Shown: positions 1 through 64,000 of the stretch, in pieces
How positions within the stretch are numbered: position 1 is the stretch's first letter
Layout of the letters: each line of letters begins with the position of its first letter
NCBI GenBank assembly: GCA_964016885.1
Contig: OZ024740.1
Coordinates: 135,470,001 to 135,534,000 of the forward strand
DNA length: 64,000 bases
Source: Eledone cirrhosa
Taxonomy: Eukaryota
Direction: 5' to 3'
Notes under the pieces: generated by a model
Database searches by the model: none
What the model saw: only the letters and a program-made list of their open reading frames with translations
Told to the model about the DNA's origin: nothing
Translations under genes and position numbers: made by a program

Positions 1-160
1 ACATCCTCTTCACTATAAACATCTATTGTAATTTTCAGCTATTTAAGGAATATTTGGAGAGATTTATTTTTATGTGGACCTAAGTAAACAATAAAAATAA
101 TCATTACTGCCTGTATTTGTGAATATGTATATGCATACATACATGTGTATATATATATAG

Positions 161-193
<33 letters not shown>

Positions 194-645
194 GGAGGAG
201 GTTATAGTTCACTTGAAGCATTGTGTAATGAGGTATAAACGTTTGTATCATCATCATCATCATCATCAACGTTTAACGTCCGTGTTCCACGCTTGCATGG
301 GTTTGGACGGGGGTAGTCCCACTTGAGGCAAGAGTGGTTGTCTTGCTCGCATAGGACTGTCTGGCGGATTTTCTACAGCTGGATGCCCTTCCTAACACCA
401 ACCACATTTACAGTGTGGGGCTGGGAGGTTTTTACCGTGTTGCCTACACGGCCACATTACAGCGTGGACTGTGTGTTTTTTTGTCGTGACACCTACACGA
501 TCTCATTTGTTTCGGCCTCGATGGCGCGGCACCAACATAACTTTACATAGAGCGGGGTGGTGTGGATGGGGTGGGGGTGGTGGTGGTGGGACGGGGTGTA
601 TTTTGTTAGAGATGCCTACTGGCTGGAGTAGGTTTTACTATATAT

Positions 646-3621
646 TTAGGTAAGGCGGGTCTTCTCTGTTACTGAGTACCGCCAAAGGTCTCGGTCCAGT
701 GACATTGTCTTGGAGAGGTGTAAGTGTGTGATGTCGGAGTTTATCAGCTCGTCCCAGGTTTTTCTAGGTCTGCCTATTCCGTGACTACCGTCTATCTTTA
801 TTGCCCTGCACTTTGTTATACAGCTATCCACTTTCATGCGCATCACGTGTCCATACCAACGTAGCCTTCTCTCGAGTAAACAACATCTGATCCCTCTTAT
901 CTCTAATTTTTTCCTTAATTCGTTTATGCTTTGCCGTTCACGTATATTACTGTTACACATCCAGCGGAGCATGCAAGCTTCGTTCCTCTCTAGTCTGCGT
1001 ATATCCTCTGCACACAATGCCCAGGTCTCACTGCCATGCAGCATTGCTGTTCGTATGCAGGCATCGTACAACCTGCCTTTCATTTTTAGGGAGAACCCTT
1101 TAGCAGCTAATAGTGGTATAAGCTCTCTGAACTTTTTCCAACCAGTTCTGACTCTAGCTACAGTACTTTCAGAGCACCCTCCCCCACTGCTGATTTTATC
1201 GCCCAGGTAACGGAAGCTGTCCACTATTTCTATAGAACCCTCTGCGCAATTGAAAGAGCTAGTATTTTGTGGGCACTTGCTGCTACTTATTGCACCAGAA
1301 CACCGGCCACATGTAAAATCTATGTTCTTAGTTAGCTTACCTGTGATCCCACTACATCTTTTATGCACCCATACTTTGCATTTAGGACATAAAATGGAGT
1401 TTCTACCTACGCCTTTCCTACACACCGAGCACGACCATTTCCCAGAAGGGACCGCCGCCTTGTTTTCTTTCCTACAAACTAGTACTTTGGTCTTAGCCAG
1501 GTTAATTTTAAGTCCTTTTGACTCTAGGCCGTGCTTCCATGTTTGGAATTTCTTCTCTAGCTCGGCCATTGATTCCGCTATGAGTGTCAGGTCGTCTGCG
1601 TATAGGAGTTCCCATGGGCAGCCTGTCTTGAACTCCTCTGTTATAGCCTGAAGGGCAATAATAAATAGTAGGGGGCTGAGAACAGAGCCCTGATGGACGC
1701 CAACTTTTACGCTAAACTCTTCACTATATTCGTTGTTAATTCTAACCTTGCTGACTGTTTCTTTATACATGGCTTGTATAGCCCTCACAAGCCATTCGTC
1801 AACGCCTAGTTTTCTAAGAGCCCACCAGATAATGGAGCGGGGGACTCTGTCGAAGGCTTTCTCCAAGTCGACAAAAGCTAAGTAGAGGGGTTTACCTTTA
1901 GCTAGGTACTTCTCCTGTAGTTGTCGTACTATGAAAAGAGCGTCTGTGGTACTTTTGCCTGACACAAACCCGAACTGCATTTCATCTAGGTCAATTCTCT
2001 CTCTGATTAGTTGCGCTATTACTTTTTCCGTGACCTTCATGACCTGGTCGATTAATTTAATGCCTCTATAGTTACTCCTATCTAGGGCGTCTCCTTTACC
2101 CTTATAACAGTTAACGATGATGCTGCTATGCCAGTCCTTCGGAACAACCCCATTCTGTACGACTTGGTTAACTATGCGGGTGACCATGGTGTGTCCCACC
2201 GTGCCAGATGCCTTCAGCATCTCAGCAACTATTTCCGAAGGCCCAGCCGCCTTACCCGTCTTCATATCCTTGATTGCCTTACTTATTATACTCCCCTCGA
2301 CTAACACTGCTGGTCCCTCTATTGGGTCGATATGGGGGAGACTGTCTTTCTCCCATTTATTCTCCTCATTTAGTAGCCTTTCATAGTGACACTTCCAAGC
2401 TACCTTCTTATCAGCGTCGGTGATGGCAAGTGTGCCATCGTCGTTTAGTACACACTTCTCCCCGACAATATCACGGTTTTCCTTGACGCATTGCCTAGCA
2501 ATCCTGAACACCTCACGTTTTTGGTCATCGCGTTGTAGAACATGCTTGAACTTTCTTTCCTCAGCTTCCCTTCTTGCTAAGTACACTTGTCTCCTAGCTT
2601 CCCTCCTGGCCACTTGATAGTCTTCTCTACTTCCCCCATCCCGCCATACTTTCCAAGCCTGCTTTTTGGCCTTAATTGACCCCTCCACCTTACTGTTCCA
2701 CCACCATGTTACTCTCCTCCTGCCTACAGGCCTGCTCCAGCCACAGACTTCGTCTGTCGCCAACAGCAGGTTTGCTTTCAGAAATTCCCACTCTCCCTCT
2801 ATATTGTCCGACTCTAAATGTTCTTCCTTACTGTCGAAAGCATCAAGTAATATGCTTTGAAATTTATTCCTGGCTGTGGGGTCCTTTAGCTTCCATATTT
2901 TTCTCCTGAGGATAGTCCTCTTCTGCTGTCGAGTACGTCTCGTCCTGACTATGAGGTCGCTAATTATCAGTCTATGTTGGGAGGTGCATTCTTCATGGGG
3001 GAGGGATTTAGTGTTTACAACAGACACTCTGTCACGTCTTCTGGTAAGGATATAATCTACCTGGCTTGTGTGTTCCCCGGATCTATAGGTGATCAGGTGA
3101 TTGTCACGTTTTTTGAAGTTAGTGTTACAGATAGTTAGGTTATTTGCATCACAGAATTCCAGGATTCTGGAGCCTTCCTCATTTCTAGTACCAAACCCAT
3201 AGCCTCCATGGATTTCGTCGTAGCCGTCACAATGTTGTCCAACGTGACCATTTAGGTCGCCTGCGATAATTATATAGTCACTGTCGGATATTTGGGAGGT
3301 AGTTAGCATCAGTGTCTCATAGAATCTGTCTTTTATAGTGCCGGGCAGTCCGGATTGGGGTGCGTACGCAGATATTACTGTCACCGTAGTTCTATTGAGG
3401 ACAAGTCGTATTTTAATTATTCTGTCGTTCACTCTATTTACGTCTATTATCTTATCTGCCCACTTTTCTGCTACCATGATTCCTACTCCACCCAGCCCAT
3501 CGTCGTTTCCCACCCAGAAAAGCTTATAACATCGTTTTTTACCCTCAATGAACCTAGCAGACCCACCCCTCCACCTGGTCTCTTGAATACAACAAACATC
3601 GACCTCCTTACGTTCAAGCAT
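646..3621 (-). CDS. RTE ORF (APE endonuclease + reverse transcriptase with internal PHD finger); true N-terminus probably extends to ~3815-3881 across a 1-nt frameshift near 3700
   Basis: Motifs IQETRW, SAYAPQ, GDLNGH, SQH (APE); FVDLEKAFD, GVHQGSVLSP, LYADD, FRYLG (RT); CxxC-CxxC-HxxC-CxxC. ORF 3663..3881 encodes FRPRTANIT, which the copy at 38472 carries in frame as FRPRMANIT. Confidence 0.93.
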   Translation of the reverse strand: MLERKEVDVCCIQETRWRGGSARFIEGKKRCYKLFWVGNDDGLGGVGIMVAEKWADKIIDVNRVNDRIIKIRLVLNRTTVTVISAYAPQSGLPGTIKDRFYETLMLTTSQISDSDYIIIAGDLNGHVGQHCDGYDEIHGGYGFGTRNEEGSRILEFCDANNLTICNTNFKKRDNHLITYRSGEHTSQVDYILTRRRDRVSVVNTKSLPHEECTSQHRLIISDLIVRTRRTRQQKRTILRRKIWKLKDPTARNKFQSILLDAFDSKEEHLESDNIEGEWEFLKANLLLATDEVCGWSRPVGRRRVTWWWNSKVEGSIKAKKQAWKVWRDGGSREDYQVARREARRQVYLARREAEERKFKHVLQRDDQKREVFRIARQCVKENRDIVGEKCVLNDDGTLAITDADKKVAWKCHYERLLNEENKWEKDSLPHIDPIEGPAVLVEGSIISKAIKDMKTGKAAGPSEIVAEMLKASGTVGHTMVTRIVNQVVQNGVVPKDWHSSIIVNCYKGKGDALDRSNYRGIKLIDQVMKVTEKVIAQLIRERIDLDEMQFGFVSGKSTTDALFIVRQLQEKYLAKGKPLYLAFVDLEKAFDRVPRSIIWWALRKLGVDEWLVRAIQAMYKETVSKVRINNEYSEEFSVKVGVHQGSVLSPLLFIIALQAITEEFKTGCPWELLYADDLTLIAESMAELEKKFQTWKHGLESKGLKINLAKTKVLVCRKENKAAVPSGKWSCSVCRKGVGRNSILCPKCKVWVHKRCSGITGKLTKNIDFTCGRCSGAISSSKCPQNTSSFNCAEGSIEIVDSFRYLGDKISSGGGCSESTVARVRTGWKKFRELIPLLAAKGFSLKMKGRLYDACIRTAMLHGSETWALCAEDIRRLERNEACMLRWMCNSNIRERQSINELRKKLEIRGIRCCLLERRLRWYGHVMRMKVDSCITKCRAIKIDGSHGIGRPRKTWDELINSDITHLHLSKTMSLDRDLWRYSVTEKTRLT

Positions 3622-3924
3622 TTCTACAACCTCGTTAGCGCGACCCTTTAGGGTGCCTACATTTATGGTACCAACTCTGAAGTTTTGGATTGCGTTTGGG
3701 GGTTGGGGCGGTGGGGGGCGAGGGGCGATGGGGTTATGTTAGCCGTCCGCGGTCGAAACAATGAGGAGTGCTCGCATTCTCGTCCAAGAGGTGAATTTGT
3801 CTTTATCTTTGGCATTGTCGCTGAGCGTCCAGATTTTTCTCTCTCTCTCCTCCACTCTCCAGGATTCCGCAGTCCATCCATCCATCATATATCGAAAGGC
3901 AACCAGGCAAGCGATAGTATAGGC

Positions 3925-4035
3925 CTCTGGCTTCTGATTGGTCCGCGTAATAATACTGGTGATGTGTGGGGGTTCTGGCTTATGATTGGTCCACGTAATA
4001 GCAATGGTGGTGCGTGGGGGCGGGAGGGAGGGGTG
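3925..4035 (-). promoter_or_regulatory. Putative internal Pol II promoter of RTE-A: duplicated 48-bp unit with CCAAT box plus GT/GC box
   Basis: GATTGGTC at 3936 and 3984, followed by TGGTGCGTGGGGGCGGGAGGG; same layout upstream of the RTE-B ORF at 27097-27150. Confidence 0.5.
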
Positions 4036-4348
4036 TTGGGTAGCTAGATAGAAGGTAATGATTGAATGGGGTCCTTGCATTTAACAAACGATTAACAAAA
4101 ATACAAAATTTGTTCTGTTCAATACGACCAAAAACTTTCGTATTTAACAATTAATAAATACAAAAAATGTAGATTGTTTTAGCGATAGATTGGCTATTTG
4201 GACTTGATACGAAATATGGATTGTTTTGAAAATACGCTAGGATTTGTGGAGGTAGAGATGAAGGAAAATATGTACATTACGTTACATGAATATCGTGGGG
4301 TAGACAGCAAAGCAATGAAATTTGGCGAAGTGAATTCCTATCATATAT

Positions 4349-4797
4349 CATCATCATCATCATCATCAACGTTTAACGTCCGTGTTCCACGCTTGCATGG
4401 GTTTGGACGGGGGTAGTCCCACTTGAGGCAAGAGTGATTGTCTTGCTCGCATAGGACTGTCTGGCAGGTTTTCTACAGTTGGATGCCCTTCCTAACACCA
4501 ACCACATTTACAGTGTGGGTCTGGGAGGTTTTTACCGTGTTGCCTACACGGCCACATTACAGCGTGGACTGTGTGTTTTTTTGTCGTGACACCTACACGA
4601 TCTCATTTGTTTCGGCCTCGATGGCGCGGCACCAACATAACTTTACATAGAACGGGGTGGTGTGGATCGGGTGGTGGTGGTGGGACGGGGTGTATTTTGT
4701 TAGAGATGCCTACTGGCTGGAGTAGGTTTTACTATATATTTAGGTAAGGCGGGTCTTCTCTGTTACTGAGTACCGCCAAAGGTCTCGGTCCAGTGAC

Positions 4798-4799
<2 letters not shown>
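4349..4799 (-). mobile_element. 5'-truncated RTE-A 3' fragment nested in the 5' region of the full-length copy
   Basis: Near-identical to 249-705 including the (CAT)n tail; ends in (TA)n(GA)n. Confidence 0.9.
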
Positions 4800-4829
<30 letters not shown>

Positions 4830-5518
4830 GGGGGGCCGCATGATGGTTGTGTGTGTTAGGCGTTTGACCGCCACATGCCTTCGAAGTAGCGGGTGGGGGG
4901 GGGGGTCGAGTGAGCGGGGGTTTCGAAAGAAGGAAAGGATTTTGTTTTTTTTTGTTTTGAAAATACGCTAGAATTAGGGATTGAGGTTTGAAAATACGCT
5001 AGGAATTAAGGTTTGAAAATACGCTAGATTAAGAATTAAGGAATTTATAAGAAGGAGGAGAGATAGAAGGTAATGATTGAATGGGGTCCTTGGATTTAAC
5101 AAGCGATTAACAAAAATACAAAATTTGTTCTGTTCAATACGACCAAAAACTTTCGTATTTAACAATTAATAAATACAAAAAATGTAGATTGTTTTAGCGA
5201 TAGATTGGCTATTTGGACTTGATACGAAATATGGATTGTTTAAAGCCAAAACAATGCAGGTATGGACATAGAATAAAGAATGCAAATGCAAAAGATATTG
5301 TTGACAATTAGTCTTTTACCTTAGATTTATTTAAATGTCCTTAATTTTCGAGATGATATCTCTTCTTCGGAGGGAAGTAAAGCGGTTAAACCAGTGTTCT
5401 AAATAGCTTGCCAAGAAACTCTTCCAGCTATCTGAAAAGCGCGCCAAAGCCGGCTGCCAAATAAACTTCCTAAAACGATGCCTGAATAACAACATCATCC
5501 CAAAAAACTATCAAAAAC

Positions 5519-7903
5519 TTGCACCTACCAACATGCTTCAAATCACCAGGCCTCAAACGATCACTTAGTTACATACAAAAATTCTGCCTAAGAAAACTCA
5601 TACAACACCTACACCGCACGCTACAACAACACATACGGACTATTTCCAGCCTTGTACCACAACTCGCTGAAACCCCAGAACCTCTGTCCAGAGTTATCTC
5701 CGCTGCTATAGACAGGTCATACCACCATCGCCGAGACTACGAGAAAATACGCCTAACGCAAAAATTTCTCAAACTCAGCACGGCTAACCGTCTTAACAAC
5801 ATCCCAACTCTAAGCACCAACAGAGGCGAACAAGACGGTACCAACACCGAACCTAGCGGCGCCCCGACCAACAACACACCTGACGCAAAACACCTCGTCA
5901 CAGACTTGACAGGATCCCTCTCCCGAGAGGAATTAGACCTCCTCAGCCTGGGTCCCAAGTTCATATTGAAACAGAGACTGGACGACAAATTATGGCACAA
6001 CATAGAAACGAATTTCTGTCGGGCTGCCTACCAACTAAAATGGATATCGACTCTCGGCAACAACACTACGGAATCTAACAAACCCAGATTCCCGATATAC
6101 CAACTGGATCACCCACTCTGTCCACCGCCTGCCAACCGCGAGCTTGAAGAAAAACTCTCGAGGCTAAAACATTCCGTATTTAACATCTTACGGAAACAGA
6201 AGATAGCCCCAAACCTCTCCAGGACACAACAACTCGCCCTGAAGAACCTACAGAATAGGGAACTTATATACTTACCATCCGACAAAGGTAAAGAGTTTTG
6301 CGTCATCTCTCAAGCCACATACAACAACCTAGCCTTTGAACACCTAAACGACAATGAATTATACACAGAGATCCCGGACATGACTGCAGGCCAGATCGAA
6401 AAACAGACCAACTCCATCTGGTTCGATATCTGTAGGAGAAGACAACTCCCAAATAAAGTTAAGCTCAACTACACCACTAGAAATAGCAGACTGCCCACTT
6501 TTTACCACCTCATCAAGACCCACAAGAATAGTACTAAGACGCAAATAAGACCCATCGTCTCTAGCATAGAAGGACCCCTATACAAAATTTTCTGGCTGCT
6601 CTCCCAGGTCCTCAAGCCTCTACTCTCCACCTTTCCAGGGCATGTCAGTAGCTCCGACAAAGTTATACGTAGACTACACCAACTCCAGCCAGAACATCTT
6701 AAACTAAATAGATACGCCTTTAGCCTCGACGTTGTCTCCCTCTACACTACAGTCCCCGCTCATCCAGCTGTCGATTTATTGACGGACTGCGTGGTCGCAG
6801 AGGACATCCACGGCTACGGCCTCCATCCGACGGACATACACCAGCTTTTGTCCTTCACAGTAGACAACACGTACTTCACCTTCTACCACGACACATACAG
6901 ACAGACAACAGGATTACCCATGGGATCCAGCCTATCGGGCCTGCTGGCCATTACCTATATGAACCAGCTAGAATGCCGAGTCCTCAACACCTGCCATTCC
7001 CATACCTTCTTCACCCTATATGTAGATAACATACTCATCCTTACATCATCCCGTAAGGAGGCAGATAAAATATACACAACATTCTCCAGCATGGAACACC
7101 TCGATGACCGCGGATCCCTATCCCTACTGGACTTCCAACTCAGGGTAACAGAAGAAGGCAACATCCACACCTGCTTCTATAAAAAAGCCGCCAGCAGGGA
7201 CCTGTTTGTACATTTCAGATCAGCCCTCCCAGCCGGCGCTAAGTTCGGATACATAAGGAACAAACTAACACGTATCCGGAACAAATGCACCAACGCTAGA
7301 GACCGAGACACACACACCACACATTTCCTGGAAGTACTCAAACTGAACGGATACACGACATCCACCACAAACCATGCCAGAAAGAACAGAGGACACCACA
7401 CCCGAGGCACTAACACTTGCTTCCTGAAGCTCCCACACTTCAGTGACGAAACAACAACAGCCATCCGCAGAGCTATCAGACGAGAAGGACTAGATATCCA
7501 ACTGGCCCACTCAGGTCCTTCTCTACACGGACAGCTAACCAAAAGACACTCCACCAGACATGACAACTGCTGCAGGCTAGCCAACTGCCCCATCAATGAC
7601 ACAGACCTATGCCACCAGGCTTACGTCGTATACAGACTAGAGTGTGACAAATGCAGCAACTTCTACGTAGGTAGCACCACCAGACCACTCCACATAAGAA
7701 TAAAAGAACACCTCAATACTAACGCTTCCTCATTTAAGAAACACCTAGTTAATTGCAAAAACACCGACAAAACCATAACAGTTAGGATAGAAACTAAGGA
7801 AAGAAACCTCGGCAATCTTAGAATTAAGGAAGCACTAATTATAGACAAAACACAAGCACCAATCAATAATAGACTAGAACTCAACACCCAATTTATAACT
7901 TGA
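5519..7903 (+). CDS. Penelope-type reverse transcriptase + GIY-YIG endonuclease, probably inactive (YVDN instead of YxDD)
   Basis: PSDKG, KTHK, RPIVS, SLDVVSLYT, GLPMGS, YVDN, LLDF; VVYRLECDKCSNFYVGST..RIKEH GIY-YIG. The frame continues upstream with FLKRCLNNNIIP. Confidence 0.9.
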   Translation: MHLPTCFKSPGLKRSLSYIQKFCLRKLIQHLHRTLQQHIRTISSLVPQLAETPEPLSRVISAAIDRSYHHRRDYEKIRLTQKFLKLSTANRLNNIPTLSTNRGEQDGTNTEPSGAPTNNTPDAKHLVTDLTGSLSREELDLLSLGPKFILKQRLDDKLWHNIETNFCRAAYQLKWISTLGNNTTESNKPRFPIYQLDHPLCPPPANRELEEKLSRLKHSVFNILRKQKIAPNLSRTQQLALKNLQNRELIYLPSDKGKEFCVISQATYNNLAFEHLNDNELYTEIPDMTAGQIEKQTNSIWFDICRRRQLPNKVKLNYTTRNSRLPTFYHLIKTHKNSTKTQIRPIVSSIEGPLYKIFWLLSQVLKPLLSTFPGHVSSSDKVIRRLHQLQPEHLKLNRYAFSLDVVSLYTTVPAHPAVDLLTDCVVAEDIHGYGLHPTDIHQLLSFTVDNTYFTFYHDTYRQTTGLPMGSSLSGLLAITYMNQLECRVLNTCHSHTFFTLYVDNILILTSSRKEADKIYTTFSSMEHLDDRGSLSLLDFQLRVTEEGNIHTCFYKKAASRDLFVHFRSALPAGAKFGYIRNKLTRIRNKCTNARDRDTHTTHFLEVLKLNGYTTSTTNHARKNRGHHTRGTNTCFLKLPHFSDETTTAIRRAIRREGLDIQLAHSGPSLHGQLTKRHSTRHDNCCRLANCPINDTDLCHQAYVVYRLECDKCSNFYVGSTTRPLHIRIKEHLNTNASSFKKHLVNCKNTDKTITVRIETKERNLGNLRIKEALIIDKTQAPINNRLELNTQFIT

Positions 7904-8282
7904 TAGAGCTTCTAGCCCCATATTTACACACACACACACGCACACACACACACACACGCTTACACCTCCACTTATTCTCTCTCACACACATACATAGACA
8001 CACAAAGACCAGTTCTAACACGAGATAACATCTATCCCCCACATTTACGTATAGACATATCTTCTCACACTCACACACACACACTCACATACTTACACCT
8101 TCATGCATTCTCCCACTCACTTAAACAGGCATGTGCAAAAAAAAAAACCTTTTAAAGGGAGACTACTCTTTATCCACCTAACCTTAACTCTTTGACGTTA
8201 GAGATAGAACAGATACTCTATACCATTTTCTGTCAGCATGACTTGGCAAGCTATTTAGAACACTGGTTTAACCGCTTTACTT

Positions 8283-8319
8283 CCCTCCGAAGAAGAGATA
8301 TTATCTCGAAAATTAAGGA
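8283..8319 (+). ncRNA. Minimal type I hammerhead ribozyme-like motif in Penelope pLTR (inverted copy at ~5338-5375, - strand)
   Basis: CCT-CCGAAGA-A-GAGATA/TATCTC-GAA-AATT(palindrome)-A-AGG. Confidence 0.6.
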
Positions 8320-8432
8320 CATTTAAATAAATCTAAGGTAAAAGACTAATTGTCAACAATATCTTTTGCATTTGCATTCTTTATTCTATGTCCATACCTG
8401 CATTGTTTTGGCTTTATTATACATATACAAAC

Positions 8433-8478
<46 letters not shown>

Positions 8479-8500
8479 CACACACATACATATATATATA

Positions 8501-8770
8501 TCATCATCATCATCATTTTACGTCCATTTTTCCATGCTAGCATGGGTTAGATGAGTTGTCCTCTTGTGGGCAAAGCTAGGTCAGGTGGCCATGTTTTGCT
8601 CATACAGAACTGATCTTGGCTTGGTTTCTTCAGCTGGATGCCGTTCCTAATGCCAACCTCATTTACAGTGCGGACCGGGTGCTTTTTGTCGTGACACCTA
8701 CATGCAACTACTTTTACAGTGTGGAAGGGCACTTTTTACCGTGTCACCATCATGACCACCTTACTGTATA
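8501..8770 (-). mobile_element. RTE-related 3' end fragment
   Basis: (CAT)n, then TTTTACGTCC..CCATGCTAGCATGGG terminal stem-loop and CAGCTGGATGCC motif. Confidence 0.75.
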
Positions 8771-9237
8771 CACAAACATATGGCTGCGTTCACATGAACT
8801 CACTATCCTGAGATCTCAATTACATACATGTATCTAGCAATAATCACATGCTTTAGCCAAACACATCCTTTCTTCCATCTATACAACAGCATAAATAGGG
8901 GCACTGCTTCACAAACTGACAGTCGTCTAGCAGTTTGGGGAAAACAACCTTTATCAGCCACAAGAATTAACTGATACAGACATTAGATTAATCAGTATTT
9001 TACAACCCTTTAGGAACCAGAATGGTTGACCATACACTGAATAGCCTGAATCCTTTTGGTGAATTGAGCCACTTATACCACCTACTACTCCCACCTAGAA
9101 TAGTGACCTCTAGGTTCATCTTCTGCCTGACTGTAAAACGTGTATCATTGCATAGACGTGGTTGTTCCACGTTTCTCAAGAGGATGATGGAAGTTCCAAT
9201 CTTTTATATTATATGTAGATATAGATATAGATAATTA

Positions 9238-10607
9238 ATATAAAAGATGTCTGTCAATGTAAAAAAGGTCCCTATTCACTATAATCTGGATCGTTAACGT
9301 AAATTTGAGCGAATCGAGGCCTCTCTCCTGGGGTAACTTCTAAATTACCGATACAATGATACAAACGGCCTTGAATGACTACATTCGGTTGCCATGCTCC
9401 ACTCTCAAACATCTCACTAACTCTCTGCGATGCTAAAGCTAATGAATTGTTAATTTGCCGTGAATATTTGCGCAGTAATCTACCTCGGTCTCCTTGATCA
9501 CCCCACATACTTCGTATTTTAAACTCCGGTGACTCCTCCCTCATCTGGCATTTGCAAGGGTTCTAGTTGAACTGCTCCTTTATGACAGCACATTGTGGTC
9601 CACGTCTTTTCGTGCCTCCAAAGCAATGCTCCACAATGTGGACACTCTGCTCATCCACCAATCTGAAAATGACACGGTTGCCATGATCCATTTTTAATAT
9701 CATCCGTTCGCCTTCTAGCCTCTTTACTGGAATGAGGAGCACTTTGGCGACACATTCTCTGGACTTCTGTTTTGCGCTGACGCTGTTCAGCCAGCTCCTC
9801 TTCATCCATCGCAGCACACCATTGCTGCTGAATTCTGGCCATCTGCTGATGATGCTCAGCCAGTTCGTCTTCAACCATTGCAGCACGCCGTCACTGCTTG
9901 GCTCCAGTGTTTCGTCAGCGTTGTTCAGCCAGCTCCTCTTCATTCATGGTGGCACGTCTTCGCCTCTGAAGTTCGGCGTTCCGATGGTGCTGTTCGGCCC
10001 GTTTTTCTTCATTCCTGGCTGCACGGCGTCACCGCTGTAGTTCACTGTTTGATAAAGTCGAATTGCTTTTATTATAAGTATTATAAGTGTTCATTTCGAA
10101 TAAATATAAAAGATGTCCATCAATATAAAAAAAGGTCCCTATTTACTCCCTTCACAGGCACACAGACAGATAAACTGTGTGGCAATTGTGGAACGCCGCA
10201 CGTACACACGCATGGAAATGCGCACATGCACGCAAACTTACACACGTACCCGTGCACTTACGCACACACTCACACATGTTGATAGTTTTTACTTTCTGTG
10301 GAACGCTGCACATACGCACACACATAAACATATGCGCACGTACATACACACGCACACATGTTAATAGTTATTGCTTTCCTTCCCCTCTTATTTCCACACA
10401 TATGTCTCTACACTGACACATACATATACAGCATTCACTTTGCCTCTCTGTTTCTTACTCTCCCCTCTCACTCCCTCATTGGCATTATGCATATTAATTT
10501 AAGTTTGGCGTCGTTGAGGTGGGCGGAGTCGTTTGAAACCTATGAAACAATGATAATCACAAATTATGACATACGGAATACTGACATTGTTGAAATTAAT
10601 ATATAGA
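9238..10607 (-). mobile_element. Helitron 5' fragment with degenerate Rep/Hel N-terminal coding sequence
   Basis: 5' terminus A|TCTATATATTAA at 10607. Minus-strand frames give EEELAEQRQR repeats, a CPHCGALLW..MCCHKG zinc knuckle and RQINNSLALAS..IQGRLYHCIGNL..PRFAQIYVNDP. Confidence 0.75.
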
Positions 10608-10754
10608 TTTACACTCAAACCTCCTGTCAGATGATAAAGTATTGAATAACAACCTTTCTGTGCCTTTGAAATGTTCATAACAGGGTGATGTAATGGAATA
10701 AAACAATGTTTAATATGTGATACTGTCTCTCTTCCTTTTCTTAATATATATATA

Positions 10755-10810
<56 letters not shown>

Positions 10811-10813
<3 letters not shown>

Positions 10814-11435
10814 AAAAAATGAAATTGAAATTTCATTTCTCACTCTTAGTATGACTGATACTTAAATATAAATATGTATACGGACATACATATATGTATA
10901 CAAACATACAGTAGTATATATATACATACATGTACACATATATATAAATGTACGTATGGGTTTACCGAACATTTATTATAATGTTCGCTTTGTTTGTAAA
11001 CAAACAGCCCGAATTAAGCCGTACAGTGTTCGCAACCATCGTTGCCCTTTTGTTCAACACTGACAAAGGAACAATGAACTAGTTTCTAGCTTCTTAGCTG
11101 TCATCAGCACCGTATACCCTCCTGTCAATCGATTGAACGTTTGAAAGTATATAATTTCCTTATATATATATATATATATACTCAGCCATTAATATGCATA
11201 AGGAAAGTATATACTTTGAAACGTTTAATCGATTGACAGGAAGGTATACGGTGCTGATGGCAGCTTAGAAGCTAGAAACTAGTTCATCGTTCCTTTGTCA
11301 GTGTTGAACAAAAGAGCAACGATGGTTGCCGAACACTGTACGGCTTAATTCGGGCTGTTTGTTTACAAACAAACCGAACATTATAATAAATGTTTGCTAA
11401 ACCCATACGTACATATACATACTTATATTTATATA
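10811..11435. mobile_element. Two inverted copies of a ~400-bp hammerhead-bearing non-coding repeat (PLE pLTR/retrozyme-like)
   Basis: ~10948-11162 is the reverse complement of ~11198-11415; same family as the tandem copies at 32158-32961. Confidence 0.75.
11072..11112 (-). ncRNA. Minimal hammerhead ribozyme-like motif (partner on + at 11249-11289 with core CTGATGG)
   Basis: CGGTG-CTGATGA-C-AGCT..AGCT-A-GAA-ACTAGT-T-CATTG. Confidence 0.6.
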
Positions 11436-12599
11436 TATATATACCCGTCCCACCCTTGCAAGCAGGGAAAAAGCGGACGTAAAATGAAATGATGATGATG
11501 ATGATGATATACATTATTTCAAAATAATACAAAAGTATTAAAGTAACCAAATAGGTTTTATGACTTCCATCATATTTTCCTCTTCTTTTCTTTACCTTCC
11601 AACACTTCACTTCATTCTAAAACTGACCTGTTTCACCAGCTGCAACCAGAGTTTTTGATTAGTACAAAAGTGTTTCAAGTTGAGGAAGGTTATATGAGGT
11701 CATATCTGATCTAAAGATATAATAGCAGTCAGTACCCAGTCTATCTTTTTGTTTGGGTCAATCTGAAACTCTTCTCTAATAGGCAAAATGTTTCTTGGAA
11801 CAAGTCATTATTATATGTGTATCTGTATATGTGTGCATATGTGTATGTATGTATATGTATGTATGTATATATATATGTATATTTCTTTGTATTCACCTAT
11901 CTTTTGCTTATTTATGTATAGAACAAATGTGTTTGTCTTTAACTGTTTATCTTCTTGTTGTGACAGAGCATCGAATTGACTGGCGACATGCCATATTACA
12001 GAGGATCCGTTTCCTCATGCATACTCCGTTTTTATCTTAGTACAAAACCATAACCCTCCCCCACTTACTTCCTCCACCCCCATCTTGCCCGTTCAACTCT
12101 TTCCAGCATGGCAGCATCCCAGACCATATCACAAAGATGGAAGCACCCCCACCATCCACATACAACCCATGCCAACATAGAAAACCAAGCTAACCCCTAC
12201 CTCATACCATGATGAAATGCTCAGATGAGGTTGGGAAGGGCATCCAACTATGGAAGCCATGTGAAAACAAAACATGTAAACTAGACCATGTCTGGCCTAG
12301 TCTCAGTGCATAACAGTGCATCTGGCCCTGACAGAAAATAAATGTTTAATGATGATGATGTGAACCCTATCCCCCTTCCACATCCCCAATACCTTTTCCT
12401 CCAACCCATGTATGCATAGGAAGCTGAACTGTTTCACAATATATTGTCAAGGGCAACTCAATCTCTTCAAGGACACCCCCATTGTGGGATGCACTCCTAC
12501 TTAACAAGCAACATGTAGCCTGATACTTGCTCTCTCATCTTTCTTTTGTTATTACCTCCCCAGCTGGTCTAAGGACACAAAGAGCATTAAAATGTCTTA

Positions 12600-13030
12600 C
12601 TGAGGTACCACTAGTGACATGATAAAACACTCACTTCACTCTAAGGTGGTTCTTCTGATGCCCAATCAAAAAGCACACAGTCCACCCTGTAAGGTGGTTA
12701 TACTAGTGCCATGACAAAATGCACCCAGTCCATCCTGTAAGATGGACATCTGGATGCCAGGACAAAAGGTTCCCAGTTCACTTTGTAGGATGGGAGTGCT
12801 GGGGACACAAAAAAGATCCCAGTACATACTGTGAGCTGGTTGGCATTAGGAAGGGTATCCAGCTGTAGAAATTGAAGCCAAGGACAATATGTAAGTGGGA
12901 TACAGACTCCTCAGCCTGTCTGGGAGATCAGTAGTCCCTACTTCAGTACTGACATGGTCTATGTAGACCTGTCCAACCCTTGCTAGCAGGGAAAGTGGAC
13001 GTTAAATGATGATGATGATGATGATGATGC
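12600..13030 (+). mobile_element. Old RTE-related 3' region with ~5 tandem ~47-bp modules and (GAT)n tail
   Basis: Repeated GTGCC..AAAA GCACCCAGTCCACCCTGTAAGGTGG, then GGTTGGCATTAGGAAGGG.ATCCAGCTGTAGAAA and terminal CCCTTGCTAGCAGGGAAAGTGGACGTTAAATGATGAT. Confidence 0.7.
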
Positions 13031-13879
13031 ATGTGTTTGCGTGCATGCATGTATAGATGTGTGTGTGTGTATCTACACATTCACATACATACATGAAGAG
13101 CAATAAAATATGTATATAAAATCTAGCCTCCTAATTATTATTTTGAAGAATTGTGTCGAGACAAACTTCAAGGAAACATTTTTTTTAGTTGTCTGTCCTT
13201 TTCATACATTATACACCCATGTCTATAATGTACCTGCCATTTTCAGAGACCAAACAAGAAGCCTTCACTATAAAGAATTTGAGGAGCCACTTGTCTAGTT
13301 TTACAGTTAACTGAAATGTCATTAAACCTCTTGTAGCATGGTTCTGATATTTAGGGAACTGAAAGAGAATCTGATGGGGCAAGGCCAATGAAATTTAATG
13401 GTATGGAATGTGATAGGTGTGTGTTTGTTTTTGTGTGTGTTCTCTAAAGGTTTCATGACATTTTAATGATGACAATTTGTTGATGTCATATAAGTAGTGA
13501 AGGAAAAACTTGACTTATTTAAAATGTTGGGTGGAGGTAGCAGTTTGAATTAATAGTGTACATAACATATAAAGTATCAAGACTAAATATATTCATATGT
13601 TTGGTTTGCGAATGTTGTAAATACTATTTTTTTTTTAATTATTAGCTGCCATTAATGTTGTTTTTTGTTATTGTTTATTGTATTTTATTTTATTATTTTA
13701 TATCAGGAATTTCTGATAATAAATTTCACAGAAGAAAGAATTTTAGTGTGAATTAACCTAGAATCAAAATTGCTGTAGACATAAACAATACTTATGAATA
13801 TTTTTTATGGACATGAATGATCTGCTTAAATAAATAGCATATTTGTATTGAGTTATTTGGCTAGGTGTTTTGAAGAAAG

Positions 13880-14110
13880 AGATTGGCAGAACTGGTAGAG
13901 CACCAAACAAAAATGTTTTGCAATGCATATAATTATGTCCTGTTACAATCTTAGTTCAAATCCCACTGTGGTCAATTTTACCTTTTATTCTTCTAGGGTT
14001 AATAAAATAAGTACTGGTTAAGTACTGAAGTTGATATAACTAGTTGTTTGTTTCCCAAGGACTTTTTGACCATGTACATATGTTTACATATATTAGAAAT
14101 CCTCATTATA
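13880..14110 (+). mobile_element. Degenerate tRNA-derived SINE (Meta-domain-like family)
   Basis: TGGCAGAA..GGTAGAGC A-box, AGTTCAAATCCC B-box, CCTTT..TCTT..GGG TT AATAAAATAAGTAC core. Confidence 0.6.
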
Positions 14111-14785
14111 TTTTAAAAGCCTGTTGCCATTGTAAAATTCTATTCCATGTATTTAATATTTGACCTCAAAGAAATGGCTAGTCATTCACACTTTATCAAA
14201 TCATAGATATCAAGGTGATAAATGATACATACATTCATCATCATCATCAGTTAACGTGCACTTTCCCTCCTAGCAAGGGTTGGTCATGTCTTCACAGACA
14301 GTCAGTGCTGAAGCAGGGCTACTGACCTCCCAGACAGACTGGGGGTTTGCATCTCATTTACATATGGTCTTATGTTTTACCGAGTGCATTTTATTGTGGA
14401 ACCAGCGCAAGCAAGGTTGTCATGTCTTTGACAACTAAATTTCCTCCCAAACCTTTGTTTGGCAAGCTTTCTATGGTTGGATGCCCTTCCTATCACCAAC
14501 CACTTTACAATGTATCATCATCATCATCATCTTCGTTTAACGTCCATTTTCCACGCTGTAGATCACCAACACTAGGGAGATTGTCAATTCCTTGACACAG
14601 CTGAAGGGTCCTCCCAACCCTTTGCTTGGCAAGCTTTCTTTGGTTTGATGCTTTTCCCATCACCAACCATTTTAGTGTGTACTGGGTGCATTTATTGTGT
14701 AGATCACCAACACTAGAGCAGTTGTAGTTCTGTTGACACACTTGAAATGTCCTCTGAATTCTTTGGGGCATATGCATATATATAT

Positions 14786-15137
14786 CATCATCATCATCAT
14801 CACTGTTTTACGTCCGTTCTTCCATGCTAGCATGGGTTAGACAGGTTGTCCTGTTGTGTATCCAGTCGGCTGACCTTGTCTTGCTCATACGGGAACTGAT
14901 TCTGGCTTGATTTTGACAGCTGGATGCCCTTCCTAACACCAATCTCATTTACAGTGAGTGCTGGGTGCTTTTTTCCATGGCGCCTACACATCCACTTTAC
15001 AGTGGAATGATAGGGACCCCAGTCCTATCATCTTATTTCTACAGTTGAGTAAACTGGAGCAATGTGAAATAAAGTGTCTTGCTCAAGGAAACAACACATC
15101 ACCCGGTCTGAGAATTGAACTCACAACCTTTTGATTG
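14786..15137 (-). mobile_element. Truncated CORE-type tRNA SINE with RTE-B-like tail
   Basis: Matches 15782-16173 in the CORE/tRNA part and the RTE-B 3' end in the tail. Confidence 0.7.
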
Positions 15138-15426
15138 CTCTCTCTCTCTATATATATACATGTGCCTTCACATGTATATATATATGTATTTATATATGCT
15201 TGTATATGTGTATATATACATATGTAATAATGAAAAAGTCAATGTGCTTCAATCTTACATCGTTATTGATTACTTTATTACTGTTATATATATATTTCAG
15301 TGGTATCTATTATGTAATAGATACGACCTTGTCAAACAGCTACTGTGTAATCTTTTGTTCAACGTATGCCATTTCCTGGACAGGTTTTAATGTTGCCCTC
15401 CAATGCCCACCGGACATTAGTATATG

Positions 15427-15460
<34 letters not shown>

Positions 15461-15781
15461 AACCTTTTCACCATCTCTCTCTAACTATTCTCTTTCCCTC
15501 TCATCCAGTTACCTTCTCTCTATCTCCCTCCAAAATTGTTTTCGTTTCTACCCTTGTTCACACTCCTTTATCTTTCTGTTTCTTCTTTAATTTTTCATTC
15601 TATTTTCTGATGAAGGACTAGCATTCAAAACATTTTGACTTTTCCTACATTTCCTATATTAAGAGTAAACTAATATATATCTTCATTGTACTTCATTGTC
15701 TGTTGTGTCTTTTCTGTTTACTTTTCATGCACACACACATATATATAAACACACACACACACATATATATAAATACATATA

Positions 15782-16173
15782 TCATCATCATTTTACGTCC
15801 GCTTTTCCCTGCTTTCAAGGGTGGGACGGGAAGTGATTCTGGCTTGATTTCTACAGCTGGATGCCCTTCCTAACACCAACCTCATTTACAGTGAGTACTG
15901 GGTGCTTTTTTTTCCGTGGCGCCTACACGTCCACTTTACAGTGTGGGCTGGATGCTTTTTTGCTGTGGCACCTCCACGACCACTTTGCAGTGGAATGATA
16001 GGGACCCCAGTCCCTATCATCTCATTTCTACAGTTGAGTAAACTGGAGCAATGTGAAATAAAGTGTCTTGCTCAAGGAAACAACACATCACCCGGTCTGA
16101 GAATTGAACTCACAACCTTTCGATTGCAAGGCCAATGCTTTAACCACTAAGCCATGTGCCTCCATATATGTAT
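15782..16173 (-). mobile_element. CORE-type tRNA-derived SINE with RTE-derived 3' end
   Basis: Reverse complement of 19278-19626 with an extra 3' module. Confidence 0.8.
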
Positions 16174-16183
16174 TTATATATAT

Positions 16184-16219
<36 letters not shown>

Positions 16220-16221
<2 letters not shown>

Positions 16222-18964
16222 TACCACAATAATATCAGCTTACGCACCCCAATCGGGGCTGCCAGACGAACTTAAGGATAGGTTTTACGAGTCCCTAATA
16301 CACACTACTGCTCTAACAGACGACAAGGACTTCCTAATCATTGCAGGAGATTTTAACGGACGCGTAGGTAAACACTGCGACGGCTTCAATAGAGTACATG
16401 GAGGCCATGGAGTTGGCACAAGGAATGAGGAAGGATTCAGACTTCTAGAATTCTGCGACGCCAATGACATGTCGATATGTAACACAAACTTTAAAAAACC
16501 CGACAACCACCTGATCACCTATAGATCAGGGGAGCACTCTAGTCAGTTAGATTTTATCCTCATCAGAGGACGTGAGAGATGGACGGTCGTAAACACAAAA
16601 GCCTTCCCTAGTGAGGAATGTACATCCCAACATAGCTTAGTTGTCAGTGACCTCACGGTCAGAACTAGACGAGCCCTGAAACAGAGGCCAACCTGGAGAA
16701 GAAAGATCTGGAAGCTGAAAGTCCCCTCAACCAGTAACAGATTTAAAGATATTTTACTCAACGCCTACGACAGTAAAGAAGAACAGATAGAGACATTTAA
16801 CGTAGAAGAGAACTGGGAGTTCCTAAAAAATAACTTACTAGAGGCGACGGATGAGGTTTGTGGCTGGAGTAAGACCTCAAGCAGGAGGAGAGTGACTTGG
16901 TGGTGGAACAATAAGGTAGATGAAGCAGTCAAGGCCAAGAGACAGGCATGGAAAGAATGGAAGAACGGGGGGAGCAGGGTACATTACATAGAGACCAAGA
17001 GGGAAGCTAGGCGACAAGTATACTTAGCTAGGAGGGAAGCAGAGGATAGAAAATTCAAGCATGTTTTACAACGTGAGGACCAGAAACAGGAGGTATTCAA
17101 GATTGCGAGGCAGTGTGTCAGAGATAGTTGTGATGTCATTGGAGAGAAGTGTATCCGGAATGATAAAGGTGAGCTTGCCCTCACAAGTGCTGAGAAGAAA
17201 GATGCATGGAAGAGTCATTATGATAGATTACTAAATGAGGAGAATGCATGGGAAGAAGAGACCCTACCCCACGTAGACCCTATAGAGGGACCAGCAGTAC
17301 AAGTCAGCGGCAGCGTAGTAAGTAAGGCAATCAGAGATATGAAGATAGGGAAGGCAACCGGTCCATCGGGTATAGCTGCTGAGATGCTGAAGGCATCTGG
17401 GTCTGTAGGTCACACTATAACCACACGTATCGTTAACCAGGTAATACTAGAGGGGGCCATACCAAAAGATTGGTGCAGTAGCATCATTGTCAACTGCTAC
17501 AAAGGTAAAGGCGATGCACTAGATAGAGGAAACTATAGAGGTATAAAGTTGATGGACCAGGTCATGAAAGTAACAGAAAGAGTTATAGCACAGCTGATTA
17601 GGGACCGGGTGAATATAGACGAGATGCAATTTGGGTTTGTACCAGGGAAAGGCACCACTGATGCCCTCTTCCTTGTGAGGCAATTACAGGAAAAGTACCT
17701 AGCTAAAAGTAAGCCACTCTACTTGGCATTTGTCGACCTTGAGAAAGCCTTTGACAGAGTTCCACGTGCAGTAATCTGGTGGGCTCTTAGAAAACTAGGA
17801 GTAGATGAATGGCTTGTGAAAGCGGTACAAGCCATGTATAGGGGAGCAGTCAGCAAAGTTAGGATTGGCAATGAGTATAGCGAGGAATTTAGCGTACAGG
17901 TTGGGGTCCACCAGGGCTCTGTTCTTAGCCCTCTCCTGTTCATCATAGTCCTGCAGGCAATAACGGAGGAGTTTAAGACCGGATGCCCATGGGAACTCCT
18001 GTATGCTGATGACCTCGCACTCATAGCTGAATCTATGGTAGAACTAGAGAATAAATTCCAAACCTGGAAGCAGGGACTAGAGAGAAAGGGCCTCAAAGTC
18101 AACATGACAAAGACTAAGGTCCTTATAAGTAGACGAGAAAACAGAACCCAGATCCCCTCAGGGAAATGGCCTTGCTCAGTATGTAGGAAAGGTGTAGGTA
18201 GGAACTCCATTCTCTGCCCCAAATGCAAACAATGGGTACACAAGAGATGTAGCGGGATCTCAGGAAGCTTAATTAAGAATGTAGGATTCACATGCAGCAG
18301 CTGTGCTGAAACAGCAAGCAAACAGCCACAGGAAACAAGTACCACCAATCTCTGGGAGGGCCCTGTAGAAACAGTAGACAGCTTCTGCTACCTAGGTGAC
18401 CGAATTAGCAACGGAGGTGGGTGCTCAGAAAGTACAATAACTAGGGTAAGAACGGGATGGAAGAAGTTTAGGGAACTACTACCACTGCTAGCTGCAAAAG
18501 GCTTCTCCCTCAGAATGAAAGGCAGACTGTATGATGCGTGTATCCGAACAGCGATGTTGCATGGTAGTGAGACCTGGGCGCTGAAGGTGGAAGACTTACG
18601 TAGATTAGAGAGAAACGAAGCCTGCATGCTCCGATGGATGTGTAACAGTAATATACGTAAACGACAAAGCATAAAGGAATTGAGAGAGAGACTGAGCATA
18701 AGAGGAATCAAATGCTGCGTGCAGGAGAGGCGGTTACGCTGGTATGGACATGTGATGCGTATGAAGGATGACAGCTGCATAAAAAGGTGCAGAGCACTAG
18801 AAGTTGATGGAAACCGCGGAGTGGGGAGACCCAAGATGACTTGGGATGAGGTGATAAAAGCCGACCTTACCCAACTACACCTCTCAAAGTCAATGACACA
18901 CGACCGTGACTTCTGGCGTCACGCAGTAATACAGGGTACCCGACCGCCCATGGGTACATGCTGA
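16220..18964 (+). CDS. 5'-truncated RTE-B APE/RT/PHD reading frame (the MCLHICIYIY.. N-terminus in the ORF track is microsatellite-derived)
   Basis: Uninterrupted frame nearly identical to ORF 23789..26908. Confidence 0.85.
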
Positions 18965-19266
18965 AGCATATAAACAATATGCCCCCCCCCCCCCCACCGT
19001 AAGGTGGTCGTGGAGGTGCCACGGCAAAAAAGCACCCAGCCCACACTGTAAAGTGGACGTGTAGGCGCCACGAAAAAGCACCCAGCACTCACTGTAAATG
19101 AGGTTGGTGTTAGGAAGGGCATCCAGCTGTAGAAATCAAGCCAGATCAGTTCCTGTATGAGCAAGGCATGGTCAGCCGACCAGACACTGCCCACAACAGG
19201 ACAACCCGTCTAACCCATGCTAGCGTGGAAGAACGGACGTAAAACGGTGATGATGATGATGATGAT
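16220..19266 (+). mobile_element. RTE-B LINE, 5'-truncated, in a (TA)n tract
   Basis: Near-identical reverse complement of 23483-26533; starts at ITTIISAYAP after (TA)n; (GAT)n tail. Confidence 0.93.
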
Positions 19267-19277
19267 ATATATCTTAT

Positions 19278-19623
19278 GGAGGCACATGGCTTAGTGGTTA
19301 GAGCATTGGCCTTGCAATCGAAAGGTTGTGAGTTCAATTCTCAGACCGGGTGATGTGTTGTTTCCTTGAGCAAGGCACTTTATTTCACATTGCTCCAGTT
19401 TACTCAGCTGTAGAAATGAGATGATAGGGACTGGAGTCACTATCATTCCACTGCAAAGTGGTCGTGGAGGTGCCACGGCAAAAAAAAGCACCCAGCACTC
19501 ACTGTAAATGAGGTTGGTGTTAGGAAGGGCATCCAGCTGTAGAAATCAAGCCAGAATTCAGTTCCCGTCCCACCCTTGCAAGCAGGGAAAAGTGGACGTA
19601 AAATGAAATGATGATGATGATGA

Positions 19624-19626
<3 letters not shown>
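19278..19626 (+). mobile_element. CORE-type tRNA-derived SINE (resembles octopus OR2-type) with RTE-derived tail
   Basis: TGGCTTAGTGG A-box, GAGTTCAATTC B-box, CCTTGAGCAAGGCACTT..CAGTTTACTCAGCTGTAGAAATGAG CORE-like domain, 3' module and stem-loop shared with RTEs, (GAT)n. Confidence 0.8.
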
Positions 19627-19662
<36 letters not shown>

Positions 19663-19849
19663 GTGTGTGCATATATATGTATATGTGTGTGTATATATGT
19701 ATATGTGCCACCACCACCACCACCACCAATCGCTCCAGTACTGTACAGGTATAATTAACCGCTATTTCATTATTAAAGTGTTGGTTATGTATAAAAATTA
19801 GCTTGTGTAATTGTGTGTGTGTGTGTATGTATCATAATTGTCATCCTCA

Positions 19850-20670
19850 CATTCATTTAACATAGGTTTTCCCTGCTAGCAATGGTTAGCCAAGTCACCA
19901 TAGACCAGGTCAGTATTCAAGCATAGCTATTGGTCTCTCACAGCTACTGACCTCATCTACATACATTCCTACTGTCTACTATGAGCTCAGATCGGTTGGG
20001 TGCTTGCATTTTATGTTCCCAAGCTAAGATGGGTCAGGTGCTTGTATCTTTCTTACATACATTCCCATGCTCTACCAAGGGTTCAGAATAGTTGAGGGTT
20101 CATATCTTTCTTACTTAAATCCCCTCACACAACTGACTGTTCAGATGGATCAGTGAACCCACACCTTGTTTACATAAGTTCCCATGTTCTACCGATAGCT
20201 CAGATGGACTTGGTTCTCACATCTCGTATAAGCTTCTGTTCTCTACCAAGTGCTCTAACAGGCTGGGACCCTGAATCTCATTGACATAAATCTCCACACT
20301 TTACTAACTGCTCAGATGGGCCTAAAGCCTGCATCTCACATAAATTGCTACACTTTACTGTGTGCTCAAATGGGCTAGGACCCTTTATCTCACATATGTT
20401 CCTACACTTTACCAAGTGCTCAAAAAGGCTGGCAACATGCATCTCACATAAATTCTTGCACTTCACCAAGTACTCAGATGGGCCTGGACCCTGCATTTCA
20501 CTTACATATGCTCCTACACTTTAATGTGTGCCCAGATGAGCCAGCCAACATCTTGCTTACACATATGTTACTGCATTCTACCAAGCACTCAAATGTGTCG
20601 CAGTCCACATCTCCCTTACATATATTCCCACACATTATACCAAACACTCAGAAAGGTCTGGCCAGCCAAG
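19850..20670 (-). repeat. Degenerate ~57-bp tandem repeats attached to an RTE-type 3' terminus
   Basis: ~12 diverged units (CTACACTTTACCAAGTGCTCAGATGGGC..GGACCCTGCATCTCACATA); terminal stem-loop remnant at 19855-19890. Confidence 0.65.
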
Positions 20671-20689
20671 TCTCCCTAATTCTAGTGTG

Positions 20690-21329
20690 ACAACCTTTTG
20701 CAAGCTACTGATGAGACTTGTGTTTGGAGCAAAGCACCAGCCTGACAGAGGGTGACCTGGTAGTGGAACAATACACTGGGTAGAGCTATTAAAGCCAAGA
20801 GACAGGTGTGGAAAGACTGAAAAAATGGCAGTAGCACAAACTGGTACCAGGTTGGCTAAGAGAGAAGCTAGATGACAGGTATATGCAGCTCGGAGAGAGG
20901 CTGAAAAAAGAAAGTTTGTCAATATCTTGCAATGTGAGGACCAGAGACGTGAAGTGTTCTGCATCACAAGGCCATGTGTCAGTAGGAATCAGGATGTAGT
21001 TGTGGAAAAGTGTGTTAGAAATGACACCGGTGCACTTAGCACCACTTATACTCAAAAGAAAGAAGCCTGGAAATATTACTATGAGAGAGAGACTGATGAA
21101 TGCACAGAATGGTCCGGAGGAGGAGAGACTACTCCCAATTTACCCAACAGAAGGACCAACTATTGAAGTTGACAGTTATAGGGTCAAAGAAGCAATTAAG
21201 ATGAAGAATGATAAAGCTGCATGACTTTCAGAGATAGTTGCTGAGATGCTAGAAGCACTGGGAGAAGTAGGAGTCAAACTAGTAACCTGTATGGTCAATC
21301 AGGCAATACCCAATGATTGGCGCAGCAGT
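20690..21329 (+). pseudogene. Old degenerate RTE, left half (ends at ..IPNDWRSS)
   Basis: Remnants of VTWWWN, EDQRREVF, EKCVRND with stops and frameshifts. Confidence 0.8.
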
Positions 21330-21887
21330 CATCATCATCATCATCAACGTTTAACGTCCGTGTTCCACGCTTGCATGGGTTTGGACGGGGGTAGTCCCAC
21401 TTGAGGCAAGAGTGATTGTCTTGCTCGCATAGGACTGTCTGGCAGGTTTTCTACAGTTGGATGCCCTTCCTAACACCAACCACATTTACAGTGTGGGTCT
21501 GGGAGGTTTTTACCGTGTTGCCTACACGGCCACATTACAGCGTGGACTGTGTGTTTTTTTGTCGTGACACCTACACGATCTCATTTGTTTCGGCCCGGAT
21601 GGCGCGGCACCAACATAACTTTACATAGGACGGGGTGGTGTGGATGGGGTGGGGGTGGTGGTGGTGGGACGGGGTGTATTTTGTTAGAGATGCCTACTGG
21701 CAAGGCGGGTCTTCTCTGTTACTGAGTACCGCCAAAGGTCTCGGTCCAGTGACATTGTCTTGGAGAGGTGTAAGTGTGTGAGGTCGGAGTTTATCAGCTC
21801 GTCCCAGGTTTTTCTAGGTCTGCCTATTCCGTGGCTACCGTCTATCTTTATTGCCCTGCACTTTGTTATACAGCTATCGACTTTCAA
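21330..21887 (-). mobile_element. RTE-A 3' fragment
   Basis: Matches 41402-41959 reverse complement. Confidence 0.9.
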
Positions 21888-21946
21888 TATATATATTTTA
21901 AAAAAAAATAAGACTTCAGTTGCATTTTCGATTTCATCTCTTTTTC

Positions 21947-21956
21947 TATATATATG

Positions 21957-22051
<95 letters not shown>

Positions 22052-22140
22052 GTATATATATATGTATATATATATGTATATATATATGTATATATATATA
22101 TATGTGTATATATAAATATATGTAAATATATATATATATG

Positions 22141-22187
<47 letters not shown>

Positions 22188-22248
22188 GTATATATATATG
22201 TATATATATATGTATATATATATGTATATATATATGTATATATATATG

Positions 22249-22314
<66 letters not shown>
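21947..22314. repeat. (TA)n/(TATG) compound microsatellite
   Basis: Direct inspection. Confidence 0.95.
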
Positions 22315-22540
22315 CAGATCAGAGCAAACAGCACGGACACTCTATCTCAAAATTATTTTTGAAAAGCATTTAGAAATGCACAACCGGTAAAAACTTAAAA
22401 ACTTAAAACCACAACTGAATACTAACCCATACAATGACTAATACTCTTTTATTCCTAATTAAACCATTTTTCAACTGTGAACAATTTGTCAACATTTTCT
22501 ATTCCGTTTACCAATATATATATGTATATATACATATATG

Positions 22541-22579
<39 letters not shown>

Positions 22580-22647
22580 GTATATATATGTATATATATA
22601 TATGTGTGTATATATATATATGTATATATATATATATGTGTATATAT

Positions 22648-22994
22648 CATCATCATCATCATCATCAACGTTTAACGTCCGTGTTCCACGCTTGCATGGG
22701 TTTGGACGGGGGTAGTCCCACTTGAGGCAAGAGTGATTGTCTTGCTCGCATAGGACTGTCTGGCAGGTTTTCTACAGTTGGATGCCCTTCCTAACACCAA
22801 CCACATTTACAGTGTGGGTCTGGGAGGTTTTTACCGTGTTGCCTACACGGCCACATTACAGCGTGGACTGTGTGTTTTTTTGTCGTGACACCTACACGAT
22901 CTCGTTTGTTTCGGCCTGGATGGCGCGGCACCAACATAACTTTACATGGAACGGGGTGGTGTGGATGGGGTGGGGGTGGTGGCGGGACGGGGTG

Positions 22995-22995
<1 letters not shown>
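22648..22995 (-). mobile_element. RTE-A 3' UTR fragment
   Basis: Matches 249-600. Confidence 0.9.
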
Positions 22996-23485
<490 letters not shown>

Positions 23486-23788
23486 TCATCATCATCATCA
23501 TCACCGTTTTACGTCCGTTCTTCCACGCTAGCATGGGTTAGACGGGTTGTCCTGTTGTGGGCAGTGTCTGGTCGGCTGACCATGCCTTGCTCATACAGGA
23601 ACTGATCTGGCTTGATTTCTACAGCTGGATGCCCTTCCTAACACCAACCTCATCTACAGTGAGTGCTGGGTGCTTTTTCGTGGCGCCTACACGTCCACTT
23701 TACAGTGTGGGCTGGGTGCTTTTTTGCCGTGGCACCTCCACGACCACCTTGCGGTGGGGGGGGGGGGGGGGCATATTGTTTATATGCT

Positions 23789-26700
23789 TCAGCATGTACC
23801 CATGGGAGGTCGGGTACCCTGTATTACTGCGTGACGCCAGAAGTCACGGTCGTGTGTCATTGACTTTGAGAGGTGTAGTTGGGTAAGGTCGGCTTTTATC
23901 ACCTCATCCCAAGTCATCTTGGGTCTCCCCACTCCGCGGTTTCCATCAACTTCTAGTGCTCTGCACCTTTTTATGCAGCTGTCATCCTTCATACGCATCA
24001 CATGTCCATACCAGCGTAACCGCCTCTCCTGCACGCAGCATTTGATTCCTCTTATGCTCAGTCTCTCTCTCAATTCATTTATGCTTTGTCGTTCACGTAT
24101 ATTACTGTTACACATCCATCGGAGCATGCAGGCTTCGTTTCTCTCTAATCTACGTAAGTCTTCCACCTTCAGCGCCCAGGTCTCACTACCATGCAACATC
24201 GCTGTTCGGATACACGCATCATACAGTCTGCCTTTCATTCTGAGGGAGAAGCCTTTTGCAGCTAGCAGTGGTAGTAGTTCCCTAAACTTCTTCCATCCCG
24301 TTCTTACCCTAGTTATTGTACTTTCTGAGCACCCACCTCCGTTGCTAATTCGGTCACCTAGGTAGCAGAAGCTGTCTACTGTTTCTACAGGGCCCTCCCA
24401 GAGATTGGTGGTACTTGTTTCCTGTGGCTGTTTGCTTGCTGTTTCAGCACAGCTGCTGCATGTGAATCCTACATTCTTAATTAAGCTTCCTGAGATCCCG
24501 CTACATCTCTTGTGTACCCATTGTTTGCATTTGGGGCAAAGAATGGAGTTCCTACCTACACCTTTCCTACATACTGAGCAAGGCCATTTCCCTGAGGGGA
24601 TCTGGGTTCTGTTTTCTCGTCTACTTATAAGGACCTTAGTCTTTGTCATGTTGACTTTGAGGCCCTTTCTCTCTAGTCCCTGCTTCCAGGTTTGGAATTT
24701 ATTCTCTAGTTCTACCATAGATTCAGCTATGAGTGCGAGGTCATCAGCATACAGGAGTTCCCATGGGCATCCGGTCTTAAACTCCTCCGTTATTGCCTGC
24801 AGGACTATGATGAACAGGAGAGGGCTAAGAACAGAGCCCTGGTGGACCCCAACCTGTACGCTAAATTCCTCGCTATACTCATTGCCAATCCTAACTTTGC
24901 TGACTGCTCCCCTATACATGGCTTGTACCGCTTTCACAAGCCATTCATCTACTCCTAGTTTTCTAAGAGCCCACCAGATTACTGCACGTGGAACTCTGTC
25001 AAAGGCTTTCTCAAGGTCGACAAATGCCAAGTAGAGTGGCTTACTTTTAGCTAGGTACTTTTCCTGTAATTGCCTCACAAGGAAGAGCGCATCAGTGGTG
25101 CCTTTCCCTGGAACAAACCCAAATTGCATCTCGTCTATATTCACCCGGTCCCTAATCAGCTGTGCTATAACTCTTTCTGTTACTTTCATGACCTGGTCCA
25201 TCAACTTTATACCTCTATAGTTTCCTCTATCTAGTGCATCGCCTTTACCTTTGTAGCAGTTGACAATGATGCTACTGCACCAATCTTTTGGTATGGCCCC
25301 CTCTAGTATTACCTGGTTAACGATACGTGTGGTTATAGTGTGACCTACAGACCCAGATGCCTTCAGCATCTCGGCAGCTATACCCGATGGACCGGTTGCC
25401 TTCCCTATCTTCATATCTCTGATTGCCTTACTTACTACGCTGCCGCTGACTTGTACTGCTGGTCCCTCTATAGGGTCTACGTGGGGTAGGGTCTCTTCTT
25501 CCCATGCATTCTCCTCATTTAGTAATCTATCATAATGACTCTTCCATGCATCTTTCTTCTCAGCACTTGTGAGGGCAAGCTCACCTTTATCATTCCGGAT
25601 ACACTTCTCTCCAATGACATCACAACTATCTCTGACACACTGCCTCGCAATCTTGAATACCTCCTGTTTCTGGTCCTCACGTTGTAAAACATGCTTGAAT
25701 TTTCTATCCTCTGCTTCCCTCCTAGCTAAGTATACTTGTCGCCTAGCTTCCCTCTTGGTCTCTATGTAATGTACCCTGCTCCCCCCGTTCTTCCATTCTT
25801 TCCATGCCTGTCTCTTGGCCTTGACTGCTTCATCTACCTTATTGTTCCACCACCAAGTCACTCTCCTCCTGCTTGAGGTCTTACTCCAGCCACAAACCTC
25901 ATCCGTCGCCTCTAGTAAGTTATTTTTTAGGAACTCCCAGTTCTCTTCTACGTTAAATGTCTCTATCTGTTCTTCTTTACTGTCGTAGGCGTTGAGTAAA
26001 ATATCTTTAAATCTGTTACTGGTTGAGGGGACTTTCAGCTTCCAGATCTTTCTTCTCCAGGTTGGCCTCTGTTTCAGGGCTCGTCTAGTTCTGACCGTGA
26101 GGTCGCTGACAACTAAGCTATGTTGGGATGTACATTCCTCACTAGGGAAGGCTTTTGTGTTTACGACCGTCCATCTGTCACGTCCTCTGATGAGGATAAA
26201 ATCTAACTGACTAGAGTGCTCCCCTGATCTATAGGTGATCAGGTGGTTGTCGGGTTTTTTAAAGTTTGTGTTACATATCGACATGTCATTGGCGTCGCAG
26301 AATTCTAGAAGTCTGAATCCTTCCTCATTCCTTGTGCCAACTCCATGGCCTCCATGTACTCTATTGAAGCCGTCGCAGTGTTTACCTACGTGTCCGTTAA
26401 AATCTCCTGCAATGATTAGGAAGTCCTTGTCGTCTGTTAGAGCAGTAGTGTGTATTAGGGACTCGTAAAACCTATCCTTAAGTTCGTCTGGCAGCCCCGA
26501 TTGGGGTGCGTAAGCTGATATTATTGTGGTAATTGTCTTATTCAGGACTAGTCTGAGTTTAATGATTCTTGCATTTACCCTGTACACTGAGATTACTTTA
26601 TCTACCCACTTGTCAGCTAATAGTATACCTACACCACCCATCCCATCGTCATTTCCCACCCAGAAAAATTTGTAGCACTGGCTTTTTCCTACAAGGACTC

Positions 26701-26908
26701 TAGCAGACCCTCCTCTCCATCTAGTCTCTTGCACACAGCATACATCAACTTCCTTTCGCTCTAGCATTTCTACGATTTCTCCTGCTCTTCCTTTCATTGA
26801 GCCTACATTGATGGTACCAACTCGGAGTTTTGGGCATTTGTCGACACTCGTAGGGGAGGGTCTCTGGGTTGGCGCTTCACGTGGGTGCTTGGTAGCTCGC
26901 AGATTCAT
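23789..26908 (-). CDS. Intact RTE-B ORF: APE endonuclease + RT with internal PHD finger (1039 aa)
   Basis: ATG start; RVGTINVG, VQETRW, GDFNGH, FVDLEKAFD, LYADD, FCYLG; CSVC/CPKC/HKRC/CSSC. Confidence 0.95.
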   Translation of the reverse strand: MNLRATKHPREAPTQRPSPTSVDKCPKLRVGTINVGSMKGRAGEIVEMLERKEVDVCCVQETRWRGGSARVLVGKSQCYKFFWVGNDDGMGGVGILLADKWVDKVISVYRVNARIIKLRLVLNKTITTIISAYAPQSGLPDELKDRFYESLIHTTALTDDKDFLIIAGDFNGHVGKHCDGFNRVHGGHGVGTRNEEGFRLLEFCDANDMSICNTNFKKPDNHLITYRSGEHSSQLDFILIRGRDRWTVVNTKAFPSEECTSQHSLVVSDLTVRTRRALKQRPTWRRKIWKLKVPSTSNRFKDILLNAYDSKEEQIETFNVEENWEFLKNNLLEATDEVCGWSKTSSRRRVTWWWNNKVDEAVKAKRQAWKEWKNGGSRVHYIETKREARRQVYLARREAEDRKFKHVLQREDQKQEVFKIARQCVRDSCDVIGEKCIRNDKGELALTSAEKKDAWKSHYDRLLNEENAWEEETLPHVDPIEGPAVQVSGSVVSKAIRDMKIGKATGPSGIAAEMLKASGSVGHTITTRIVNQVILEGAIPKDWCSSIIVNCYKGKGDALDRGNYRGIKLMDQVMKVTERVIAQLIRDRVNIDEMQFGFVPGKGTTDALFLVRQLQEKYLAKSKPLYLAFVDLEKAFDRVPRAVIWWALRKLGVDEWLVKAVQAMYRGAVSKVRIGNEYSEEFSVQVGVHQGSVLSPLLFIIVLQAITEEFKTGCPWELLYADDLALIAESMVELENKFQTWKQGLERKGLKVNMTKTKVLISRRENRTQIPSGKWPCSVCRKGVGRNSILCPKCKQWVHKRCSGISGSLIKNVGFTCSSCAETASKQPQETSTTNLWEGPVETVDSFCYLGDRISNGGGCSESTITRVRTGWKKFRELLPLLAAKGFSLRMKGRLYDACIRTAMLHGSETWALKVEDLRRLERNEACMLRWMCNSNIRERQSINELRERLSIRGIKCCVQERRLRWYGHVMRMKDDSCIKRCRALEVDGNRGVGRPKMTWDEVIKADLTQLHLSKSMTHDRDFWRHAVIQGTRPPMGTC

Positions 26909-27160
26909 ATTTCATCTATTGATTCAGAGTTGCTCGTGTATTCCCAGCTCATCCATCCATAACGGTGGGAAAATTGAGGGCTAGAAGGACAGTGGTGGTG
27001 GGGTAATGGCAGGGTGTGTTGGGATGCGCCAGAGGAGGAGAGAGTTAGTTAGGCAGGTAGTAGCAGCAGCAGCAGTGGAAATGGCATGCTAGGTTTGATT
27101 GGTCGAATAGACTATGGTGGTGTGTGGGGGTGGGGGGGAGGGGGGGAGGGAAATTGTGAG

Positions 27161-30100
27161 GTAGGAACTGAGGGTCGCATGGTAAATATCCAAGTTAATA
27201 CTACATCAGTAAAATTAACAATAATAACGTCATGAAAAAAGCTACTAAGAGAAACCCTCGAAAATTTATCGCTAATACAGCAGGGAAAATTTAACGCTAA
27301 TACAGCAGGGAACATCATAATATTAACGACATGAAAAAGCTACTAAGAGAAACCCTCGAGAATTTATCGCTAATACAGCAGGGAAAATTTAACGCTAATA
27401 CAGCAGGGAACATCATAATATTAACGACATGAAAAAGCTACTAAGAGAAACCCTCGAAAATTTATCGCTAATACAGCAGGGAAAATTTAACGCTAATACA
27501 GCAGGGAACATCATAATATTAACGACATGAAAAAGCTACTAAGAGAAACCCTCGAGAATTTATCGCTAATACAGCAGGGAAAATTTAACGCTAATACAGC
27601 AGGGAACATCATAATATTAACGACATGAAAAAGCTACTAAGAGAAACCCTCGAAAATTTATCGCTAATACAGCAGGGAAAATTTAACGCTAATACAGCAG
27701 GGAACATCATAATATTAACGACAATATGTAGGCTAAAATACCTTCGTAGATTAGGTGGATGGCTGGCTGGGAAAATTGAACCAGCTCTAGTGGTACATTT
27801 TAGCAGAGAAGAATGGCAAAGTGTCTTATCTCTTCAATATTTTCAGATTGAATGAATTAGGTTAAAGACAGGGTAGTAAGCCTTAAAGAAGTGCATAGAG
27901 GGAGGGGGGGGGGTAGGAACTGAGGGTCGCATGGTAAATAACTGAGAGAGATACAATAGGATTAGAATACCGCATGGTAAATATCCAAGTTAATAAGTTA
28001 ATACTACATCAGTAAAATTAACAATAATAACGTCATGAAAAAAGCTACTAAGAGAAACCCTCGAAAATTTATCGCTAATACAGCAGGGAAAATTTAACGC
28101 TAATACAGCAGGGAACATCATAATATTAACGACATGAAAAAGCTACTAAGAGAAACCCTCGAGAATTTATCGCTAATACAGCAGGGAAAATTTAACGCTA
28201 ATACAGCAGGGAACATCATAATATTAACGACATGAAAAAGCTACTAAGAGAAACCCTCGAAAATTTATCGCTAATACAGCAGGGAAAATTTAACGCTAAT
28301 ACAGCAGGGAACATCATAATATTAACGACAATATGTAGGCTAAAATACCTTCGTAGATTAGGTGGATGGCTGGCTGGGAAAATTGAACCAGCTCTAGTGG
28401 TACATTTTAGCAGAGAAGAATGGCAAAGTGTCTTATCTCTTCAATATTTTCAGATTGAATGAATTAGGTTAAAGACAGGGTAGTAAGCCTTAAAGAAGTG
28501 CATAGAGGGGGGGGGGGGGTAGGAACTGAGGGTCGCATGGTAAATAACTGAGAGAGATACAATAGGATTAGAATACCGCATGGTAAATATCCAAGTTAAT
28601 AAGTTAATACTACATCAGTAAAATTAACAATAATAACGTCATGAAAAAAGCTACTAAGAGAAACCCTCGAAAATTTATCGCTAATACAGCAGGGAAAATT
28701 TAACGCTAATACAGCAGGGAACATCATAATATTAACGACATGAAAAAGCTACTAAGAGAAACCCTCGAGAATTTATCGCTAATACAGCAGGGAAAATTTA
28801 ACGCTAATACAGCAGGGAACATCATAATATTAACGACATGAAAAAGCTACTAAGAGAAACCCTCGAAAATTTATCGCTAATACAGCAGGGAAAATTTAAC
28901 GCTAATACAGCAGGGAACATCATAATATTAACGACAATATGTAGGCTAAAATACCTTCGTAGATTAGGTGGATGGCTGGCTGGGAAAATTGAACCAGCTC
29001 TAGTGGTACATTTTAGCAGAGAAGAATGGCAAAGTGTCTTATCTCTTCAATATTTTCAGATTGAATGAATTAGGTTAAAGACAGGGTAGTAAGCCTTAAA
29101 GAAGTGCATAGAGGGGGGGGGGTAGGAACTGAGGGTCGCATGGTAAATAACTGAGAGAGATACAATAGGATTAGAATACCGCATGGTAAATATCCAAGTT
29201 AATAAGTTAATACTACATCAGTAAAATTAACAATAATAACGTCATGAAAAAAGCTACTAAGAGAAACCCTCGAAAATTTATCGCTAATACAGCAGGGAAA
29301 ATTTAACGCTAATACAGCAGGGAACATCATAATATTAACGACATGAAAAAGCTACTAAGAGAAACCCTCGAAAATTTATCGCTAATACAGCAGGGAAAAT
29401 TTAACGCTAATACAGCAGGGAACATCATAATATTAACGACAATATGTAGGCTAAAATACCTTCGTAGATTAGGTGGATGGCTGGCTGGGAAAATTTGAAT
29501 CAGCTCAGTGGTACATTTTAGCAGAGAAGAATGGCAAAGTGTCTTATCTCTTCAATATTTTCAGATTGAATGAATTAGGTTAAAGACAGGGTAGTAAGCC
29601 TTAAAGAAGTGCATAGAGGGGGGGGGTAGGAACTGAGGGTCGCATGGTAAATAACTGAGAGAGATACAATAGGATTAGAATACCGCATGGTAAATATCCA
29701 AGTTAATAAGTTAATACTACATCAGTAAAATTAACAATAATAACGTCATGAAAAAAGCTACTAAGAGAAACCCTCGAAAATTTATCGCTAATACAGCAGG
29801 GAAAATTTAACGCTAATACAGCAGGGAACATCATAATATTAACGACATGAAAAAGCTACTAAGAGAAACCCTCGAAAATTTATCGCTAATACAGCAGGGA
29901 AAATTTAACGCTAATACAGCAGGGAACATCATAATATTAACGACAATATGTAGGCTAAAATACCTTCGTAGATTAGGTGGATGGCTGGCTGGGAAAATTT
30001 GAATCAGCTCAGTGGTACATTTTAGCAGAGAAGAATGGCAAAGTGTCTTATCTCTTCAATATTTTCAGATTGAATGAATTAGGTTAAAGACAGGGTAGTA

Positions 30101-30867
30101 AGCCTTAAAGAAGTGCATAGAGGGGGGGGGGGGTAGGAACTGAGGGTCGCATGGTAAATAACTGAGAGAGATACAATAGGATTAGAATACCGCATGGTAA
30201 ATATCCAAGTTAATAAGTTAATACTACATCAGTAAAATTAACAATAATAACGTCATGAAAAAAGCTACTAAGAGAAACCCTCGAAAATTTATCGCTAATA
30301 CAGCAGGGAAAATTTAACGCTAATACAGCAGGGAACATCATAATATTAACGACATGAAAAAGCTACTAAGAGAAACCCTCGAGAATTTATCGCTAATACA
30401 GCAGGGAAAATTTAACGCTAATACAGCAGGGAACATCATAATATTAACGACATGAAAAAGCTACTAAGAGAAACCCTCGAAAATTTATCGCTAATACAGC
30501 AGGGAAAATTTAACGCTAATACAGCAGGGAACATCATAATATTAACGACAATATGTAGGCTAAAATACCTTCGTAGATTAGGTGGATGGCTGGCTGGGAA
30601 AATTGAACCAGCTCTAGTGGTACATTTTAGCAGAGAAGAATGGCAAAGTGTCTTATCTCTTCAATATTTTCAGATTGAATGAATTAGGTTAAAGACAGGG
30701 TAGTAAGCCTTAAAGAAGTGCATAGAGGGGGGGGGGGGGGGTAGGAACTGAGGGTCGCATGGTAAATAACTGAGAGAGATACAATAGGATTAGAATACCG
30801 CATGGTAAATATCCAAGTTAATAAGTTAATACTACATCAGTAAAATTAACAATAATAACGTCATGAC
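27161..30867. repeat. Higher-order tandem array: 6 full units (~752, 606, 603, 504, 507, 608 bp) plus a partial unit, each full unit with 2-5 copies of a 98-bp subrepeat
   Basis: GTAGGAACTGAGGGTCGCATGG at 27161, 27913, 28519, 29122, 29626, 30133, 30741; subrepeat starts at 27331, 27429, 27527, 27625. Confidence 0.95.
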
Positions 30868-30869
30868 GT

Positions 30870-31870
30870 ACAATCATAAATTGCTACAAGGATAAAGGTA
30901 ATGTTCTAGAAAGGAGCAACTATAGAGGAATAAAACTAATGGACTAAGTTATGAAAGTGACGGAAAGAGTTACAGCACAGCTAATTAGGGAAAGAGTCAC
31001 ATTAGACGAGATGCAGTTTGGTTTCATGCCTGGGAAAAGTACTATGGATGCTCCTCTTCTTAGACAATTACAAGAGAAATTCTTAATCAAGAATAAGACG
31101 CTATATTTAGCTTTTGTTGATCTATATAAGGCTTTGACAGAGTACCTTGATCTATTATATGGTGGTCCTTAAAGAAATTAGGTGTAGAAGAATGGCTTGT
31201 GAGATCAGTGCAAGACAGATAAATATCTGTAAAGTAAGGGTAGCAAGTTTAGTGAGGAATTCATGGTTCAGGTAGGAGCTTGGTTCTTAGTTTACTACTA
31301 TTTGTCATAGTTCTCCAGGCCATAATAGAGAGGAGTTTATGACTGTCTGTCCATGGGAATTTTTTTACATGGATAATCTGATCCTTATAGCTGAATTCAT
31401 AAAAGAACTAGTGAATAAGTTCTGACTATAGAAATAGAATTTGGCATAAAAAGGTCTGAGAGTAAACTTATCCAAAACTAAAGTGCTAGTAAGTAGGAAA
31501 GAAAATAGGACTCTGATTCCCCCAGGGAAGTGGCCCTGCTCAATATGTAGAAACGGAATAGGCATAAACTCTATATGTAAGTGTAAGTCCTGGGTATGCA
31601 AGAGATGTAGTGGGATAATGAGTAGACAAACAGGAAGGGAAGACTTTGTATGTAGATGTACAGGAGAAATCAAGGATATAAACCTTTTTCAATCACAGGA
31701 AGGATCCATAGAAGTGATTGATAGCTTCTGCTATCTAGGTGACCTTATTAGCAGTGGATGTGAGTGTTCTGAGTGCATAATAGCTAGAATAAGGAAGTTT
31801 AGAGAGCCAGTCCCACTGTTGACAACAACAGATTTCTCCCTACATACAAAAGGATAACAGTATGATACCT
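30870..31870 (+). pseudogene. Old degenerate RTE, right half (starts TIINCYK..), including a degenerate PHD finger
   Basis: NYRGIKLMD*VMKV, LAFVDL, GKWPCSICRNG, DSFCYLG; continues the frame broken at 21329. Confidence 0.85.
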
Positions 31871-32065
31871 AAAAGGGAAATAATACCAGATAGTGAGTTT
31901 GGCTTACTTTGAACTTATCTCTATTGTGCTTGTAGCATGTAGCATTAATAAAATAATTAGCAATACTTGAATAGAATTAATGGTCAAAGCTAAAATTATA
32001 TCTGATGGGTCAACACCAAAGATTTAATTGGTTAAAGTTATTCTTAAGGTCACGTTTATGGCGAC
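31871..32065 (+). repeat. Left arm of a ~190-bp inverted repeat (right arm 37720-37908)
   Basis: ATACCAGATAGTGAGTTTGGCTTAC.. vs ..GTAAGCCAAACTCACTATCTGGTAT. Confidence 0.8.
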
Positions 32066-32125
32066 ATACATATATATATATATATATCATCATATATATA
32101 TATCATCATATATATATATACATAT

Positions 32126-32157
<32 letters not shown>

Positions 32158-32161
<4 letters not shown>

Positions 32162-32961
32162 GGAAAAAATGAAACAAAATTTCATTTCCCACTCTTAGTA
32201 CTGCTGTTACTTAAATATAAGTATGTATACGTACATACATATATGTATACCGATGTACAGTAGTATGTATATATATATACATACATGCACACATATATAT
32301 ATGTACGTATGGATTCACCAAACATTCATTACAATGCTCGGTGTGTTTGTAAACAAACATCCCGTATTAAGCCGTAGTGTCTAGCAACCACCGTTGCTCG
32401 TTTGTTCAACACTGACAAAGGAACGCTGTACTAGTTTCAAGCTTGTCAGCTATCGTCAGCAACGTATACCTTCCTGCCAGATGGTTGAACGTCCGAAAGT
32501 ATATACTTTCCTTATGCATATTAACGGCTGAGTAGCTCAATTTGCATATCGAGTGGGTTAATCGGCCGGGTGCACCGAAAACGATAAACGGAAAAAATGA
32601 AACGAAATTTCATTTCCCACTCTTAGTACGGCTGTTACTTAAATATAAGTATGTATACGTACATACATATATGTATACAGATGTACAGTAGTATGTATAT
32701 ATATATACATACATGCACACATATATATATGTACGTATGGATTCACCAAACATTCATTACAATGCTCGGTGTGTTTGTAAACAAACATCCCGTATTAAGC
32801 CGTAGTGTCTAGCAACCACCGTTGCTCATTTGTTCAACACTGACAAAGGAACGCTGTACTAGTTTCAAGCTTGTTAGCTATCGTCAGCAACGTATATCTT
32901 CTGCCAGATGGTTGAACGTCCGAAAGTATATACTTTCCTTATGCATATTAATGGCTGAGTA
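32158..32961 (-). mobile_element. Tandem dimer (428-bp period) of the hammerhead-bearing non-coding repeat
   Basis: Units start at 32158 and 32586; hammerhead motifs at 32424-32464 and 32852-32892 (CGTTG-CTGACGA-T-AGCT..AGCT-T-GAA-ACTAGT-A-CAGCG). Confidence 0.8.
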
Positions 32962-32978
32962 ATATTTCATTTTTTCCA

Positions 32979-33065
32979 ATGTTGACAGCTAATAGTTACC
33001 TCCGTTCTATCGTTAATCGGTAACAATAGAACGATAGAACGGAGGTAACTATTAGCTGTCAACAT
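32979..33065. other. Perfect 36-bp-stem hairpin with 15-nt loop
   Basis: 32979-33014 is the exact reverse complement of 33030-33065. Confidence 0.95.
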
Positions 33066-33488
33066 CGAAGAGCTAATTCCTTCGCCAATAGAATATTTGA
33101 CCCAACTTAGTCATCTAGCCCCATTTTTACTTGTAGCTAATAAGTTAAATAGCTATGACTAACTTAGATAATTATAAATTACCTCCCCTACATTGTCTCT
33201 CAATTAAAAAATTTTAAAATCAGCACTTAACTATAAACTACCCACAATTTCTAATCTCTCAAGGAGTTACTTCCCCTGAAACCACCCTCTAATTAGTAAG
33301 GTAAATATGTCCTTTGGCAGCCATCTTGTTACCCATAGGCAGATCTCACACAATGCAGCCTCGACAGATGAATACTGCTTGATTATGGCTGACAAATGAT
33401 GCAACCAAGACACCATAGTAAAAAACCAATATATGGAACATTATATTATGTAACATTCTCTCATTATTTTAATTTATATTCCTTTGAA

Positions 33489-33607
33489 GTTCCGATGAGC
33501 CGCTCTGTTTTTAAATATGTTAATTATTTTCAACTGAACCAGATCAATTATGATATATAGTCATCTGATCCAGAAATATTATATGGAGTAGCGAAACAAT
33601 TGTAAAC
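33489..33607 (+). ncRNA. Hammerhead-like motif with long stem II
   Basis: GTT-CCGATGA-GCCGCTC..GAGTAGC-GAA-ACAATTGT-A-AAC. Confidence 0.55.
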
Positions 33608-33775
33608 GGACATTATTATTATTAATATTATTATTATTATTCTCTACATTCCTTACATCAAACTAAAATATGTTGACAATCTTTTAATAATGTCTTCCTT
33701 GTGAAATTTTTGGTCTTGTTTTGCTTAACTAATGAATATTTCCAGCTCTGCGCACCTAACTTCTGCATGAGTATA

Positions 33776-33837
<62 letters not shown>

Positions 33838-33867
33838 AACAAAAGATGGTTAAAAGAGTTCCATGTA

Positions 33868-33934
33868 TTTTATTATGCGCATTTCAAAAACAAATATCAT
33901 CATGTAATAATATTTGTGTTTTCATCAGATAAAA
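33868..33934 (-). ncRNA. Minimal type I hammerhead ribozyme
   Basis: TTTTAT-CTGATGA-AAACACAAATAT..ATATTTGTTTTT-GAA-ATGCGCAT-A-ATAAAA; 6-bp stem I, palindromic stem III. Confidence 0.7.
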
Positions 33935-34100
33935 CAGGAAGACATGATATGAAGGTTAAAAAACACTTGTGGATAGTGCAGTTTTAAATCAACATATATA
34001 TTCTTATATATTATGTATACTCCAGTCCTACAAACTGTAGAGTGCTTCTTATACGATATCTGCATTGCTTTATTGTACTACAATAAAACTCACCTACTAC

Positions 34101-34166
<66 letters not shown>

Positions 34167-34395
34167 AAACGAGGAATGAGGGAAGTGTGGTAAGGGACCA
34201 GGTGGGCCATAACACACCAGAGTACTCGATACTTTGGGTAGTAGAGTGGGTAATAGGAAAAGAGTCAGGACCCCGACGGCAGAGCTCAAGCCGTTTCAAC
34301 AGCTATTTCTGGACTAACACATACATAGACATAAACACACACACACACACACCCACATACATAAATATATATATATATATACACACACACACATA

Positions 34396-34428
<33 letters not shown>

Positions 34429-34761
34429 TTATATATGTGTGTGTGTTATGTCTATGTATGTGTTTATACATGTATATATCTGTATTATATAGATAGCTGT
34501 GACCTGCTAATAAGAGCCTATCCAACGCACCCATTCTACACTGCCTTTTTTTCATTTTGTTTTTTCTTTTTAATTGTTTTCTTCTTTTCTGTCTTTTCCT
34601 CTTTGTTGCCACTCCATTTATTTTCCTTTCTTCTTCCCCTTCTTCTCTTCCCACTTCTCGTTTCCCTTAAATTTGAGACACCCGTCCTCATGAAGGCTAG
34701 AAGAAGTAACTAGCCAGAACTACCTGAACTTGTAGTCAATCCTCTACTTCACTAATATATA

Positions 34762-34818
<57 letters not shown>

Positions 34819-34819
34819 T

Positions 34820-36490
34820 AAGGAAAGGCGAAGTAGTTCCAGATGTTCAAGTCTTTTAATAATAATGCTGTGATATATATTTCAATGACGACACTGGCCA
34901 CACTGTTCTGTGTGCGAGTGTCGCGACATCGTCAGACAGCTTGTTACATAATAAGGTTACGTTTCCAAGGCAATCCAAATTGAATCGACATGGGAACGGA
35001 CGAAGTGTGTGCTTTTGGGTTCTTCATCCGTTCCCCTGTGAGTACCAATTCACCCCCACCAGTCTGTGCAAGCGCATGTCCGAAGGAAGTTGACCATTAG
35101 CTACCGCAGACTCAACGAAATTCGCTTAGTCAGTTCCTCCTCTCAGCCAAACAATGACCCATTTAGGCTTGTACCATAGTTTACTGCTACCCATCCTGTC
35201 TGTGGCAGTCAACCGAAAGCCAGAGGGGATGGGAGAGTGTTAGTTTTTACAGGTCACAATACTACCTCTCACCAAGCATGGACAGTACAACTGACCATCA
35301 ACCCCTAAGAGAAAATATACTTAATTCTAGGTATCATGGTTTTACATTGGAAGTTATGAGTGAGAGTTGGAAATAAAAATTAAAATTTAAAATCGAAAAT
35401 CCTAAATCAAATATCAGAAATTATAAATTAAAAAAGTAACAATGAGGAATTAAAAAATTTTTCAAGTGAGAATCTGGATTGAGGTGAGTAAAAAAACATA
35501 GATTGAAGTGAGTAAATAATATGCAGAGAGATGTTTAAGTAATAAGTTCTGAAAGGGGTCCTAATGTCACAGTTACACTATCCACATATTGAACGATAGT
35601 GCCGTACATTAGAACGGAGGGTAAACTACAGTATTAAAGGCAGTAGTCAATCTGGTACATAGTCATAATTTCCATCACATGGAACAAAACCAAAATAAAC
35701 AGATATAAAGTACACAAAAGAAAAGAACCAATAATGAATAAATGCAAAAACACAGAGTACATATATGCAAAATGATCCATATGTTGTCAATTTGTCCATG
35801 TATAGATTGAATTGAGGGGGCTTCTGTTCAAATGCGATTTGGTGCAGGAAAATAGGGGTTTATCTTAGTTTTTGTTTCCGCGTATTTATCCTGCCGAAAG
35901 TTATTATTATGTCCGTCCAGTGTCAGGGGTTTCCATCCCCATGGTAGAGGGAATTTCCTGGTGTAGCTCGTGGTTGGTTCCTCTCTTCTCCACCATATCA
36001 GTTACATCATAGAGCAGTTGTACTGCCCATGCTTGGTGAGAGGTAGTATTGTGACCTGTAAATACTAACACTCTCCCATCCCCTCTGACTTTCGGCTGAC
36101 TGCCACAGACGGGATGGGTAGCAGTAAACTATGGTACAGGCCAATGGGTCATTGTTTGGCTGAGAGGAGGAACTGACTAAGCGAATTTCGTTGAAATCTG
36201 TGGTAGCTAATGGTCAACCTCCTTTGGACATGCGCTTGCGCAGACCGGTGGGGGTGAATTGGTACTCACAGGGGAACGGATGAAGAACCCAAAAGCACAC
36301 ACTTCATCCGTTCCCATGTCGATTCAATTTGGATTGCCTCGGAAACATAACCTTATTATGTAACAAGCTGTCTAACGATGTCGCGACACTCGCACACAGA
36401 ACAGTGTGGCCAGTGTCGTCATTGAAATATATATCACAGCATTATTATTAAAAGACTTGAACATCTGAAACTACTTCGCTTTTTCTTATT
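34820..36490. mobile_element. Non-coding element with ~475-bp inverted arms (34820-35293 / 36015-36490), each carrying a hammerhead
   Basis: Arms are reverse complements with scattered mismatches; hammerheads at 34867-34940 (-) and 36367-36440 (+). Confidence 0.8.
34867..34940 (-). ncRNA. Hammerhead ribozyme motif
   Basis: GCTGT-CTGACGA-..CGACACT..AGTGTCG..-GAA-ATATATAT-C-ACAGC; the + copy has core CTAACGA. Confidence 0.65.
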
Positions 36491-36774
36491 CGATATTTAC
36501 TCCGTCACTCCTATGTGGAAAAAGTACGTTGAGTGCTTGAATTGAATTGCATCAATGTTTACCCTAAGTATATATATATATATATATTGTTCTATTTGGG
36601 GAGGGTCATATTGTTGTAATAATATTGCCAGAAATAATAACAGAACACACTCACTGTTTGGTTGGTTTTCGCTTCTGTATCTTTTATATCTCCATAGTTA
36701 ATTTATTTGGCAATCAACGCTTATCATTGACTGACCAACGGTTAAAAATACAGGTATAAATATATATATATAGT

Positions 36775-37640
36775 CTAACAAAGTTCTTTCGTTGCACATC
36801 TGCAACATCATCAGTGGTACCATTATCATGTTCCCTCCTATTGTATTGTAACGTTTACGTCATTTTTATTTTATTTATTTATTTATTATTTTTGTGTCCA
36901 CCTCTGCATTTGCGTGTGTGTATAATGTTTGGTGTGTGCGTTTGAGTGTGTGTTTTGGCTTTTGTATTCTATCTTTGTTTACTAGTGTGTGTTTATATGT
37001 GTTTGTTGTTATTGTACTTGTGTATATATTTATTTATTTATTTATTTATATTTCCCTTAAGTCAGTATTATTTGTTTGGGTATGGTTGTTGTTATTCCAT
37101 TCGTTTTTTCTGTTTAACTTTGGTTTTCTAAGCTCTATTTCACTTGCTTCTCAGATTTGCCTACCTGTTAGGTCATTTCTATGTTTAGATATTATTTTAA
37201 TTTCTATGTTGTCTATATTACCGTCATGTCTTTGTCTGGTGTGTTCGTATAGTACTGAACCATTTTTTTGTCCTTTTAATTCCCCCCAGTGTTGGTCTAT
37301 TCTTTCTCCTATGCTTTTAGCTATCTCACCTATGTATTTCGTTGTCATGTTTCTGAAAGTACCTGCTGTACATCTTATGCTATAGAGTACATTTCTAGTT
37401 TTACAGTTTATCTGGGGGTTCGCTTTACATATAACACATTTCTTATTAGTACAGTAGGTTTTCTTAAAGGGGTGTGTTTTGCTGATCAGAGATTTTATGG
37501 TAGTTTCTGACTTTTCTGCCACTTTAATCTCTAAGTGGGTCTTTCTTAGGGCCTTTCTACATTGGTTAGCTAATTTCCCCCCAGGGGTAGCATCCACGAA
37601 CATGACACTCTAGTATCTCTGGTTGTAGTACCATGAAGTG
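36775..37640 (-). mobile_element. 3' fragment of a second Penelope-like family (GIY-YIG region) with downstream hammerhead-like motif
   Basis: ORF 37151..37603: FVDATPGGKL..CVIC..CKTRNVLYSIRC..KYIGEIAKSIGERIDQH; CTGATGATGTTGCA..TGCAACGAAAG at ~36785-36815. Confidence 0.8.
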
Positions 37641-37719
37641 GCTTTCCCTACAGTTGATTATTGTTTGGTTTATCAGTAATCGAATAATCCACTGTACTAA
37701 AAATTAAGATATATCGATA

Positions 37720-37908
37720 GTCGCCATATAGGTGACCTTAATAATAGCTTTAACCAATTAAATCTTTGGTGTGTACCCATCAGATATAATTTTGGTTTTT
37801 AACCATTCATTTTATTCATGTATTGCTAATTATTTTATTAATGTTACAAGCACAATAGAGATAAGTTCACAGTAAGCCAAACTCACTATCTGGTATCAAC
37901 ACCCTTTT
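37720..37908 (-). repeat. Right arm of the inverted repeat paired with 31871-32065
   Basis: Reverse-complement similarity. Confidence 0.8.
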
Positions 37909-38400
37909 GGAGCCATTTCACTTCTCTTATGGTTCTTTGGGGGATCATAAATGACACAATTGAAAAAATATTGGACAACCAGAAGTTTATTTTGAAACTC
38001 TATCATTCATGTTACATTGTGATCATGACTGCAGCACTTTGCTTTCAATTGCTGAGTCTACAAAGCTATAAGTATCTACTACAGAATGGTATATATTCAT
38101 TGCTTTCAGCATTGGCAGCACTCTTCAAAATTGCTGAGGATTTAGTTGACTTTCCTACACTCAATTCAAATCTGTCAGTGGAAAAACTGTTCTGCAATAG
38201 TCTGAGGTGTTATTTTGCTGGAGATTCATTTCATATCTGTATAACACCATGGAAACTGAAGATAAGATTTGGTTCAATAGATCATGAAAGTTGGCAGTAG
38301 GAAATAATGATGATAATAATAATAATGATAATGATAATAATGTCTTTGAGAAGACATAAATAAATATTACACCAATTTTATTTCTCCTCCTAGAATCTCA

Positions 38401-38437
<37 letters not shown>

Positions 38438-38439
<2 letters not shown>

Positions 38440-41400
38440 CACCTCGTGGACGAGAATGCGAGCACTCCTCTTTGTTTCGTCCGCGGATGGCTAACATAAC
38501 CCTATCTCCTCCCGCCCCCCACCACCCCCACCCTCCAAACGCAACCCAAAACTTCAGAGTTGGTACCATAAATGTAGGCACCCTAAAGGGTCGCTCTAAC
38601 GAGGTTGTAGAAATGCTTGAACGTAAGGAGGTCGATGTTTGTTGTATTCAAGAGACCAGGTGGAGGGGTGGGTCTGCTAGATTCATTGAGGGTAAAAAAC
38701 GATGTTATAAGCTTTTCTGGGTGGGAAACGACGATGGGCTGGGTGGAGTAGGAATCATGGTAGCAGAAAAGTGGGCAGATAAGATAATAGACGTAAATAG
38801 AGTGAACGACAGAATAATTAAAATAAGACTTGTCCTCAATAGAACTACGGTGACAGTAATATCTGCGTACGCACCCCAATCCGGACTGCCCGGCACTATA
38901 AAAGACAGATTCTATGAGACACTGTTGCTAACTACCTCCCAAATATCTGACAGTGACTATATAATTATTGCAGGCGACCTAAATGGTCACGTTGGACAAC
39001 ATTGTGACGGCTATGACGAAATCCATGGAGGCTATGGGTTTGGTACTAGAAATGAGGAAGGCTCCAGAATTCTGGAATACTGTGATGCAAATAACCTAAC
39101 TATCTGTAACACTAACTTCAAAAAACGTGACAATCACCTGATTACCTATAGATCCGGGGAACACACAAGCCAGGTAGATTATATCCTTACCAGAAGACGT
39201 GACAGAGTGTCTGTTGTAAACACTAAATCCCTCCCCCATGAAGAATGCACCTCCCAACATAGACTGATAATTAGCGACCTCATAGTCAGGACGAGACGCA
39301 CCCGACAGCAGAAGAGGACTATCCTCAGGAGGAAAATATGGAAACTAAAAGACCCCACAGCCAGAAATAAATTTCAAAGCATATTACTTGATGCTTTCGA
39401 CAGTAAGGAAGAGCATCTAGAATCGGACAATATAGAGGGACAGTGGAAATTTCTGAAAGCTAACCTGCTGTTGGCGACAGACGAAGTCTGTGGCTGGAGC
39501 AGGCCTGTAGGCAGGAGGAGAGTAACATGGTGGTGGAACAGTAAGGTGGAGGGGTCAATTAAGGCCAAAAAGCAGGCTTGGAAAGTATGGCGGGATGGGG
39601 GAAGTAGAGTAGACTATCAAGTGGCCAGGAGGGAAGCTAGGAGAGAAGTGTACTTAGCAAGAAGGGAAGCTGAGGAAAGAAAGTTCAAGCATGTTCTACA
39701 ACGCGATGACCAAAAACGTGAGGTGTTCAGGATTGCCAGGCAATGCGTCAAGGAAAACCGTGATATTGTCGGGGAGAAGTGTGTACTTAACGATGATGGC
39801 ATACTTGCCATCACCGACACTGATAAGAAGGTAGCTTGGAAGTGTCACTATGAAAGGCTACTAAATGAGGAGAATAAATGGGAGAAAGACAGTCTCCCCC
39901 ATATCGACCCGATAGAGGGACCAGCAGTGTTAGTCGAGGGGAGTATAATAAGTAAGGCAATCAAGGATATGAAGACTGGTAAGGCGGCTGGGCCTTCGGA
40001 AATAGTTGCTGAGATGCTGAAGGCATCTGGCACGGTGGGACACACCATGGTCACCCGCATAGTTAACCAAGTCGTACAGAATGGGGTTGTTCCGAAGGAC
40101 TGGCATAGCAGCATCATCGTTAACTGTTATAAGGGTAAAGGAGACGCCCTAGATAGGAGTAACTATAGAGGCATTAAATTAATCGACCAGGTCATGAAGG
40201 TCACGGAAAAAGTAATAGCGCAACTAATCAGAGAGAGAATTGATCTAGATGAAATGCAGTTCGGGTTTGTGTCAGGCAAAAGCACCACAGACGCTCTTTT
40301 CATAGTACGACAACTACAGGAGAAGTACCTAGCTAAAGGTAAACCCCTCTACTTAGCTTTTGTCGACCTGGAGAAAGCCTTCGACAGAGTCCCCCGCTCC
40401 ATTATCTGGTGGGCTCTTAGAAAACTAGGCGTTGACGAATGGCTTGTGAGGGCTATACAAGCCATGTATAAAGAAACAGTCAGCAAGGTTAGAATTAACA
40501 ACGAATATAGTGAAGAGTTTAGCGTAAAAGTTGGCGTCCATCAGGGCTCTGTTCTCAGCCCCCTACTATTTATTATTGCCCTTCAGGCTATAACAGAGGA
40601 GTTCAAGACAGGCTGCCCATGGGAACTCCTATACGCAGACGACCTGACACTCATAGCGGAATCAATGGCCGAGCTAGAGAAGAAATTCCAAACATGGAAG
40701 CACGGCCTAGAGTCAAAAGGACTTAAAATTAACCTGGCTAAGACCAAAGTTCTAGTTTGTAGGAAAGAAAACAAGGCGGCGGTCCCTTCTGGGAAATGGT
40801 CGTGCTCGGTATGTAGGAAAGGCGTAGGTAGAAACTCCATCTTATGTCCTAAATGCAAAGTATGGGTGCATAAAAGATGTAGTGGGATCACAGGTAAGCT
40901 AACTAAGAACATAGACTTTACATGTGGCCGGTGTTCTGGTGCAATAAGTAGCAGCAAGTGCCCACAAAATACTAGCTCTTTCAATTGCGCAGAGGGTTTT
41001 ATAGAAATAGTGGACAGCTTCCGTTACCTGGGCGATAAAATCAGCAGTGGGGGAGGGTGCTCTGAAAGTACTGTAGCTAGAGTCAGAACTGGTTGGAAAA
41101 AGTTCAGAGAGCTTATACCACTATTAGCTGCTAAAGGGTTCTCCCTAAAAATGAAAGGCAGGTTGTACGATGCCTGCATACGAACAGCAATGTTGCATGG
41201 TAGTGAGACCTGGGCATTGTGTGCAGAGGATATACGCAGACTAGAGAGGAACGAAGCTTGCATGCTCCGCTGGATGTGTAACAGTAATATACGTGAACGG
41301 CAAAGCATAAACGAACTAAGGAAAAAATTAGAGATAAGAGGGATCAGATGTTGTTTACTCGAGAGAAGGCTGCGTTGGTATGGACACGTGATGCGCATGA

Positions 41401-41959
41401 AAGTCGATAGCTGTATTACAAAGTGCAGGGCAATAAAGATAGACGGTAGCCACGGAATAGGCAGACCTAGAAAAACATGGGATGAGCTGATAAACTCCGA
41501 CCTCACACACTTACACCTCTCCAAGACAATGTCACTGGACCGTGACCTTTGGCGGTACTCAGTAACAGAGAAGACCCGCCTTGCCAGTAGGCATCTCTAA
41601 CAAAATACACCCCTCCCGCCGCCACCCCCACCCCATCCACACCACCCCGTTCTATGTAAAGTTATGTTGGTGCCGCGCCATCCAGGCCGAAACAAATGAG
41701 ATCGTGTAGGTGTCACGACAAAAAACACACAGTCCACGCTGTAATGTGGCCGTGTAGGCAACACGGTAAAAACCTCCCAGACCCACACTGTAAATGTGGT
41801 TGGTGTTAGGAAGGGCATCCAACTGTAGAAAACCTGCCAGACAGTCCTATGCGAGCAAGACAATCACTCTTGCCTCAAGTGGGACTACCCCCGTCCAAAC
41901 CCATGCAAGCGTGGAACACGGACGTTAAACGTTGATGATGATGATGATGATGATGATGA
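38438..41959 (+). mobile_element. RTE-A LINE lacking most of the 5' UTR, in a (TA)n tract
   Basis: (TA)n on both sides; near-identical to 249-3797 reverse complement; (GAT)n tail. Confidence 0.93.
38472..41600 (+). CDS. Uninterrupted RTE-A ORF (APE + RT + PHD); first ATG at 38487
   Basis: All APE and RT motifs present; PHD at ~40797-40935. Confidence 0.93.
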   Translation: MFRPRMANITLSPPAPHHPHPPNATQNFRVGTINVGTLKGRSNEVVEMLERKEVDVCCIQETRWRGGSARFIEGKKRCYKLFWVGNDDGLGGVGIMVAEKWADKIIDVNRVNDRIIKIRLVLNRTTVTVISAYAPQSGLPGTIKDRFYETLLLTTSQISDSDYIIIAGDLNGHVGQHCDGYDEIHGGYGFGTRNEEGSRILEYCDANNLTICNTNFKKRDNHLITYRSGEHTSQVDYILTRRRDRVSVVNTKSLPHEECTSQHRLIISDLIVRTRRTRQQKRTILRRKIWKLKDPTARNKFQSILLDAFDSKEEHLESDNIEGQWKFLKANLLLATDEVCGWSRPVGRRRVTWWWNSKVEGSIKAKKQAWKVWRDGGSRVDYQVARREARREVYLARREAEERKFKHVLQRDDQKREVFRIARQCVKENRDIVGEKCVLNDDGILAITDTDKKVAWKCHYERLLNEENKWEKDSLPHIDPIEGPAVLVEGSIISKAIKDMKTGKAAGPSEIVAEMLKASGTVGHTMVTRIVNQVVQNGVVPKDWHSSIIVNCYKGKGDALDRSNYRGIKLIDQVMKVTEKVIAQLIRERIDLDEMQFGFVSGKSTTDALFIVRQLQEKYLAKGKPLYLAFVDLEKAFDRVPRSIIWWALRKLGVDEWLVRAIQAMYKETVSKVRINNEYSEEFSVKVGVHQGSVLSPLLFIIALQAITEEFKTGCPWELLYADDLTLIAESMAELEKKFQTWKHGLESKGLKINLAKTKVLVCRKENKAAVPSGKWSCSVCRKGVGRNSILCPKCKVWVHKRCSGITGKLTKNIDFTCGRCSGAISSSKCPQNTSSFNCAEGFIEIVDSFRYLGDKISSGGGCSESTVARVRTGWKKFRELIPLLAAKGFSLKMKGRLYDACIRTAMLHGSETWALCAEDIRRLERNEACMLRWMCNSNIRERQSINELRKKLEIRGIRCCLLERRLRWYGHVMRMKVDSCITKCRAIKIDGSHGIGRPRKTWDELINSDLTHLHLSKTMSLDRDLWRYSVTEKTRLASRHL

Positions 41960-43218
41960 TATATATATAATATTTTATTGACACTGACAGATGCAGCTTT
42001 ATGTTTGTGCGAATTCCCCAAGAGATGATTAGATCTATTTATTTTTAACTATTAATGCTCAGAATTGCAATTGAAATATTGACTGAAACATTAGTAATTT
42101 CAGTATTTTCAGCACCCTCATCCTTTAGTTATTCTAAAAAGGCAATATAAGCATTTCTATGTTTATGTAACTGAAATACTGCCAGCCTATCACATCGTCC
42201 CAAAATAACTCATACTGTACACTACCTCTTATACCAACCACCTCTGAAGAAATGAAATAGAAAGAGTGGTAGTTGTTTTCTTGCAGACCAGAGTATCATC
42301 TAGTTTGTCTACTGTATTGTTGCCATACAATATTTCTCCTCTATAAAAGGTGATATACATGCATATTGGCTCATCTTTGTGCTTAACAAGGGAGCCTTTA
42401 CATCTTCACATGACCTGCTGGAAAGAACAGTCAAGTGTACCTCAATTGGAGACTGCTGTTTCCTATATACAAAAATCAAATATGGTCATGAGTGGAACAC
42501 CTTTCAATATAAATCTATTTTTTCAGGGTTAGCCTTTCTATGTAATTTGGCATTTGTCTGTTCTATTCCTTTATATTATCATGTCTTCTAAAAGCATACA
42601 ACCTGTCATTTTATTCAAAAGTAAAAGAAACATTTGTTGCCCATCTGGTTAGATATATTTTCAAGTTTCCAATTACAGTGTATCTTCATTGCATTTCTAC
42701 TACTTTACTATACATTTCTGTAAGTGAATAGGCTTCCTATTGGGAATGACCTTCACACTTAGTTTAGATACATTATCTTGTGACAATACATTTTAGTTCA
42801 TGTAAAAACTACTTGAATTTTTATGTATAGATTCATTACTTATCTAATCATCACTTATATTGTACCCTACAAATGTCATCGGCAATCCTAATTTGAGCTG
42901 TTTCTTCAAGCTTTCAACCATATACTGCAGTTTTCTCATTGATCATATATGGTAAAGCATACTATTTGCACACACAAACTTTCAAGTATCTATTATTCTT
43001 TAATTTTGCAGTTGGTATCTGTTTTTCCTTCATTTTAAGTATCTTTGGTGATGATGGCAGTGGAGGTGGTAGTGGTGGTGGTAATGGTGATGGTGTCAGC
43101 TGCCACCATTATTGTTACTCTTATTGTAATTAACTCTAAAGGTGGCTACTATTAATGGCTGATGTGGTTTCTGACTCATTTCCTCCTTCTAATCACTCTC
43201 TCTCTTTTACTTTTTCAG

Positions 43219-43273
43219 GCAATACTTACAAAGCTTCAGAAAGATCTCCGAAATTACCTAAATTGTTTAAAAG
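43219..43273 (+). CDS. Internal exon of an amphiphysin/BIN1-like BAR-domain host gene (AILTKLQKDLRNYLNCLK)
   Basis: Strong polypyrimidine acceptor TCTCTTTTACTTTTTCAG; 55 nt, phase 0 in and phase 1 out; donor AAG|GCAAGT. Peptide resembles human BIN1 TEGTRLQKDLRTYLASVK, whose exon is also 55 nt (from recall). Confidence 0.75.
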
Positions 43274-44084
43274 GCAAGTTACATTACACCATATAATTTA
43301 ATGTATAAAAATAACAGTGGTAATATATGTCTACTTTTGCTGTGTTGTATGCATACTTTGTGAAACTTTTGACTATTAGGTTCACATTTTTCCTAAGTTG
43401 ATTAGCCATGTAACTAAACTTGATTACAGATTCTTACTCAAATCATGATAATACAAAAAAAAAAAAAAAAAAGAAGACAAGTACTTGTCTATAGAGAGTA
43501 AAGAAGACAAGTACTTGTCTATTATGAGAGTTGGCTAAGAGCTTGGTCTTCAAAAGATACCAGACAAAGAAAGCCAACAATTTTACTTTGTAACAACAAA
43601 ATTTCATGACCTCTGTCCAAAACATACATACTAACCTTCTGAGTCAAAGCATATCCTGTATGTTTGTGTGTATAAATTTGTATATATTTGTATATATTTG
43701 TATATTATGTCATAGAGCATTGATTAGATCACTACATTGAAAAATCCTGATAAAATGAAATTGTGAAAAGACAAACAATAGGTTATTATATTTTAAAATC
43801 TTTTTTATTTATTTATTTTTTTGGTTAAACATTTTTTATTTGCATGCAAAACCCACATTGCACTGTCCTGTGGCATCTTGTCACATCTTTAATGTTTTTT
43901 TTTTATGGAAGCCCTGTGTGGCTAATAAATTATTATTTTCATCCTTATGGGGGTCGATAAAATAAAGTACCAGTAATGCACTGGGATAATTGCTGGCCTT
44001 GTGCCAAAAGTAGAAACAATTATTCGGTGGATTGCCAGTATTGGTAGGGCATCAGACAACATGCTGTTCAGCATATAGTGATTG

Positions 44085-45075
44085 GTATTCCCAATTACTT
44101 TCACATTACCTTCTCGCAGTCCAAACAGCCTTGCCATCTCCACTTTCAATTTGGAGTACTTGGTGATTTTTTTTCAACCTCTTTACCTACTATATTCATG
44201 TCATTTGGTATGGCTACATCTATGATCTGACAGTATTTGTTTTTCTTGTTCAATACCACAATGTCCAGTTGGCGATGATCAATTACTCTATCAGTCTGAA
44301 AATCATAATCTCAGAAGATCGTTGCTCTCCCATCCTCTTGCATTACTATATAAGTCACATGCTCATACCAATTCTCTATTGCTTCGTATTGGTATTTACA
44401 ACTTAACAGCCAATGAAGGTACAGACTTTATCATGGTGGTGCTTGTATTCTTTTTGTGCAAAGCTCTCACATCCACTTACCAAGTGGGTCACATTTTCCA
44501 CATTCTTTTCAGAGTTTGCATTTCTGGGTGTCAGAAGTTTTGTAGATGTTATACTTCGCCAAATTGGTAGCAAGAGCTTGATCTTGTGGTGCAGTTATGA
44601 GGCTTTCAGTAGTTTATGTCAAATTGCCTTACTTAAGACATGTCCATGATATTGTTTTATCCTTGATATCCTGTGTATTTCTTTCAAACTGACCATACAT
44701 TCTCATTTCCAGAAGAACTTCTTTTCTCTTCTCTTCATCTCTTTACTTAAACTCTTGCTTACCAACCATTTCATCTGCATTTATACCCATATTTTCTACA
44801 GCATATTGAAACAACTCTTTGTCACTGTTTACCAAATTTTCTGCAAGCATTCTCCTTTCACTCTTTATACAATAATCCACCATTCTTTATCTTCATGTAC
44901 AATCAATCTCTTTAGGATATAAAGCTCCGTAAAACGTCATTAACTTTCTCATCTTTCTATCCAACTTTGTTATTTCTTCTTCAGTCCACCTGAGAATGGA
45001 TACACTATATCTAACAACTGCAACTGCCCTGGATATTCATTGTAGTGAATATCTAGCAGGCAGGGTGACCATGGC
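44085..45075 (-). pseudogene. Degenerate R4/Dong-like non-LTR retrotransposon C-terminus (zinc knuckle + restriction-like endonuclease)
   Basis: Minus-strand remnants: CKL..NVENVTHLVSGCESFAQKEYKHHHDKV, WYEH, DFQTDRVIDHRQLDIVV, VAIPND, KITKY..LKVEMARLF. Confidence 0.7.
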
Positions 45076-45306
45076 TTTTTTCTTCTTGTGGTTTTTCTTC
45101 ATGGGTAACCTAATTTTCCGTAATAATTCCTATTATGGAAATATATTTTGTTTTGATTTTTTTTAGTTGCCTTTTTTTCTGTTATCGCTCTTATTACAAA
45201 AAAAATCCCACATTGTACTGTCTTGTGCCATCCTGTTTTTCCTCAATGTTTTATTTTTGTAAAACCTTTGTGATTAATAAAGAAAACATTATTATTATCA
45301 TCATAA

Positions 45307-46310
45307 GGGCAGTGGATTGGCAGTATCAGTAGAGCATTGGACAACATGCTTTATGGCATTGAGTTACGCCCCTTTACGATCTGAGTTCAAATTCCGCCAA
45401 GGTTAGCTCCGCCTTTCATCCTTACGAGGTCAATAAAATAAAGTATCTGTAATGCACTGAGGTCGATTAATCGACTTTCACTACCTCCAAAATTGTTGGT
45501 TTTGTGCCTAAATCAGAAACCCTTATTATTATTATCTGTTAGAGCGGTGGATTGGCCGTATCGGTAGTGCATCGGACTACACACTTTGCAGCATATAGTT
45601 ATGCCCCTTTATGATCTGAGTTCAAATTCCACCAAGATTAGTTTTGATTTACATTGTTACAAGGACAATAAAATAAGGTACCAGTAATGCACTGGAGTTG
45701 ATTTAATTGACTTTCATCTTCCCCCACATTGTTGGCCTTGTGCCTAAATCGTTGAATTGGCAGACTTGTTAGAATGCCAGAAAAATAACTCATTATATTT
45801 GTTCCAGCTCTTTATATTCTGAGATCAAATCCTGTTGATGTTAACTTTGCTTTTCATCCTTTTGAGGTTGATAAAATAAAGTACCAGTCAAGTACTGGAG
45901 TCAATATAATTGACTTTTTTCTTAACATTGAGCTTGTGCCAATGTTAGAAAGAATTGTTGTTATTGTTGTTATACAGGAAAACATCTGTAAGAATTTGTA
46001 AATAATTCTGATTCATTTGTTTTTCCATTTTATTTTTTAGATTATAATCTGTTAAACTTATTTATTGGCTATCAGGGCAGTGAATTGGCAGAGATAGAGC
46101 ATTGGATAGAATATCTTGTGGTATTTGTTCTGGTTCTCTACATTCTGAGTTCAAATCCTGCCGAGATCAACTTTGCCCTTCATTCTTTTGGGTGTCAATA
46201 AAATAAAATATTAGTCCATGAGAGTAGATTAGCAGAATTGTTAAAGCATTGGATGATACGCTTTGTGATATATATTTTGGCACTTTGCTTTCTTATTTCA
46301 AATTCTACAT
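45307..46310 (+). mobile_element. Cluster of ~5 tandem tRNA-derived SINEs (Meta-domain-like)
   Basis: Repeated GGCAGTGGATTGGCAG..TAGAGCATTGGA..CTGAGTTCAAATTCCGCC..GCCTTTCATCCTT..GAGGTCAATAAAATAAAGTAC..TTGTGCCTAAA..(ATT)n. Confidence 0.8.
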
Positions 46311-47293
46311 AGAGATTCAAATACCACATATGGCCAGGGCTAATCACCTAACCAAGGGATCTTAATTCATTATGAGAGCTGCAATGGGTGGAGGAGGATT
46401 GTGATTGCTACAGCAATTGAATGATGATGATGATGATGATGATTGGCTTTACATTTGGTCAAATAGTTGTCTAAATAATAAAATTAGGCAATTATCAACA
46501 ATATATTTCCCTAAATTTGAATTAAAACCCTTCCTAATATCTAAAGGTAGCTGACATTTCAATACAATTTCCTTCTTCAGCGATCAAGTGCATCTATTGA
46601 TATAAACATTACTACTGTTCATTGACTTGGAACATAAAAAAATCATGTCAGTATGTCAATTCATACTCAGAACTATGTGGCTGTAAACCTAAAATCATGT
46701 CAGTATGTCACTTCATACACAGAACAGTTAACCAATAAGATAGACAACTTTATAAAGCTCATATGAATATAACACAGTTACCAGTCTTTTACAAATTAGC
46801 TGATATGTTTCTGTTTCAATTTCTTATTAAGTGAACTATCTTTTTGAAACAATAGATATTATTCATATAAGATTTAATTTAATTTATTTAAAGTACTACC
46901 ATAGTAACTATAAAAACAACAAGGTTTATTTTGCCTCCTTCCAGTAGTTCTTAATGTTTTTTCTTTCAAGACTTGTTCCATTTTCTTGTATTTTTTTATA
47001 GTTATTCTTATTCATTTTACCATCAGTGTGTCTTTTCTTGTGTTTCTGGTAATGTTGTAACATTTTTACACATCACCTTTTCTTGTGTTCACAAAATGTC
47101 TACAGTCCAAAATTCAACAGTTTCTCTGTGACTGATTATTTCTGCACTTATTTAACTTGCAGTTACATGTTGTATATTTGAGATGTAATCATTTTACTTC
47201 CTTACTCTTACAATCTCTTTCTCACTGACAAATTCTCACTGATAAATTGACTTCATCATTTCTTCTCTTGTATCTCTCTCTCTCTCTCTCTCT

Positions 47294-47346
<53 letters not shown>

Positions 47347-47604
47347 GGAAAAGCAAACAAGATAAAGAAACATTTTCCTATTTACTTAGAACATCCCTAC
47401 TGCATACCGATATAAGACAGGAAATTGCTACAATCGAAAGCAATACAAATAAGGGCTAGGTAACCATAGTAGTCATCGGCTGTCTTTCTGGGGATCATTA
47501 TAGTTTTAGATACTTTATAAGACAGGACTATTCACCACCAGTGCATCAATAGAAACCACAGTGTTGTCCATGGATAGCTATTTGGGATGAAAACAATGGA
47601 TGTT

Positions 47605-47639
<35 letters not shown>

Positions 47640-47640
<1 letters not shown>

Positions 47641-48950
47641 GAGGGGGGATCAAAAAGTTCGCAGAATTTTTCAGAAAATATTCTATTTTTCAAAAAATAT
47701 GATTTACCTTCAATTTATTTTTCTACATAGTTGCCATCCAGGTCAATACACTTCACAAGGCGATGCTTCCAGCTTCGTAAGCCGTCTCTAAAGAAAGTTG
47801 AAGGCCTTGTTCGAAGCCATGTGTTGGCAGTGTTTTTAGCTTCTTCAACACCACTAAAACGGGTTCCTTTTAGCATTTCTTTGAGTTTTGGAAAGAGGAA
47901 AAAGTCTGATGGGGCTAAATCTGGACTATAAGGCAGGTGAGGAAGCACTTCCCATCGAAATTCTCGAAGAACTTCTTCTGCAACCCGCGCAGAATGCACT
48001 GGTGCATTGTCATGGTCAAACAAGATCCCACCATGAAGTATCCCTTTTCATTTCTTGACTAATGCCTCTTTCAGCTTCCTTAAAACATTTGCATAGTAAG
48101 CTCCTGTCACAGTTCTTTGACCTTCAAGATAATCTATTAGTATCACCCCACCTGAATCCCAGAAAATTGTGGCCATCACTTTTTGATCCGACTTTTGAGA
48201 TTTGAACTTGATTGGCCCGATGATCCACGTGGAAGCCACTGTTTTGACTGCTGTTTGGATTCAGGATCATACTGGTAGATCCAGGTTTCATCTCTGGTGA
48301 TGATTCTGGTCAGGAAATGCTCTTCATCAACTTCAATTTTGTTTAATATCGCCAAAGACAGATCACTTCGAAGAATCAGCTGATCAGGGCGCAAAGCTTT
48401 TGGGACCCATCGCGCTGAAAGCTTGCTTAGTCCTAAATTATCATGCAGAATTGAATTTGCCGAACCATATGAAATGTCTAGGGACTTAGCTAACTAATTA
48501 ACTGTTATTCTTCGATCTTCTTCAATTAAAGTCTGAGCAGCCTCAACGTTTTGGTCATTTTTTTATGTTCCTAGTCTTCCACTGCGATGGTCGTCTTCAA
48601 GGTCGTTTCTCCCTTGTTTGAATCGCTGAATCCATTTGTAGACAGCAGTTTTCTTTGGAGCAGTAGTACCGTAAACTTTAACTAAAGCCTCCATAATCTG
48701 TGTCCCATTCCATTTGAGTTTCACCAGAAACTTGATATTCGATCTTATCTCAAAATAACTATTTTCCATTGTTCCAAAAAGAGGTTGTTTAAAGAGTGTC
48801 AGTACTGTACAATAGTCCGTGCATAACTGACTGCAAGTGACTAATAGCAAGGTAAACACCCAGTGACAATGTTGTGACATGTTTAATATTGTTTTAACCT
48901 ATTTTTTTCTTACTACGATAAAATTCTGCAAACTTTTTGATCCCTCCTCG
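47640..48950 (-). mobile_element. Mariner (DD34D, irritans/Hsmar2-like TIR) transposon
   Basis: TIRs CGAGGGGGGATCAAAAAGTTCGCAGAATTT / AAATTCTGCAAACTTTTTGATCCCTCCTCG with TA flanks. Confidence 0.92.
47715..48769 (-). pseudogene. Frameshifted mariner transposase
   Basis: WVPKAL, TRDETW, HDNAPVH, YSPDLAPSD (34 residues between the 2nd and 3rd D) spread over several frames. Confidence 0.9.
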
Positions 48951-49036
48951 TATCATCATCATCATCATCATCGTTTAACGTCCATTTTCCATGCTAGAAT
49001 GGGTCTGGAACATATATATATATATATATGTATATA

Positions 49037-49948
49037 TAAAATCAGCAGTGGTGGAGGGTGCTCTGAAAGTACAGTAGCTACAGTCAGAACAGGATGGAAA
49101 AAGTTCAGAGAGCTTATACAACTATTGGCCGCTAAAGGGTTCTCTCTAAAAATGAAAGGCAGGCTGTATGATGCCTGCATACAAACAGCAATATTACATG
49201 GCAGTGAGACTTAGGCATTGTGTGCAGAGAATATACGCAGACTCGAGAAGAACGAAGCTTGCATGCTCCGCTGGATGTGTAATAGTAATATACGTGAACG
49301 GCAAAGCATAAACGAACTAAGGGAGAAATTAGGAATAAGAGGGATCAGATGTTGTTTACTCGAGAGAAGACTACATTGGTACGGTCACGTGATGCGCATG
49401 AAAGACGACAGCTGTATAAAAAAGAGCAGGGTGATAAAAATAGATGGTAGCCACGGAGTAGGCAGACCCAGAAAAACCTGGGACGACTTGATAAATTCTG
49501 ACCTCACACATTTACACCTCTCCAAGACAATGTCACTGGACCGAGATCTTTGGCGCTACAGTAACACAGAAGACCCGCCTTGCTTAAGTACAAAGCGAAA
49601 CCTACAGTCAGTAGGCACCTCTAACAAAAATACACCCCCGTCCCACTACTCCCCACCCCATCCACACCACCCCCTTCAAAGTAAAGTTATGTTGGTACCA
49701 CAACATCCAGTCCGAAATAAATGAGGTCTTGTAGGTGTCACGACAAAAAAACACAGTCCATGCTGTAATGTGGCCGTGTAGGTAACACGGTAAAAACCAC
49801 CCAGTCCAGGAAGGGCATCCAGCCGTAGAAAGCTCGCCAGACAGTCCTATATGAGCAAGACAACCAATCTTGCCTCAAGTGGGAAAATTCCCGTCCAAGC
49901 CCATGCAAGCGTGGAAGATGGACGTTAAACGATGATGATGATGATGAT
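49037..49948 (+). mobile_element. Older 5'-truncated RTE-A copy
   Basis: KISSGGGCSES..HGSET* and 3' UTR with internal deletion; (GAT)n tail. Confidence 0.88.
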
Positions 49949-49951
49949 ATA

Positions 49952-50400
49952 TAATAATTGTTTCTACTTTTGGTACAAGGCCATCAATTACCCAGTACAT
50001 TACTGGTACTTTATTTTATCCACCTCGTAAGGATGAAAGGCAAAGTTAACCTCAACAGGATTTGAACTCAGACCGTAAAGGGACGTAACTATGCTGGAAA
50101 GCATGGCATCTGACCCTCTACCGATACTGCCAATAATAATTTTTTCTACTTTTTGGCACAAGGCCAGCAATTACCCAGTGCATTACTGGTACTTTATTTT
50201 ATCGACCCCGTAAGGATGAAAGGCAAAGTTAACCTCGGCGGGATTTGAACTCAGATTGGAAAGGGCCGTAACTCTATTCATCAAAGCATGGCGTCCGACC
50301 CTCTACCGATACTGCCAATCCAATAATAATTGTTTCTACTTTAGGCACAAGGCCAGCAATTATCCAGTGCATTACTGGTACTTTATTTTATCGACCCCGT
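49952..50400 (-). mobile_element. Tandem tRNA SINE copies (same family as 45307-46310)
   Basis: Three repeats of TTTCTACTTT..GGCACAAGGCCAGCAATTA.CCAGTGCATTACTGGTACTTTATTTTATCGACCCCGTA. Confidence 0.8.
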
Positions 50401-50567
50401 ATAATAAGCGTGGAAGAGGAGTCAAATTTTCATTGTTTATTCAGGTGTGACATGTGTTTCGCGATTGATCAGCTCAAGTTTTGATCTCTATTAAAATCTC
50501 ATAGATTCAATGTTATGTGAGATATATAACATAAAGCCTTTACCACGAAAATACAATAGCATATATA

Positions 50568-51874
50568 CAGGGTGTGGACGATATTTGTTCGCAATTTTCA
50601 ACTGCTAATTTTATGCAAATTTTTTTTACTTCCGTTGTCACTCTTGTCTTCATAAAAACAGTGAGTATATTTCCATTATTTATTTTCAGAATAATTGATT
50701 ATGAATAATTTTGAACCTCCAAATTTGTGGAAGAGACACGGAGTTCTTCTTGGAATCCGCGCCAGGAGGACAAATAAGGAAATTTCAGACTTTCTCAGCG
50801 TCAGTAGGAGAATGGTGGAAAAGGTCAGAAAGGAATTGGAAGATTCAAGATTCGACTACGAAGCAACATCAGAGAGGAAAACAAATGATCGACGATCTGA
50901 CGCCTTCAGAATGCCCGAGTTCGTCGCTGAAGTTCAGGATATCATCAACAAGGAACCTAGCAAGTCGGTGCGTGCCATTGCAAGGGAGAAAGGCGTGGAT
51001 GAAAAGCTCATTAGGCTGGTGGTACATGAAGACATTCACTACGTTTCATACAAGATGAGGAAAGGACAATTTCTCTCAAAGGCGATGCAAGAAAAGCGAC
51101 TGAAGCACACAAAGAAGCTGATCAACAAGTTGAAACACCCACTGGATCCAGACATGCTGTGGTTTTTCTCCGACGAGAAAAACTTTTGCCAAGGCCAGAA
51201 GATCAACTCCCAGAACAACAGGTGGCTCGCTGTCTCATCCAAAGACGTGCCCAGAATTCATGCAGACAAAGTTTCCAGCAACAACATTGGTCTTAGGTGT
51301 CGTCAGCAATCAAGGTGACGTCATGCTACCTCACTTCTTCCCTGAGGGCCTCAAGCTGAACACCGATGGCTACATCCGTGTTCTGAGCGAGGTAGTAAAG
51401 CCCTGGATTGACCAGGTAGCTGAAGGTAGGCCATACGTGTGGCAGCAAGACTCAGCGCCCTGCCATACCAGCCGAAAGACCCAAGCCTGGCTGTCAGAGA
51501 ACTTCGTCGACCACACTTCACCTGACATCTGGCCTCCCAGCTCGCCTGACTGCAACTCCCTCGACTCCTTTGTGTGGGGCGCAGTGGAACGAGACACCAG
51601 CAGATCTAGCTGCAATACGAAAGACGATCTGAAGGCCAGGATCACAAATGCCTTTAGGGGCCTAAGTTGGGGGACAGTGACGAAGGCCTGTAGCCGGTTC
51701 CGAGGTCGCCTTGAGGCCGTCATCAAAGCCAATGGCGGGTTTATCGAGTGAGACGAAAGAACAAGTCATGAAGACAAACTGACCCAAGTTTGATAAATAT
51801 ATCTTAAAAAATAAAACTACTGTGTTATTTTTTCCTAGACAGTAATCTTGCAAACAAATATCGTCCGCACCCTG
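50568..51874 (+). mobile_element. Tc1/mariner-superfamily DD37D (maT-type) transposon, inserted in a piggyBac-like MITE remnant
   Basis: TIRs CAGGGTGTGGACGATATTTGTTCGCAA / TTGCAAACAAATATCGTCCGCACCCTG, TA flanks; flanks rejoin to match 60277-60371. Confidence 0.92.
50701..51751 (+). pseudogene. DD37D transposase with one frameshift near 51260
   Basis: FSDEKNF, WQQDSAPCH, WPPSSPDCNSLD; 37 residues between the 2nd and 3rd D. Confidence 0.9.
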
Positions 51875-51986
51875 TATATGTAGAGTAATGTAAATGCTAA
51901 AGGGTTGATAAAGTGCCCAACTCTAAAACATAGCTTTCCACAAAACAGCATCATAATGTCTTACCATATGCTATTTTGATGTTTGA

Positions 51987-53180
51987 CTGTACTAATCTCC
52001 ATTAATGAATGATCAGAGACTGTATTCACTCTTCTTTTTGTTGTTGCTAGGTGGTATTTTATTTGTTTATTTACTTATTCAGTTACGTGGCTGACACAAT
52101 AGAGGGGTTGATTAAATTTAGTACAGTATTTTGTTTAATTTCATTTGCTTATGTTCAGAGCTCAAATTAAGCTACAGTGCTCCACATGTTATAAAATATT
52201 TTGATGAGGTATACTGATTATATCTTTTCATTATACAGGTGCACAGTCAATCTTCTCGCAACTAATGATCTTGTACCACTTTTTATCTAGTTATAAATTT
52301 GGACTTAAATTTCTCCTGACCCACCAGACTAGTTAATTCATGTTAGAAGGTTACCATGTAGCAATAGATTTAATTTTAAACATTTGTACTTTGATATTAT
52401 TATAGCTGATGGGTAAGGAGAGTGTTTCCTACTTTGTAATTTGTTTCTAGCGAATTATATAGTTCAGCAGAAGAGATAATTCAGCATGTGCCTGAAATGG
52501 AGGGTGCTGGAAAATGAGTGATGTACCTGTACAAACATGATGACTTTTATTTTGTTTTTTCTTTTATTTATTTTTTTGCACTTTGTTTAAAATCTAGGTG
52601 CAGTAATACAGAACTCACTTATACATTAGTTGTTGAAACTATTGTTTAAAAAAATAGTATTGATTTTTATTATTTAAAAATACAAGAAAAAAAATAAAAT
52701 TGGGAAATTAAAATATTAATTAAACTTCTGTTCTTATTTAAAGACAAGAGCAAATCTTCAACTCTTTAATTTATAATTGAACAAGAAATTTTTTTCCTTA
52801 CACACCCATGAAATTTGTCTCGAAAAATAACCAACCTTTTCTCCATTTCCTCAGGCAATTAGATTTTGTTCTTTCTTTCATTTGAATGGGAAATGTATTT
52901 GCTAATTGTTGCAAGAAGATAAAAGTAAGCTAGAACTATAATAAATAGCTTCCACTAGAGAGAGGAATCATAATTATTTCAGGCTGTACTAATCTCCATT
53001 AATGAATGATCAGAGATTGTTTTTATTCATTTTTCTTTTTTGTTGTTGCTGGCAGGTATTTTACTTGTTTAGTTACTTATTTAGTTATGTGATTGACACA
53101 ATAGAGGGGTTGATTAAATTTAGTAGCGCATTTTGTTTCATTTCATTTGCTTATGTTCACAGCTCAAATTAAGCTACAGT
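51987..53180 (+). repeat. ~195-bp diverged direct repeat (51987-52178 and 52984-53180)
   Basis: CTGTACTAATCTCCATTAATGAATGATCAGAGA...GCTCAAATTAAGCTACAGT twice. Confidence 0.8.
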
Positions 53181-53604
53181 TAACTTAACCTTCATCCTTC
53201 TAAGCACCAGCTTTATACTGAAGTGGATTCATTGTGCATATATAAATGTTTACAAATTTATATTTTTTTCCTTTTTTCTTTGTTTAACTGATGTTTCACG
53301 TGCTCTATGAGGCACCAGATATTTTCCCTAAATTCACACAAAATTGTATGATTTTTTGTAGCTTAACAGCTATAAATTAATATTTTGTCTTTTGTCTCTT
53401 ACTCCTTTGGACAGTATTTGGCTTATGTCAGATGCTGTGGTACCGTTAGTAGGGATCGAAACTCCCCAAGTCCATCTCTACGGCCGGTGACCAGGGAGTT
53501 CTGTGTCCTTCGTTTGTATGTTTATTTTAAGGTTTCCCCTTAAAAAATTGTTTTTCGTTTTTTGTTTCCGTTCGTTGTCTTGTCCTTTCTTTGTTAATTT
53601 TCTT

Positions 53605-53636
<32 letters not shown>

Positions 53637-54192
53637 CTCAAATCATAAGGGATATAAAACCGCCAAGGTGAAGAATATATTAAATATACATAGAACGGTT
53701 CATAGAACTCAATTAAAAGGATAAATTAAGATATACAAGCTGACTATGATAACTATCAACATCCAGACAGCTTTAGTGTAGAACTGTTTCACAATTCAGT
53801 GAAGAGAGACATTGGTACAATTGCTTCTCAATGAATATTTCACCAATACAATCCTCACTACTAAATTACTTAGAAGACTATAATACACACGTGTTAAAAG
53901 AGGAAAAGCACATGGATATCGCATGTAGAGCAGTACAAAGAGAACGTACAGCTGTTAAAAAAAAATAGCAGCCAGAACCATTCGATATATTAAAAGCTCA
54001 ACAAAAGTATAGGAGCTCAATTTATCAAAATTAAATTTTGAGTTTCCCTTATAATCAAAGTAGCTTAAGGAAAAAAATGTTCAAACCTTTTTATAACAAA
54101 GTAAAGAGAGAACACATATATATGTGCTCAAATCATAAGATATATATATATCCCTTATGATTTGAGTATATATATATATATATATACAAGCC

Positions 54193-54502
54193 GAAGCTGA
54201 AGCATATAGACAATACCCCCTCCTCCCAAACTACAAAGTGGTCGTGGCGGTGCCACAGCAAAAAAGCACCCAGCCTACACTGTAAAGTGGGCATGTAGGT
54301 GCCACGGAAAAAAAATAAGCACCCAGCACTCACTGTAAATGCGGTTGGTGTTAGGAAGGGCATCCAGCTGTAGAAATCAAGCCAGAATCAGTTCCTGTAT
54401 GAGCAAGACAAGGTCAGCCAACTGGACACTGCCCACAACAGGACAACCTGTCTAACCCATGCTAGCGTGGAAGAACGGACGTAAAACGGTGATGATGATG
54501 AT
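54193..54502 (+). mobile_element. RTE-B 3' UTR fragment
   Basis: Matches 18960-19266. Confidence 0.85.
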
Positions 54503-54539
54503 ATATATGTGTGTATCTTCTTGAGTCATCCCTATTTTG

Positions 54540-55100
54540 TAGGTGAAGCATTCATTTTGCTTTTTCTAATGGCTAGATTATATATGGCATGCCACACATG
54601 TATACTCGTAGACTTCTCCACTAAATGGAGTAGTTGTGCCAACACATTGTTGAATTAATAGTTGATCATCTGCAAAGCCACTGGTATTCATGATGCCGAG
54701 GTGATCTAATTAAACTGATGATCATCGCATGAGCTACTACTTATTATGGCAGGATTTTTATCAAGGCTTACACATCTAAACCCAACCTGTTCTGCTAGGC
54801 TAGCCATATCAGAGGCACCTCATATAGGATGTGAATTTTTGCCACACAAGTTGGTCTTTGAACTGAAAGACTAGGTACTCAGCTTGAATGAGCATATATT
54901 ATGCATCATCAGTTCACTGAATGGCATTTTGAACAGACACTGAGACACTCGGGGATGCCACAAAAGACCACCCAGTGCGAACCAATGAAATCTATTACAG
55001 CTCTGCACACTCTTAATATAAAGTAGAATATTAAGACTGTTGTAAACTTTTTTCTCTAAAATATTGTCCTTGAAAACCTTTATGATCATCTTTGATTGGA
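54540..55100 (-). pseudogene. Highly degenerate LINE RT remnant
   Basis: Minus-strand GFADDQL and SFCGIP-like motifs. Confidence 0.4.
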
Positions 55101-55489
55101 TAAAACAAATTTCAATTCAAAGATGAACTGGTTCTCATTACTAATTAATGAAAGGTGTGAATTAACTATTAAGATTTTAATGTCACATTTACTAATTTAA
55201 AACAGAAAAAAATAACAGGCCAAATAATGGATACATGGTTTGAGTCCTGTAGGTGAGTTATTTCTTTCTGCTGTCGAAAATTGGAATTAAAATGTTTAAT
55301 ATTAATTAAAGATGTGTTGAAGAAATTCAAACCTGAACAAAAGTGACCAGAGTCAAGGAAAAGTGTTTGATGTGTTCATAATCTCATATTCGGAATTTTA
55401 ATTTGATTTTTGCAATCAGATATTCAGCTTTATAGAATTGAAGGGAAGAAATTTTTATAGGAACTGAGATTTTACTCTGTCTCTCTCTC

Positions 55490-56960
55490 TCATCATCATC
55501 ACTGTTTAACATCTATTTTTCCACATTAGAATGGGTTAGACAAGTTGGCCCTTTGTGTGAGACAAACCAGGTCTGATGACCATGTCTTGCTTGTACAAAA
55601 CTAGTTTTGGCTTGGTTTATACGGCTGGATGCTCTTCCTAATACCAACCACATTTATAGTGTTTTCAGGGTGCTTATTGTCATGACACCTACGCGACCAA
55701 TTTACAGTGTAGGCTGGGGACTTGGGGGGAGGTGTGTGGAGAGTGGGGATGTAAATCCAGAGGCACGTGTGAGGGGGTGGAGTATTCTGGCGTGGGTGGA
55801 GTGTTAGGATGTGAATGGACAGAGAGGTGTTAGGACGTGGAGGTGTATGGAAGGGAGGGAAGTAGTGCATATAAGATGTATGCTTCAACCCATGCGCATG
55901 GGAAGGCAGGTCTTCTGTATTACAGCATAATGCCAGAGATCCCGGTCCTGTGTCATTGCCTTTGAGAGGTGCAATTGGGCAAGGCCAGCTTTTATTACCT
56001 TGTCCCAAGACTTCCTGGGTCTCCCCACTCCACAGCTTCCATTGTCTTTGAACGCTCTGCACATTTTTATGCTTTACCATTTACATATATTACTATTACA
56101 TCCATCAGAGCATGCAAGCTTCATTTCTTTTCCAATCTACACAGCGCCCAGGTCTCACTACCATGCAACATTGCTGTTCGGATACAATCATCATACAGTC
56201 TGTGTTTCATTTTGAGAGAAAAGCCTTTTGTAGCTAGCAGTGGTAGTAGCTCCCTGAACTTCTTCCATCCCGTTCTTACTCTAGCTACTGTACTTTTGAA
56301 CACTCACCTCCGCTGCTAATTTGGTCACCCAGGTAGCAGAAGCTGTCTACTGTTCTACCGAGCTTTCCCAGAATTTGTTAGCACTTGTTTCCTGTGGTCA
56401 TTTGCTGGTTACTGTCTCGGTGCGACCACAACATGTAAAGCTTACATTCTTAGCTAAACTTCCTGAGATCCCATTACATCTCTTGTGTACCCATAGTTTG
56501 TATTTGGGGCAAAGGATGGAATTTCTACCTACATCTTTCCTACATTCTGCGCAAGGCCCTGAGGGAATCAGGGTTCTGTTATCTCTTCTACTTAAGAGAA
56601 CCTTAGTCTTTGTCAGATTGACTTTAAGATCTCTTGTTTCGAGGCCTTGCTTCTATCGCTTTTATGTCCATTTTTTTTTTGCTTGCATGGGTTGGATGGC
56701 TACTTTTCAGCACATCATCTTTACCTTTGCCATGTTCCTTCCTCATCTACCCTGTGAGTCTCACTGATTTGAAATCAGTTCTCACCACCTCTGCCCTGGT
56801 CTTCCTTGATCTACCTCTACTGCAGCTATCTTCCATTGGGATTTTCTGACACTTCACCCAGCAACTATCATCCATATGCATCACATGTCCATACCAACGC
56901 TGTTTTTTCTCTTGCTCACCACTTTGGATTCCTCTAACTTTAACCCATTTTCTCCCTCTG
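55490..56960 (-). mobile_element. Older RTE fragments (B-related 55490-56650; another 3' piece 56655-56960)
   Basis: RVRTGWKKFRELLPLL, HGSETWAL, degenerate PHD, RWYGHVM; terminal stem-loops. Confidence 0.8.
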
Positions 56961-57012
56961 TTCATCCATCCTAGCTCTGCCTTCTCTCACATTTACTTTG
57001 CACAATGAATTA

Positions 57013-59530
57013 TCATCATCATCATCATCACCGTTTTACATCCGTTCTTCCACGCTAGCATGGGTTAGACAGGTTGTCCTGTTGTGGGCAGTGTCTGGTC
57101 GGCTGACCATGCCTTGCTCATACAGGAACTGATTTGGCTTGATTTCTACAGCTGGATGCCCTTCCTAACACCAACCTCATTTACAGTGAGTGCTGGGTGC
57201 TTTTTCGTGCCGCCTACACGTCCACTTTACAGTGTGGGCTGGGTGCTTTTTTGCCGTGGCACCTCCACGACCACCTTGCGGTGAGGGTGTGGGGGCATAT
57301 TGTCTATATGCTTCAGCTTGTACCCATGGGAGGTCGGGTACTCTGTATTACTGCGTGACGCCAGAAGTCACGGTCGTGTGTCATTGACTTTGAGAGGTGT
57401 AATTGGGTAAGGTCGGCTTTTATCACCTCATCCCAGGTCATCTTGGGTCTCCCCACTCCGCAGTTTCCATCAACTTCTAGTGCTCTGCACCTTTTTATGC
57501 AGCTGTCATCCTTCATACGCATCACATGTCCATACCAGCGCAACTGCCTCTCCTGCACACAGCATTTGATTCCTCTTATGCTCAGTCTCTCTCTCAATTC
57601 ATTTATGCTTTGTCGTTCACGTATATTACTGTTTCACATCCATCGGAGCATGCAGGCTTCGTTTCTCTCTAATCTACGTAAGTCTTCCACCTTCAGCGCC
57701 CAGGTCTCACTACCATGCAACATTGCTGTTCGGATACAATCATCATACAGTCTGCCTTTCATTTTGAGGGAGAAGCCTTTTGCAGCTAGCAGTGGTAGTA
57801 GTTCCCTAAACTTCTTCCATCCCGTTCTTACCCTAGTTATTGTACTTTCTGAACACCCACCTCCGCTGCTAATTCGGTCACCTAGGTAGCAGAAGCTGTC
57901 TACTGTTTCTACAGAACCCTCCCAGAGATTGGTGGTACTTGTTTCCTGTGGCTGTTTGCTGCTTGCTGTCTCAGCACAGCTGCTGCATGTGAAGCCTACA
58001 TTCTTAATTAAGCTTCCTGAGATCCCGCTACATCTCTTGTGTACCCATTGTTTGCATTTGGGGCAGAGAATGGAGTTCCTACCTACACCTTTCCTACATA
58101 CTGAGCAAGGCCATTTCCCTGAGGGGATCTGGGTTCTGTTTTCTCGTCTACTTACAAGGACCTTAGTCTTTGTCATGTTGACTTTGAGACCCTTTCTTTC
58201 TAGTCCCTGCTTCCAAGTTTGGAATTTATTCTCTAGTTCTACCATAGATTCAGCTATGAGTGCGAGGTCATCAGCATACAGGAGTTCTCATGGGCATCCG
58301 GTCTTAAACTCCTCTTTTATTGCCTGCAGGACTATGATGAACAGGAGGGGGCTAAGAACAGAGCCCTGGTGGACCCCAACCTGTACGCTAAATTCCTCGC
58401 TATACTCATTGCTAATCCTAACTTTGCTGACTGCTCCCCTATACATGGCTTGTACCGCTTTCACAAGCCATTCATCTACTCCTAGTTTTCTAAGAGCCCA
58501 CCAGATTACAGCACGTGGAACTCTGTCAAAGGCTTTCTCAAGGTCGACAAATGCCAAGTAGAGTGGCTTACTTTTAGCTAGGTACTTTTCCTGTAATTGC
58601 CTCACAAGGAAGAGGGCATCAGTGGTGCCTCTTCCTGGTACAAACCCAAATTGCATCTCGTCTATTTTCACCCGGTCCCTAATCAACTGTGCTATAACTC
58701 TTTCTGTTACTTTCATGACCTGGTCCATCAACTTTATACCTCTATAGTTTCCTCTATCTAGTGCATCACCTTTACCTTTGTAGCAGTTGACAATGATGCT
58801 ACTGCACCAATCTTTTGGTATGGCACCTTCTAGTATTACCTGGTTAACAATGCGTGTGGTTATAGTGTGACCTACAGACCCAGATGCCTTCAGCATTTCG
58901 GCAGCTATACCCGATGGACCGGTTGCCTTCCCCATCTTCATATCTTTGATTGCCTTACTTACTACGCTGCTGCTGACTTGTACTGCTGGTCCCTCTATAG
59001 GGTCTACTTGGGGTAGGGTCTCTTCTTCCCATGCATTCTTCTCATTTAGTAATCTATCATAATGACTCTTCCATGCATCTTTCTTCTCAGCACTTGTGAG
59101 GGCAAGCTCACCTTTATCATTCCGGATACACTTCTCTCCAATGACATCACAACTATCTCTGACACACTGCCTCGCAATCTTGAATACCTCCTGTTTCTGG
59201 TCCTCATGTTGCAAAACATGCTTGAATTTTCTATCCTCTGCTTCCCTCCTAGCTAAGTGTACTTGTCGCCTAGCTTCCCTCTTGGTCTCTATGTAATGTA
59301 CCCTGCTCTCCCCGTTCTTCCATTCTTTCCATGCCTATCTCTTGGCCTTAACTGCTTCATCTACCTTATTGTTCCACCACCAAGTCACTCTCCTCCTGCT
59401 TGAGGTCTTACTCCAGTCACAGACCTCATCCGTCGCCTCTAGTAAATTATTTTTTAGGAACTCCCAGTTCTCTTCTACATTAAATGTCTCTATCTCTTCT
59501 TCTTTACTGTCGTAGGCGTTGAGTAAAATA
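57013..59530 (-). mobile_element. 5'-truncated RTE-B copy with premature stops
   Basis: Collinear with 23483-26000; stops split the ORF at ~57634, 58288, 59335. Confidence 0.92.
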
Positions 59531-60156
59531 ATTATATATATAAATATACACATTCTCCCTCCCTTCTACTACTCTAGTCTGCCCTCTCGACCCCCCCACA
59601 CACACACACATTCCAATTCAATCTCACAGATAAAATGCACCTATTGCACTCTGTTAAGGATATTCAGCCATAGGAACCATCCCCAAAATGGGATGTATGA
59701 GGAAGATGTATTTCTCTAACTAATCTAATCTTTGGCCATGATGACTTTTCCAACCCATACCAGCATGGAAAACATGAAATATGATAATGATGATACTTAT
59801 GTGGTGAATAAAATGTTTTTCCACAATTGTTATCTGGACTGTCACGCAACTGACTGCCAAAAGACTGACCTATAATCTCAGAAACTCTGGGTGCCAATTG
59901 TCTGAAACAAAGACATTTTTAGAAGGCCATGTGTTTATTTTTAAAGCAACAAGCCATTATTATAAATATGCTGTCTTCCAGCTATACACACAGTCTGTCA
60001 CTCACCTCTTTGACTGCACACAGACCAAATTACTACAATGTGGAACTGTTGGCAACACAACCTTGGTCTCTCTACATATTTTCACTGACTGGTCACTTCT
60101 TATGAGAAATATATTAATCAAAATAGAATTGACTACTTACACAATCCAGTCCTTAA

Positions 60157-60371
60157 TCCTTTAGCATTTAAACCGGCCATATCCAGCCAGAATTCTCTCA
60201 TCCCTTTCTGTTCAAACCGGCTGTAGCCGGCCACTCATACTGATGTTAAGGTATTGTTCTCAAAATAAATAATATCAAAATCTCATAGATTCAATATTAT
60301 GTGAGATAATTATGAGAGCCTTTACCATGAAAATATAATAGTAAATATAGAGTAATGTAAATACTAAAGGG
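60157..60371. mobile_element. piggyBac-like MITE
   Basis: TTAA|TCCTTTAGCATTTA ... TAAATACTAAAGGG|TTAA. Confidence 0.7.
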
Positions 60372-60639
60372 TTAATTAACATTCTAATGATCAATTTTGT
60401 TTTGATTCAAAGCAATTGTATTTTCCTTTTGTGAGGTGAAGTTTTGTTGTATATAAAGGCATTGTTATACTTATCATGTTTGTCTTTTCTTCAAATTAAG
60501 TTTGTTCCATATTAACCCAGATCTCACAACAAACAGACTTCACTTCACATATACCATATATACTTGTGAAAAACTATCATGCAACTTATTAAACTTACAA
60601 AGCCTCAACTTAAAATATATGGCACATTTTAAATGTATG

Positions 60640-60865
60640 TAAAAATTTGGTATTTGTGCCAACCTTTACCCATGGTCATGATTCTTGGGTAATGACCGAA
60701 AGAATACGATTGTGACTATAAGTGGCCAAAATAGAGTTCTTATGAAGAGTCTTTAGAGTAATGTTACTCAATAGAGTTCATAGCTTGGAGCTCCGAGAAT
60801 CACTCTAGATAGAACAGCTACTTCTCCAAATTGAGAGATTACAGCTCCGATATTATGCTGGATAG
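60640..60865 (+). pseudogene. Degenerate Rex3-like RTE C-terminal remnant
   Basis: FVPTFTHGHDSWVMTERIR..ISGQNRV.. resembles the Rex3/RTE YGHE.WVMTER motif. Confidence 0.5.
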
Positions 60866-62963
60866 AGTGTTTAAGGGCTCTTCCCCCACAATCCTCTCAG
60901 GAATAAGTGTGTGAGGAAGAAGAGAAGAAATATGTAAAATGGTGGTGCAACTTAAACATGTATATATATCTATATATATAAAATGTAGTTGGGCGTTGTT
61001 TGTTTGGTGTCCCGAACTTTCAGGCTACACTGTTCATTCGATTTTCATGAAACTTGACACATATATAAAACTCGACCCGTAGATTGGAATAGGCTACTTG
61101 AAATTTTCAAAAAATCGATAATCGGTACCCAGAAGCCAATAATCGATATTTTCAAAAATCGTCCCATTTCGATGAAATTCGACGCAAGTGTGTATTTTAA
61201 TCCGGAGATGAACGTGGGCTACATTAAATTTTCGAAAAATCGATAATTGGATCACCAGAGGCAAAAATCGATATTTACGAAATTTGTCCGATTCCAATGA
61301 AATTTGACGTAGGTATGTATTTTGATGCGGGGTTCAACGTGGGGTACTTGAAATTTTCAAAAAATCGGACCCCCAGAGGCAAAAATCGATATTTTCAGAA
61401 TTCATTCGATTTCAATGAAATTTGATATTACCACAATAATAGATCCATTAGGAGTTACTCCAAGGCTGCAAAAATTCAGAAAGTTTTTTTAAACTCATAA
61501 ATCATGCGTTAAATGAGACCTTTAAGAGTTAGGGCAGACAATTATTCATAGTTTAATTATCAATGGTACAATATTGTGGAAATATGCAAATCTACGCCTT
61601 TCTTTATGGGAAAATGGAAGGCTTTACAAACAGATATTCAGGGTTCTTTGAGTAGAATTCTTAATTCTTAAATAATTGTACAGTCAACAAAATATATGAC
61701 AGAATGTTTTTCATATTATTTTCAAAAATCTTTCGATTTCAATGAAATTTAATGTGTATGTATTCAAACACAAGCACTTTTAGTTTACACCTGGCGCAAT
61801 CAAAATCAATTTCATATGCCCATATAAGCACGCACACACTGTGACTCATGCGCGTTATTGATTGGACGGCCTGTCTATACCACGAGCAGTATGTTTTCTC
61901 AACGATAGATACACAAACAGGTATACACGCACGTGCGAACCGCCTTTTTCTCTTTGTGTGTATCCGCTTTTTGTGAACAACAATAAATCCGGCCGTCTCA
62001 CTAAACGGACCTTTACAGAATTTGCCCACTTACTTATCGGTAAGTTAGTGCTTATTTATTTAGATTACTTGCATGCCATTTCAGTTAAATTTAATTCATT
62101 TTTCGCCTTCCTTAAATTTAAAAATCCCCATTGGGACTAGGGGATTGTCGATATCTTAGCGTTAAACTTTTCATATTCCCCCTTATTCAAGTGCAAATAC
62201 AGTATTATCCCTATCTGAAAGGAAACTAAATTTAATGGTGTCTTTTGTGATGCCAAAAGCTAAAAATGGTGAGTAAATTTTCAAACAGTCTTAAATAATC
62301 ATGCTTTTTGAAAAAAATTTACTAAATAATACTTTGACCAAGTTGTATTGGACACATACAAAGTTGTAAAAAATGTTACGTCCGTACCAATTTTTTCCTT
62401 TTTTAAACAAAAGGTTCTAAAAAATTAGTTAATTCATAACACTACTGTCACATCCTTTTGCACAGGAAGTGAGTAAGTTTTTGGGTTTTTAAACGTAAGT
62501 TCACCAGGGTTTGTGTCTTTTCAATTATTAGCCCACCTCTAATGGCATTTTTTTGTTCTGTTTACAACTAAATGTTATGAGCGTATTGCAAATTGCTATT
62601 GTTCTTTAATTTTTTAATTAGTTGTCATAGACCATCTGCATGCAGTGCAATTGATTGCACACACGTACACACCTGCATGCAGATAAACACTGACAGCTAA
62701 TAAAAAATCGCTAATTTGCTTATTAAGACATCGGTCAAAAAGAGAGATTGAATGTAGTTTAGAACATTTTTTGAATGTATTGTTCTTTTTGGCATGATAT
62801 ATCAGAAATATAGCTACTATTCACTTTGGTTATTTTTTATAACTAAGAAACGGTTCCTTAATGAGAAAGATCCCAGGGTTTTGGACAAGTTTGTTTCAGG
62901 CACTGTATAGACGCCAATTTTGTCACACCTTGGTCATGAATTTGTATTCTTTTCCAATAGATA

Positions 62964-63219
62964 CCGTATTTTCCGCTCTATAAGGCTCACCGGGATATAA
63001 GGCGTATCATTTAAAATCAGGTCCACGCAACGGCGTATAAGGCCAACCAGGAAAATGCTATCTTCTTTACTTTTAGTCTAGATCTATTACTTCTGTTAGA
63101 GCCGTGATTGATTACCATTGTATTATTTATACATAAGGCTCACCGGAGTATAAAGCGCAGAGCTGTTTTTTGATGAAATTTAGGTATTTTAAGTGCACTT
63201 TATAGGCCGGAAAATTCAG
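62964..63219. mobile_element. pogo/Tigger-like MITE nested in the Helitron
   Basis: TA|CCGTATTTTCCGCTCTATAA ... TTATAGGCCGGAAAATTCAG|TA. Confidence 0.7.
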
Positions 63220-63331
63220 TAAGTTATTATAATCATATTTCCAAACCAGTAACCATGCTAGCGAATCTGGTGTCACCTCTCTCTGTACTTAATCACCCCT
63301 CTCTAACCTAACAGCTTCGTTACACGTCATT

Positions 63332-64000
63332 ATGTCCACACGGAAACGTTCAAGACTTGCCGCCAAAAAAGATACAGCTACTGCTTTGAGACGACGAATT
63401 AGGCGTTCTCAGGTATGCGTTCATTCCCAATTGGTTAATCCTTTATGCAATATTCTCCCTTAATGTTAGCAAGAACTGCGTTTATCCTGTCACCACTTTT
63501 AAACAACTACAACATTCTAATCGTAGTTATATTAAATTGTCTTACCTCGATTCCCTTTTGTTCATATTACACTTTTCTCATTTAGTATTGGCACAGTGCC
63601 TTTGGCTTAGCTAACCAGTAGCATTAATTAACTTTCTCTAGGAAACACCTGCTGAGCGCGAATCTTGACTCGCTGATAGACGTCTTTCGCGGCTGGTTGA
63701 GTCACCAACATCCCGTACGACAAGGCTTGCTGATGTTCGCCTTCGTCGCCAACAAGTACTGGCGGAGGAGTCACCAACATCCCGTCAGACGAGGCTTGTT
63801 GGGGTTCGCCTTCGTCGTCAACAAGTGCTTGCAGAAGAGACCACGGCAGACAGAGACAACAGGCTTGCTGCTAAGCATTCCCGGCATACATTAGCTACTG
63901 CTGCCAAGAGCTCAGGCTGGGTTAAAGCAGCCTTCAGATATAACCCCTCTGAGGAATATGGACTTTTGCCTACAGTTTCCATTGGCAAAATGGATAATGT
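63332..64000 (+). pseudogene. Helitron Rep/Hel N-terminus: exon 63332-63412, intron 63413-63641, exon from 63642, with a stop and a frameshift
   Basis: MSTRKRSRL..RRSQ|GT..CTAAC..TTTCTCTAG|ETPAERES*LAD..EESPTSRQTRL repeats..AAFRYNP..SIGKMDN. Confidence 0.7.

Follow-up and report, generated by a model that had tools for sequence, protein, structure and literature searches.

A tandem array of predicted promoter units forms the open-ended 5' end of a young LINE in Eledone cirrhosa

In HeT-A and TART, the promoter comes from the 3' end of the upstream neighbor within telomeric head-to-tail arrays, and tandem copies are known for the A-module of Dictyostelium TRE5-A. This 200-bp 5' module of a non-LTR element has promoter activity (PMC3159450). 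The 5' untranslated regions (UTRs) of mouse L1Md (A, Tf, Gf) and rat L1 consist of a monomer array and a tether of ~250 bp (PMC5381506). How the mouse array gains monomers is open, with support for both cDNA-level and crossing-over models; more broadly, the question of how LINEs hold on to a promoter while continually losing 5' sequence has no settled answer, even in mouse L1 (PMC6454616). A DPE at +28 to +32 is used by jockey, Doc, G, I, F, SART1, TRAS1, and L1Tc (PMC4748587). The octopus element RTE-2_OV is assigned a 5' UTR of ~600 nt in a paper whose main text uses neither "monomer" nor "tandem" (PMC9115989); likewise, the main text of PMC13282606 contains neither "monomer" nor "UTR". Searches of openly accessible papers turned up no RTE for which such a stack has been described.

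Here, we describe such a stack on a LINE family, termed RTE-B, in a 64,000-nucleotide stretch of the E. cirrhosa genome (contig OZ024740.1, positions 135,470,001 to 135,534,000), referred to as the window. In our main reading (probability roughly 0.6), this young LINE has an open-ended 5' array whose units act as promoters and whose stack is rebuilt at or near each insertion. The element and its array comprise the following features:

23482..23788, minus strand: 3' UTR and (TGA)n tail, ~300 bp
23789..26908, minus strand: single intact ORF of 1,039 aa (AP endonuclease, reverse transcriptase, PHD finger)
26909..27160, minus strand: unique 5' UTR (tether, ~250 bp) with a CCAAT box and a GT/G-rich box
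27161..30867, minus strand: 5' monomer array of the RTE-B LINE, six full units plus 127 bp
27161..27912, minus strand: unit 1, nearest the ORF, with a head of the short type H1 and 5 sub-repeats
27822..27855, minus strand: predicted core promoter of unit 1, with Inr TCATTC (A+1 at 27853), G at +24, and DPE AGACA at +28 to +32
27913..29121, minus strand: units 2-3, each with 3 sub-repeats; the T18 tail and the s12 sub-repeat are both private to the locus
29122..30132, minus strand: units 4-5, 2 sub-repeats each; common tail T0; mosaic block
30133..30867, minus strand: unit 6 (T18 type) and the terminal partial unit

The RTE-B ORF carries PF03372/PF14529, PF00078, and PF00628 domains, and no further ORF of at least 150 aa was present in 26909-30867, hence the element has no ORF1. 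Sampled copies share a short 3' UTR (~300 bp) with a (TGA)n tail. A homolog search returned relatives with 45-55% identity, none carrying a clade name. The L1 clade combines ORF1 and ORF2, a poly(A) tail, and a CpG-rich 5' UTR; RTE-B has one ORF, a (TGA)n tail, and monomers of 36% GC. RTE-B is a very young single-ORF LINE, likely of the RTE clade judging by its structure. The PHD finger lies at residues 777-820, between the reverse transcriptase (RT) and the C-terminus, and was also seen in many of the 120 relatives listed.

RTE-B resembles several of these systems in part. As in RTE-2_OV (PMC9115989) and Perere-3 (PMC8501958), one ORF encodes endonuclease and RT and the 3' tail is a simple repeat; RTE-2_OV also has a zinc finger, comparable to the RTE-B PHD finger. 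The Perere-3 5' end is fixed by a twister ribozyme (PMC8501958), whereas RTE-B has no fixed end: an Rfam scan of 26850-28600 gave no match at E ≤ 1 (a threshold that a divergent ribozyme could still escape), the monomer contains no hammerhead core, and the array ends are scattered. Like mouse and rat L1 (PMC5381506, PMC6454616), RTE-B places variable tandem monomers on a ~250-bp tether, is truncated inside the array, shows in young copies some enrichment of ends near a predicted start, and has unrelated monomers in different families. Unlike L1, it is a single-ORF APE-RT-PHD element without ORF1, and its units are A+T-rich, 400-700 bp long, and hold a nested 98-bp repeat in 0 to 19 copies. The L1 array is a CpG island with YY1, compared with a predicted Inr-DPE in RTE-B, where end clustering is weak and arrays are nearly unique to each locus. 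Jockey-type promoters (PMC4748587) are similarly TATA-less, with the DPE at +28 to +32 inside the transcript, as predicted for RTE-B; those elements carry one promoter at a fixed 5' end, whereas the predicted motif recurs in every RTE-B unit. The first-pass annotation had drawn analogies with both mouse L1 and HeT-A/TART. The first holds, in the tether with its variable monomer stack, a predicted Inr-DPE per unit, and monomer turnover between families. The second fails, as the RTE-B monomer and the 3' end of the element do not match, distal flanks are diverse host DNA, and copies are dispersed; what RTE-B would share with HeT-A/TART is a solution to promoter loss at each copying step.

Each RTE-B unit consists of a head (73 or 124 bp), n copies of the 98-bp sub-repeat, a tail of ~180 bp, and a G tract of variable length (8 to 14 letters). 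The array begins ~10 bp past the G-rich box and ~60 bp past the CCAAT box (ATTGG, 27098-27102). Units start at 27161, 27913, 28519, 29122, 29626, 30133, and 30741, giving lengths of 752, 606, 603, 504, 507, and 608 bp followed by a 127-bp partial unit, and 18-mer copies per unit (10, 6, 6, 4, 4, and 6) correspond to 5, 3, 3, 2, 2, and 3 sub-repeats. The hierarchical array of six-plus units noted in the first-pass annotation is real. That annotation had also taken a variant of units 4-5, AAATTTGAATCAGCTCAG, as private and as a sign of stepwise duplication. The variant is tail type T0, the commonest type, present at 11 sampled loci, and the relationship is reversed: variants found only at this locus sit in units 1, 2, 3, and 6. 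Because these four units carry locus-only variants and units 4-5 carry common T0, the window array is a mosaic of a private type and T0.

The association of array and element extends across the genome, in which we counted 396 exact 30-mers spanning the UTR-array junction and 767 exact 28-mers of the monomer tail. A query of 5' UTR sequence ending 40 bp short of the array had 1,607 candidate matches, 40 of which were scored, and all of the best 30 run into the array; all 16 array loci fetched by a monomer search sit on RTE-B. On C1, the 100 tail 28-mers among the matches listed fall into 30 clusters, 28 of which adjoin an exact junction (paired by eye) and two of which lie on full-length copies with a variant junction, leaving none of these 30 unlinked to the element. 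In raw reads from another sample, the 98-to-98 joint was present in 999 reads and the UTR-to-head joint in 394, with the tail-G tract-head joint also covered, and a contig from a further run spans the ORF start to the head with zero substitutions. As the first-pass annotation had proposed, the array forms the element's 5' end and moves with it; it is a family-wide feature.

Array length and 5' ends were compared across 59 loci, comprising 57 consecutive C1 junction loci and two long arrays, which bias the sample slightly toward length. The C1 set was drawn from 58 consecutive junction loci less one duplicate, with nine further listed C1 loci left out. L111, a duplicate of L110, was omitted from every count, and L124 (gap in the body) from body statistics. 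The analysis of ends also set aside L024, whose array extends past the stretch, and L030, whose end is inverted. A full body was present in 58/59 loci and an intact ORF in 45/57. Arrays ranged from 27 to 7,478 bp (median 1,141), and their lengths fit an exponential distribution whose mean of 1.7 kb was taken from the data (KS P = 0.84). No shared terminal sequence or fixed terminus was found among the 59 loci, and ends fell in head, sub-repeat, and tail in proportion to segment length (chi-square P = 0.60). Within this spread, 13 of 59 ends lay in tail positions 105-144 against 3.8 expected, a zone itself found by scanning (scan-corrected P = 0.0085), and inclusion of the long-array set gave 17/72 (P = 0.005); the other 46 of the 59 ends fell outside this predicted promoter zone. 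The enrichment was not replicated in older or variant monomer copies, in which only 2 of ~30 ends, from noisy end calls, lay at +1 to +33. The ending rate in the array (0.59 per kb) approximates that of the body, for which exact 25-mers (4173, 3451, and 828) give only a crude figure (4,173 to 828 matches over 2.9 kb), as they sample unevenly and subfamilies match differently.

Some features of the insertion sites were recorded alongside. In 17 loci with non-(TA)n flanks, target-site duplications were 2-7 bp and mostly indistinguishable from microhomology, with one 19-bp match in a minisatellite. Among the 57 C1 loci, 25 had (TA)n-rich DNA in both flanks, 8 in the 5' flank alone, 7 in the 3' flank alone, and 17 in neither, which may reflect either targeting of (TA)n or its production at insertion. 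L110 and L111 (C1, 248.09 and 249.02 Mb) represent the same insertion and flanks present twice in opposite orientation, either a segmental duplication or an assembly duplicate. Many young copies of both families described here (L074-L076, L214-L219) are located in one 18-bp minisatellite region at about 7.7-9.4 Mb of C1.

The tail zone in which ends are enriched also contains the predicted Inr-DPE. A motif scan, using the consensus letters of Inr and DPE and G+24, placed the A+1 equivalents of units 2-6 at 28460, 29066, 29571, 30075, and 30680. There is one match per unit, in the element sense only, with the DPE exactly at +28 to +32; matches arose in 0.7% of resampled monomers, or 0.07% with G+24. 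At 58 loci lacking an exact junction, the Inr-DPE spacing was kept in 27/27 motif zones while the flanks gained indels, and an Inr-like YYA(T/C)TC was present in 26 of the 27, the last being cut at +1; the DPE served as search anchor, such that only Inr and spacing count in this test. From these motifs and their conservation, each 400-700-bp unit quite probably functions as an internal RNA polymerase II promoter. RAD read-end pile-ups at 27777, 27858, and 28019 were considered as candidate signals of a start near +1 and discarded, since they coincide with the only three AATT sites of the stretch and are likely a library artefact.

The monomer itself has changed over the history of the family. 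Older copies, with bodies 96-99% identical, carry a homologous ~300-bp monomer that lacks the 98-bp repeat, and one of them shows a ~80-bp precursor duplication. Copies with one sub-repeat per unit have 6.2 private body changes, compared with 1.7 in copies with several (P = 1e-6). The monomers without the 98-bp repeat in older copies and the larger number of private changes in one-sub-repeat copies therefore show that the unit hierarchy grew stepwise along with the element. Single units with 10-19 sub-repeats were observed at L084, L105+106, and L124, and at L105 a nested 123-bp variant block is repeated across four units.

Units are homogeneous within loci and differ between them. Among 219 tails, identical pairs made up 76% of comparisons within loci and 5% of those between loci. 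Twelve tail types restricted to one locus each occupy at least three units, the extreme being 12 of 12 in L025; of the 47 private tail types, 32 occur in single units. None of the 1,225 pairs formed by 50 loci has exactly the same first two units, and four pairs match by unit count and tail type, although unit-parsing failures and sequence errors inflate this uniqueness. Bodies free of private changes can carry arrays as long as 7 kb, and older copies do not have longer arrays (rho = -0.41 for length in bp, where subfamily is a confounder; rho = -0.17 for length in units, P = 0.21, not significant). The plus strand of the window corresponds to cDNA in the direction of synthesis. Five loci (L029, L086, L105, L108, and L124) show back-jumps onto the unit 1 head, most of them at microhomologies, and short templated duplications lie at the extreme 5' end at five others (L021, L033, L112, L116, and L129). 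The array of L030 ends in an inverted array piece (5' inversion), as twin priming would yield.

Regrowth at retrotransposition is tentatively favored over slow expansion at the DNA level because units are homogeneous per locus, arrays are near-unique, length shows no gain with age, and both back-jumps and an inversion are present. In the mechanism we propose, transcription would start in any unit and continue across the units below it, then the tether and the ORF, and reverse transcription would halt at a random point. Copies passing the tail of unit 1 would retain a full Inr-DPE promoter together with the CCAAT and GT boxes of the tether. Without regrowth, the stack would shorten each cycle; nascent cDNA may, however, anneal anew at a site of homology or microhomology further down, either on its own template or on a second RNA, such that units are copied again. 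Re-copying would offset unit loss, and one or a few units would serve to rebuild the stack at or close to each insertion. That regrowth is coupled to reverse transcription, as opposed to growth at the DNA level, we infer at about even odds, and within-locus homogeneity and back-jumps could also be produced by DNA slippage or unequal exchange. More tentative is the fuller proposal that RTE-B has no true 5' end, its RT re-priming repeatedly on its own RNA to give each insertion a fresh stack that at times mixes two RNAs, with sister families behaving alike on unrelated monomers.

Three other explanations bear on this reading. An independent satellite or an assembly artefact that merely abuts the LINE here could be entertained insofar as the window array was read from the assembly alone, yet both versions fail because the tail clusters listed on C1 (30/30) sit on the LINE and other samples contain the joints, both in raw reads and in contigs. 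The monomer has, in addition, altered in step with the element body, and we consider this explanation extremely improbable. It is also improbable, to a lesser degree, that the array is a passive VNTR in the 5' UTR, with transcription from the tether or flanking host promoters and an Inr-DPE that arose by chance. Such a repeat would fit the spread of most ends by sequence length, the resemblance of array and body ending rates, the CCAAT and GT boxes of the tether, and the absence of the end hotspot in older copies. Against it, the exact Inr-DPE spacing has outlived many indels in the flanking monomer, array ends that fall in the tether show no single start, and two families each hold a monomer stack at the same place.

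The remaining explanation accepts a promoter stack but places every gain of units at the DNA level in source copies, through slippage, unequal sister exchange, or ectopic conversion; long arrays would be transcribed more, and daughters would inherit truncated prefixes. Periodic higher-order patterns (L036, L095, L114, L101, and L031) and a rearranged unit that is repeated in L086 fit unequal exchange, variants are common to related copies (L079/L083 and L039/L117), and for mouse L1 both models find support (PMC6454616). Growth of this kind alone nevertheless seems unlikely to us, as no pair among the 50 loci has exactly the same first two units even though bodies are ~2 private changes apart, length does not increase with age, and duplications and an inversion lie at the very 5' joint.

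A second family in the window, RTE-A, has an ORF 75% identical to that of RTE-B and occupies 247-5241, with its array as follows:

4040..5241, minus strand: RTE-A 5' monomer array, with an unrelated unit of ~500-570 bp, split by an RTE-A 3' fragment

Genome-wide, exact RTE-A 5' UTR 25-mers numbered 766. The stack was entered by 26 of the 30 top matches and by 21 of 30 unselected C1 loci, and at least two unit starts were present within 1.5 kb in 18 and 6 of these, respectively (two loci are in both sets). The RTE-A and RTE-B monomers are unrelated (best match E = 0.45), whereas the CCAAT/GT box is common to both (81% over 47 bp), which points to monomer turnover on a retained tether. A shared 9-mer considered as a sign of kinship between the monomers was within chance, and an apparent RTE-A end hotspot among top matches was dismissed after end calling was found to have overshot into microsatellites. 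Several RTE-A copies (L147, L150, and L166) show 5' back-jumps of 113-167 bp.

The monomer-promoter design thus occurs outside L1, being family-wide on RTE-B, with a predicted promoter role and putative regrowth, and the second family with its unrelated monomer suggests convergence with rodent L1. Because hundreds of young, nearly identical copies have units marked by variants, counting can test the two current models, array growth in the course of cDNA synthesis or priming versus unequal crossing-over. If the RT does re-prime and the element has no true 5' end, RTE-B would be a natural high-copy system for the question of monomer-promoter regrowth. Such arrays are prone to mislabeling as satellites, in which case the true length of the element is underestimated, and they scatter several hundred predicted promoters across the genome.

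In the window, RTE-B interrupts an older LINE, the surroundings being organized as follows:

20689..21327, plus strand: left half of the old host LINE, with GT at its end
21328..23481, no strand assigned: repeat stack between the host and the RTE-B tail, made up of (TA)n runs, two 3' fragments of RTE-A, and a dispersed repeat of 200 bp
30868..31869, plus strand: duplicated GT, then the right half of the old host LINE

The array ends at 30866-30867 and, after the 2-bp GT, the host LINE continues in register (..PNDWRSS / TIINCYK..), as the first-pass annotation had stated in placing the array end where the host resumes. On the other side, the host does not stop at the 3' end of the element; its left half ends at 21327, and 2.15 kb of other repeats intervene, either later insertions at the tail or part of one composite event. 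At this single host site bounded by GT, three same-strand LINE ends are stacked with (TA)n and the 200-bp repeat. No 3' transduction source was found for 21328-23481: its 200-bp piece belongs to a dispersed repeat (775 candidates), and at 10 of 11 other loci inspected no RTE lay within 1.5 kb of it.

Several other repeats were observed in the window. A second RTE-B copy at 16220-19272, cut at about residue 127, is inverted relative to 23478-26533, 99.5% identical to it, and 4.2 kb away. A long plus-strand ORF at 5486-7903 (805 aa stop to stop), flanked by a 175-bp inverted repeat pair (5241-5415 and 8242-8416), presumably encodes a Penelope-type RT with a GIY-YIG end, judging from its motifs. 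Two overlapping plus-strand frames at 50695-51751 read like what we take to be a Tc1/mariner-type transposase. Finally, 32156-32961 holds two nearly identical 379-bp copies, in tandem, of a dispersed repeat that is related to 10744-11443.
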